Origin: Minutocellus sp. GHC0000111
Lineage: Eukaryota
Length of the DNA: 64,000 nt
Assembly (NCBI GenBank): GCA_977018835.1
Contig: OZ361256.1
Span: 4,712,001-4,776,000 of the forward strand
Reading direction: 5' to 3'
Shown here: positions 1 through 64,000 of the stretch, in pieces
Layout: the number at the start of each line of letters is the position of its first letter
Numbering within the stretch: position 1 is the first letter of the stretch
The notes under the pieces: model-generated
Database searches by the model: none
Told to the model about the DNA's origin: nothing
Seen by the model: only the letters and a program-made list of their open reading frames with translations
Made by a program: the position numbers and the translations under genes

Positions 1-42
1 GTGACATTGATGAACAGGTAAAGGTCGCTCTCGGCCTCAACT

Positions 43-1935
43 TTGTTGTTCGGATGGCCAACGATGACATGCTCCGTCCTCCTCGTCCCAATGCAACCGT
101 CACCGAACCAATACCAATTCAGAAAAGAAAAGCAGGCGAATGAAAGAATGCGGTTCAGCGCCGTGGCTCTCGCGGATTGGTGGGGATGCGGCGACCCAAC
201 TCGCACGCATGAAGACCGGCAACAAATTGCAACTGCCGCGTGTCGGCAAGTTGCGCACGATCACGGTTATGCCAAGTCAACCGGTGGTTCTCAGCTTTAC
301 AAGTGGAGAGACCAGCTCTACAAAAGCCTTACTGATGGCATCAGCAATCCCATCGGCAGAAAGGAGGTTCGTGGAAGGAAGGCATGCACGGACATGATCG
401 AGGAGAAGGAGCCAGGATGTCTCCGCGAGCTGTGTCGGCATGCTACTCGGATGAAGGGTGCGATGGCAACCTTTAAGGAGCTAGCTGACTGCATGAGCGC
501 AAAATCAGCTACTCCAGATGAAGATAGGCTGACAATTAGTCTCCATCGTCTTCAGCTTTTTCGCTGGTGGAAAAAGCAAGGCGGTAAGGAGAAGTCGTCG
601 ATCGAGAAGCCGAGGCTGACCCCCGAATGTTGTAGGAAGCGACTTGATTGGATCGAAAAGTGGGAGGACATTACGACCGATCCCAACATTCCTGTAGCGT
701 GTCTTGATGAAAAGTGGTTTTACACTGCTACTCGGCGACGAAAGATCAAGATGTTGCCACTTTCTGACGAAGAACTAAGTGGTCCGAACCTCGCGTCTAT
801 CCATGCTTCCGAGGCAAGCCCGAAAATTCGATCCAGAAGACACCCTGTCAAAGTTATGTGTCTTGGAGTTGTTGGCCGACCAATGAAGGATGAAACCAAA
901 GACGTTGATTTCAATGGGCGCATCATGATCAAGAGAGTCGCCAGGGAGCAGAAGGTGGAAAAGCTTACGCGTAATCAGAATTTCTCTCCAGATGCTAAGG
1001 TCAACGATGCGCTAAAAAATGACAAAGATTGGCGCGACATTTACGACGAGAATGCTGACATGACCGACGGCCATCTTTGCGACCACATTGCCGAAATCTA
1101 CGGCCTTTCTGAGTTTGTTACAGAGCGATTGGAACTTCAATACGAGGACTATAAATCCGACGGTCAGGCAAAAAGTCGCAAGCATGCCGCTGTTGGCTAC
1201 AATCAAAAGATCTCGAGTCTCAAGCGACACACTCCTGATAGCAATGGAGAGAAGGTGAAGGTTGAGATCGACGACCTTGAGCTCGGGGTGCGGTATCAAC
1301 GGGGCGATAAGGTTACCAAGGACTGTAGCTGCGACTCCAAATGGATGTTGGAGACTATGAATGAGGTCGGGAAGGCGATTCGAGACGCACATCATTGGGT
1401 GAAGTGGGATCCACAAAATATTCAGGAGTCTGATGTTGTGTATCTTATGATGGACAATGCCGGCGGTCATGGGTCCAATGAAGCAGTTGAGAAGTACACC
1501 GAGGACCTCAAAAACAAATATAAGATTGAGATAATCCAGCAGGTTCCTCGGTCGCCCGAGACAAATGTTCTTGATCTCGGCATCTGGATGTCTTTGCAGT
1601 CGGCCGTCGAAAAGGAGCATCACGGTCAGAAGAATGATGCGAATGCTCTTGACAAGACTGTGATGAAAGTATGGGCCAATGTCTCATCAAAAGAGGCCTT
1701 TCTCAATGTATTTGGAAAACTTCCAGTGATATATAACAACATCAAGAGAAGTCGTGGCGGTAACAATCTTGTGGAGACCAGACGTGGAAAGGCTGGTCTC
1801 GCAAAAATTGCCGAGGAAGAAGCTGAAGAGGATGGTGAACCACTCTGGCCAATTGATGCTCCCGGCGAAGATGATGACATTGAGGACGACATAGATGAAA
1901 ATGATGAAGACGATGGAGTCATTGATTTGCTATAA
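43..1935 (+). mobile_element. IS630/Tc1/mariner-superfamily transposase (DD39D type), 5' end probably outside the window; partly hypermutated
   Basis: Catalytic motifs LDEKWFY, MMDNAGGH and QVPRSPETNVLDLG with 39 residues between D2 and D3. Many Cys/His sit at positions where Tyr is expected. Left TIR not visible. Confidence 0.85.
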
Positions 1936-2587
1936 CTTATCATAGCATGTCCATTTCTATTCATTACATTTTGATTTGGTGCTTCCAAAAATGTATTTTT
2001 TCCCGGGGTGAGGAATGCAAATGTCGAAAAAAATCATCACATAATGTACATTTATTGGTTCTGGTGCACAATATCTCTCGACTATATGTAGAAGTTGGTG
2101 ACCATAACTTGGTTCTTGCCCCGACTTCCATCTTGGCCGTCATTTATTCCTCGGAGTTAGAAAAAGTGAGCTTGGATTTTTGGTCTGGTGTGGTCGTGTT
2201 TCTAATACGTCATCATCACGTCACTTTCAAATCCTCTGAACTCGAAAGGTACGCATGCATGATTACCATAGCTACTTTGGTGGCTGCTTGCTTTGGTACA
2301 GAACGAATCGCCACCAACGAAACACAGCTCTCCTTTAGTATTGCGGCATCCTAAAGATTGGTCGTGACAGCGACGACTTCGTTCTTCCATGCTGGCCAAG
2401 TTCCGCACACTGGGCGATTCGATTCTTCCAACTCCGCAACAATAGAGGTTCGCAAACATACAAATGGGGCAGAAGACAATAAAGCTCTTTCTCAAAACGC
2501 AGTCAATTTGCTAAACGAAGCGGTCGTCAGCAGTCAGCATTTGAATTTCCTTTCAGTCCACGCCAATTGGTCCGCCTCCCTGGACTC

Positions 2588-4628
2588 ATGTTGCTCACAA
2601 CTACACGCACACGCATTCTATGCGTCGGTGCGGTGCTGATCGCAATAACAGCATCTGCGACAGCACAGCAATCCCCATTTCCGTACCACGACGACAGAAC
2701 ATCCTACACCCTTCGGAAGCAAATATCCGACTTTAACCGTCGGCTTGCAAGGAATGGAGGTGCCCTCGCCCTAGATGAGATGAATCTGTGCGACAAGCAG
2801 ATTGGTTGTGCTGGCATTACATTCATACTTCCACAGATCTCGCCGGAAGACACTGCTGACACAGGCACGGCGGCAGAATTGTTGCAGGTGATGGTCCACA
2901 ATTATCTGCCTCCCAATCTGGACAAGAATACGTTGGTTTCCACCAAAGGTCAGGTGCAAATGCATATCGCAAGGTGGGAGAGGAGACGCAATGGATCAGC
3001 TGAGGCTGCCGGCAGCAACATTTATGACGACGACAATGTCCAACCCGAGAGAAAGGAGGAAAAAGCAGACGCCGATGCTACTTCGTTAGGTGTTCTTGTG
3101 ACATATCAAAGCAAAAAGCCATTCATCTTTCACCGAGGGAGAGTCGTTGCTGACCCCCAGGATGAATATCGTCGCACGGTACCATCGATCGGTTTACAAG
3201 AGGCCAAGAGCAGCTGCCAAGAAGACAAACACTGCGTAGCCTTTTCCTTTCCAATTGCTACGTCGGCGAATCATCTGAATCTGTCTGCTGCTGAAAATGT
3301 AACATTTGTTTCCAAGGTATTGTCGATAGATAGAGATGATGGCGTGTCAGATGAATGGAGAAGCTATATCTCAAACGAACCAGGCGGATATGCAAATAAT
3401 GTCGAGAGTGCTGGTATTGTCATTGACAAAACCGAGCTGGAACGTCCATATGCAACAAAGCATTGCTGCATGAGCAAGGCACCATTACCGACTCCTGAAG
3501 ACATTGCGCTTGTGGATGAGCTTCCAAGAGTCAGCTGCAATCTGACCAAGGAAGAATTCCGGGAGCGGTACGAAACTCCAAGGCTGCCCGTTGCATTAGT
3601 TGGGTGCGACAAGAAGTGGCGCGCAACAAAAGTCTGGACCAAGGAGAAGCTCCTCAAGCGATTTGCAAATGATACTACTTTTGTGGGAAAGTTCCACAAT
3701 CGACGGATGGATTTGAACAACTTCGAGACTTGGGGATGGGTAAAGGATGCAATGGCAAAGGGTGACGACTACTATATTTTCGATAGTTTGATTGCACATC
3801 CAGAGGCGGCGAAGCTGAAGAATGATTTCACCCTGCCCGGCCCTATTGAGAATATATACGACAATTTTGATGATTTCTCGCCAGGATATGGGCCTTCGAG
3901 GTGGTGGACATCGGGGCAGACCGGAAGTGGAACATGGCCGCACATGGATCCAATTGGAGCCGATGCCTGGAACTATGTCAGCTCGGGTTCCAAGTGGTGG
4001 ATTATTTATCCTCTCGGAGAAGAAGCGTCCTACGGTGACCTCTATTGCGATGATAAATGCTCGGGTGAGCTTTGGAACACGCCCCATTGGTTTGCAAATG
4101 TCGGCGCAACGGCAAGCTTGAATGAGTATGATGGGATGAAGCCCAGCAAGCGACCATTGCACGTACTGCAGCGCCCCGGCGAGGTGTTGTATATACCAAA
4201 CAAAGCAGTCCACGCAGTCTACAACTTGGAACCTACGGTTGCAGTGGCTGCTCACTTTGCCTCCACGCAAAATTGCAGGCTGTCTGGGATACGATCGTTT
4301 CTCTAGGGAGCGACAAGCACTGGACACAGGCGTATTATGGGGGCATTTTATCAAAAGAACAACGGCAAATAGTGCGAAGAGCTTGTGGTGCGAATTGGCC
4401 ACCAAAAGCTGGATGGATGTACTTTTATGAAGGGCCCTTTTGCCAGCCGAGAAGCGAAAGAGAAACAAAGATCTCAAGAAGAAACAGAAGAAGAAGCAGG
4501 ATATGTACGACGATGACGATCGATATGATGACGACGATCGATTTGATGACGATTATGAGGACCGCCACATGTACGACGATGACGGTTTCTTTCTCGAAGA
4601 GGACGATGACAATGTTGCTACTTCTTAA
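2588..4628 (+). CDS. JmjC-domain (JMJD6/cupin-like) protein with N-terminal signal/TM segment; two apparent 1-nt frameshifts (~4270, ~4440)
   Basis: Motifs PVALVG..W.A...W, GTWPHMDP (HxD), GSKWWI and QRPGEVLYIP...HAVYNL. The sequence continues in other frames (QAVWDTIV..., then an acidic tail). Confidence 0.75.
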
Positions 4629-4730
4629 ATTTAGAAGCCCCCCCCCCAACTTTAAAGTATGCAATACTAACTCTAACGAAGAAATCATATTCAGGTATTG
4701 TGTCTCCTTGCATAGCCATACAAGCCATCT

Positions 4731-5866
4731 CTAAACAAAAACTAGGTTCTCAAGGAAGCGCAGCTGTTCTAACGGTGCGAGATCACCGCTGGTGTCTTCG
4801 TCAAACAACTCATAGAGCCTGACCTCTAATTTCAGATCCCAGTAACACTGCCACTCTTTTCCACACGAACATTTTAGAAACTTCTCTAGTGGAGGAGGTT
4901 GATATAACAATCCTTTGCCGTACCTATCAAATACGGTTTCATCGTATCGCCAAATGTCAGCCCTTTCTCCGTCGCAGCCTCCCTTTTTTACCTTCAAGGC
5001 ACACCCCAATCCCAAACGATACCTATCATCACTCCCAAGATCATCCAGTATTCCTGCTGCGTAGTCAAACGTCTGATGATCTGGAAAATACCACGAGTCA
5101 ACGTGTGGACCGCCACCAATATCCGCCCCCTGATTGTGCGCGTACAGGGTAGCCTGTCCTCCCGTCCCTTTGTCGACAACGGTGATACCAATTCCAAACG
5201 AGTCAAAGGGAAAATATGCCATTTCGTCACCGCCGCGGAATAGCAAATCAATATTTTTTTGTCATGACCGCCGAACGAAACGTTTTTGCCATCCAACAAC
5301 CGAGAAACAACTTTAGTTCGTGTTTTATTGTTCTGCAGTAAGTTCTTGGAATTGCACAGAGTCAGATCCACCTGAAACCAATATGCCGACAAGGGCTTGG
5401 GGTTAGGACTAGGTGTCTTCACACGATGGCGATTGCGCTGCAGCATGCAAGCCCGCTGAAATTGTTGCTTCCAGTACTTGGATGGAGAGGGGATGTTGAG
5501 TGCTGCGGCGTTCAGACGAGAGCGCTTCGCTGCTCTTTGTGGTTCATCGTCAGCGGAGCTGCACTTGCTCTTTCCACCGATATCATCCGGCAGTGCCCTG
5601 GTAATTGTTTCTACTGTTGGATGGTACTTGCGAATCAGAGATAACCAGAGGCCAACGTCACACTCACGCCTCCCATTTTCCCGGCTCCCGAGGGCCCCCT
5701 CCGGTCTTTGTGCCGCCGTCATGCGGAGCACGGCGTGCCATTCTTTTGATACCCTGGCCACCAACGAAACATTGCCAATGTCCAGAAAAGCAAACGCTCT
5801 GGTTAGAGCGTCGAGACTGAGCCCTCCCGGGATTGAGGCAGCAGGCTTACTGGGCGTCTTCATCAT
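4731..5866 (-). CDS. F-box-like protein, frameshifted near 5250
   Basis: N-terminal LSLDALTRAFAFLDIGNVSLVARVSKEWH resembles an F-box. ORFs 4994-5866 and 4731-5246 overlap at a T homopolymer. Confidence 0.55.
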
Positions 5867-5899
5867 TAAATTATTTGTGATGTGCTGGTTTGCTGGCCT

Positions 5900-5928
5900 C
5901 CTACTAGCTAGTAGTACTAGCTAGTAGG
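5900..5928. repeat. TA/CTAG-rich palindrome (14-bp arms, 1-nt centre) upstream of the F-box gene
   Basis: cctactagctagta-g-tactagctagtagg. Confidence 0.85.
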
Positions 5929-6499
5929 CTAGTATCCGTCCTGCGGCGCAAGTTGTGTTGGCCCTAACACAGTCGAGCGAGTCTACTTTGAATAGAAAGC
6001 CGTCACTTCTTCCACGTAAGATCAGAAACACGACCAACAGAAAAGCATGAGAAAAACACACCACGGTGCGAACACCACGTCACGCATTCCTGCCCCTTCT
6101 TACAAAGAACGCTTCTCAATGACGTGGCAAAAACTGCCTTGAACCCGGCCCCTCGGCAATCACAGCCCACACCAAGGCAGACGGGACAATAAGGTTCCAC
6201 AAGTCCTTTCGTCAAACATCACCCGCACCCTTGCCCGCACCAACCCATCAACTGCCGGCCTGCCCGATGCCGCCGCCACAGAAGTGCTCATTCTTTAAGC
6301 AGGCGAGAGAGGGTGAGTCGATGACTTAGTGATGGTGGCATCTTTTCTCCTCTCCTCGGTTGGCGTCATGTCACCGGCCGGGAGACAAATGCACATCATG
6401 CGGCCTGGCGTTTTTTCATGGACATGTCGCAACTTCGTCACAGATCGGCGGAGCTTTGGTTGGTCGGAAAGCTCCTTGATCCTGACGGAAGACATGCGT

Positions 6500-7666
6500 C
6501 TGTCGCTTCTAGTTGCAATGCATCTGTGCCGGATAGCATCTCATCTCCTTCCTTTGCGCTTTTTCATTCACACCGGCATGCTGTGGCACAATCAGCATTC
6601 TTCGCATTAGCTTGTCTGCATCTGCTGGTGTTGGGTGTCCTGACCGAAGCCTTCCCAGCATGCTGACGAGTTCAACCTGATCTGACTTTTGACGCTTGAT
6701 TGTCTTGAGTTCCATGCACTCTTCAGATGTGTCGAGAAAAAGCTGTGCTCCTGATGCAGCAACTCCAGTTTGCGCCTTTGTGAGTGTGAAGGCTGCCCTC
6801 CAACTGTGTCAAATGCTCCCTTTTGTGTGTTTGTTGGTGGGGGCAGCTGGTAGTCATCCCCCACAAGCAGAAAGATGGGCACCCCCCCGAACAGCTCTCC
6901 TTCGTGGCCTCCTCCATGAGCAGTTGCTGCAAGATTCCTCTCAGCAGCCCCAAGGTTGTCTGCTGTGCACATGCTCCTTTCATCTCAAGCACGTAAAAAC
7001 AACTGCCACTCTGTTGTCTTTCATCATTGTCTCTCTTTGCTTTTCTGAAGGGAAAGACGATGGAGAGTGAGGGTTTATTCCAAACTTTCTGTGCATTGTC
7101 TGTCCTCCCACTGACCATGCTGCTGCACCGGTGGGGCCAACCACATGGATGACGTTTTTCTCTCCTAAAACCTCCCTCACTGTGTTCACCAAGAATTTAA
7201 TGAAGAAGCTCTTGCCTGATCCTGCGCAGCCTTGCACCGTCAAGTAGAGTGGCTTGAAAGACCTGGCTTTGTTGACATCACTTGAAGTGGCGCACTCCAC
7301 CCACTCCTTGACCTTGCTCATCACTGTCAGAAGCAACTCCTGCTGGTCATTTTTCACCATTGACGCATCAATTGCCATGGGCTTTCCATCTGCTTCAGTG
7401 GTAAAAGGCAGGCAGGTGTGTCCACTCTGTTGCATCTTTTGAGCTGACTGCTTCTTCTAGCCAGGACCCCCCTTCAAGCATGGCGTCTCTCTTGCAGGGA
7501 ACATTCTCTGAGACCAGTCATAGTTTAGCCCTCTGTCAAACTTGAAGTCCCCAATGGTCACTCCTGGGTCGTTGCTGACTGCATTGGTTTTGACCAAGTT
7601 GAGGTGTCTCTGGTTTCATCATCCATGTCTCCGTGAGCCTCGTAGTCACAGCATTCTTCATCTTCT
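6500..7666 (-). pseudogene. Helitron PIF1-like SF1 helicase remnant (motifs I-IV), frameshifted and truncated
   Basis: LTVQGCAGSGKSFFIK (Walker A), VVGPTGAAA..VGGQTMH (Ia), FGGVPIFLLVGDDYQLPP (III), ELKTIKRQ (IV). Confidence 0.85.
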
Positions 7667-7862
7667 TGCTAAGAGGTCCTAAAGCTAAGCTAGATAGATA
7701 TAGCTAGTAGAGGTTAATAGGACCTACGTAGATGAAAAATGGGCCATCGGAGATGTCGTTGGCCCATGGATCAACGGTCAGGAGAGGGCACTGAGTCAGT
7801 GGTCTGATCACCGTACGTACCGTACGTATGTATACGTACATACGTATCCCACGGCATCAACA
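7667..7862 (-). repeat. 3' LTR (196 bp)
   Basis: tgctaagagg...tcaaca; direct repeat of 13681-13878. Confidence 0.97.
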
Positions 7863-7875
7863 CACCCTCCTCGCA
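7863..7875 (-). promoter_or_regulatory. Polypurine tract
   Basis: Minus strand TGCGAGGAGGGTG lies immediately before the 3' LTR. Confidence 0.75.
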
Positions 7876-7913
7876 GATCAATGACTAGTGCCATTGAATC
7901 TACATGTAGAGTC

Positions 7914-10900
7914 CTAATTGGAATCTACATGTAAGTAGACTGGTCGCATGTCGACATGGTAGCGGGCGGGATGGTGCTTTGTAAAATAATCGGCCAAATT
8001 TTGCGCTCCTTTCCGCCAGTGCCTAGGTGCACCTGGATGGAGTTGTCGTTGCTCTGTGCGATCTTGGACCCAGTAGAATCTCATGTCCATAGCCTTAGAC
8101 CGTCTTTGCTTGACGGTTTTATTGGCGATTCCAGATGCTGTAGAGTTGTCAACGACGATAGCAGTAGGGGGCTGCGTGTGACCCATTTCTTCTAGTGCTG
8201 CCCGGATTGGTGCTGCATGCATCTTTCTTTCATGTTGAAAACAATCCTCCCAATTCGGCTTAAGCGGCTGGCTGAGGACATTACATGCTTGATGATATTG
8301 GCATTGACGAGGATGGCTCCATTCATTGGTGGCATGGGATCACTTGAGTCAGGCTGGCGGTGCGGGTCCTTAGGTCGGGAGCTTAGGTAGAAGCACCCTC
8401 CGAGCTTGCTTCTTGATTTCGGGGCTGACAAGCAGGAGGCGTCGCTATGTACATGTAGGATCATGTCTGACTTGACGTATCGAATGACTGCGTCGGGATG
8501 GGTTGCAAGGTAATCTAGAAGCTTCTTGGCATCTTGTCGAGTGCGCTCGGCAGCTTTGGATTGTTCCGCTGAGATGCTGTTGAGCGCCGGTAAAATTGTT
8601 GAATCAATTGCTCGACCACAGCACAAGGAGCTGCCCACCACCTGTTGAATTTTGTTGATGCCTTTGGCGTCGAGTGGTGGTGAGTCGTCTTCCGGTTCTG
8701 GCAGCTGGGGTCCCGGGCCATACGTCGGACGATTCCATCGATATGGCGCATGCTCGGGCCGTGAGGGTCGGTCGTGTTGGAACTTGTGGCGCATCTCCTT
8801 GACGTAGTTAGGCACAGATAGATCCACCCATTTGGCCTCGTAGTTCCACTCGAGTTGAACACCACAATAAAGTCGGCCTTCCCAATCGGTAGTGATCTTA
8901 TACTTGGAGTTGAGGGCCTGAATGAGATGGTCTGCATGCTCTTTCCCGACATGCTTTACTCCAAAATCGTCAACGGTTAGGCAAAAGGTAATTGGGCGGG
9001 TTTTGTGCCTCCAAAGGCCGGCAGTGCGCTTGCAAGGGAAATAGCCATGGGGTTTGAGATGCTTGACAAGTTGATCGTAGGCTAGGCGCCCTGCCTGGGG
9101 TAATCCACACATTCCGCCATCGATTCTGACCAATACTCGACCATTCTTTACTTTGTCGTGGAGGTCGTAGGCTTCCATGACTTCGTCGGGGATGAGAGCT
9201 ACTGGCGCCCACATCCATTCTGGCTCTGGCATGGTGCTATTGAGACAGAAGTCACTGATATCAATTCCCATGAAACGAGCGTTGTCTGTAGAGATGACGC
9301 TGTTGAAAAGTAACTTTGCAGTCAACATTTCAGCGGTCGGGGTCGAGACTGTACCAGGGTAATGAATTTTGTCGCCTCCTGCAGTCCATCGAACTCGATT
9401 GGGATTTGGTTTATGGGAGCGATAGTCGGCGACAATGCGGAGGTATGTGGCTTTTTCCCCCCGAGGCAGTTCGGACCAGTGGACGAAAGCCATTGTATTG
9501 GAGGGAATGCTAGCACTGTTTCCAACTCGGCCGTCCGTTAGCCGTCCAATTTCATCGATGTTTGCTTGAATGAATTGGTCCCTCATGTTCGTTTTGAGGA
9601 GGTTGCGGTATTCAAGCATTGCACCAGTATCGGGATGGACGACGGCGTTAGCAAAGTGTTGGAGGTTTGGTAAAGGCGAGAAAGCTGCCATGTTGGCCAC
9701 GTGGTGGGTACTACGACGAGATGATGGCCGTGGGGGAGGGTTCCGATGTGGAATGTACCCTCGCTGACGGTATGATCGTCGTCGAGGTGGTTTGGCGGTC
9801 GATGGTTTGGACTTGCTTGTCGATTTTGCTGGAGCTGGTAATGTTGGAGTGGTATCGATCGTTGGAGACTTGCGTTTACGTTGCCGACGGGAGGTGGGGG
9901 CATTGGAACTTTGATTGGATGTTACGACGGTTGCATCGTCGTCATGATTATCATCATCGTCGCCGTTGGGCTCGTCTACTGCAGCCAAAGGATTGTAGTA
10001 GTTGGAAGAAACTGACGAGCGAGGTGGCGCGTTGGATCGACGTGATCGACGGCTTTTAGTGGTGGCTGCATCATATGTGGAGGATTTTGCCACCCTCGGA
10101 GGTTGCTGGGGCTGGGGTAACGGAGCGTTGGGGTTGGAGACAAGGTGACGGCCTACTTCAGTCTCGTTCATCTCTTCTACGTCGTCGTCCTCGTATTTGA
10201 TTTTGTAGTACTTATACTTCTTGTCAAATGCAACGACTCTACCCTTGTAATTGCGATCTCCAAACACTTTGGCGACGATGGTACCGAGGCGGAATCGTTG
10301 GGAGTCGTCATCGTTCTCCAGCACCCTCGGAGCTGCGGTTGTCTGCATCGTCTCATCAGAGGCGGAGGTGGCAGATTCTGCTGGGGTCACGCTGTTGAAA
10401 ATCTCGGAGAGCTTTTCTAAAGCTTGACGATGCTCGTCTCGAAGGGGAGCAAGGGGTGCCGCTGGATGTGGATTCTGTAGAGCGTGCAGGAGTTCATGAG
10501 CTGCGACTATTGCTGCATCGGCCGACGACGTTTTGGGCACCGGAATCATTTTGGGGAGCCAGACGAGTGTGTTACCAGTGCGTTCCGCCCGAGTTTCCTC
10601 AATCCAAACCTTGTAACACCGGTAGTGTTCCATGGCTGGACCGACATAGTACCCATCAACGCCATGCGGGGACCAAGAGCCGCGTGCCGAGGGCATCTCG
10701 TGAAAGATGACCTTGCATCCGAGGGGGCCGAGAGGCGTGCGATTGAAATCAAAGCCGCCATTGAGTTGCTCGTACGCTGATAGTCGAGGGTTGACTCGGG
10801 ATGCTCTCAGGAAATTGAGGGTCATTACCGCCTGCTCCAGCAATTTATCCCACAAGATGAGGGGAAAGTCGGGATCGGTACCACAGAGAATCGCAATGAA

Positions 10901-12100
10901 ATGATTCTTAAAGGTTCGAATGGCTCGTTCGGCCGCATTTCGGCGGTGGGAGTGCGTTGGGGTCAATTGAAAATCTACATCCTTTTCTTCCATGAACTCC
11001 TTCAGCTCTCGACTCACTTCATTATCCAATCGTTGCAATTTTGGGCGAAATCCTCGCTTGGAGAGGTATTCGAAAATAGTTTGGTACGCTCGGCGCATTT
11101 CCGTTCCCGATCGGCTTTTCATTGGTTCGGCCAAGATGCTGTTGGAGTCATAGTCATAGACGACCATTATGTACTGGTGGCCAGAAATAGACGATACCAA
11201 GAAACGGCCGGGCTGATCTGAGAAGATCTGGCCCGTTATGTCATGACAATCAGCAAAGACATAGTTGGTGCGCTGTTGGTGTTGTGCCGGGTGGAGATCC
11301 TGCTCGGTTTCGTCCACCCCAGGGAGAGATTTTGGCGTAGCCATCGACCGTTTGGGCTTGGTCGACCTGATGTTCTTGCGCTGCTGGTCTAAGTGACCTT
11401 TAATCATCGGTATCGACTGTGGCATGTGCTTACGTACAAGCTTCGATGTGAGGCCTGGCCAAGATCTATAAAATCCCGCATCGATTGCTTTGCACCAGGT
11501 AGATAGCTGAGGACTGCCAGCGCACCAATCCGGAACCGTCTCCTGGGCAATTGCGGCGTTGGCAGCATATTGGATGACGTTGGGGCCGGGGAGCGGCGAC
11601 ATGGTGGGCGAGCAATTAAGATCTACCATCCACAATTTCGTTGAGGGGTCTCGTTTACCTTGCAAAATGACGGTATTGTCCTTGGCGATGACTACCGAAT
11701 CCTTATCGAAAGTGGCAATACATCCATCGTCACACAGCTGCCCAATCGATAGGAGCGATGATGCCATATTATTGAAAATATAGGCCTTGCTAGCCGATGG
11801 GGAAACCCCAGGGAGGCGAAGCGTGGCCTCGTGGGTGTTCGTCATTGTGCTATTATCCGGAAGGGTGACGCTGATAGGAATTGCTGTCTGTTGGACGTTG
11901 AAAATAGGGCCATCGTACGATAGGTATTGGGGCTTCTGGACAAAATGTCCCGTCGTTCCAGTATCTGCTGCGAGGACGATTGGCTCTTGAGTTGGAGGTT
12001 TGCTTTTTGACGTAAGAAAAGCTAACGAAGGCGGGGAGGAGGTGGATTCAGATATACTATCCTCTATTTTATACTGATTAATATCCACCGTCCCTCCCGC
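7914..12100 (-). pseudogene. Copia pol (protease, integrase, Tudor-like domain, RT, RNase H); frameshifted in RNase H near 8230-8270
   Basis: ADTGTTGHF (protease), GHLDQQR, RLDNE and NAAERAIRTFKNH (integrase), VDDFGVK (RT), HSDAS and KAMDMRFYWV...NLADYFTKHH (RNase H). Confidence 0.93.
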
Positions 12101-13384
12101 TCAGTTACGACGCGAGCTACCACCGCAAGGATTGCACTTGGTGGCGTTATCAACGTGGTTGGGCCCTTTGCAAGTGCATTCAAAGCTGGGGTGGTTGGAC
12201 GAATAGCCGCACGTGTGGCAATAATGGCCTCCGGGGAGGATCGACTGCAGTTCCCGCTTCTCCTGGCGGTTGAGGTTAGGACCTTGGCCTGGGAAGTGGC
12301 CGGCGCCGTTCTGCTGGCCACCGCCGCGGTAGCCTCCACTGCCACCAGTGTGGTTGCGTCCCTCACGCAGAACGCGCTTCTCGGCCTTGAGTGAAGCCAT
12401 TTCTTGGCGAAGTTTGGCAATGGTATCATCCTTCTCGTTGCTCTTTTTGGCGAGGTTCGCCATCATGGCTTGGTTGGTCTTGAGGGCTTCGGTGGTATCA
12501 GCCAAAAGGAGATCGGCTCGAGAAAGAAATGGATCGTCCGAGGCCGATGAGGCCAAATTCGCGCCATGATATCCTGCCGCTTCGGTGGTGGTATTGGCCA
12601 TCTTCTGATCATACCAATCGCGGAAGTCCGACTGCATGTTGGCCCACGTGCGTTCGGCCTCCGGTCTGTCGTCCCAGTCCTCGCATGCCTTCTTTGCCAA
12701 TGAGAACCTGCGCACGGAGCGGTAGAACTTGGAGACCTTTTGCTTGTTGGTGAAGGGTTCGCCGGCCGTTTCAAACGCCTTGAAGACTTTGTTGAACATG
12801 GCGATGTGGGTGTCGATGGGTCCCCCGTCGCACTGCTTCTCGAGCTGCTTCTCTAATTCCTCCTTCTGAGTCTCGTTGAATTTCAAGTAGCGATCGGTAA
12901 TGCTGTCGATGATTTGGCGGATGGTGACTGGCTGGAAACCGAGCATGTCATCTTCGAGATGATTGATGTAGACGGCGTCGATCGAGTCGAGGAGGAGATT
13001 CTTGAGCGCCGTGTTGACTTGCTCGTACAAGTTGTAGTGGCCCTTTTCGATGTAATGTCCCCGGATTGCACGATCGCGTTGGTCTAGATTGGCCACGGCG
13101 GGAATGGTGGGGCTGGGGCCAGGATTTGCCGGAGGCACATGTGGTCGGCCGTTACTTTTGGTGGTGCATTCGGCATCGCTGACGACGAGGCCCAAATGGC
13201 CGAGGTTGTTATGGTCATTGCACCCTGCTGGAATGCTGGCCGCCGCTTGTTGAAGTTCCTTGAGCGCTTTGGCAACACGCTCGCGTTGGGGAGGTTGTCC
13301 TGGGTCATTCATACGTGTGATTAACTTGGTGGGGAGAATCGGCGCTGCGCCGAGAGGTTGGCCAAAAACTGCGTCGGGATTCAT
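12101..13384 (-). CDS. Copia gag with C-terminal zinc-knuckle-like motif
   Basis: GHLGLV, PANPG and YCHTCGYSSNHPSFEC..KGPNH...AT..N..GGS; located between the 5' LTR and pol. Confidence 0.88.
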   Translation of the reverse strand: MNPDAVFGQPLGAAPILPTKLITRMNDPGQPPQRERVAKALKELQQAAASIPAGCNDHNNLGHLGLVVSDAECTTKSNGRPHVPPANPGPSPTIPAVANLDQRDRAIRGHYIEKGHYNLYEQVNTALKNLLLDSIDAVYINHLEDDMLGFQPVTIRQIIDSITDRYLKFNETQKEELEKQLEKQCDGGPIDTHIAMFNKVFKAFETAGEPFTNKQKVSKFYRSVRRFSLAKKACEDWDDRPEAERTWANMQSDFRDWYDQKMANTTTEAAGYHGANLASSASDDPFLSRADLLLADTTEALKTNQAMMANLAKKSNEKDDTIAKLRQEMASLKAEKRVLREGRNHTGGSGGYRGGGQQNGAGHFPGQGPNLNRQEKRELQSILPGGHYCHTCGYSSNHPSFECTCKGPNHVDNATKCNPCGGSSRRN

Positions 13385-13680
13385 GCTGGTGTTTCAGTCA
13401 GCGAAGACAGGCAGCACGGCGGTGTTGCTGCGAGACGTGTGATCGACAGAAGGTTCGATCCAGAGAAGTGTGATCGATTGGATGGGTCGATCTGGTCAGG
13501 ACTTTCGGGGAAGGGATTGGATCGTCGTTCCAATATTGTCGAAAGAAACGGTCGTTTTGGCCGATTGAAGATGGGTCGGTTTTTCTTGCGTGACGAGTGA
13601 GAACCAACCCAAGAGACAAACCGGTGAGGTGCGAACCGAAATGGGGCGAGCACGGGTGGAAAAGATGTATCACGTAGGTC

Positions 13681-13878
13681 TGCTAAGAGGTCCTAAAGCT
13701 AAGCTAGATAGATATAGCTAGTAGAGGTTAATAGGACCTACGTAGATGAAAAATGGGCCATCGGAGATGTCGTTGGCCCATGGATCAACGGTCAGGAGAG
13801 AGGGCACTGAGTCAGTGGTCTGATCACCGTACGCACCGTACGTATGTATACGTACGTACGTATCCCACGGTGTCAACA
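13681..13878 (-). repeat. 5' LTR (198 bp)
   Basis: Differs from the 3' LTR by a 2-bp AG indel and 4 substituted bases. Confidence 0.97.
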
Positions 13879-13883
13879 CTTCT

Positions 13884-16800
13884 GCTGTTGGCTCACTGTG
13901 GCGTTTCTTCACTTTGCGCTCTCTCACCCTGGCGTGCGCAATCTTGACTGACTGGGGGCAGCACGAGTCAGAAAGAAAGTTGTTGAACTCTTTGATCCAT
14001 TGCTCTTTGCTTAGCCGGGGAGGTGTTGATGCTCTCCATGGCCTGTGCACTAGCAGCGTCATTCTGGCATAGTCCTTAGTGAGTGTGACTGGGAATGTTG
14101 GTGGTTGCCCCCTCCCTCCTATCCAAATGTGGAATGACAGCTTTCTCAGTGTTCTTGCTGCCAATTTGTTGTTGGAACAGGGTTCTTGGCAGCTATTTTT
14201 CTGTATTTGGCAACCAGTCCATTGTGGGTGTCTGATGTGAGCTTGTAGCTGCCGGGGACAAACTAATTGATTGATGATGACTCGATGGTCTCCGTGCACA
14301 GGATCAAGGGAAGCTTGTCTAGCTCCACCATGCACTCTTGTTTTGGCACAAGTCTGCTGACCACGGCTCTGTTGAGCAGCTTCCTGGCCAATGTGATTAC
14401 ATCATCAACATGCACTGGAAGTCGAATCAGGGGATTGAGCATGCGCGTTACAGCGTGAAAATGACACAATGAACGGAAATAGACGCGGGATCAGATTCTT
14501 TTTGAATACTCGCGGGTATTCAAATGGAATTGGTCCCGTTTTGGCACATTTGCATCCAACGCAGCACTCACCGATTGACGATGGCTGAAATAGTGTCGCG
14601 TTCGGTGGCCAGTGTCTCGTTTCCTTTGCATGCGTAAGCGACAACATAATCGGTAACTTCGGCTATGTCCTCTGGCGTTGGTTCGCTGTCGTGACAGTCG
14701 TACAATAACACTTTGATATCACAATTGCCACGCCATCCTCTCAGAACGTTGAGTGGGGTCTGAATCATGCGAAGGTTGTTCCGCTTCATTTCGAGCTTCA
14801 GGAAATCACGATCATCACGGGTGATGGCTTGGTCTGAACGTAATTGGAATCCTGGTGTATCGCAAGCATTTGGGGTCTTCTCGTATCCTGTTCCGGCACG
14901 GCAATATCGTCGTTTATCTGGTTTTGCGGTGCTTGAATTCGTCTCGTGTGTGCTGGGAGGGGAATTTGCTGATTCTTTATTTTTCTTCGCACGATGGTTT
15001 CGCATGCAGTAGCTCCCGCATTTATGATGTTGGCATTGAAAACAGAGTCGAGCCTCGTCCTTACGATAGTCGGAAACCTCGCCGAGACGTTGTTTGCTTG
15101 CTCCCATGTTACCGCTTTCGTCAGCAGGCCTGTCGAGAAAGGAGGAAGAGGGATCATGAGACCTTGTCGCGTCTGATCATGTTGGTTTTTGATTCAATTT
15201 GCACATATACTCACTCGCTATTCCTGTCGATGGATGAAGTCATGCCGAAGACCCGTTCTGCCCAGTCCCCAACGAGTTTGGCCTGATCGGCGTGACTTCT
15301 GCCTCCGTCATTTAGCTGGTCCTGGAGGTCTCTTGTCATGGTCTTGTCCAATATACCAAGAAGATGGATGTGTATCTGCCCCCGTCCTTTGGCAAATTCC
15401 ATTCGGCCCCAATAATATTTTATGCCGAGTAATTCCTTTCCGACGGTGTTCAAGAAATTCTCTGCACGTTTGATGAAATATTGTTGAATTACGAGGGCAT
15501 AGTCATTGACGGCTCTGTTTCGATCGACCCTATTATTGCTGAGGTCAATCTTCCGTCCGTCGCGAAAGCATCGATTTCCGTTTACGATTTTCCTCCCTTC
15601 CGCGATCCATATGCGTTCTTCTAGGAGCCGTATTGCATCCGGCCAAAAATATTCCGCACAGGAGAGGGTCATGAATATGTCTGGCGCTCCGTGATTGGCT
15701 TCTATGTGGTGAGAAATCCATGTGTATAATTTTGAGCGTTCTGACCGCCAGTATGAATCTGATCCACGAACTCGCTTGCTGTAGAAAATGAGTTTGCTAA
15801 CAAAGGAAGAGTCGCCCTTCCTTAGCTGTTCCTTCAATTCATCGAGAGATTTGGGCGGATCGCTGATGTGATTGTTGATGAAGTATCCTCCGCTAGAATT
15901 GTTACGATGTCTTTGGCAGTAGTTATACACAAAAAATCCCCAGAGCTTGTCTCGCTGAAATCTTCCATCGGCCTGCCGTAGAAGATGTTGTGCCCAATTT
16001 GCTACGTCTGTCTGATTCACGGTCAAGATCGCGGAAATCACCTGTTCCTCCCGGGAAAAGCCAAGGGAATGCATTCGTGAAGATGCGTACATTGGAATAT
16101 TCCGAAATGGCATCGGGATAGCTGGTCTGTGGCCAATCAAGCTTTGATACGTCGCTCTGCTCGCCTGCTGCCTCCTTCAAAGCATTTATCATTGCTTCTT
16201 GATTTTCGTGGGTGAGCGATGTTGCCTCTTTACACGAGAAACCTGAGCATTCCTCTTCATCATTATCAATCATCAGGGGATCGATACATTGGGAATTGGA
16301 CACCCCAGTCTCCTCGGTATCAGCGAGACTATCATTTTTTTCGGTGTGCACTATGTCAGTAACGGATAAGAGATCAGCCTCATCTATCCCGGCGGGCATC
16401 CAGTCAAGATTTGTTTCATCAATAGTCAATTCACCGTTCTCGTAGGCTTGCCTATAATCAGAGTGGTGCTTTACGAGCCAGAGGAGAGCATTCATGACGC
16501 GACGACGATTCACTGTGTACATTGTCGTGACCGGAAGACCGTCGCTATTTTCGTGAGTTCGAATCATCCGTATTGCTTTGACTTGGTGAGGTAATTTTGG
16601 GAGCGACGAAGCTAGATCTTCGATATTTTGCATAAAGGAGCAAACGTGCCCCTTTATTCCAAGATTGCCATTTTTTATGTGATGTATTGGCACGAGCGGT
16701 GAGACGCGCTGGATCAATAATTTCTCGGCAATAGTGAGGCATTCTAGTTCCGGAGGAACCTCTAGATGCTCCTTACCCTCATCATCAATCCACAGTGGGA

Positions 16801-17323
16801 TCATGGCATTTTCTTTCGTATAATCATTTTTCGTCCGTTTATTTGCACACCTTCGACAGACATTATTCTTGTTTACAGTCATATCAATGCTGCACTCATT
16901 GCACAAAGAGCAAACATCATGGTGAAGTTGCATCATTCTCGATTCAAATCGCATGAGCGATTCGAGTACCTTCTGTTCGGCATAGGTTGATGCTCGGAAT
17001 GCTTGGCGATTAATTGCGTACATATCTTCCTTCCTGAAGTGGGCGTCTCTTTTCCTCCTCGCTGCCGATATTACCTTGGTGGCTTGCCCAATGGCGATTT
17101 TGTACTTGTCATTGTTCAGTGCACGATATGGATCGCAAGCACTCAAATCAACGTCCAACTCTATTGCGTCTTCCCATAGCTGCTGCACATGAAGAGCATC
17201 ATAGTCGCGAAGACGGTCATGATGCGGTGGCTTTATGTTCATCCTGGGTATGCTCTCCTTCCTTTTAATTTGTTCTAAGTGTCGTCTAGCATTTTTCAGT
17301 CGCTGCTTTTCTTGTTTTGATAC
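13884..17323 (-). pseudogene. Helitron Rep (DUF6570-like plus HUH/Y2 endonuclease), several frameshifts
   Basis: LTIAEKLLIQRVSP...IKGHVCSF, AFPWLFPGGTGD, RGSDSYW, FMTLSCAE..WPD (motif 1), RMEFAKGRGQIHIHLL (HUH) and YVVAYACK (Y2 motif). Confidence 0.9.
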
Positions 17324-17419
17324 CTGTTCATTGTGTAAAAAATAATTTTAAAATTGAAAGTTAGCGTGCTAGCAGTAAGGGGCTGTGATCATCAGCTAGT
17401 GTAGCTTCTTTTTGAATAC

Positions 17420-18604
17420 CAGGGGGTATTCTTTCGGAACCAAGCCATGAATCGGGTGATTGGTATTTTCCTGATTTTGCCTCCGCTTGAGATTGCCGGT
17501 GTGTGGAACGCAGACGCCACCGCGAAGACGAATGTTTGCCATCACAGTTGATCCATTGTGCATTCCTGTCTCCCACAACTTTGCCTTTGTGTGCTCTAGT
17601 AGCTTTGACCCAAACGTCGTGTACACGTCAGATGGCGACACCGGCAGTTGAGTTGCCAGCATTGCTGCCACTCTGCGATGTAAATCAATGCAACTTTCTT
17701 CCTTGCTAGCCGGCGTGGCGATGACTGAGCCATCAGGGCACTTAATGAAGATCACCCACTCTTGGTCTTTTTTGTCAATTGCGTCCACTGTGCATCCATT
17801 GCTCAACCCCAAGCAGCAGAGTGGCAGGGGACAGTCGTATCGGTTCCCATCATAAAGAGAGTCAATGTCCACTGTGCCCCGTCCTGCTAGCTTCTCAGTG
17901 GCAAGCACAACTTGAAGCCACAAGTTCCGCCCACTGCAGGTCCTTTTCACCTTGACCTCAAATGGCGATCCAAAGGGTGACCGGACCTTGATTGACCAAA
18001 CTTCTTTGGGGCCGGCAACCAAGCTGGCAGACAGCCTCACCAGGCATGGGCTGTGCGCTGCTGGCATCAGCTTCATCCTGAGGGAAGCCCTTGCCAGCCC
18101 ACGCTTTAGCGTCTGGTGCAAAGAGCAAAAGCTCATCTTTTCCTTTACCTTCTTGTCCATGAAAAAATAGCTAAACCCCTTTGATGGCACACCAAGAGGG
18201 CTGACTTCAAGCACCAAGCACCAAGATGGGGCTGTCACAAAAACTGAGGGCTTTGCAACAGTGTTCCCTGTGTTGCTCAGCTCCACTGTGCTCCCAATCT
18301 CGGCAACATTTAAGGAAACAATGCAGCTTCTCATCATCTTGAAGAGCCTCCTGTGTTGCTGGAACACGCTGGTTGAGCTGCAAGCCATTGACACCTCGTC
18401 AACACTAGGCGAGTGCACGAGCACAGGGAGTTGACACAGCAATTGCTTTTTGAGGCCTGAAAGGGGGGGAAGAACAGACTTCTCCTGTCTGGCATCACTG
18501 ATAGAGATGCCATGTGTGCCAAAACTGGAGGTGAAGAACACAAAAATGAGTGAGAGGTGCACTAGCAGAAGTTGAAGCACACAGTGAGGAGCAAACAGGT
18601 GCAA
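17420..18604 (-). pseudogene. Tandem ubiquitin-like domain exon(s), probably spliced in frame to Helitron Rep via a 96-nt intron (17324-17419)
   Basis: IFIKCPDGSVI...FGSKLL...LWETGMHNGSTVMANIRLRGG. GT donor at 17419, CTAAC branch point, pyrimidine tract and CAG acceptor at 17324; same frame as the Rep ORF. Confidence 0.65.
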
Positions 18605-18629
18605 ACAAGAGGGGCTTTTTTGATCACTA

Positions 18630-20489
18630 CGAAGTCCGTTTCGCGAGAAATCGAGCGCAGGGTCGGGACCAAAACAGCGACTTTTTGGGCCCTCAACCGC
18701 CTGAATCTTAGATCTACCGGCATTGAATACATGTACAATGCAAAGTACATGTATTGCAGCAGCTAGTATCCAGATCTACAATCCAATCTAGTATTATTAC
18801 ACATAATATAACTTAAAAGCACCGCAGGACTAATTATCCATGGTTGGATCAGCAGGAGGAGGAGGAGCGATAATTTTCCCATCTATCCGAACCATGCCAT
18901 TTTCAGTCGGCCTGAAATCCTTTCGCACCCCAACATGAATGCCTTCACCGTTTCCAAGAAAATCATTGTTGCCTTTTGCAACGATTACCTTCTTTGCAAT
19001 TCTATGAGCCTGGATGTATGCCGATGCGATCTTCCAGTTTTCCAGCCCCATCCAAACTTCCTCCGCTGCATCCCAAGTCTGATCCTCTGTCAAAACCTTC
19101 AGCCCCTCCCGATCGCGGCACAACATTGTATGCTGCTTTGACATGCAAGGGAAAACAGACAGATCAAGAACATTCATATGGGGCATTTGCGGGGCCTGAG
19201 GTTCCCAACGCCATCCCTTGTCCCGACAGTATCCTTCCACATATTCCACAAATTCAGTCTCGGCATGGGGCCCAGCATTGTCGCCCTGGAAAATAGGGAC
19301 ATAGCCTTCAAACTTTCCGCCAGGTCCGACCAAAGCCTCAACATCCGGAAATATCTTGTTCTCAAACAAAGCTTTCAGTGGGAACTTGGGATTATCAAGG
19401 GTGCCATGGCTGCATCCAGTCACCGCGCAATCCACAAGGTATAGATCGTCTTTCTTCCGAACCACCGGGCCGCAATATTTGATTCTACCATCTGCCTGCC
19501 GCACCGCCTCCCTTACCATCTGCCTCGCAATTTTATGCGCCTGAGCCCGAAAAAGTCCAAGCTTGAACGCAATGCCGCCATTCTCAATGCTGTCAATAAA
19601 AGCCAAGGCAGTGACAGCCACCACCATGCACTTGTTGATGTGATTCTGGTGATATGCCGAGAAGGACCGAGGATCAATACCCAATTCTGCAACTTGCTTG
19701 GCATACGATCGAAGAACCAAGCCCCAAAACCACTTCTCATCGAACATAACAAGGAGAAACTTGCCACCGCCGAGCCCCCAATTGTTTCGGAATTTCCGCG
19801 CAAATGCCAAATGTTTCTCCATCTGATGTGTAGTAAGGAGAGGGATGATCCTTTCAGCATAGTACCGGAACCCTTCCCGCGACATTATCCACCGCCGTAT
19901 TGCCGAGTAGGAACACCAAAAGTTGACATCCACCTCCAGCTCCCGCCAAGATTCCCGAGGATTTCGTATCAGAGCATCAACAATAACATCTCGAATGTAT
20001 GGCTGCATAGCCAGATGAGATCTCCTCTTCATCTCCCACATCGCCTTCTCAGATGCAGGTAGAGCACCATACGCCTTCATCCATCCCGAAAATCGTGCGC
20101 ACCATGCTCTGCGCTGGACAGCACCGAATAGTCCACCTTTGCCTGCTCCCTGCACTTGGCAATTGCAAAGAGACATGGTGCAGTATACCGCCGGGTCGCC
20201 GTTGCAAGATCGTCGATGACAGAACGGAAGGCGGCCGAATCAGATGAATCATCGGCACTCGTTGGGAAGCAGTATACCGGTCCAAGTGCGACGAACGCGT
20301 CCATTTGATTAGAGCCGCTGAAATCTAAAGTCTTATCCGAATTATTGTTTCACATGAAGATAAATCAAAATTAGAGTAAAAATAGCCATTTTCTTAAATA
20401 TTTCAGCATGACTATTCTTCGAGGCGCTTTTCAATCCCCTCGAAAGCAGTCAAAAACCGGGCGCTCGATTTCTCGCGAATCTGACCTCG
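18630..20489 (-). mobile_element. Complete Tc1/mariner-like DNA transposon (1860 bp) with 29-bp TIRs and TA TSD
   Basis: TA|cgaagtccgtttcgcgagaaatcgagcgc (18630-18658) and gcgctcgatttctcgcgaatctgacctcg|TA (20461-20489) match at 26/29 as an inverted repeat and enclose the transposase. Confidence 0.93.
18830..20304 (-). CDS. Mariner-like transposase (DD38D spacing), possible HMG-like N-terminus, frameshift near 20110
   Basis: MFDEKWFW, FQGDNAGPH and QAPQMPHMNVLDLSVF; ATG at 20304 is in a different frame from the main ORF. Confidence 0.85.
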
Positions 20490-20701
20490 TATGTAGTTTG
20501 ATTACAGTTTTTGATTTTTTGATTGCAAAATGGGGTCTGACTGAATTTGTGACTGAGTGTTTGACCTCCTTCATGACTTTTGCGCTTAACGTTTTTCATT
20601 TTTTTGACAGTGGTTTGTGTTTGTGTTTGTGTTTGTGTGTACGTACAACAGTAAAGCGGCACGTGGTCGAGTGTTCAGGACCCAAGGTACTGCATTATGT
20701 C

Positions 20702-23700
20702 ATGCTGTCAGCAGGAAGCTATGAAGAAGCCGATAAATACATCCAGGAAACTATTGAAAAGGGAAGAACAGAGGAGAATTGGAACCAGGATTATCATGAC
20801 GAGTGCTCAAAAATTGCCGAAGGCTTGGCAAAAGACATTGCGAGCATCGAATCATTCATAGAGAAGGACAAGAATAGTGAGATCGAAGGGTAAGTGCTGA
20901 TTTTTATTTTCTGGTTAAATACCAAGAGGTATTCAAACAGAATTTGAACACTCACGAATATTTCCTCTCTTTGCGCATAGGGAACCTCTTCTTCGAGACT
21001 TGGACCGACACACACAGGGATGAAAAGAACTCACTGTGTGTCGTGCGGGCGCGGCATGACATGGTGATTTACTTGTCTCGCCGTCGTCTCGGATCAACCT
21101 TTCCAACGTCAATGAGTTACAATTATATTGGTTGCAACATTGATGGCCAGCACCGTGGTCTCGCATCGTGGATGAAAACATTCGGTTTGCCATATGGTGA
21201 TGATAGCAATCGCTCCTTTGACGTGACCAACCCGACGCTGCGGAAGCAAATGGAATGCTACCATAATCAAGGATCCAACGTGTTGCACGCTGATTCACAG
21301 ATCCTCGACAAGGTCAATGTCACGGTTCTTCATTTCACACGAGATGTAGACCACCTCAGAGCAGTCAGTGACCTTAATGCTCGTGCTGCTCAGCAATCAT
21401 CGGGACAAACCAATTTCTCGCAACTCAGCAACATGCTCAAAGATCTCAATGCTGCCAGCCAGGCCAAGGAAATTAAGCATCACACCGTAGAATCATGTCT
21501 CATGGAGAGTGGTGGTACTCTCGAAGGAACACTCATGTCCGTTAGGGGGGCAGCGGCTTTCGCCCTCGCAAAGAATCTAACTGCGACCTCGCTCTGGGGA
21601 AGAGAAGAAATCTCGAAGGTAAAGACAAATGGCGATGAAGTAACGCCAGAAAAGAAACTCGAAATGGTGGTAGCGCAGATCAAGCTTCTGGCTCGAGGAT
21701 ATCAAAAGGATCCCGTTCTTTGGCATAACGCAATTGGTCACAGAATATCGTATGGAGTTCACAAATTCGAGGCCCCGAAGCAAAAGAGCACCTTCACGCT
21801 GACCAAAGAAATCAGAGGAACACTTGATCTTGCATCGATGATGGCCCTCAACCCCTCCGCCCTCATCACCTTCCAAATGGCACTTTCTCAGGATCCAAAG
21901 ATGGCTTCGTACAGCAAGCTTGAACTTATATGGGCGTTTCTGCGGAACGTGGCATCAACTATCGCCGGGAGACAGAGCAAAGGCGCAAGAGGAACAAAGA
22001 AGCTCAAGGGAGTGATCGACAGCACCCTCGATAATCTGCCGACATATAAATTGGAGGCCATCAGGAATCACATCTTCTACAATGCTCTGTCAGAAATAAC
22101 CAAGGAATTCACCGAAGTTGCCCTGGCGACCAAAGGATTCACGACGGTTGAGGTCTCAAACTGGTCGGCAGAGAAATCGATGCTAGTGCAGGGATATCGA
22201 GCTTATCAGAATGATCGTCACAACGAAGCATCGGCCGAGAAAAGAGATCACATGACAGATACGATCCTTGCCACAGCCTACAAGAACAGGACAGAGTGGA
22301 CGTCCAGATCGAATTCTCCCCCAACGGACGTGCTATCATTAGCAATGGCTACATACGTCTCCGTGCTGAGGGAAGCACTAGACGCAGGATATCTGCAGAG
22401 CGACGCAATGAAGAAGAGAATCAAGGATCTCAAGAACGAAGACGATTGGTTCCTCTTCTCGTCGTCAACGATGAGACGAGATCAGATTCCAACGGACACC
22501 GACCTCGACGATAAAACTTGCATTGTTGGATTCAAGTCAACAAGTGACGAGATATTGTACCTCAGGAAAGAATTCCGATTCGCAGCCATGGTGAGACTGC
22601 TAATTGACGAGCCCGCTGAGGAGGACAAGAATGATCCCAATCTTGCTCAACGATTATGGAAAGCCAAAGATCCAGGGTCAAAAGGTACGATATGAATAAT
22701 TGAAGCTCGCCTCTTCCTTTTGAATACCCCGTGGTATTCTTCGATAATTGCTCTTTCCTGGTATCCCTTACTCAAATTTAATATTTCTATTTTCCAATCG
22801 ACAGCAGCCAAACGACGACGATCGCCTACACCAACGTCAAAATTAACAACAAAACCAACCAATGCAGATAACAGTGCAAGGCAAAATGCTGACGACGCGA
22901 ATGAGAATCAAGATAATTCCGAGGAACAAGTCGGGGGCCAAGACCAGTCAAGACGAGCAAAAAGAATGTGAAGTCATCACCGCGACAAAATGAGGAAGTA
23001 GTCGCAGGTGATGCCGCTCAAGAGTCGCCACCGGCCCGTGATACTAGCCATAGTCCCAAAATGCAACAAGTTATAAGGTACGCCAAAGCACTCCGTGATG
23101 GTGATGCAAATCCCCACAGCAACCGTAGGAAAATGGAAGAAAAGGATACGATCAAAGACGTGACCGTCGGGGTGATGACCGCTGCTGCCGAGGAACTGAG
23201 ACATGATCCGTTCAGGAAACGTAGTAAGAGCGACCTGAAGAAGTTAGTCCAAGAAAATCCAAACGACGTGGTGACAATCCTCACCCACCTAAACAAATGG
23301 AGAAGAGCGTTGGCAAAGGACCTCAACGCCACAGCAAAAAGGATCAAGTCGCCCAGAGTCAAAATGGTGACTCCCCACTCCTTCTCGGAGCTAGGAATGT
23401 ATGAAACGCAGGACTCGTCCCAAACACCAACTTCAGCTGGGACTAGTGATATTGCTGTCCAAGATCAAAATGGAGATCATGCTTCCCCTGTACAAAATCG
23501 AAATCTTGGAAATGATCTGAACAATGAAGAGGCAAAATCCAATGGTGATGAAGATAGTCCTTCAGGTATATGATTACATATTAGAGAAATAATTTTATAT
23601 ATTATATATGAGCACGTGCCCAATAAAATACCACCCTAAGATGAACATAGCACGTGCACATAAAACGGAGAGATGAAGACCACACTCACTTATGCAGCAT

Positions 23701-23818
23701 GCTAAACCTGACCATAATCATCCCCGTCATATATAGACCTATTAAAAGCCTCACCGCCCCTGAATAATTCCCGCAACAGTTCGAAGGTCGATGATCCAGA
23801 TGCAAACATGTCGCTGTG
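20702..23818 (+). CDS. Multi-exon uncharacterised protein with a DGQHR (ParB/Srx-like) motif; exon joins uncertain
   Basis: 583-aa ORF 20944-22695 containing NIDGQHRGLA, flanked by ORF segments with GT..AG intron signals (~20890, ~22685-22803, ~23566-23735). Confidence 0.5.
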
Positions 23819-24779
23819 ATTCCCATGAGTGTGAATATCATGGAATCTACGAAAATGATGAGCAGGAGAACCATACTTGTGATGCCTCTGCCGAGCGTGA
23901 ATATCACCACCAAATTGAACATTAAAACGGTGATATTCTGATATTACACGAGGAAGATACTCATGATTCTGGCGACAGATAAAATGCAAGAATGTGCTTC
24001 CTCGCAGTAAAACTCGAGATCCGAATGGATCACTACGAAAGTGAAGACAACCAACGTACTCCATGAGGCGGTGATCAAACAAGTACCGATGATATCTCGA
24101 CGAGGACACAAGAGCTGACACCATGCCCCACTGGATGTCATCAGCATACCGCTCGACGACCCTGCCACGCTCGGAGACGCGAAAGAAAAGAACAAATATT
24201 TCACAAAGAAGCTGGCGAATGTAGAATAAATCCCTACAAGCAGCCGACAAAGAAGACATGGACATCATACTCCTCATCGTGCCATCGGCTTCCAATTGAC
24301 TGCTCCTGAGACCGGAATACGCTGATGATAAATACTGAGGAACATAAGTGCTCTCCACCCAACGAAAAAATCGGACTGTACAAGAATGACCGAGAAGGGA
24401 CATAACCACGCCAGACCAAGCATGCTTCATTCTCAGCAGCGCCGTCACTACCAGGACCAAGTATAGTGGACATCAACACGATGCGCCGAGCCAGCTCACG
24501 CCCAATAAATGATGGCCCGTTAACGAACCGAGAAAGCTCAATGCTCGCCCCCGTTGAAGAGGATGAGCCCTGACTGGAGATGCTCGACCTACGCATAAAG
24601 GATGGCACACAAACACACCAAAGCTAATAGCACGAAGTGCCGGGGCAACGCTCCGTATAAACTAACTAACAACAAAGATAAATCACTGCGATCATCACAT
24701 TAGAGGCCGCCCGGGACATCTGCACCAACAACATGATAAACGCAAGAACCCAACCCAAGAGCGATAACAACTCGCAGAA

Positions 24780-24809
24780 TACATGTACCTAGGTACCTAG
24801 GTACATGTA
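24780..24809. repeat. Perfect 30-bp palindrome
   Basis: tacatgtacctaggtacctaggtacatgta equals its own reverse complement. Confidence 0.95.
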
Positions 24810-25381
24810 CGCAGACAAGCACCAGATGGTCCCCCCTGGTGCCGCGCACATTTCCTCACCAAAACCACCCCGACGCGGGAGCACCACTCGTCATTCGTCA
24901 TCATGTGGTCCCGCAACGCATCGGCATCGGGGGAGGAGGTGCAAGCATAGACTACAGTAACCCAACAGATATGAGTCCATTGAGGACTGTTCTGTCTAAT
25001 ATGTTTAATTGTTGTCTACATATTACGGATACAAGGTTCCTGTGTTGGGTCTTTGGGTTTCAATCGAGACCACAAGCAAGCAAGAAAAATCATTTCACGA
25101 TGAGGCTCGACAACGACGGCAAAGTCAAGAGTGAGGCTTGCACATAGATCTATTCCAGGAACCTTTGCCGCTTTCAAACCAATTGGACAAATGATCACTA
25201 AATATGGCCCATGGAAGAGGCCTTGTATGCTTCATATGACCCTGAAGTGTCACCTTCCTGGAATGAACTCCAGCAATCGATCCAATGCTACCGACGCTAC
25301 ACATGCATTTCTGCTTCACTGGGGGGCTCCTGAATGTTGCACTGAATTGAATCAATCTTTGGCATCTTGGTTGCTACGTAG

Positions 25382-25821
25382 CTAAATGATTCCATTGCTT
25401 GCCAGGAACCCGACAGTGAGCACAACCAGGACCACCGTCACCTGTCCGGCAAGCTTGAGAGTTGGTCCCAATACGGCGTCGCCCGTTATTCTTTCTTCAG
25501 GTTCTTCGTCTACTTTTCGCGAAAGGAATCCTTGGTAATATTCGGACGATCCCACTTTCACATTCTCGTCATTGCTGTCTCCTTCGGCCATATTCACGAC
25601 AACATCAGACGCCGATGGCTTTAGAAAGGGTGGGACGGTCCGTGCGGCCAATGGAGATGGGTCGATAAATGCTGTTGCCGGCAGTGGTCTTTGTCGCGTC
25701 TTTCGCGCATGTAGCGGCCTCGGGTTGGCGTCATTTCGAGCAGATGCCAATGATGCGAGAAACAATAAAATGGCCACGGAAGCAGGCGGGTGGGTCGTCA
25801 TTTGCGGAGATAATCGAGCCA
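25382..25821 (-). CDS. Small secreted or plastid-targeted protein with C-terminal TM helix
   Basis: Signal-like VAILLFLASLASA, core GSSEYYQGFLSR...GDAVLGPTLK and a hydrophobic C-terminus; start codon uncertain. Confidence 0.6.
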
Positions 25822-26084
25822 TAGCTTCTTTACTGTTCAGTCTAATGTTATGCGAGGGGGGGTCGTGGGGGAATGAGAGCTCGAGTGAGGTTCGTTCTGC
25901 TAGGCAAAGTTCCTGCGCTGATGTGGCGCGCGCGGGAAACGAGCCTGCGCAGATATAACGATCGAGAGAGGAACTTTGGAGTGAACTCAATCGACGGGAA
26001 GGCAAACTCGGCACAAGGCATTGCACTTTGTCGCACGTACTGGTCACTTCATTTCTTTCTCGACGACATATCTCAGCATAAAGG

Positions 26085-28004
26085 ATGCCAGCAACAAGAA
26101 GACAGCGAGCAGCCGCCGTCGGCAAGACCGGTGGTGATGCGTCCGAATCTGAAGACGACTCCAGCAGTGACGAGGAGGACGGCGAGACCGAGCATTACTT
26201 CAACGGTGTCTACTACGAGTCCTACGAGCTCATGGTCCAGGCCAAGCGCGAGCGCAACCGCCAGAGACTCGAAGACAGCGGCCTGCTGCAGGCCTCCCGT
26301 GCATTCCGTGATGATGTGGAGGCGTCCAAGGCCTCCAAGAAGAGCGCCACCAAACGCGGCATCAAGACCGACAAGAAGCGCAAGGCTGCTCAGCCTCTTC
26401 CACGTCGCAAGTCGAGCCGCATTGCTGGAGTTCAGGCCGATGGCATGTACGTTGAGGATGAGCGCGCTGGTCGATTCACTATCGCTGGCTCGCCCTCGGC
26501 AGGTGGATCGGCTTCTGCTGTGGCTGCAGCCACTGTTGTCGAAGTAGAAAAGGAGCGTTTCTTCAATGATCGCATTAATGAGTGAGTGCAGTAATATCAG
26601 TGATATGGCATTCTGAGAGAAACTTGCTATTTTGGTTTGGGGGCAATTGCATCATATCATTTTATCTCATAAATCTTCTTTTCCCTCCTCTTACTTTGAA
26701 CTTATCACAGTGGCTCCGATATCTCGGTCAAGCAGGCAGCTGAATATCCCGGAAGCAAATGGGTCAAGGAGGGAACTGTCGAAGCTGCCGAGAAGTTCAT
26801 GGGTGACTTTCTTCCTTCTCTGGCTGACGATAAGGCCATGACTGCAGTGTCCAAAAGTCCCAAGTCGGTGACTCTCAAGGCCAGCCCAAAGAGCAGCAAA
26901 GGAGTATCCTCACTCACTGCTCAAATTGATGCTCTCAGTGTTGACGACGAGAATTGTGTCTCCAAGGTCGTCCCTGATCGCATCTATTCCGTGGCTTGTC
27001 ATCCCTCTCCTTCGACTCTTGTGGTTTGTGCTGGTGACAAGCAGGGACATGTGGGTCTATGGAACGTCGATCAAATTGGAGAGGAGTCCAATGACACCGA
27101 TGGAGTCCACCTGTTCAAGCCTCACAACCGCGTCGTCACTCATCTCGAGTGGAACCGTGCTGGTACCTCCCTAATCAGTGCTTCGTATGATGGATCCGTG
27201 CGCTTGTTTGATATTCAGACGCAAAAGTTTGATGAGATTTTCGCGACATATGACGATGATGCCAGCTTCAAGGGCACCCTCGGTTATGGTCTCGATCAGG
27301 GCTATGGATACTGGACCCAGTACGCATGCATGGATTCACGCAGCGCCGATGATCGTTGCCTGTTCCTCTCTACTTCCAAGGGCGCTGTTATGCATGTCGA
27401 TCTCCGTAGCAAGGGCAAGATTACCTTCCATCAGGAGCTTAGCGAGAAGAAGATCAATTCGGTAAGTCTCCACCCTGACGGCAACATCCTGGCCACGGCC
27501 GGTCTCGATTGTACCGTCAAGTTGTGGGACCTTCGCAAGTTCAAGACGCCCAAGGTAGCCCACAAGCCCACCACCGGATGCAAGCCCCTTGCCATCCAAC
27601 AGGCCGGCAAATCGGTTAACAGTGCCTTCTTCTCTCCCAGCGGCAAGACCATTGTTTCTACCACCATGAACAACTATCTCGATCTTACCGATGATATGCA
27701 TAAGCAATCAGGCACCGTCAAGGCCACCACGAAGATCCGTCATGACAACCACACCGGCCGTTGGCTGTCCACCTTCATGGCACAGTGGCATCCCACCATG
27801 ACGAGCCAGGAGATGTTCGTCGTTGGCTGCATGAAGCAGCCCCGTACTGTCGAGCTCTTCAACGGCGCCGACGGTAAGAGATTGCGCGGTGTTTCCGGTG
27901 AGAGCCTCACGGCCGTCGTCAGTCGATGCTGCCTCCATCCCCGTGAGGATCGCCTCATCGTCGTCGGTGGCAACTCCAGTGGACGCGTCACTGTCGCTCG
28001 CTAA
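26085..28004 (+). CDS. WDR76: WDR76/CMR1-like WD40 DNA-damage-binding protein, intron 26582-26710
   Basis: RIYSVACHPS, AGDKQGHVGLW, DCTVKLWDLRK and HDNHTGRWLS; the GTGAGT..CACAG intron joins the two ORFs in frame. Confidence 0.8.
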
Positions 28005-28227
28005 TATAATATCTTAATTGTAAATAAATGGAAATGATGATACAGATATGATATTTTGCAACGAAAACCTTCCTCTCTTTTACGTAAAAGTTAGTAATGA
28101 TATTACAACATAACCGCCCTTTCTATTTCAGGAGAGTCAACGATTTCCCTACAAAAAATGATTACACCAACAAAAAGAGCTCTCTAACATAATGTTCTAA
28201 ACAACGGTACAGGAACCCAAAAAATGC

Positions 28228-29008
28228 TTAGACGCTGCAGGTACTCTTGAGGTAGGCGATGAGGTCCTTGCGCTCAGCGGGCTTCTTGATGCCGGCGAAG
28301 ACCATCTTGGTGCCCTGTGGTTCAAAGGATAGAGAGAAAAGAAAGTGAAGAGGTTGGGTGAGTCAAAGATCTCCAAGGAATTCTGATCCGCAAGATTCAT
28401 TTGATGGGTGGTTCGGGATGCAGGACCCATCCCAAGGCCAATTCGATTCAATGATGTGCGGTGCGGTGCGGTGCAGGACCCATCATCATTTCCATTTTGT
28501 GCGCTCGTTCGTTCAGCCCGTCCGCAGATGATGTGGTCCCCCACGAGTCCCAGCATTAGACAAGCAAAAAGAGACCTTCTATCCGATCCAGTGGGAAGCA
28601 ATTAGTCCGAACCACGCCTGCCTGCCGACCGAACCCTCCGCGACAAATGACGGACGGGACAACGGAAGAAAACGGCACTGGCGAACAGAAGGACCAATGC
28701 CCGCATTGCATCGGCATTGTTTGTCAAGATACGAGATATTTTGATCATCACACGGAACGCACCTTGATGTACTTCTTGGGGTTCTCGAGGTAGTCGAAGA
28801 GGGTCTCGTCTCCCCAGGTGATGCCGGACTTCTTGTTGGCGGTGGAGTAGGAGTATCCCTCGGCCTGGCCGGACTGGCGGCCGAAGAAGCCGTAGAGGTT
28901 GGGCCCCTGCTTGTGGGCGCCGCCCTCCTCGACGGTGTGGCACTGCGAGCACTTGGTCTTGAAGACCTTGGCTCCCTTCTTTTCGTTGCCGCCCTTCTTC
29001 TTGCCCAT
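28228..29008 (-). CDS. CYC1: Mitochondrial cytochrome c, intron 28315-28762
   Basis: CSQCH heme motif, [30 protein letters not shown]. Confidence 0.97.
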
Positions 29009-29386
29009 GGTTGCTGTTGTTTTGGTTCTAATAAGTTGGTTCTAAAAAGTGCCGATTCGTGACGAAGCAAGGCGAACACTCGCCAACACAGCCAACACGT
29101 GGTCGTGGTTGGACAGTTGGACAGTTGGACAGGGTTTGGCTGCAGGTTATGAGCTCAAACTAACGGTACGTCCGTCGACCAAATGACTTACTCGACTGCA
29201 AAAATGAGGTACAACGTCAAGTATGCAGGCAACAGCCGAGCTGAGAATGAAGGGAGGCGGACGGAGGACGGACCACCACGAAAATTTTGAGTGAGCGAGC
29301 GCGAGCATGAAGCATGATGATGCCGAAGAAGCATGCATCTACGACGTATTGAACATTGAACCGACGTGGTAAAGAACAAAGCAACG

Positions 29387-32300
29387 ATGGCCAACACGGA
29401 GGGTATGCCCGACGAGGTGGTGGAGGAGATGCTCTCCCTGCCCTCTCCGTCGGAAGCTTCTGCTACGGCCGTTGCTGCATCTCGTCGTGCAGCTGCCGGA
29501 GGCGGTCGAGGCGCCGGCGGATCGGCGGCAAGTCGTGCCGAACGGATCCGAAGGAGGGACGAGGCCATGAGGGCGCAGAGGGAGCGAAAGTTGCAGCAGC
29601 AGCAGAATCAGCAGAAGGGCCAGGATGTTAGTAGTGGCAGCAGCGCTAGTGGTGGAGATCAGTCTGCCAAGATGGAATCGGCACAAGCATCGTCTTCCAC
29701 TGCTGCCTCGCAAGAAGAGTATGAGCGACGCAAGGTGGTCCAGCAGGCCCAGATGGATGCCCAGCCGGCCTTTCGGCTGCATGCATCGAGGGCGGAGATG
29801 ATGGACAATTGGTCGGAGGATGCAGGGATGATGCCGTCGGCGACCGTGGTGCGCTCGTCCAGGGCACCGGCCATACGGAGCAAGCATGGAGCCAAGACGC
29901 AAGCGCAAGCTCAAAGGCAAACGCAGGGCAATTCCAGCAAGGTTGCAAGTACCAAAATGGATATTGTTGGCGACATACAGGAAATGAAACAACCGGATTC
30001 AGATGCAGTGATAAAGGAAAGACCATCGGTATCATTTGCTGGTCATGAGAGAGGTCCATCCGCTCCTCCATCCGCTCCTACAGCTGCGGCTGCCAATAAC
30101 CTTCCCAAGCCAGTCATCAAGGCGGCAGCCATTCAGGAACGTCCCGTCCATCTCCGTTCCATGGCGGGCAGCATCCAGCAACAGCAGCAGGGGGGTACTC
30201 AGCTGCAGACTGGAGCAGGGGGGAAGAGGCCGTCCAAATTCCTGCAGAGGAGAATGCAGCAGCAAGGGAAGGCTGGAGGTGCTGATGCTGGTGCATGAGT
30301 TGGTACTGGAACGTCGTCTTTCTTTGTCGGTGGAACAGCTGGAGGATTTCCGTCTCTGGATGTACCTATTGGTACGTTCGCTCGAAAGGGTGGCAACAAA
30401 CAAACTACTACCAGACCGTCAGCCGTGGTAAAGGATGCAGTAGCTCTCGGAACACGGCCGCGGGAAGAGTCCAGGCAACGGGAAGGAGCTGGAGGCGGCG
30501 GCGGCGCTGACGGTGCGAACAATGCCGATTCCATGCTCTCAGGAATGTCTCGGGCTGAGATCATGGAAGGGATTGCCGAGATCGAATCGGCTTTATCTGA
30601 GCAATCGATTGCTTTCCTCAAGGCCAGGGGTCGAAAGAAGAAGCAGACCGCACAGGCGGCTTCTGGCCAAACGAGACAAGAGCCAGCGAGGGATATTATT
30701 TCTTCTTCCACTTTGTCTCCAAAGTCGAAAGAAAACGCTGCGCCAGAGGTGGATAAGGGAAAAGAGGCGGAAATTTTGTCTTCGATCAAAACTGAGGAGG
30801 ACTTGGATCGCGTTTATTCTGACTTCAATGTCAGCGGCGGTGCGCCAGTTCTTGAATCATCTGCTCCAGATATCGAGGCGCCTGGTGGCATGATCCAGAA
30901 TCTGGAATCAGCCACCGCCCTCTTGAGATCTACAGCGTATCGACAAACCATGCTGGCTGCAAAGACGACTTGTGAACTCCTATCGAAACGTATGAGTGCC
31001 ATAAGGCCAGGAGACGCTGCACAGTGCGGTGCATCCACAAACGACCGTGCATCTGCTGCTGATTATCCCGCTCTTCTTCCAGTAGCTTTGCGATGTTTGC
31101 TCGATTTGCCGCAAGCTTGTCGACATGAGCAGCTGCACTCATATGTTCTACAATCATTGCGTTACCTAGTGGACTTATTCGCGCACCCATCGCATAGGGT
31201 TAGCACAATCCTCGATGATATTGAACGAAATGCTTCTTCAGTTTATCACTTGAACTTTTTGGATGAGAATATACCGGCACCACCGGCTGCGTCCTGCTAC
31301 GAGAGCGGGTCATCGAAGCTTTCTGCTGCACAAAAGGTGGAAGATTCGCCAGTTGAGGGGGCTCTGTACGCAACAAATTCCTCTGCAGAGTCAGCGAAGA
31401 AGGATGGTGAAGCATTCTACGCCGACCCTCTGTGGACTTTGCTATCTCGGATGCGGATCATTCCATGTCTGGCAAGGATCATTGCCTCGGCCAAGGGACT
31501 GGGCTCAGAAAGTCTGCCGGAAGAGATCGTCACATCGATCTGCTCCATTTTGTCGATGCTCTCTCTCCGATCTCCCGGGGCTGCCTGCGCCATTGCGCAG
31601 CATCAGACTATCTTGCCACAACTAGTGGATATGACCCTAACTCCAGGTGCGCATTTTGGGCAAGCCGGGGAATCGAAGGAAAGCTTCTTGGTCAACCCGC
31701 GAGCTGCCCTGCCAACATTGAGTTTGATGTGTACCCTCGCCAGACAGTCTAGGACAGTGGCATCGCAAACGGAGCCTTTTGCATCCATTATTACAACATT
31801 GCATGCAATTTTGGGTATATCGGCAGAGACTGTGGAGGAGCTCGCCGTGCAGAAGCACTGCTTGCTCCTATGGAGGATACTGCTGCGGTATGGTCTCGCT
31901 ATTCCGCACCTTTCAACCTTCATCTCTCTCGCAACACCGTATCTGAGCACCAAGAACGAGACTGAATTTAGCCTGACGGCGGACTATCTATGTGCCTTCT
32001 CCAATGTTTGCGAATGCGCCAAAGTGATTACGCGTGCAAAGACTGAGAGCAGTATTCGGCTCACCGAGGAGCAAGCTGATACGTTGGCGATGGCCGGAGC
32101 TTGGTTATCTCCCCACGTCCAACAATGTGTTATCTTTCTGAAACAGATTGGAAGTGCTGACAACGCGAATGCCAATAGTACAAGGCTTACTGCCGCCCGA
32201 CTGCAATTCTTATTGTCGTATGTGGCGGCTTCTGCTCCCTCGGACATCATGAAGCTTGCTGTGATCGAAGAAGAGACAATGGGCACAAAGATGAATGATG

Positions 32301-34183
32301 TTGACAAATCTGCTTTTGTTTCCGTTGTATCAAGAAGAGATTGTATCTCAGCACTGCAAGCTATCTTCAAGTCCGGTTTAGTGGATGCCATTCTTAACAA
32401 GGTGTTGGTGTGGGCATTTGTGTCGGAGTGGAAGGGCCCGCTGCAAGTTCCTACGAGTGGGTCTGCGTCTTTATCATTTCCCGAGGAGGCGAACTCATGC
32501 GCGTTTCTCTCGGCATTTGTCTCGATGCTATCTAATATGATCAACAATGAATCGATTTTCGATGATGGAAATGGTTCGATGGAAGAAAGAGCAGAAGTCA
32601 AGTCAATTGCAGATGCGTTCTCCTCTCTGGTATACTCTACTCTGTCTGCCTTGTCTGCGACCGATCTGGAGGCGACGGCGATACCAACAGCGGCGCAGTC
32701 TGGTTGGATTGATGCTACTCTCTATGTTCTCGTCAAATTTCTTTGTTCGATGAAGCGACAAGATTCGAATGCATTATCTGCAAGTGATGAGGCCGAGACC
32801 GAGGCCGATGACGGGCTAAGGCTTCTGAGAGCGATGTCGTTTGCCTTGATTGGAAGATTGAAGGTGGGAGACGAAGCTATCGCAGCTGTCCTTCTCAGCC
32901 AAGATGTCTTGTTTGTGACTCCAAGTTTCAACGACCGAAATAACCAAGGATCACCGTTGCAAGCCATGTTGCTCCGAGAACTGGTCAATTCACCGCGCTC
33001 CCAGAGTCAACTTGATCATAGCTTCAAGCTTCACAGAGGTCATGGTATCACCACAGCCGGTCTTGGGGCATTTGGTCTCGAATCACTGAGAAGTGACGCC
33101 GAGTTTGTCGCTCCTCCGACTAGGGCCAATGAAGATGGCCAAGACCGCAGCATTGCAGTGGAACCACTCATTCCGCTGGGAAAGGTGTGGCTGTGGCAGG
33201 TACTTTCAAGTACAATCGACCCGCCACCAGAGACAAGCGCCCAACAGCGAGCTGAATTACTCCATGATGCCGCCGCCGTCATTGTATCATCGCTGGAGCT
33301 GTTAACATACCTGGAGAGAGGGGCGTCCTCCCGTGTTTACACAAGTCAGATTCATTCCGGCGCCAAGCTCTACCATCTCTCCAACTCCTGTCTCTTTCCC
33401 GAGGAAGTGCTTCGGCATGAAAAGTTTGAGCAGCTGTTTTGTAGCCTCTTCGAGGATATATCGTCCAGGGATGGCTTCCTGTCGATCCCCAAGGCTTATG
33501 TTGAGGCTTGCTACCAGCATTCTCGAACGACCCGAACAAAGTCTGATAATGACAGCGGAAAAACGAATGGAAATACAGATGAAGAGAAGCTCCTGGAACT
33601 CTTTGAGGGCAAGTCAAGCAAATCCCAGGAATTCAGCGCCAAGGAAGTCGCCGCTCTTGTGGATTTTGTCGGGGATATGTGTTCTGCGTACATCGAGTAC
33701 GGCGCTCAGTACGAATCTCTCAATCATTGTATTCGCCTTTTGCTTCGGTATGGATTTCCACCCAAGGCAAGGATAGAAATCATTACCAAGCTCCGAGGTC
33801 TGCTACATCCGCTCACCTTCCAAAGAGAACTGGATGGTGGATGCAGTGAGGGAATGGCCGGGTCCTTGGAATTGAGTTTGGCGGTTGGTTCTCAAAAGGA
33901 GCCGCCAGAGGTCTTGGATGCACTGGTGAACGCCCTGTCCTCAAAGGATCCAAATGACAGCATCCGCCGGTTAGATGCACAGACTGGTGGGTATGCCTAC
34001 TACTTTGCGGTCGCGTCCCTGGCCCACAGCTACGCAAGCAGTGTCCTGTCGAAAGAACCAGGAGCGCAAGAGGCGGCAGGTCGGCGAATGGATCGATTGG
34101 ACGACAAGACTCGAGCAGCTGTTTTGGGGGCTGCCGAAGCCATCGAGGAGAAAGGATTAGTCAGTGCCGTACAAAAGTCGTAA
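29387..34183 (+). CDS. RPAP1: RPAP1-like RNA polymerase II-associated protein; one in-frame TGA at 30296-30298
   Basis: NADSMLSGMSRAEIMEGIAEIESALSEQSIAFLKARG resembles the RPAP1 N domain; also GFPS and LLRSTAYRQ. Both ORFs share one frame. Confidence 0.65.
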
Positions 34184-34357
34184 ATAGGAATGCTCGTTAC
34201 CCTCTGCCAAATCTACTTTGGTTATTGCTATCGATCCACAGACAAAATTCTGTGATGTTTCTGTACAAGCCTAACGGGTACTCAAACCAGCCGCACCTAA
34301 TATCTGATCTGAACGGAAAATACCCGCCGAAAATAATAAACCACGTAGCACTCATAT

Positions 34358-36871
<2,514 letters not shown>

Positions 36872-38091
36872 TCACAGGTCCGATCCGATCCGACATGGGG
36901 CAATCGGCAGTCGGATGATATCATTCATTTGTGTTTATGGCGAGCCGCCGCGGGGATCGGGATGGGACCACCAGACGAACGAGAGGGGGGCGGGTCAAAT
37001 AAACGGTGTGAGTGTAAATGCATCAAAAAGAGAATATGAGAGTGTATAAAGAGATCGGCCAGCCGCGGTGCGACCACAAAGAGAGTCCACCCCGACCCGA
37101 CCACCGAAGCGTGCAAGCATCCTCCGACGCGACATCCGCCGCAATAAATGACGGTCCGTCCGATGCATTTGACCAACATTCGCTTGGAGTCGACTCCCAA
37201 TTCACGCCCGGCTACGCAGACCAACTGCCACCGCTGCATGTGGATCGCGCACTGCCATGCGGCTCGTACTGCCGGTCTTGGCGGTTCGGGCCCGAGTACT
37301 CTCCTGCAGGGCGATGCGGAATGCAGGAGCGGAGGGGCATGACTCAGCCCGTCAGTCATGCCGATCGGGAGGTTGCCGCGGCGGAGTCTTGTCCGGCCGT
37401 CCCACACCGACTGTTCCCCGGTGCAGCCGCAACCAGCCCATAAATATCAACCATTTGGTCATTAGAGGAAATGCCGTTGGGGGTCGTCGGCCGGTTCCAA
37501 GCGCATGACCCACGAGCGGCGGGTCAGCTACGACCCCCCAGCAATATCCGTCCCCCCGCTCCAGTTGGATACGAACGAGCCCTCTTCCGGGGTCTTCGCT
37601 TCGCGGACAGGGCACAAACCCAATCGCCGGGCGCTCCGCCGGTCACAATGCACACACACGCGCACACACACCAACGGCAACTTACGTCTCCTCTTGGCCT
37701 TCCTCCTGCTTCACCATGGTTGTTTGTTTTTTCGGGTTGCGTCTCGTGGTTGCTCCTGGAGCCAAAAATGAGGATCGTCATGGAGGGGCATCGAAAGCAT
37801 CTGGTGCTTCGCATGTTAATGTGCGCAAAAAGGTTTTTTTCAGCGTGTTTTGCGATGAAAACGGCATCCCCCGCCAGGTGGAAGGTGCAAGCAAACCTCG
37901 CCGTCGGCGAACACCAGCGGGGCGGAAGGCGGAAGGGGCGAAGCGAAGTCAAAGGCGTGGATGTCGAGGAGGAGTAAGGTGGATGAGACGCGGTCCGAGC
38001 GTCTCAACTCTGAATTAAAGTACATGCATTTCGATTTGATTTGCATTGTGATCTGGTGTGCCCAAAAGCAGCACGACCAACAAATGCAAAA

Positions 38092-39579
38092 ATGAGCACG
38101 AAGCAGAAGGCGCCAACACCCGCCACCACCACCACCACCACCACCACCAAAACCACCGATACCGACCACCTCTCATCCCTCCTCCACAACGCCTCGCTCA
38201 CCAACTCGGAATTGTTCGGTGCAATCCTCTCCGTCATCAAGAGTAGCAAGTCCATTGGAAGAAATGCCAAGCAGTGGATTCACAACTCAGTGCAAGGGTA
38301 CGATGCCATCTCGTCCATCGTCCACAAGGCAGCCGTCGGTGCAGACGGATGTGTCACCGAAGAGGATTGGATCCGAGAGTTCAACGATGTCTACAATGAT
38401 TTTCAACCAGAAAAAGAAGCAACACTGGAAAAGGAATGCAGTTCAGGTGAAAATGGTGTCAGTCGCAGCCTTGGAAGTATCGTCAGGGACATGCCAACCG
38501 ATGGACACGCACTGCGCCTTCGGCTTGCCTTGGAGGCCGTCGAGGCTGCTGCTACTACCCACAATGCCGATACTGCCGCATTGAACTCAGGCAGTGATGC
38601 CAAGAACATTATTATGACCGTCCGACAAGCGGTGAAATTACTTCGCGGAACGGCACTGGTGGGAAACGCCGAGCAGCAGTCCCGCGCCCTGAACTGTCTT
38701 GTCCACATTGTGCCTCGATTGGCATCGCATCCACTGGAGATATTGGCCATGGTGCAGACTCCCACTCTGCGATTGTTGGATTGGAAATGTCTGGAGGAAA
38801 TGTGTGCGTTTGTTTTCAAGTCGGATTCTCAGCGGCATTGCTTTCAGGCCATGATCAATTATGGGGCGGAGGAATACGATTGTACCGAGGATGAGAAGAA
38901 TGATGGTCTTTCATGAAGTACCAACAGGAATGGCAATCAAAGGAGAAAGAGGCCGTGGGAAGATATTGACATACTGAAGAATAGAATTGACAGCAACAAA
39001 GAAGATACGACAGTGATGATGCGTCTGGTTGAGGCGGCGCATCTAGCCCGTCGTGGCGATCAGCGTGGGGCAAAGCACGGTGCCGTTTTGTGCATACCGG
39101 CGGATGATTCCATCTCTATGGACGCCATAACAATCCAATCTCCTATTGGGCTACAAAGAGTCATTGGCAGAGGTTGGAATCACAACATCCTCCTCGATTC
39201 CAGTAAGGGCAAGAACAAGATTGTGCTGCACAGCGAAGTTCACGCAGCAGCAGACGCGATCCGAAAATTCGGTGAGATAGAATGCTTCGAGAGGTTGTTT
39301 CCCCGAGCGACCGTTCTGATTGTCGAGCTTGTCGATGATTGTGCCTTTGAGACATGCCATCCCTGTCCTAAATGCAACACATTTCTTCGTGCGGTGGGGA
39401 TAACGAGAGCGGCCCACTCTACGCCAAATGGAACAATGGATGAGACTGATTTGAGCCCAGCAAATCCTAAACTGCTGGCCAGGGATGTTGCCAGAGTTCC
39501 GTTTTGTGCCGCATGCACTGAGATGCAGATTCAGTGCAAACGATTGGAGGAGGCTACCAAAGCGGGTTCGGGAACATGA
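38092..39579 (+). CDS. Protein with C-terminal zinc-dependent nucleotide/nucleic-acid deaminase domain; in-frame TGA at 38914-38916
   Basis: KHGAVL, IGRGWN, HSEVHA (HxE) and HPCPKC (PCxxC); the upstream ORF is in the same frame with an open linker. Confidence 0.7.
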
Positions 39580-39745
39580 AATACAAAAGTTATTACTATC
39601 AGATTACAAAGACTGTTCTGCGATATAACTGTGCTCTTCCTTCTGAATTCTACAAAATGCACTCAACATCTACAAATATTTTCCAAAAGGCACTTCACAC
39701 TTCCTTGCCTCTCAGGCATGCAGGGGCAGGGCACAGCTCAAATGC

Positions 39746-40342
39746 TCAAATGTACTTGTAAATGGAATCACCCTCATCAAAATCAAGCTCATACAACTCG
39801 CGCTTGAACAAGGGCAGTTTCTTCGCATCAAGCCCGCCACTGGCCTTTCCTCTGGCCCCATTCCTATCGCCGCCAATGACAGGACGGAACTCGCATATGT
39901 TGTGCAGGATCTTGTCGTTGTTGCGAGCGTCCTGCTCCCATTTCCGATGGTTGTACGCCGGTTTGGCCTCTTGAATACGCTGGAGGATATTGAGATTGTC
40001 CTTGTTGATCCTTGCCACCTCTCTCTTCCGGCGATCAATGTTGAGCGAATGGCCGTGCTGCGCGGACCTGTTATTGTTATCAATGGCACCCTTGGACCGC
40101 ATAATGTGACTCATCTTTTGCAGCAGAATGCGATTCTCCGTCTCAATGGTTTTGATCCTATCCTCAATCAAGGCATTCTTCTTGGCCTTTGTGCGTAGAT
40201 GACTGCCCGCACGAGGGGCCTTGTTATCGACCGACGATTTCATGTCTCGCAGCTTCTTCTTGTGGAGCTCCTGACATCGTCGGATATGCCGCTCCATGCA
40301 GGCCTTGTTTTGGACTGGAATGGCCTTCCTTCCTCGGTCCAT
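39746..40342 (-). CDS. CFAP97/Hemingway-family cilia-associated protein
   Basis: HKKKLRDMKSSVDN.AP, IETENRILLQKM, SLN...RKREV.RI..DN..ILQRI...KP.Y...W. Confidence 0.75.
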   Translation of the reverse strand: MDRGRKAIPVQNKACMERHIRRCQELHKKKLRDMKSSVDNKAPRAGSHLRTKAKKNALIEDRIKTIETENRILLQKMSHIMRSKGAIDNNNRSAQHGHSLNIDRRKREVARINKDNLNILQRIQEAKPAYNHRKWEQDARNNDKILHNICEFRPVIGGDRNGARGKASGGLDAKKLPLFKRELYELDFDEGDSIYKYI

Positions 40343-40638
40343 CGTATTGTGGGATTAAGGTACGGGGACGGGGAGGGGACGGGATACTGCAACTGTAAGG
40401 TAAGCGGTAACAATAGTACAATGACATTCCAGAGTGAGGTCCTTGGGCGGTGCATGATTGGAAGTTGTCGGGAAGAAAAATTGTTTTTCACCGAATACGA
40501 TTTTCCTTGAGATCTACAGGCTCTGCCGCGTCAGTGATTGGTAATCTAACAAGCGGAAGCAAAGGGCCGAAGGAGCCACTTTCGTTCTCCCACTATTCTC
40601 CCAGGCAATTGAGGTTTCTCGCACACCGCCCGACTCAA

Positions 40639-41373
40639 ATGTACTCCACAAAGACCATTCATAAAAACCTCAATACCAATTACAAGGCATCGTACACTTC
40701 CATTGGTGACCCCTACAAGAGCTCCATCGAAAAGCTCCCTTCTCGATACCGCAGCAAACAATTTGTTACACAACGTTATCCAAAGAATGCCGATGCTGGC
40801 TTCTTCACCAAGCTGAATTATGTAGAGGAGGAGTATAATGATAACGCCGAAAAATATTCCGAAACCTTCCCATTGGATGAACGGAAGCTTGGATTTGGCT
40901 CCAGGGATGCAAACAAGAGGGGGGAATTCACTTCCACCAAGGCTACCGATAGGTTCCGAGAGACTCTCAAGCAGGAATTCAAGGCAATGCGAAGCAAGGA
41001 CCTAGCCGCTACTAGGGATGGTAGTGAGGAAAATGCTGAAAAGCAGATCTTGGAGGCGGCTCTACCCCCAGAGCCAGCCGAGCCAAAGAACCGCGAAGGA
41101 GAGAAGCTGAAACTGCCCAAGTATCTCTATGATATCGGACGCACGCAGTGCACTCCCTTCGATCCTCATCATCAAAAGGATCGATTCTACAATATCCCTT
41201 ACCACGCCAAGGTCACAACGATGCAACAAAGCGGGGGTGCCGAAGACATTCGGCGTCTGGGCACCCATGCCCCGATGAGCCAGTCCATCGGCGCGCGAGC
41301 GTGGGCAGTCAAATACACCAAGCCTGAATTCGGTCGGAAGAAGAAAAAAGGCAGACATATTTGGCGAGGGTAG
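40639..41373 (+). CDS. Probable flagellar-associated protein (C4orf47/CFAP96-like)
   Basis: YTSIGDPY, KQFVT and GFGSRDA.KR.EF motifs recalled from cilia proteins; family assignment tentative. Confidence 0.45.
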   Translation: MYSTKTIHKNLNTNYKASYTSIGDPYKSSIEKLPSRYRSKQFVTQRYPKNADAGFFTKLNYVEEEYNDNAEKYSETFPLDERKLGFGSRDANKRGEFTSTKATDRFRETLKQEFKAMRSKDLAATRDGSEENAEKQILEAALPPEPAEPKNREGEKLKLPKYLYDIGRTQCTPFDPHHQKDRFYNIPYHAKVTTMQQSGGAEDIRRLGTHAPMSQSIGARAWAVKYTKPEFGRKKKKGRHIWRG

Positions 41374-41488
41374 GAATGCTTAAGGGTGTTTTGAATGAAG
41401 TTGGCTTGGCGAATAGTGAATTGTATGCATAGATAAACTAGACGCTATATTTTATTTTATAACTAGTACTCAGGGGGAATCCCTACCG

Positions 41489-44400
41489 CTAATCGCCACC
41501 TAACAAACCCACAATCTGGTCAAACCACGACGAGAGAATGTTTTGTGCTTGCGCTAAGTACCCTCTGCCGTCCTCATCCGCTCCGACGGCATCGTTTATG
41601 GCCTTCTTTGAATCTTTCACTTTTTGCTGGGCCTTGACCTTGGTTTTCTTCATCGCTACCTTTACCTTCGCTGCCTCTTTATCCAGGACTGCCTCTGTCT
41701 CGACTTTGGCTTGAAAGACTCGATCGCTGATAGCAACAATACCATTCTTCACCGAATGGAAGACAGGCATTGCTGGTAGACGTGAGGAGATGTATGGCGT
41801 GGCGAACCATCCCGTTGTGATGAAAAGTGGTAGAATGACGAGGAAAAATACAATTCTAGCGGTGCGCTTCTTGCTTGCCGTTGTGACCTTTTTTTCTACC
41901 GCCTTTGACTTTTCAGTCTCCATCTTGGCACGCTTCAACGGTGAAGTGAGCTTGGGAACCATGTCGTTCTCAATGTGTTGCCCCCCAACTCGCTCTACCA
42001 TTGGAGGATCTCGGGACTTGTTCCGGGCGACCTTGCCTTCGGGAATTGCCGACGATGCGTGGAGAGGAATATCTCGGTGTCTGTCAGTGTTCCTCGTAGG
42101 CACCTTGGTGAGAAAGTTGCCGTAGAGCAGCGTCTGTTGGAAGAAAAAGGAACGAGTGGAGCAAAAATAAATGAATGAGGAATAGATTAGAAGCTCGCAC
42201 AGAACAGCCTACTGTACCCCGATATTTAGCCCCACCCCCGCCCCGCGCTTACCACCTGCTTACCTTGATAGCTTTCATCTTTTGGGCCTCCTCTTCTTGG
42301 ATACGAGCGGCCTTAGCAACAACTTCAGCCTGCTCTTTTCGCACTTTGAGCATTGATTCCATCTTCTTCTTCTTTTCCTCTTCGGATAGTCCCTCGAGCT
42401 TGCTATACCAATAATGATCAACCAACCGCATATGAGGACCAAATGTCAACCATACCACCAGACGAGACGTCCATTTGAAGAGGAATGCCCAAGGAACGAA
42501 TAAGAAAATAAATCCCAAAACAAACGATGCCGTGGTAACGATGAAAGACAGATAGCTCTCCTCCCAAATGACAATATTCTTGACAAATCGGAGCCACTCC
42601 ACCGCAATACCAAGATAGATCTGCAATGGGTAAAGGATAAGTTTCATTGGATTGAGATTCGTGACGACCTTCACTGCTGAGCCGCCCGGAATCTTTGCCT
42701 GATCTTTTGAGCTGATGTCGGTATTTGCAGTAGCAGCACCGACAGAGTTCACATGCTGCTCAAATTCTGCCTGCTGAAGCTGCATTTCCTTATTGCGCCT
42801 AGCCACTTCCTCCTCGGCCTCTGCGATACGCTTGTTCCACTTTTCTTCGTACTCTTTCGATTCCTTCTCATTCCGGTGCGGAGCAATGGAAGGTGCAGGC
42901 ATCAGGTTTACCCCGTTGATGGGCATTTGCAAAATTTCGTTGTAGGAACGGCATTGATCCCAGGGGTTTGGACTCTTGAATCGATAGTTTTGCACTGCCA
43001 TCAACAACCAACCAATTGCAAACATTGAAAAAAGTGTTGGCCTCTCGGCCAAAGCAATACCAACCAAGAACATTGCAATGGAATGTAATGGGATGAGAAA
43101 GGAAACTTTCTTGGCGATTCTCATGGGAAATGTGCCCCTCCAAAACAAAAGGCTGACGGCGGCGTCCTCGAGATGATGAAGCATGTATTTGTAGCTTTGC
43201 AATTCATCAACATAAACATTGAGGGTGCGTTCGCTATACTCTTGCATATCTGTCTCTCCTTCAATCGTCTTCTTGGCCACCCTAAAATCAGAAATGTTGC
43301 GAGTATTAATGTAGATCGAGGGTGGAAGGGATAATAGATTTCTGATAATGTTTTGGCGTTCGTCATCAGTTTCAATCCGCAGACGAATGATCAGAGTGCC
43401 TCTAGGCTTTCTGCTGCCGATCTTCGCACTTTTGTAAAGATTGTAGTACAAGATATATTCGGAACCCGGACGGAGATTCGTGAGGTCGACCGATACTCTG
43501 CCGACGAGATCATGGTCGCTACCGCTATCATAGTCGAAGACACCAAGAAAAAGTTGAGAATTAGGATACATTGTGCGCAAAAGAAAGGCGCGCTGCATCC
43601 ATGGCATCAAGCGAGGACTTAGACAATCGTCTATCACATCTGTCTTGGCAAAGATATCTTCGTACACAACAGCAACGAAACTGTCGGTTTTGTTGGATCT
43701 CAAAATTGGAGCTCCAGAAACTCCTGGTGCCAGCTCATCCATGTTCACCATGTTGTCAATCCCATTATTTTCCAAATAGACTCGTCCGAGGTCACCAGAT
43801 CCAATGTCGAGCCAATTTCGTGATTCTCCGATAGCCTCGTTGATGATGACATCATGCGTCATCCATTTCGTCTCAACGGGACGATCAGGATCCGGATGAG
43901 GACGAATCCTGTACAGCTTTTCGTGAGTGTGACGATCAGTCTTGGTATTGCGCTTGATCATTTTGCCCACATTGGTTACTCGAGTACCACCCGATGTTTT
44001 CATGAGCTTGGTATCAGCACTGCTGAAGGCTTGAAGATCGGCTGAATCCTCGCCCTTGGCAATTTCTTCAACAAAACGAACATCATATTGTGTAGCCTCG
44101 CGACATCGGATGACGATTCGCCCCTTCTGCTGCAGAGTTCTGCCGCCAACACCTGGAATACTCTGCTTCAGTCTGGTGAGGTCATATTCCATTCGCTCTC
44201 CTTTAGCACTCATTAGAGCCTCAGAATCGACCTCGGCACTGCCCAGTGTCTCATTCTTGATGGAAACCCGATCATGTTCCTTCACCTTGAAGATCATCTT
44301 GCCCGCTCTCTGCACATCCTTCTTTGGAACCGTGAATAAATTGCCAGTCTTGACGTCCCAGATAGGATTCAACGACGAGGCGATATGCTTCGTTTCGTGG

Positions 44401-44669
44401 ATGTAATCGCGATGACCTTGAAGTTTCACCTTGACGTAGGGATCTGAGCTGAGCAGATCCTCGGCAGGAAGATGCCAGCAGCTGACAATCTCGATGACGA
44501 GCTGATCCGTTGGGGCATCGCCAGGATTCTTTGACGTCGCCATCTTGTTGGTGGCGCTACTTCTGACGGGCGTCGATGGTGGGGTCGAAGCTACCGAATC
44601 GCCATCCGGCGCTCCTGGAACCTTTTCATCGCCAGTAAAGGCGGTCTTGGGCTTGAGAATCGAGGGCAT
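41489..44669 (-). CDS. Multiple-C2-domain transmembrane protein, intron 42134-42263
   Basis: IEIVSCWHLPAEDLLSSDPYVKV, KTDSFVAVVYED, GVFDYD and TM helices; the GTAAGC..AACAG intron joins AIK|TLLYGNFLTKVP in frame. Confidence 0.8.
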
Positions 44670-45068
44670 GATGATATTGACCCAAAAGTAAAATGTTGTT
44701 GACAAGGTACCTAGGTAGGGGCTTTCGAGTCTTTCACCCTCACAATAAATTCCGCGGGCAGGACCGCGCTACTACTAAGTACTATCAAGTAGCTACGTAG
44801 CTAGAAGTAGAGCGCAATATGACCTTTCGACCTTGCTCTGACAGCAACACTTGGCACGGGATACTACGTAGTAGATCTACTCGATACGCGGGATGCTCCC
44901 ATCTTCACCGAGAGCTTTTTCCGAGCGGACCGTACGTACGTACAGCTCACCGTTCTTCCGTCGACCGTCCAGGCGGCAGCAACGGTGCAGCAACGGTGCG
45001 ATGCCCACTTTACCAGTTGGTACCAGCCGCAGACAGAAGAACGTTACGCCGGGGGCGCTCCAAGCATC

Positions 45069-48000
45069 ATGTTCAAGGCTCCCAAGAGAGCCAAGAAGTG
45101 CAAGCAGGTCTTGTCGACGGTGGCCGATTCCTCCAGCGACGAAGAACGCGGCACATCACGTGTCTCACCGTCATCTTCCCGCGACCCCCGCCGAGACAAC
45201 GATGCCGAGGGCAACGACGGAGATGATGGAGGAGAAGGAGGCATCGGTGCCCTCGAGGCGGCACAGATGAAGATCAAGGCACGAAAGGATAGACAAAAGA
45301 AGAAAAAGCAAAAGCGTGGTGCAGTGAGTGCTGGAGTTGGCGGTGGCATGTCCTTTAATCCTGAAGACGACGAAGAAGAAGTGGATGGCTTTGACGATAT
45401 TTCAGGCGGCCGAGACCGCAATGGCAGTAGCAAGAAAGATCGGAAGAAGCAGCGCAAGAAGGACGAAAAGAAAAAGGGAAAGAAGCGAAGTAGTGGAATG
45501 GGGTTCGGCGGGGCCACCATGTCGTTTCATGACGATGATGAGGACGAGGCTCCAGATGCTGTATCTGCTGGTCTAGACAGATTTGGCAAAACTTCATCAG
45601 GCCAGGCAGGTGATGCTGGCGGTGGTTATGCTATCTCTGCTGATGCCGGTTCCATGTATGGTGCGGCGGCATTGGAGGCACTCCGATCCAAACAAAAGGT
45701 ATATGTGGCACCTCGCGGTGATGATGGTGACAAGGGCAGTGGAAGCGAATCGAAGAGCAAGCAGGACACGGCTGCTCCTTCTATGAGCAAAATGGATATA
45801 GACAAAGCTGATACTAGTACCAGCACTTTGAAGTCAAAGGTTCCTGGGTTGGGCGATAGCGAAACAAACTTTATTCCCCTGAATGGCGGGAGCAATATTG
45901 TTGCCGGGGATGATGCTTTGGCCTATATGGAGGAGGGGGACGATGAACGAGAGGGCATGGCCAATCCCCAAGCCGATGCGGCTCGGAGGAAGGACAAGCG
46001 TAAAATGGTGGGTACTGATCGTTTGAGCAATTTGCCAGGCGAAGACAATGATGACGTTGGTGGCGATGGCGGTGTCTTCGGAGGCATAGGACATTCAAAA
46101 TATGCCGAAATTGACGCTGGTGGACGGCAGTGGGAGGATGAGGTCGCTCGTCGTGCTGGCATCAGAAAACAGCGGGACAGTGGTCAGTCTTCATCGCCTG
46201 GAGCTATGCTGGAAACAATGAAAGGCACCATATCCAAGACACTGACACTTCTGCGGCAGCGTCGAGAAGACCTCGAATCATCCCATGATCGGAGACGCAA
46301 TGAGCTCCAGGGGGTGGAAGATGAGCTTCGCCGACAGGAGGAGGATCTTCGAAAAGGCGGAAGTTCGTTTGAGTATTATCAGGAACTCCGTGTTGAGATT
46401 GCCGACTGGGTCGGGGCGCTTCGCAACCTATCGGCCAAGGTTGACACTATCGCCGATACTATTCAAGAACAAGAGGTTAATTCAGCCGAGCAGCAACGGG
46501 TGCGATCAAGGCAAAGAGAAGATGATTTTGCGGCTATTTTGGACTCAAGGTCTCTCTTAGACAGCGTCGTTTCATGACGATGATGAGGACGAGGCTCCAG
46601 ATGCTGTATCTGCTGGTCTAGACAGATTTGGCAAAACTTCATCAGGCCAGGCAGGTGATGCTGGCGGTGGTTATGCTATCTCTGCTGATGCCGGTTCCAT
46701 GTATGGTGCGGCGGCATTGGAGGCACTCCGATCCAAACAAAAGGTATATGTGGCACCTCGCGGTGATGATGGTGACAAGGGCAGTGGAAGCGAATCGAAG
46801 AGCAAGCAGGACACGGCTGCTCCTTCTATGAGCAAAATGGATATAGACAAAGCTGATACTAGTACCAGCACTTTGAAGTCAAAGGTTCCTGGGTTGGGCG
46901 ATAGCGAAACAAACTTTATTCCCCTGAATGGCGGGAGCAATATTGTTGCCGGGGATGATGCTTTGGCCTATATGGAGGAGGGGGACGATGAACGAGAGGG
47001 CATGGCCAATCCCCAAGCCGATGCGGCTCGGAGGAAGGACAAGCGTAAAATGGTGGGTACTGATCGTTTGAGCAATTTGCCAGGCGAAGACAATGATGAC
47101 GTTGGTGGCGATGGCGGTGTCTTCGGAGGCATAGGACATTCAAAATATGCCGAAATTGACGCTGGTGGACGGCAGTGGGAGGATGAGGTCGCTCGTCGTG
47201 CTGGCATCAGAAAACAGCGGGACAGTGGTCAGTCTTCATCGCCTGGAGCTATGCTGGAAACAATGAAAGGCACCATATCCAAGACACTGACACTTCTGCG
47301 GCAGCGTCGAGAAGACCTCGAATCATCCCATGATCGGAGACGCAATGAGCTCCAGGGGGTGGAAGATGAGCTTCGCCGACAGGAGGAGGATCTTCGAAAA
47401 GGCGGAAGTTCGTTTGAGTATTATCAGGAACTCCGTGTTGAGATTGCCGACTGGGTCGGGGCGCTTCGCAACCTATCGGCCAAGGTTGACACTATCGCCG
47501 ATACTATTCAAGAACAAGAGGTTAATTCAGCCGAGCAGCAACGGGTGCGATCAAGGCAAAGAGAAGATGATTTTGCGGCTATTTTGGACTCAAGGTCTCT
47601 CTTAGACAGCATCATTGGGAGGCAGATTCAGCAAATCGAAGAAAACAATACAACTCCCCCAGTGGATGAGTTTGGTCGAGATATTCAGTCGGCAGAGGCT
47701 CTTGCCAGAGAACGGAGGATTGTCCGGCGGAGACGCGTTCGAAAAGAGAGCACGGAAAGGATTGAAATGAGACAGAAAGCCCGACAGCAACGACAGGATG
47801 CTGTCGCCGAAGCAGTAACTTCCGTAGACGATAGTGACGCTGACCTGAGTGACAATGAGCTTGAGGAGCAAATACAGCGCATGGATGCTCTCGAAGAAGC
47901 TTTATTCCTGGCAAAGGATGAGCTCGACGATCGGTACTGCTCCCTCTCTGCGTTGCAAGATTTGTTCCTGTCCTGGTCAAAACATTCGCCAGATGACTAC

Positions 48001-48900
48001 AAACGTTGTTATGCCAAGCTGAGTCTGGTGGATTTATCTGCTGTGCTGGTAAATGCGGAGACATGCACAAAAATCAGCACTCTAAGATGTACCGATGCAT
48101 CGGGGCCCAACATTTACAATGTGACGGACTTTGACTGGGTGGTCACTGCATCAAGCTTTGAAAGATCCGAGACTCCTCAAGAGGACAATGACCAAGACGA
48201 AGAAAAGTCATCCAAGGGCGAAGCAGAGAATAATAGTGGCAGCGACGAAGGCGAGGACAAATTGGTCTGTGCAATATCATGCAAAGTCATTCTACCTTAT
48301 CTGTTGCTACTGCTGGGTGTGGGATCTGACGGACATGCGAGAAAACCACTGTATGATCCATTTTCTTCCCACCAAACAGATATGGTGAAAAGTTTGTTAC
48401 ATTTTCTCAAGGAGATCTACACTGACACCAACGCCCTCCAACTTTGCACCAAGAATATTTTGAATGTCTTCAAGGCCACCATAGAAAGTTCAGCAGTACT
48501 TCTCGTCAAATCTGATGCTTTGAAAGTGCTGGAGGGCAAAGAAATGGACGGCGGAACGGACGAAGACCAACAAACGCTGAAGGATGCTGTGACCTACTCC
48601 ATCTTCGAACAAGCTCATCGACTGCAAAAGCTCTGTGGCAGCGCCGCTTCATTGTCATCTCAACTTGGTGACAAAAGCAAATCGCAGAGAGAGTTGGCTT
48701 CATTGATTTTAATGGAAGTTATCGCAGCCAGATTGCTACCCATCCTTTCGTTGCTTCAAAGTACTGGGATTTCGGGTGCGCAAAGGGCAGACGCCACTCT
48801 TCAAAAGGTAGTCAAGGATATCAAGGAAGCTGGATGGCTTGATGACGAAGCGCTTATGCTGCAGACAGCTCCGATTCGCGCCGCCATAGACAAGGCATAA
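45069..48900 (+). CDS. GCFC2/PAXBP1 (NTR2)-like spliceosome-associated protein, disrupted by an internal tandem duplication
   Basis: QWEDEVARRAG, coiled coil, VDEFGRD and W...PDDYKRCYAKLSL. Confidence 0.65.
45521..47610 (+). repeat. 1045-bp direct tandem duplication (45521-46565 / 46566-47610)
   Basis: Both copies run gtcgtttcatg...cttagacagc, and the six-frame ORFs recur identically at +1045. Confidence 0.95.
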
Positions 48901-48951
48901 GACCAGTTCTTACTCGATAGGTAAAACCGCAAACATTAATGGAGCACTCTA

Positions 48952-51900
48952 TTAGGTCAAATTAAATCTGTCATCCGAGGAACTACTGCTATCGCTGTCA
49001 TCGGTATCCACACCACTGTCGCTGATGCGATTCTGCAAATCCACAATCTTCTCCTCGAGAATTTTTCGGCTACTCTTCAATGTCTTTAGAGATTCAGCGA
49101 GTAGCGAGCTCCTTCGCTGTCGAGGTCTTCGAACTGGTGCACTCCTGGCTGGAACCAAACGCTTTCTTTGGGTCAGAATAAATGTCTCAATCTTTCCGAC
49201 GCTTTTGACATCGACGGGTCCTCTGGACTCGAACTCAAAATCAGATCCAACAAGGTCTACAATGGCCTTGGTGCAATGGATCTTGCCAGGGATACCGGTA
49301 CTCTCCATTCTTGAGGCAAGATTTACCGCCTCGCCCCAAATACTGAAAAAGGCCGAAAAAATATTTATCAAGGAAATGAGAAGGGCGGATAAGTTAGAGG
49401 AGATATTATACAATGATGATTACGAATAGTTGCACGTAAGATCAGATGAAATGGCAGATTGCACTCACTCGTACAAAAATCTCTTCTTTCCAACAACACC
49501 AGCAATCACTGGACCGACATTGATGCCAATGCGTAGGTTGAGGTTTCTTCCTGGATGCTCAATATTGTAAGAGATGAGAGCATCGATCATGTCTAAAGCA
49601 AAATGACACAAATGGGTTATTTCTTCGACTTCGGTGTCTTCGTCGGGATGGGAAGTCACCATATCTGCGGCGTTCAATTTGATATGTTGCGTAAATTGAG
49701 AAAGGGAAGGAAGTGAGACCAAAGGAACTATATCTTTTTCTGAACAATAATATGCAAAATGCAGCATTTACTTACAGCAGTCTCCAATCGTCTTGACTTT
49801 GTTCAGGTCATATCTATCGTGAAAAGAAGGAGAAGAGATAGAGAGTCTTAAGATGAGAAAGAGCAAAGAGGAGGGGGCATAATGTATAAGCACGTGGGAA
49901 GACGAGCTAAAATTCTCCATCGGTTGATCTTACTTATCCACCAGAGCATCAAAGATGCTGAACACTTCGTTGAGCATTTTCACGAGTTCCGTCGGCTTCA
50001 TCTTGCTGGACATCTTGGTGAAGCCGACAAGATCCGCGAACAAGATGGCGACGCTTGGGAAGTGATCCGCAATGTGGCCATTATCAGCCTTGAGCCGAAG
50101 AGCAATGTCTTCAGGTAGCATGTTGAGAAGTAGTAGCTCTGCCTTCTCCATTTCTGTAGAGCACAAGCAATAAAAAAGAAAACGTTTTAGTGGGCCGATT
50201 AATGCACAAGCTTCGCTTGTGTCGTAACGATTAAGAGTAACATCGACTCGACTTACCGATAACTTGATGCCGCTGGGTAAGATCATGAATGTATGCTGCA
50301 AACATCCGCGAGCCGTCGATGTTGCCTGGTATCGATACCTCGGTCACTCCAAGACTAATGGGGAAGAAGCTTCCGTCTCTTCGCATGGCCTCAAGCTCTC
50401 GCTGCTGGCCCAGAATCCTAGCTTCACCGGTGCGCAAGAACCTCTTGATATATCGATCATGCTTCCCCGAATGCTCGGGGCCCATGATCATTTTCTGTTC
50501 AAGCATTTGGGAAGGAGCAACAGTTTTTAAAAACAAAGATGAGACTCAATTAAGATAGAACGACGCATTGGAGCAAAGCAAGAGGGGCAAAGGCCAATCG
50601 ATACTCACAATATTCTGGCCCAAGAATTCGTTTCTTGACCATTGGAACTGTTTCACAGCGGTATCATTGACCAATTTAATGCTCGTCGATTGCGAACATC
50701 GCATCCAGCGATGCTTCGATGAGGCCTTCTTTTAATTCCTGTTTTTCTTTCAGCTCTGCCTCCTGCTTTTTCTGAAGAGATATATCTCTTACAAAGCCAA
50801 CGAACTCTCTCTCTTCTTGTCCGGGCAGCTCTGAGCACTGGAGCTCCGTCAATCCAAGCTCAATTGGGAATTCACTCCCATCGGCTCGCCTCGCCGAGAG
50901 TTCACGTCGGATTCCCATGAAACGTTTTTCACCTGTTCGCAAATATCGCTTGATATATTCTGAATGGTTTACAGCATGGCCTCCGCCCACAATCATCGCA
51001 ATGTCTTGATTCAAAAATTGCTCCTTTGTCCAGCCGAATTGCTTTGTCGCAGCGTTATTTGCCATTGTGATTGTGCCTTTGGAATTAATGGCAAAGACCG
51101 GGTCAAATGATGACTCCAGGATACCTGCGGTAAGGCGCTGCCTTCGTTTGATAGCACTTAAATCCCGAAGGAATCCAGTGAAGAGACGCTCCTCGCCTTC
51201 TTCAGTGCGAACTTCCGTCAAGCCGAGCTCAATCCAAAACTCACTCCCATCCTTTCGCCGCGCCGGCAATTCACGTTTCTTTCCCATTACTCTCTTCTCT
51301 CCCGTGCGCAGAAAGCGCGCCAGATAGCCATCGTGCCGCTCGGCGTGTCCGCCACTGTACGCGAGGGGGGAAATAGGGGAGGGTGAGGCATTTGCGTGAC
51401 AAAGTAGACAGACATTAAATTGCAAGGATCCGCCGGCGCCACTTACCCTACGATTTTGCTAATAATATTTCCCACCAGCTCATCTCTTGTCCAACCAAAC
51501 TGCTCTTCAGCAGCATTATTCACCATCTGGATGATGCCCTTTTCATTTATAGCGAACATCGCATCGAATGTAGCATCGAGTATACCAGCCATGAGACGTT
51601 GCTTCCTCATCACGTCCTTCTGTTGTTCTTTTTCTTTGGATAGATCTCGGATAAAGCCACAGAAAGAACGTTCTTCTCCTTTTCGCACTTGGACTTCAGT
51701 CAGTCCTAACTCAATAGGGAACTCCGACCCATCACGTCGACGGGCCCTCAACTCGCGCTTTTTACCCATTACACGCTTCTCTCCAGTACGCAAATACCGT
51801 TTGATGTAGTTATCGTGATTGGGCGCCCGACCTATATGCATAGAAGCAAAACGGAAGATGGAATGCAAATACAATAGTAAATCAGAAAGGATGCAAGGGG

Positions 51901-53636
51901 AAAAGATGCAAACACAAAAAATCAGGTCGCGACAATGTGAAACTCACCTCCTCCACATATCATTGAGATGTTGGAACCAAGGAATTCGCTCCGGGACCAT
52001 CCAAATTGCTTTACAGCTGCCTCGTTCACCATTTGAATGATTCCACGCTCGTTGATATAGAACATAGCATCAAATGCAGCCTCGATGATGGATAGAGTAA
52101 GGCTATGCTTCAACCGCAGCTCCACCTTGTCATGCTTCTGATCACTCAGGTCCCGAACGACGCCCGTGAAGGTAACCTTGCCTCCACGGTGGAGGATTTC
52201 TGTCAAACCAAGTTCAATAGGAAACTCCTTTCCAGACTTGTGCCGGGCCATCAATTCTCGTTTCTTTCCCATCACGCGCTTTTCACCCGTCTTTAAATAT
52301 CGAGCAATGTATTGGTCATGGTTCTGCGTGGGAAAGAAAAAGTTACGACCAAGGCAAGAACAGTGGATGTGTAAGTGTGGGTTTCCATTTGGCAGAGTGA
52401 TAGAAGCCTGTGGTGAACACAGATTATCAGAATAAATCTACCATCGCAAACGATGAATCAACGACCAAGAAAAGTGAGCGTGAATTCAATTGCACAAAGT
52501 TCACTCACCTTGGCATGTCCACCTCCAACAATCATCTGAATGTTGGCACTGATGAACTCCTCCCGCGTATATCCAAAGGACCGGATGGCTGCCTCGTTGA
52601 CCATCATAATTATGCCTCGCTCGTTGATGCAAAACATTGGATCAATGCTGGCCTCAATGATTGTCGACGCCGTGAGCATTGTTTTCTGTTCGAGATCGAT
52701 CGGATCCAAAAGGGCACGGTCTCCGCCGACGGGACCGGCACTGACACCGGGACCCCCGGCTTCTCCGACCGCTGCTGGATTGGGACCCCGACCACCACCG
52801 CCGGCGCTGACTTTGTTTGACAACGTCATGGCCTCCATGGCCAATTCGGTGTCGTCGTAGTTGGCGCTCATGGCCCGATGCTGCCTCGACCACTCGTCGG
52901 CGGCATGGGAAAGCTCCTTAACGAAGACGCAGACGTAGGGATCGCCTCCGTCCACATCAGGAAGCTCCGGGGCCTGCTCGGCATCCGGACGAGATGCCGG
53001 AGCAGCGTAGGCCCCATCGTTTATTTTGAGCAGATTGACCGACACGGGGAAGGATATCCGCGTGGGCTGTCCATGATCGCCGCTACTACCGGCGGTGGTC
53101 GCGGGTTCGAGACGATATCCGACGCCATCCCTCTGGCAAATCTTGCCGTCGGGGAGAGACGCCAGGATATCACCCCAGGATGCCTGCTGCCTTTCAGGAT
53201 TGAAGGTTAAATTAGGTTGACCACCGCTAATGGGTGGCGACGACCGGGGCAGCCCAGTACTGCTGCCAGTAATTGTAGGGCCTGCGGCAGTTCCAGTGCC
53301 AACCGTCCCGCTCGACACGGACGTGCTGCTCACGACGCTGCTGCTTCGCTTCCTAGCATGGTCAGCGCCATTTGCCGTGGGAACTGGATATGTGCCAGCA
53401 TGGCCCATACGGTCTGCTGGTGCTGGCGGAAGGGAGAGCATCGATGACACGATGTGAGTTGACGAAGCGGAAGCGGCAGTAGCCGCCGCCGCTGCAGCGG
53501 CAGCAGATGGCTTGACGTTCCATCCGAACAGCTGTTCGGCGGCCCGATTGCCGTGCAGGACATTGCCACTGGCATCCAACAAGACGGCCGCCTCGTGAAG
53601 GGCGTCAAAGGTGAGAAGAATGGCCGGGCAGGGCAT
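48952..53636 (-). CDS. Multi-exon class III adenylate cyclase with five tandem FixL-like PAS domains
   Basis: Repeats of IIEASIDPMFCINERG...HDxY..RYL.TGEKRVMGKKREL.ARR.DGSEFPIELGLTE, then ELLLLNMLP, ILFADLVGFT, KVKTIGD, GPVIAGVVG and WGEAVNLASRMES. Confidence 0.9.
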
Positions 53637-53741
53637 GGTTATGTGAGTGAATGTAGGGCCGGCCCTCGGCAATGTATGTGTCAGTCGCCTCCCGTGTTCT
53701 GGTTATGATGCCGCGAATCTTATGTGTCGGGGATTTCTCTT

Positions 53742-55253
53742 TTATGCCCCCTGGGGCTCTCTTATAGTGCTTTGACCAGTCGTTCCATCACCGACGGTTC
53801 CGGTTCCAACCGTTCCGGTCTCTCGTGTAAGATCTGTTTCGTTCGATTCGATCACGCCCAAGGAAGGTTCGCTCTTGGATGTAGATCCAAACGTAGTCTC
53901 ATCTTCCTCCTTATTAGAAATGGCACCCAATACGCTCGCACCTGCAGATAATTTGCCACCACGATGATGTGCTGTGACTACAGCTTCAGTGACTTCATCA
54001 GATGGATTTCTCTTATCCAAAGCGAGTGGTCGAGCATCAGACGGTGCGGGTGAAGATGTCTGAGCCTTCTCTTGCCCATCATCAACGACTGTAATCTTTG
54101 CACCCGATCCTCTCCTCTTGGCAGCAAAAGCTGGAACAGTAGCAGGCATAGCCAAGTCAGGCTCTGGCTTGGGATACACTTCAATCGACAGGCGAAGGAC
54201 AGCATCGCCAGATGAGTCGATACTATACTTGTCAGGAAAGACCTCCATTTGACTCCTTGGCGTGGCCAAGGAGGTGGCCGTAGTCTTCTTCGCATCTCCC
54301 TTCGATTTCTTGGACAAGAACTTCTTGAGCGGTGATCTGGATTTCTTCTTGCCGACCTTCGATGAGTTGGTTTCGATTATGCTTGCAGCCGCGGAAAATA
54401 CTCCTGTCAAATGCTTCTCCATCTCTCTCAGAGATGTGATATCACGCCCCGTTTGGAGATCTACCATCTTCCTCTCCTTGGAAGTAGAACCGGGACCGAC
54501 CATTGGACGCGTCGCTGCCGTACTAAGAACCGGAAGGTCAATAACTCGTTCTCCCAGCTCGGCATCGTCACCGATAATGGTGAGACATGCAGCGCCGAGG
54601 GGATAAGCGCACCCGGCATCAATGCCCGAGACGCTCGGCGAAAGGACAATTCCAATGTTGAAGCTCTTTGGGGCGAACCGTGAGGTTGTCACAGAAGCAA
54701 TACTGACATCACCAAAACCTGCAGAACTCATGGCCTGTGACGTAGATTCCGTTCGAGCCAGCGGAGTCTCAAATTCCAGAACAACGGGCTCAGCTCCATC
54801 GCGTGAGTTCTTTGCTCCATCCCAAACTGCAAGATATCGCCCTGCCGACCTCATTGATCCCGGAGGGGCCACCTCGACAGCACCTTTCTCGGCATCCTTC
54901 TGCTGCATCCGCAGACTGGACCTCGATGCCTTGGTATCACCACTGAATGACACATCATCCCGCGGGATCACCACATCCTCGCCGGGAGAGGGACGGAGAG
55001 GAAGGGAGTGATTCGATGCGGCCCATCCATTGGAGCTGTTGGCGTTGCCGACAGGTCGGCCATCGCGGGAGAGCACAATTGCAGCCTTCATATGCTCCGG
55101 AGGGAGGGATGGGGACTTTTCGTTCGGAGTGTTGTCCACGACGACTCCCGCTAGGCCAAGGACCTTGTCCCGAACAATGTGGACGGCAGCATTTTGCTTC
55201 TGCTGTTTGATGGGCGCAAGGGCCGACGACGTTCGCTTGGTATTGGTGGCCAT
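53742..55253 (-). CDS. Hypothetical protein
   Basis: 503-aa ATG-initiated ORF with host-like composition and no recognised motif. Confidence 0.6.
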   Translation of the reverse strand: MATNTKRTSSALAPIKQQKQNAAVHIVRDKVLGLAGVVVDNTPNEKSPSLPPEHMKAAIVLSRDGRPVGNANSSNGWAASNHSLPLRPSPGEDVVIPRDDVSFSGDTKASRSSLRMQQKDAEKGAVEVAPPGSMRSAGRYLAVWDGAKNSRDGAEPVVLEFETPLARTESTSQAMSSAGFGDVSIASVTTSRFAPKSFNIGIVLSPSVSGIDAGCAYPLGAACLTIIGDDAELGERVIDLPVLSTAATRPMVGPGSTSKERKMVDLQTGRDITSLREMEKHLTGVFSAAASIIETNSSKVGKKKSRSPLKKFLSKKSKGDAKKTTATSLATPRSQMEVFPDKYSIDSSGDAVLRLSIEVYPKPEPDLAMPATVPAFAAKRRGSGAKITVVDDGQEKAQTSSPAPSDARPLALDKRNPSDEVTEAVVTAHHRGGKLSAGASVLGAISNKEEDETTFGSTSKSEPSLGVIESNETDLTRETGTVGTGTVGDGTTGQSTIREPQGA

Positions 55254-55779
55254 GGTTGGAAGGTTGGTGTTGCTTTGTCGAAAACGGATAGATCAGCAAC
55301 GACGGCTACGGACGAAGCGTAGGATTACGAGTTTGCAAATGGTGCAGCAAAGTCTTTGTCCAGTCCAGGAAGCAGAGCAAAAATCGTGCTAAAGCTTGTA
55401 GTACGAATGCGGACCACCCCCTTTCTCTCGACGAAGTCAACAGCTCAACGGTACATGTAAAGACGAGTGAGTCGAATTGCAGTATGAATTCCTATGAATG
55501 GGCCCGAGTTCAAATAATATCGCCCCAGGAAATTTCGTTCAGCTCAAACAATAGCAAGAATGCTCATAACAAGTCTTTGCCTTTGGCGTTGGCTGAGTCA
55601 TTGCCGAGAGACAGGGGCAAACACGACAGAGCCTACATGTAGGAATTCCTAGCCGCCCACTAACGATCGATCGATGAATGATGAAGCTCGAATCATCGAA
55701 TCGAATCAGAGAGGAGCAAAGCTCAGTCAAGAGCCAAGCGAGGAGTCGAGCCGCAGCACCTCTACAAATTTTCTTCAGC

Positions 55780-56748
55780 ATGTTTCTATCATCATCTCAA
55801 ATCGCTATAACTCTAGTCGTTTTCGGCATGTCATGTGGCCAAGCTGCCGCCTTCATGCCGGCGCCATCAGCACGAGCCCCACTCACCACCACTCACCGTC
55901 ACCACAGCAACCTCATTCCCGCTCGCCCTCGGGTGCTGCTGCAAAAATTGGCTGCATCGGAATCTGCGGCGGCAGAGCCTACCAATATGGACAGTGACCA
56001 GCAGGAGGATGATCCCTCTACTATGAGGCTCGGCGAGATTCAGGCGGAACTCAAGCAAAGGAAAATTTCGTATACCGACTGTTTTGACAAGGAAAGCCTC
56101 GTGAAGAGACTGAAGGATGCCCGAAATGGATTGGTCAAGCCGAGCGGGGAAGAAGAGAGTGCATCCCCGGCTGATGACGCGCAAACAAAGGATGATGCTA
56201 GCGCAAGCACCAGCACCAGCACTAACATCAGCACATTTGACAGAGATGCGGTCCTGGATGAGCTCAGATCTCTTCGAGTCAAGGAGCTGAGAACCAAGCT
56301 TTCCGAGCGCAATATCCGATGGGCTGGGTTGCTAGAGAAGGAAGATCTTGTCCGAGCTTTGGCCGATGCCATGGAACGGGCTTCCAACTTTTCTCCGTCT
56401 GGCGCCTTGGAGCCAGGATCGGTTGCCGATATCAACGACGATCAGCTGGAGGCCGAGATCAACAGAGCGAAGGACGTTGGGACGCCGCTACTGCTCGATG
56501 TATATGCTACGTGGTGCGGACCGTGTCAGATCATGGCGCCACAGTTAGCAGCGGCGGCAGCAGAGCTTGGCGAAAGCGTTCGTGTCGCGAAGATTGATTC
56601 CGATAAATACAGTCAGTGGGCCGCCAAGTTGAGAGTCGGGGGTCTCCCCACGGTCCTTGTGTTTGATCCCAGTGGCAAGGAGGTCAATCGTGTTGAAGGT
56701 GCCTTGATGAAGGATGGCCTTCTTGATTTGGTTCGTCCGCATATCTAG
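55780..56748 (+). CDS. Plastid-targeted thioredoxin-domain protein
   Basis: Signal peptide followed by AAAFMP, repeated small helical domains, and ATWCGPC. Confidence 0.88.
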   Translation: MFLSSSQIAITLVVFGMSCGQAAAFMPAPSARAPLTTTHRHHSNLIPARPRVLLQKLAASESAAAEPTNMDSDQQEDDPSTMRLGEIQAELKQRKISYTDCFDKESLVKRLKDARNGLVKPSGEEESASPADDAQTKDDASASTSTSTNISTFDRDAVLDELRSLRVKELRTKLSERNIRWAGLLEKEDLVRALADAMERASNFSPSGALEPGSVADINDDQLEAEINRAKDVGTPLLLDVYATWCGPCQIMAPQLAAAAAELGESVRVAKIDSDKYSQWAAKLRVGGLPTVLVFDPSGKEVNRVEGALMKDGLLDLVRPHI

Positions 56749-56844
56749 CTAGAGGTAGATCCTTACTTAGTACATGAAAAAGGAGGGATGCCTCATTGAG
56801 TATGCTAATGTTACGATTTCAATTCAACATCTGGCCGACGCGAC

Positions 56845-57474
56845 TCATAAATTCATTACCATGTCGCGATGCGGGATATCTCCTCCATCCATGTACTCTT
56901 CACGATCAGTCAGCTGAAATCCCATGCTCTTGTAGAACTCGAGAGCGTGCACTTGACTGCCCAGCTTTGCCTTTCCACCGCTATTCACCCCAACTTCCTT
57001 CCGTATCTGATCCACGCAAAACAAGACGATCTGACGGCCAATTCCCTTTCCTCTATGCTCGGAATGGACGCAAACTCTGCCAATCTTTCCAACCTTTCCG
57101 TCATCCACGTAAACAATTCTAGCTGCACCAACTGGCGTTTTGTCGTCTCCAGCAGTGGCCAAAATATGGGTTGCAGTCTTGTCATTCGCATCCATCTCAA
57201 TTTCTGCCGGCACCTGCTGCTCTTCAATAAACACTTTTCTTCTCACGCTGTAGCAACCCTTCATGTCTAGTTGATCGGCTGTAATGGCTCGAATAGTAAT
57301 GTCGGAAATCACTGTTGCCGAAGCATCGGCGGCATCAGCTGCTGCGTTCGGACTCATGCTCCACGTATGAGTACGTGTTCCAGTACCGAATTCGGTGGAG
57401 GTGGAGAATGCGCCGGTACGAGGGATGAAACAAAGAAAGAAACAGTAGAGGCAGATAAGAGAAGGAAGTTGCAT
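56845..57474 (-). CDS. GNAT acetyltransferase (ElaA/YjcF-like) with signal peptide
   Basis: VRRKVFIEEQQVP, KIGRVCV..EHRGKGIG and SQVHALEFYKSMGF. Confidence 0.85.
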   Translation of the reverse strand: MQLPSLICLYCFFLCFIPRTGAFSTSTEFGTGTRTHTWSMSPNAAADAADASATVISDITIRAITADQLDMKGCYSVRRKVFIEEQQVPAEIEMDANDKTATHILATAGDDKTPVGAARIVYVDDGKVGKIGRVCVHSEHRGKGIGRQIVLFCVDQIRKEVGVNSGGKAKLGSQVHALEFYKSMGFQLTDREEYMDGGDIPHRDMVMNL

Positions 57475-57715
57475 GAATGCATGCATTTGGTTGCTTCGTC
57501 CTAAGCGACCGCGTTGACCACGTTGCAACGTCCGTCGCGTCAGTGCAGGCAGCAGCAGTCGGCGGCAGCAGGCAGAGCAGGGCAACAGGGCGCGGCGGCA
57601 AAGATGAGGCGAGAGCAGAGCGAGAGCCCGGCCGCCCCGGCCGAGCGAGCGCGAGCTGGGATTTCCATCTTTCCGTCGATCGGTCACACGATCACATGAT
57701 GTGCGTGCGTATCTG

Positions 57716-57878
57716 TGCGTATCTTGGCTCACAACGAACTGCCAGCCACTTTTACCGGTATTCTCTTTGACCACGTACTTGGTTGGCTGCGTATCTTGGC
57801 TCACAACGAAGCGCCACTTCTCTTTGACTAGCCTACGTACTTGGTTGGCCGCCACTTCTCTTTGACTGCTGTACTTGG
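57716..57878. repeat. Mosaic imperfect direct repeats in a divergent intergenic region
   Basis: tgcgtatcttggctcacaacgaa x2, ttctctttgac x3, acgtacttggttggc x2. Confidence 0.8.
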
Positions 57879-57903
57879 CCCCAAACTCTTGCTTGTCTCT
57901 CCC

Positions 57904-59139
57904 ATGACACGAGCTCGTGTATTTGTCCCTCCCATAGGACTACTACTTATAAGCCTTGCGGTGATCCTCCCGACATCGTTGTCGTTTACTATACAGCACA
58001 GCTACAAGTACGGCTCACAGCTTGCCATGTCCGCTTCTCCTGCGGATTCATCAACGCCCAGCACTGTTTGAATTGCCGGCGCTGGGGTGATCGGAACAAC
58101 GACGGCATATTATTTGGCCAAGAATTTCAATATCAAGAGCGTTCTGGTTGATATTACCGGCGAAGTCGCCCCAGCTGCGAGCGGCAAGGCTGGTGGCTTT
58201 CTGGCCTTGGACTGGAACGACCACACGCCACCACTTGGACGGTTGGCCCGCCGCAGCTTTGCTCTGCACGAGGAATTGGCCAAGGAGTTTGGCGCCGACA
58301 AAATCATGTACCGACGTTTGACCTGTGCAAGTATTTCTGTCGATCCATCCAGACGCATGACAAAGCCCCAGGGGAAGAAATTGGCAGGTGTTGATGCACA
58401 AGACGATGAGTCTGATGACTCTGTATTGGGAATGCAATCTCTCGGCGATGAGGACACGATTGCGCAGGTTCATCCCAAGATGCTTTGTGACGCGCTATTT
58501 GAGGAAGCAAAAAAGGCGGCAGGTTGTGAAATAATCAAGGGGGAGGTGGATGTACCATTGTATAACGACGATAAGCTCGTGGGAATGAAGCTAAAGGATG
58601 GCACTGAAATCTCTGGAGACGCTTTGCTGTACGCATGTGGCCCTTGGACGAAGCAGGGAGTTATGCTCGGCGTCAAGTATCACTCAGTACACATTCCCAC
58701 CGAAAGAATTCTCAACCAGGCCGTTTTCTTTTCTGGATGTGGTGATCCTGAGGTGTATCCTAGACCTGATAAAACTGCTTACTGTTGCGGCTTTCCAGAC
58801 TCTCCTGTCAAAGTGAGCGAAAGTCCAGGTGAAGAGGAAGTGCGTCAGGAAAAGGTGGATGAAATTGTAAATGCCGTCAGATCGGCGTCTGGCAAGGATG
58901 GAGCTCTCAGTGCCGAACCTTGCTTAACGCAATCATGCTATTTGCCAAGTACGCCAGACGGCTTGCCGATGATGGGAGAAATCTCCACGCAAAAGGGCTG
59001 TTACGTGGCTGCTGGACACAGCTGCTGGGGAATCTTATTGGGCCCCGGCAGCGGGGAGACCATGGCAAATGTCATTGCTACAGGAAAGAGCACAGAGCAT
59101 GTTGATATCAGATTGTTTGACCCAAATAGATTTGATTGA
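57904..59139 (+). CDS. FAD-dependent oxidoreductase (DAO family, TDA3-like) with signal peptide; in-frame TGA at 58069-58071
   Basis: TV*IAGAGVIG Rossmann motif, ASGKAGGFLALDW, AQVHP and GHSCWGIL.GP. Confidence 0.85.
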
Positions 59140-59216
59140 GCTTCTTATTTTGCAGTAGTAGTCTCTAATTTTACACAATATTAACTAAAAAATAGGAGGG
59201 TATCGTATTACGAGTA

Positions 59217-60362
59217 TTAAACAAATCCATTCTGATCTGCTGGTGCTTCGACGAGACTAACGAAGTGCGATGAATTTATCCGGTGTTTGGGAGATCCCGG
59301 CCCTTCACAATCATCAAAGCCACGAAAAATTCCATTTATTGTTTTGATTTCCTCTCTCCGGTTCGTATCGTAGAGAGAGACGAAGTCAGCGCGAAGGTAC
59401 AAGAGCGCATCGCCAAACCATAGGAGAGACGAGGCGATTGGCCAGGCGAGGATGGCATCATCAAAGGAACAATCAGCAAGAATAACGTCCACCATCGAGG
59501 CTACGAAAAAAAAGGCATCTCCGATACTTTCCAATGTGTCAGCATTTTCCCACCAAGGCAACGCAGTGTCACCAGGTGCAGAAGGCGTGGAGGGCGTCGA
59601 TCGACTTCCACACACCGAAAATACTGCCGAAACGAGGTAAAAATGGACGGATGCAGCATTGAATTTACCCACGAGGGCGTCTCCATATAATCGCAATATG
59701 CTGGGTATGGCACCGGCTACGGCAAATAAGGCAGCGATACCAAATGTCAACGCTGCTGACAACTCTCGTCGATGTCCAAAGTGCCTTCGGATGCGCCGAA
59801 TGAATTTCCTTGATTTGGCACGGAATTTCTTTTGGGTCGGGACATCGCATGGCAACGAATCAGCGCACAACAATTCCGACGTGGCCGTGTTGTCGTCGGC
59901 GGTATCAAGTGTGGCTGGACTCGTCGCCGCTGAAGAGACACCAGACGAAGTCGAATGCTTCAGTTTAAGCAATGCCCGGCGACGCTTGTTCTTCCGAGAA
60001 GTTCGAAGAGCCCAAGTCACATCCACAACGGCATTCAGCAGATAAATCAGCGGTCCGAGCAGCCAAATGGATTGATAAAGGAAGAAATGCAGACTGTTGG
60101 TACCTCCATCTATCGGCGCTCCCTGCAACATCCAATCCCAAGAAGTTCCTACGATGTAGGCAATGCCCCCACCAAGAAAAAATGCATTTGATAATATTGA
60201 CATCTTGATGTCCGAATATGTGTCGTCTTCCTCGCGCGACGAAGCCGTAGTGGTAGTATTGTCAGAACTGATGTTTTGCGTCAACGGCTCGACTTGACCG
60301 GCAGCCACAGATATTGATGCGGGCCGGCCTCGAACTGGCTCGATCTCCAGGGAGGAAGACAT
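59217..60362 (-). CDS. Hypothetical multi-pass membrane protein
   Basis: About six hydrophobic segments in a long ORF. Confidence 0.65.
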   Translation of the reverse strand: MSSSLEIEPVRGRPASISVAAGQVEPLTQNISSDNTTTTASSREEDDTYSDIKMSILSNAFFLGGGIAYIVGTSWDWMLQGAPIDGGTNSLHFFLYQSIWLLGPLIYLLNAVVDVTWALRTSRKNKRRRALLKLKHSTSSGVSSAATSPATLDTADDNTATSELLCADSLPCDVPTQKKFRAKSRKFIRRIRRHFGHRRELSAALTFGIAALFAVAGAIPSILRLYGDALVGKFNAASVHFYLVSAVFSVCGSRSTPSTPSAPGDTALPWWENADTLESIGDAFFFVASMVDVILADCSFDDAILAWPIASSLLWFGDALLYLRADFVSLYDTNRREEIKTINGIFRGFDDCEGPGSPKHRINSSHFVSLVEAPADQNGFV

Positions 60363-61109
60363 GCTTGATTTACGAGGACGAAAGTAGAGGTGTGCGGGCA
60401 AAAGAGGTGGGGTGGTAGGAGAGATTAACGTGTGATGATAATGAGGCGAAGGGACAAAGGCTGTCGTTTGCATGTCTTTCAGGTACTTGTAGTTTAGCGA
60501 TCTACATTCGTATCGCGAGCAGTCGAGCAACTCTGGAGAACGCGAAGAGATGGCTGCGACGCAAAGGCGATCGCGAGGGCCGCATCAAGCAACAAACTTC
60601 AAATCGCCAGCCGAGCATCTCTAAACCTTTTGACGGGCCGATCTGTCTGCCCAACAAACAGCCATTTATGAACGATACGAAAAAGGGCTCTTGAGGAGGG
60701 CTTATGTAAAAGGCCGATGAGAATTCGGATGCGACATTACATACATCAGCCCCTCGAATCTTCCCGAGCTTGGTCGGAACATTTGCGAACATTTGCGCCG
60801 AGCAAAGCGGTAATCAAAACTGGGCGTCGTGCATCTTTCGCGACTTCAAGTGGTAAACAGGCTCAAGCCGGCCTCTGACCGCCGACGAATGTCTTCCTTT
60901 CACGCACAACAACGCCGGGAGAGGGATACCGTACACATGCCTTTTCCGTCTCGACCTCGCCAGCCAACTCAAAGTTCCATCTCTGGCCCAAGGCGAGCGG
61001 ACGCTGCTGCTGCCTACTGCTTCACTGGTACGCGCTGCTCTTGCCGAACTTCCGAATTCACCTAAAAAAAATCAGTTCTACTGTTATTAGGCCTGCGTCC
61101 AACATCAAC

Positions 61110-62961
61110 ATGAAGGGCCTTTTGAGCGGCTTGAAGAGCGAATCCATCCTTTGCGATGCTGCTGCTTCAAGTGCCGAAGACGAGGCAGCCAGCAGTACAA
61201 GAAGTCCTCTTCGAATGCCTTCGTCGTTGCAAGATACTCGTATATCCATCGGTAGCATTCACACATGTAGTGTATCAGCCTCCTCTTCCTCTGCTACCGC
61301 TGCTAGGTCCGCCGACGCGGATGGCAGCGAAACGGCGAAACTGACCCATGCCATCATGACCCTCAAGCTCGAGATGGCCGAGCTCCGAACATCACTCGAT
61401 GCCACGTCCAACCGTGAGAGCAAACTCCGTGCAGCCAAGACCGACCTCGATGATCGATTTGATAGGCTTACCACCGAGCGCGACAAGTACAAGTACAAGC
61501 TACGAAAGGCCGTCGATGCTCTGTCTCAGAGTAGGACGAGGATCAAGGACATGGAACGGAGCAACGCCGAGATCCGTGGCCGCCTCGAAGCGACCGAGGC
61601 CGAGCGGGATGGCGCTAAGCGGGAGCGACGGTCGGCGCTCGACAAGCTCTTGTCGTCGGCCAGCTTCGATGACGACTACGGCAGCATCTTTGAAGAAGGT
61701 GATGGCGCTAGAAGTGTGGCCAACGACGGCGTGGCCAGTATCGCAAGCCGCAGCATGCGCTCTTTCCGCAGTGCTGACAATGTCGACAACTCTCAGCGAT
61801 ACGATTATGTGGCAGAGCTCAAGGGGGGCGACGGAGGGAACAGCAATGCCCTCCCCAGCCGGCACAAAAGTAGTTTCCGCCGAGGGCGCACGCCGAACAT
61901 GAGCCGTGACGAGCCAAGTCTCCAGCAGGGCCAACATCCATCGGATGCACAGTCAGACGACGAAGGCTACCTGCGAGGCAACTACAGCTCCTCTAGCTTG
62001 GATCAGCACGTATCTACAAGCTTATGTTCGCTCGTCGAAGAAAAGGTCGGAGCCACCACAACTTTTGACCTCAACGACACGACCTCCCGCTCTAGGTCTA
62101 ATCGCGCTCGACAATCCTATACCCACCGTCGCGAATGGGCCCAAGTCGTGGCTCCGGCAGAGCTTGGACCATGTCTTCCAACCCGGTGGCGACAATTCCG
62201 CCAAGGACCGTCCGTTCCGTATCCCCAGTATTTTGGGCACTCCTAACGACGCCCTTGACGATCGTCGTGCCAGTCTGACCTCGCTGGCATCGATGGAATC
62301 GGAGCAAGTTGCCATCGAGGATGCTTTTAATCCCAAAAAGGAAACTCCAGGAATTGCCGAACATTCTGCACGCGTCACTGGCATCACCGCATCACCGAGG
62401 CCAGCACCAAACAATACCAATGCCAGATCTTTTAGTAGCAGCAGTAGCGGCAGCGGCACCAGCAGCGGTGGCGCTGGATCTGAAATGGCCCAAAATGATT
62501 CTCTATCCGTTAAAGACTTGTCTTGGCCTAGCCAAGAGGAACGTTAGGCCCTGAAGGAAATGCGGTCGAGGTCATCTAGCACCAAGGTTGACGATGATAC
62601 TGTTGCGGCAGATGTGGTCGCCGACGGCAAAAATGAAGAAGATGAAGGCAACGACGACAACTCGATCCAACCGACGAGCGATGTCCTCGGGAACGACAGC
62701 AGAAACAGCAACTCATCTCACGATACCGCCAGGGATGTCGACTTATTCTTTGATATGTTCAAATCTAAGGATGACGATTCACTTGGGAGTGAAGATGCTC
62801 ACTATCACAAGCCGCCTCCTTCGAAGGGCGACATGAGTAAGGATGACATTATTGGCAAGGGTGACGCCAACAGCGCCTCGTCGCACAATTCTCTGGAAGG
62901 AGGCAAGATATCTCTAAAAAGAATGCCCCACAGGAACTCGTGCGACGCTCAAGCAGCATAG
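61110..62961 (+). CDS. Coiled-coil/low-complexity protein with a frameshift (~62120-62250) and an in-frame TAG (62545-62547)
   Basis: Heptad-rich segment; three consecutive ORFs, the last two in one frame. Confidence 0.5.
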
Positions 62962-63117
62962 ACATGATCACATCAGTGCAAATTTGAATAGGGTTCAATC
63001 ATTGATTTGCTATAACTTCTAGGGCGCTTTTGATAATAGTCAAACTATTGTCTACACCACTGAATCACACAATAGGTAAAAAGTTTCTTTGTTATTTCAT
63101 TAAATACAGGACAAGTC

Positions 63118-64000
63118 TTAAGCATCGGCTTCCTCCTCCAAATGCGTTTCAAGATCACCAATCTTCTCATCCAACATTTCTCTGGTACTCTTGAGCTTCC
63201 TGAGGGATTCAAATATGTTTACGCCTCCTTTTTGTTGCATCATTTGCCTTGGATTGGCTCGCACCGGCGGGAGGGGTACCGAACCATCAATTCTACCGGT
63301 CAAGATGTACGTCTCCATTTCACCTTTGCCTTTCACATGAATTGTTCCTCGCGACTCGAAGCTAAATGACTTCCCCGCCTTATCTTGCACATCCTTTGTG
63401 CACTGGATCTTGCCGGGAATACCCGTACTTTCCATTCGACTCGCTAGGTTGACGCTGCACACACGTACGCATGTAAGCCGTAGGATACAAGAATTGGTGA
63501 TTGATTAGACGATATGACACAGAGATAGATAGAGCGAGAAAACAAAAGACATCACATCATCATTATACTACTCACGTGTCTCCCCATAAATCATAGAGAA
63601 ATCGCTTGGTACCCACAACACCAGCGACAACGGGACCGACGTTGATGCCGACCCTGAGATTCATTGTCTTGCTCGAATTTCTTCGATTGTAGTCATGAAG
63701 AGCCTCAATCATTTCTAGTCCGAACGAACACATGTGAATGCATTCATCAACTTTCGACTCTACTCCGGGGTGGGATGTAACCATGTCTACGAAATGATGA
63801 TAAGTTCGAAAGGAAGGAAAGGCACGCTGTGAGCTCTCCATGCGGTGCATATTTCATCGCACAGTCCAAATAATTACGCTAGCTACATCACAGTACTCAC
63901 AACAATCTCCGATTGTTTTGACTTTGTTGAGGTCATACTTTTCAACTAGGACGTCGAACATGCTGTAAACGGAACGGGGGCAAATAAATAAAGGAGTGAG
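63118..64000 (-). CDS. 3' exons of a second class III adenylate cyclase, paralogue of 48952-53636 (truncated by the window edge)
   Basis: KVKTIGD, LRVGINVGPVVAGVVGTKRFLYDLWGDT and VNLASRMESTGIPGKIQ. Confidence 0.9.

Follow-up and report, generated by a model that had tools for sequence, protein, structure and literature searches.

The 64,000-nucleotide window analysed here (Minutocellus sp. GHC0000111, contig OZ361256.1) carries a full-length, CoDi-like Copia LTR retrotransposon of 6212 bp (7667..13878, minus strand) with TG...CA ends, flanked on both sides by the 5-bp target duplication CTTCT (7662-7666 and 13879-13883). The 5' LTR (13681..13878, minus strand) and the 3' LTR (7667..7862, minus strand) are 97% alike, with 4 substitutions and a 2-bp indel between them, and their differences include one TA/CA (7818 vs 13834), one CA/CG and one CA/TG doublet. 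A gag-like ORF of 430 aa (12101..13393, minus strand), so labelled from its position, is followed by the pol ORF (8192..12100, minus strand), which encodes protease, integrase, a Tudor-like insert, reverse transcriptase (RT) and RNase H. Paired LTRs, TG...CA ends, a 5-bp duplication and the order protease–integrase–RT–RNase H identify the element as Copia, the domain order being taken from motifs and the CoDi subgroup being a putative assignment; the Pfam match to RVT_2 is weak (E 3e-4), and pol has 930 homologues. The Tudor-like domain (PF21743, E 1e-11; 10150-10285, minus strand; pol residues 606-650) lies between integrase and RT, is present in the three closest relatives of the element too and is missing in more distant ones; it is possibly a chromatin-targeting module. 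Pol departs from its relatives' frame near 8270 and shows indels relative to reads at 8218-8266, so that damage unrelated to the changes described below has also disrupted this copy.

The Copia element sits inside the helicase half of a Helitron (6000-17400), along which damage changes in a sharp step. The part at 14571..17347 (minus strand; Helitron_like_N and DUF6570) is young-like, being 99% identical to P0168 and not depleted of TA (rho TA 0.59), and the remainder, comprising the decayed PIF1 helicase part at 6000..7666 (minus strand; rho TA 0.18 and rho CG 0.55 over 6000-7450) and a decayed part across the Copia element at 13880..14500 (minus strand; rho TA 0.33, rho CG 0.47), is stripped of both TA and CG. 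In 6000-7666 there survive 19 TA, none of them RTAY. In run X2 the stripped part is covered ~13 times as deeply as host DNA, and it may therefore have been amplified after mutation or have recombined with a young copy. An empty-site joint (7661>13879, in three runs) was considered as an insertion polymorphism and rejected as proof: its contig has a depth of 1483 in X2, against ~110 for host DNA, so that other Helitron copies account for the joint. A second decayed patch, probably of transposon origin, lies at 17400..18500 (rho TA 0.30, rho CG 0.46) and matches no Pfam family; it holds a 459-codon stop-free frame, and long stop-free frames are to be expected where TAA and TAG are removed, so that an ORF called there need not be genuine. 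Searches of Pfam, PDB and plasmids found nothing matching P0373.

At the left edge of the window an ORF at 22..1935 (plus strand) probably encodes a Tc1/mariner-type transposase, an assignment made from DDE-like motifs in common with a Tc3-type ORF (18833-20239); Pfam missed it. The host portion of the window includes a Hemingway/CFAP97-domain gene (39749-40354, minus strand), of a flagellum-related family and of possible use in placing the host, a multi-PAS repeat gene (50340-53702, minus strand) and a 1045-bp tandem duplication (45521-47616) that is identical save at its junction. Named homologues of one host gene come from Cyclotella, Thalassiosira, Skeletonema, Discostella and Cyclostephanos and from one haptophyte, and point to a diatom as the likely host.

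The first-pass annotation had drawn attention to 8380-9260, the RT/RNase H end of the pol ORF on the minus strand, and its readings of the codons are borne out: the motifs read DFCL (9245-9247, minus-strand codon TGT), GMCG (9107-9109, TGT), GVKH (8951-8953, CAT), LCCG (8618-8623, TGC TGT) and DASCL (8432-8434, TGC), and KAAE carries a TA-type change at 8551 (T|GCC). The Tyr consensus which it had given for the changed sites is likewise present in the closest pol relatives, P0001 (86% identical), P0003 (82%, frameshifted ahead of the last compared sites) and P0002 (70%), which carry Tyr or Thr there; the changes are thus real TA>TG/CA changes from an ancestral TA, polarised by relatives. Three further TA-type changes that it did not list occur in the same stretch (I>V at 8860, M>V at 8815 and Y>C at 8395), and the hypermutated tract as we define it spans 8242..9247 (minus strand), with TA hits at 9246, 9108, 9026, 8953, 8860, 8815, 8622, 8619, 8551, 8433, 8394 and 8242. 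The window differs at 41 of the 826 columns with agreement among the closest relatives. Of these departures, 11 are TA>TG/CA and 2 are A>G in other contexts; 6 are CG-type, a further 6 are transitions of other kinds, 14 are transversions and 2 are multi-base changes. Hence 11 of the 13 A>G/T>C-type departures lie in TA context, where ~16% of such non-synonymous opportunities are found, and 10 of the 11 fall within 8395-9247. Conserved Tyr was lost at 7 of 18 positions in 8389-9247 and at none of 26 in 9361-12073 (Fisher p 8e-4, with the boundary set after looking), which indicates a tract and not damage to the whole element; with 32 TA dinucleotides still standing in 8380-9260, the statement that Tyr was converted 'systematically' went too far. 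Nine of the 10 amino-acid-changing hits in the tract are sense-strand A>G (p 0.009). Among 120 representatives of distant homologues, conserved Tyr columns depart to Phe 22, to His 15 and to Cys 4 times (2212 cells), a comparison that is uninformative because the representatives are mostly intact consensus forms.

Other copies show the same type of change. When cluster members were mapped onto the window's codons, the Copia copy P0124 carried 9 TA hits among 13 differences and P0128 carried 4 among 6, so that 13 of their 14 A>G/T>C-type changes are TA (16% expected). Among the 15 listed copies of the Helitron (cluster of 30), 4 have TA hits and the rest ordinary changes only, and TA accounts for 11 of the 18 different changes of A>G/T>C type. 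The earlier claim that either strand can be affected is confirmed by opposite-strand outcomes at one and the same dinucleotide: at Tyr 11086 one copy has acquired His and a second Cys, and at Ile 17071 of the Helitron the outcomes in different copies are Thr and Met; moreover, hits at 11170 and 11173 of P0128 lie on different strands a few bases apart. As the sister proteins sit on Mb-scale contigs and may stem from the window's own assembly, they speak to direction and patchiness and not to independence from artefact. We know of no RNA intermediate in Helitron movement, so the hits in the Helitron indicate DNA as the substrate. DNA of relatives was found neither in viral contigs nor, by protein search, in metagenome contigs, and a pattern scan of the metagenome for the Tyr>Cys form of a single RT motif turned up 41 loci, of which 3 are Copia-like (rho TA 0.66-0.76); since these three are not TA-depleted, that collection lends no support to generality.

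The stretch occurs, whole or in part, in 20 of the 22 public sequencing runs listed. We compared contigs from four of them (one Illumina RNA library each from 2016 and 2018, and two runs from 2024 that lack a library record) with 7500-14000 as transposon and with 25000-44900 as host control, and examined the 40 best-supported rows of 171 (transposon) and of 501 (host), a choice independent of context. The 40 best of 171 transposon rows consist of 26 TA<->TG/CA, 7 CG<->TG/CA, 4 other transitions and 3 transversions, whereas the 40 best of 501 host rows consist of 4 TA, 8 CG, 8 other transitions and 20 transversions (TA rows, best 40 each: Fisher p 5e-7; transitions alone, p 6e-4); the host rows are unpolarised and partly coding. 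The complete per-run Ts/Tv ratios agree in 4 of 4 runs, with 9.2, 10.0, 5.5 and 5.1 for Copia against 1.5, 1.3, 1.9 and 1.7 for host DNA, although the host tallies take in contigs <90% alike. Four of the 7 'CG' rows (best 40 of 171) are halves of TG/CA doublets, and the doublets at 8860-61 (a conserved Ile) and 9025-26 (one contig with TA) began as TA; further TG/CA doublets lie at 12349-50 and 12831-32 in gag and one in the LTR. Counting singles only (best 40 of 171), there are 22 TA per 474 sites vs 3 CG per 864, which makes the TA process ~13 times commoner per site than the CG process.

The best 40 of 171 rows also bear on direction: wherever a single-site row sets G/C in another copy against a TA-type A/T of the window, the context is TA (15 of 15; p 6e-13, given that 15% of A/T sites are in TA context), and the only other single row, 9604, records a CG that the window has lost. 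At least 6 such hits in other copies are polarised by conserved residues (8901, 9610, 9771, 11569, 11767 and 11781). In host DNA, 2 of the 10 rows running from window A/T to G/C are TA (12.5% expected, p 0.36; best 40 of 501). The dinucleotide at 9025-9026 occurs as TA, TG and CA among contigs; reads, by most of their depth, restore TA at 9246, 8815 and 8551, and the window's own allele is found also in X7 (9246) and X10 (8860), so that the window's alleles are derived and are present in amplified libraries too. Dense TA clusters are seen in other copies at 11767-11781 (4 in 15 bp) and at 12053-12082 (4 in 30 bp), the latter common to contigs of all four runs. Restriction to transposons, as had been claimed, thus holds for this one window, and the A>G excess is confined to TA in the transposon, with an ordinary spectrum in host DNA. 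Among host genes, CDC48 and a WD40 gene (the putative WDR76) are present and a cytochrome c exon has Tyr codons, but the keeping of Tyr by host genes is a weak control because selection alone would give the same.

The hits obey a tighter rule than TA. Read-derived hits are T-A-pyrimidine (TAY) in 25 of 26 cases (background 0.56, p 7e-6; best 40 of 171 rows), and with the protein-derived hits, a set biased to Tyr codons, 55 of 56 are. Hit rates are 19/71 for RTAY, 6/123 for one-strand sites and 0/40 for YTAR. In agreement, the TA that survive in the old patches (6000-7666, 13880-14500 and 17400-18500) are 6 RTAY and 21 YTAR, against 81 and 28 in young Copia and Helitron DNA (p 9e-7), and host stretches retain RTAY (O/E 0.73-0.76). 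As Tyr codons are TAY and hence a perfect target, conserved Tyr become Cys or His. AA is hardly affected: there is 1 AA>AG row against 26 TA (best 40 of 171) in a stretch holding 783 AA/TT and 474 TA. Applied along the window, the RTAY index singles out 1-1000, with 1 RTAY against a host mean of 10.6 and a minimum of 3 (39 host kb); the Tc1/mariner-type ORF there has 5 Tyr and 11 Cys in its first 330 aa vs 10 and 3 in the rest, and the first half of this transposase is likely, from its codons, to be a second hit tract, with the second half apparently spared. The Tc3-type ORF is untouched (RTAY O/E 0.85). TA loss in the old patches is accompanied by loss of CG (rho CG 0.3-0.55).

The window also contains a small conserved family gene (38092-39576, plus strand) with a helical N-terminal domain and a zinc-dependent deaminase domain (HxE and PCxxC). 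It is the only deaminase seen in this window; an in-frame TGA (38914-38916) interrupts it, and a Phe stands in place of a Tyr invariant in 67 relatives. Named members of the family come from centric diatoms and from Prymnesium, ten distant members carry no taxon name, and viruses have clusters of similar-looking deaminases. There was no PDB sequence match; by fold, the deaminase domain scores Z 11.8 with cytidine deaminases vs Z 9.2-9.6 with TadA/ADAT2, and the best fold hit of the N-terminal domain (Z 6.2) is no clear match. Considered as the mutator, the gene receives no support, given its internal stop and a fold nearer, if narrowly, to cytidine deaminases.

Taken together, a mutator process that is real and enriched in mobile DNA is, in our judgement, very probable. 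Within the window it is patchy and confined to mobile elements; its direction, its context, its action on both strands, its occurrence in DNA transposons as well as retroelements, its patchiness from copy to copy and within copies, and its absence from neighbouring host DNA are all directly observed. As to mechanism, we see roughly even chances that it is adenine deamination in silenced chromosomal DNA, a reading that we favour because the changes are pure transitions in a tight local context, lie in tracts and lean to one strand in the window's tract. A candidate host enzyme would deaminate the adenine of TAY, making adenine the modified base, and replication would then fix A:T as G:C. A strand lean of 9/10 is what a processive single-strand enzyme would give; the mixed strands of P0128 show that strand coordination is not general. 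The process may well be episodic and cumulative, with young copies bearing no tract or one and old Helitron DNA nearly stripped of susceptible TA, and its role would be one of defence. It may be steered by silencing that also brings CG methylation, considering that the old patches lose CG too; since hits lie no closer to CG than unhit TA (median distance 10 vs 6 bp, p 0.17), this link is drawn from co-depletion only. According to one preprint (bioRxiv 10.1101/2025.05.14.653640), DNA adenine deaminases engineered from the TadA family prefer YA or YAY, which matches the TAY rule by analogy only. The first-pass annotation had proposed a repeat-targeted mutator acting on adenine: real TA transitions, both strands and strong enrichment in transposons stand, and repetition as the trigger and adenine as the base are proposals. 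The hit elements are multi-copy (by rough depth ratios), and the perfect 1045-bp tandem duplication shows no internal differences, being either very young or an assembly error.

The base could instead be thymine, marked or oxidized by an enzyme at RTA sites of transposons and then replaced by C through misreading or repair. Because TAY reads RTA on the opposite strand, A>G at the former and T>C at the latter give an identical outcome that the sequence cannot tell apart; modified thymines do occur on repeats in some protists, and the higher hit rate of RTAY than of one-strand sites and YTAR fits a reader of a symmetric site. A simple TAY rule would, however, itself produce part of the RTAY excess, and some of the hits counted come from proteins and are biased to Tyr; we consider thymine unlikely. 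Patches of error-prone repair, of the kind made by polymerase eta and set off where transposon DNA is methylated, would account for tracts, for A:T transitions and for the co-occurrence with CG loss, yet the WA motif of that enzyme includes AA, which is all but spared here, transversions are few and hits are not nearer CG, which makes such patches distinctly improbable.

Editing might also befall a transposition intermediate, RNA or cDNA, and not the chromosome. The sense-strand lean of the window's tract would suit this, as would the cluster at 12053-12082, since hits common to contigs of several runs can be inherited through transposition. Against it, single copies are hit on both strands, a Helitron and a likely Tc1/mariner element, neither of which to our knowledge has a reverse-transcription step, are hit as well, the LTRs differ by a TA/CA change, and old DNA is near saturation; we regard it as highly improbable. 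Finally, a genome-wide bias visible only in transposons under relaxed selection, or a base-calling artefact, could be argued from the partly coding nature of the host rows and from sister proteins that may come from the window's own assembly. Half of the host differences are nevertheless transversions, with no excess of TA among the host A/T>G/C rows, host stretches keep RTAY and many of the 15 Helitron copies listed show ordinary changes only; TA-type variants are also present in contigs from amplified Illumina RNA (2016, 2018), as is the window's own allele at 9246 (in X7) and at 8860 (in X10), although no same-strain reads were identified. Bias or artefact is therefore largely refuted, and we find it scarcely credible.

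If genome-wide, the process would mean that a TpA mutator is not peculiar to a single rhizarian alga and its viral inserts, ordinary transposons in a likely diatom being targets as well, and since diatoms have knockout tools, the search for the enzyme is testable. A natural A-to-G editor of DNA, if real, would be of consequence both for base editing and for our picture of immunity in eukaryotes. The TAY rule offers a biochemical fingerprint, and the RTAY/YTAR index flagged a transposase that Pfam missed. There is also a bearing on the dating and annotation of diatom transposons, where an excess of TG/CA cannot be put down to CpG decay alone.

Among known systems, RIP of ascomycete fungi is homology-triggered in the sexual cycle and turns C into T at CpA, creating TpA. 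The process described here resembles it as a context-specific transition hypermutation that destroys transposon copies and is opposite in direction, the polarised changes running TA>TG/CA. Decay of 5mC likewise yields TG and CA, and is visible here in the old patches, but it starts from CG and cannot make Cys or His out of Tyr; the earlier argument against both RIP and CpG decay is sound, in that the ancestral Tyr, Met, Ile and Thr codons require TA. CG methylation by DNMT5 targets CoDi and other diatom transposons (PMC9998398), with which the CG loss of the old patches agrees. Polymerase eta gives A>C/G at WA motifs (PMC4686820) and thereby clustered A:T mutations that include TA, but hits at AA and changes to C would then be expected as well, unlike the 1 AA vs 26 TA rows seen here (best 40 of 171). 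TadA/ADAT2-family deaminases and adenine base editors make A>G with a YA/YAY preference on DNA, as far as the above preprint goes, and are engineered or tRNA enzymes. The comparison with Bigelowiella natans is the closest.

In that chlorarachniophyte, a preprint describes TpA-only A>G/T>C hypermutation, raised about 1000-fold (Mettrop et al., bioRxiv 10.64898/2026.01.13.699255), so that the signature itself, contrary to the first-pass view of an undescribed pathway, has already been reported; our literature search, which mostly left subscription journals uncovered, returned no diatom report of it and only this preprint as relevant. There, in some of the lines only, it strikes a giant-virus insert present as a single copy and also a virophage insert, an adenine deaminase is proposed but unproven, with ADAT2 as a candidate, and TpA-poor coding sequences are enriched for DDE and RT domains; in the preprint's main text neither the word diatom nor a flanking rule appears (bioRxiv 10.64898/2026.01.13.699255). 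Common to both, as far as the preprint's main text goes, are TpA>TpG/CpA on both strands, foreign or mobile DNA as target and an ordinary host spectrum. They differ in host (a rhizarian vs a likely diatom), in targets (viral inserts vs Copia, Helitron and a likely Tc1/mariner element), in copy number (a single-copy insert vs multi-copy elements) and in the loss of CG alongside TA, which marks the old patches here; patchiness is among lines there and among and within copies here, and is an analogue only, and a rate per generation was measured there, whereas copies only are compared here. The TAY rule and the sub-element tracts, absent from that main text, are found here. What is new is accordingly a different supergroup with different targets, the context rule, the tract structure and the host-DNA control. 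We know of no natural DNA adenine editor shown in diatoms. Tentatively, and with the balance somewhat against it, diatoms and chlorarachniophytes might share an ancient defence: a natural DNA adenine deaminase that reads TAY, is directed to mobile or foreign DNA under silencing and leaves kilobase tracts, an A-to-G mirror of RIP and APOBEC across SAR.
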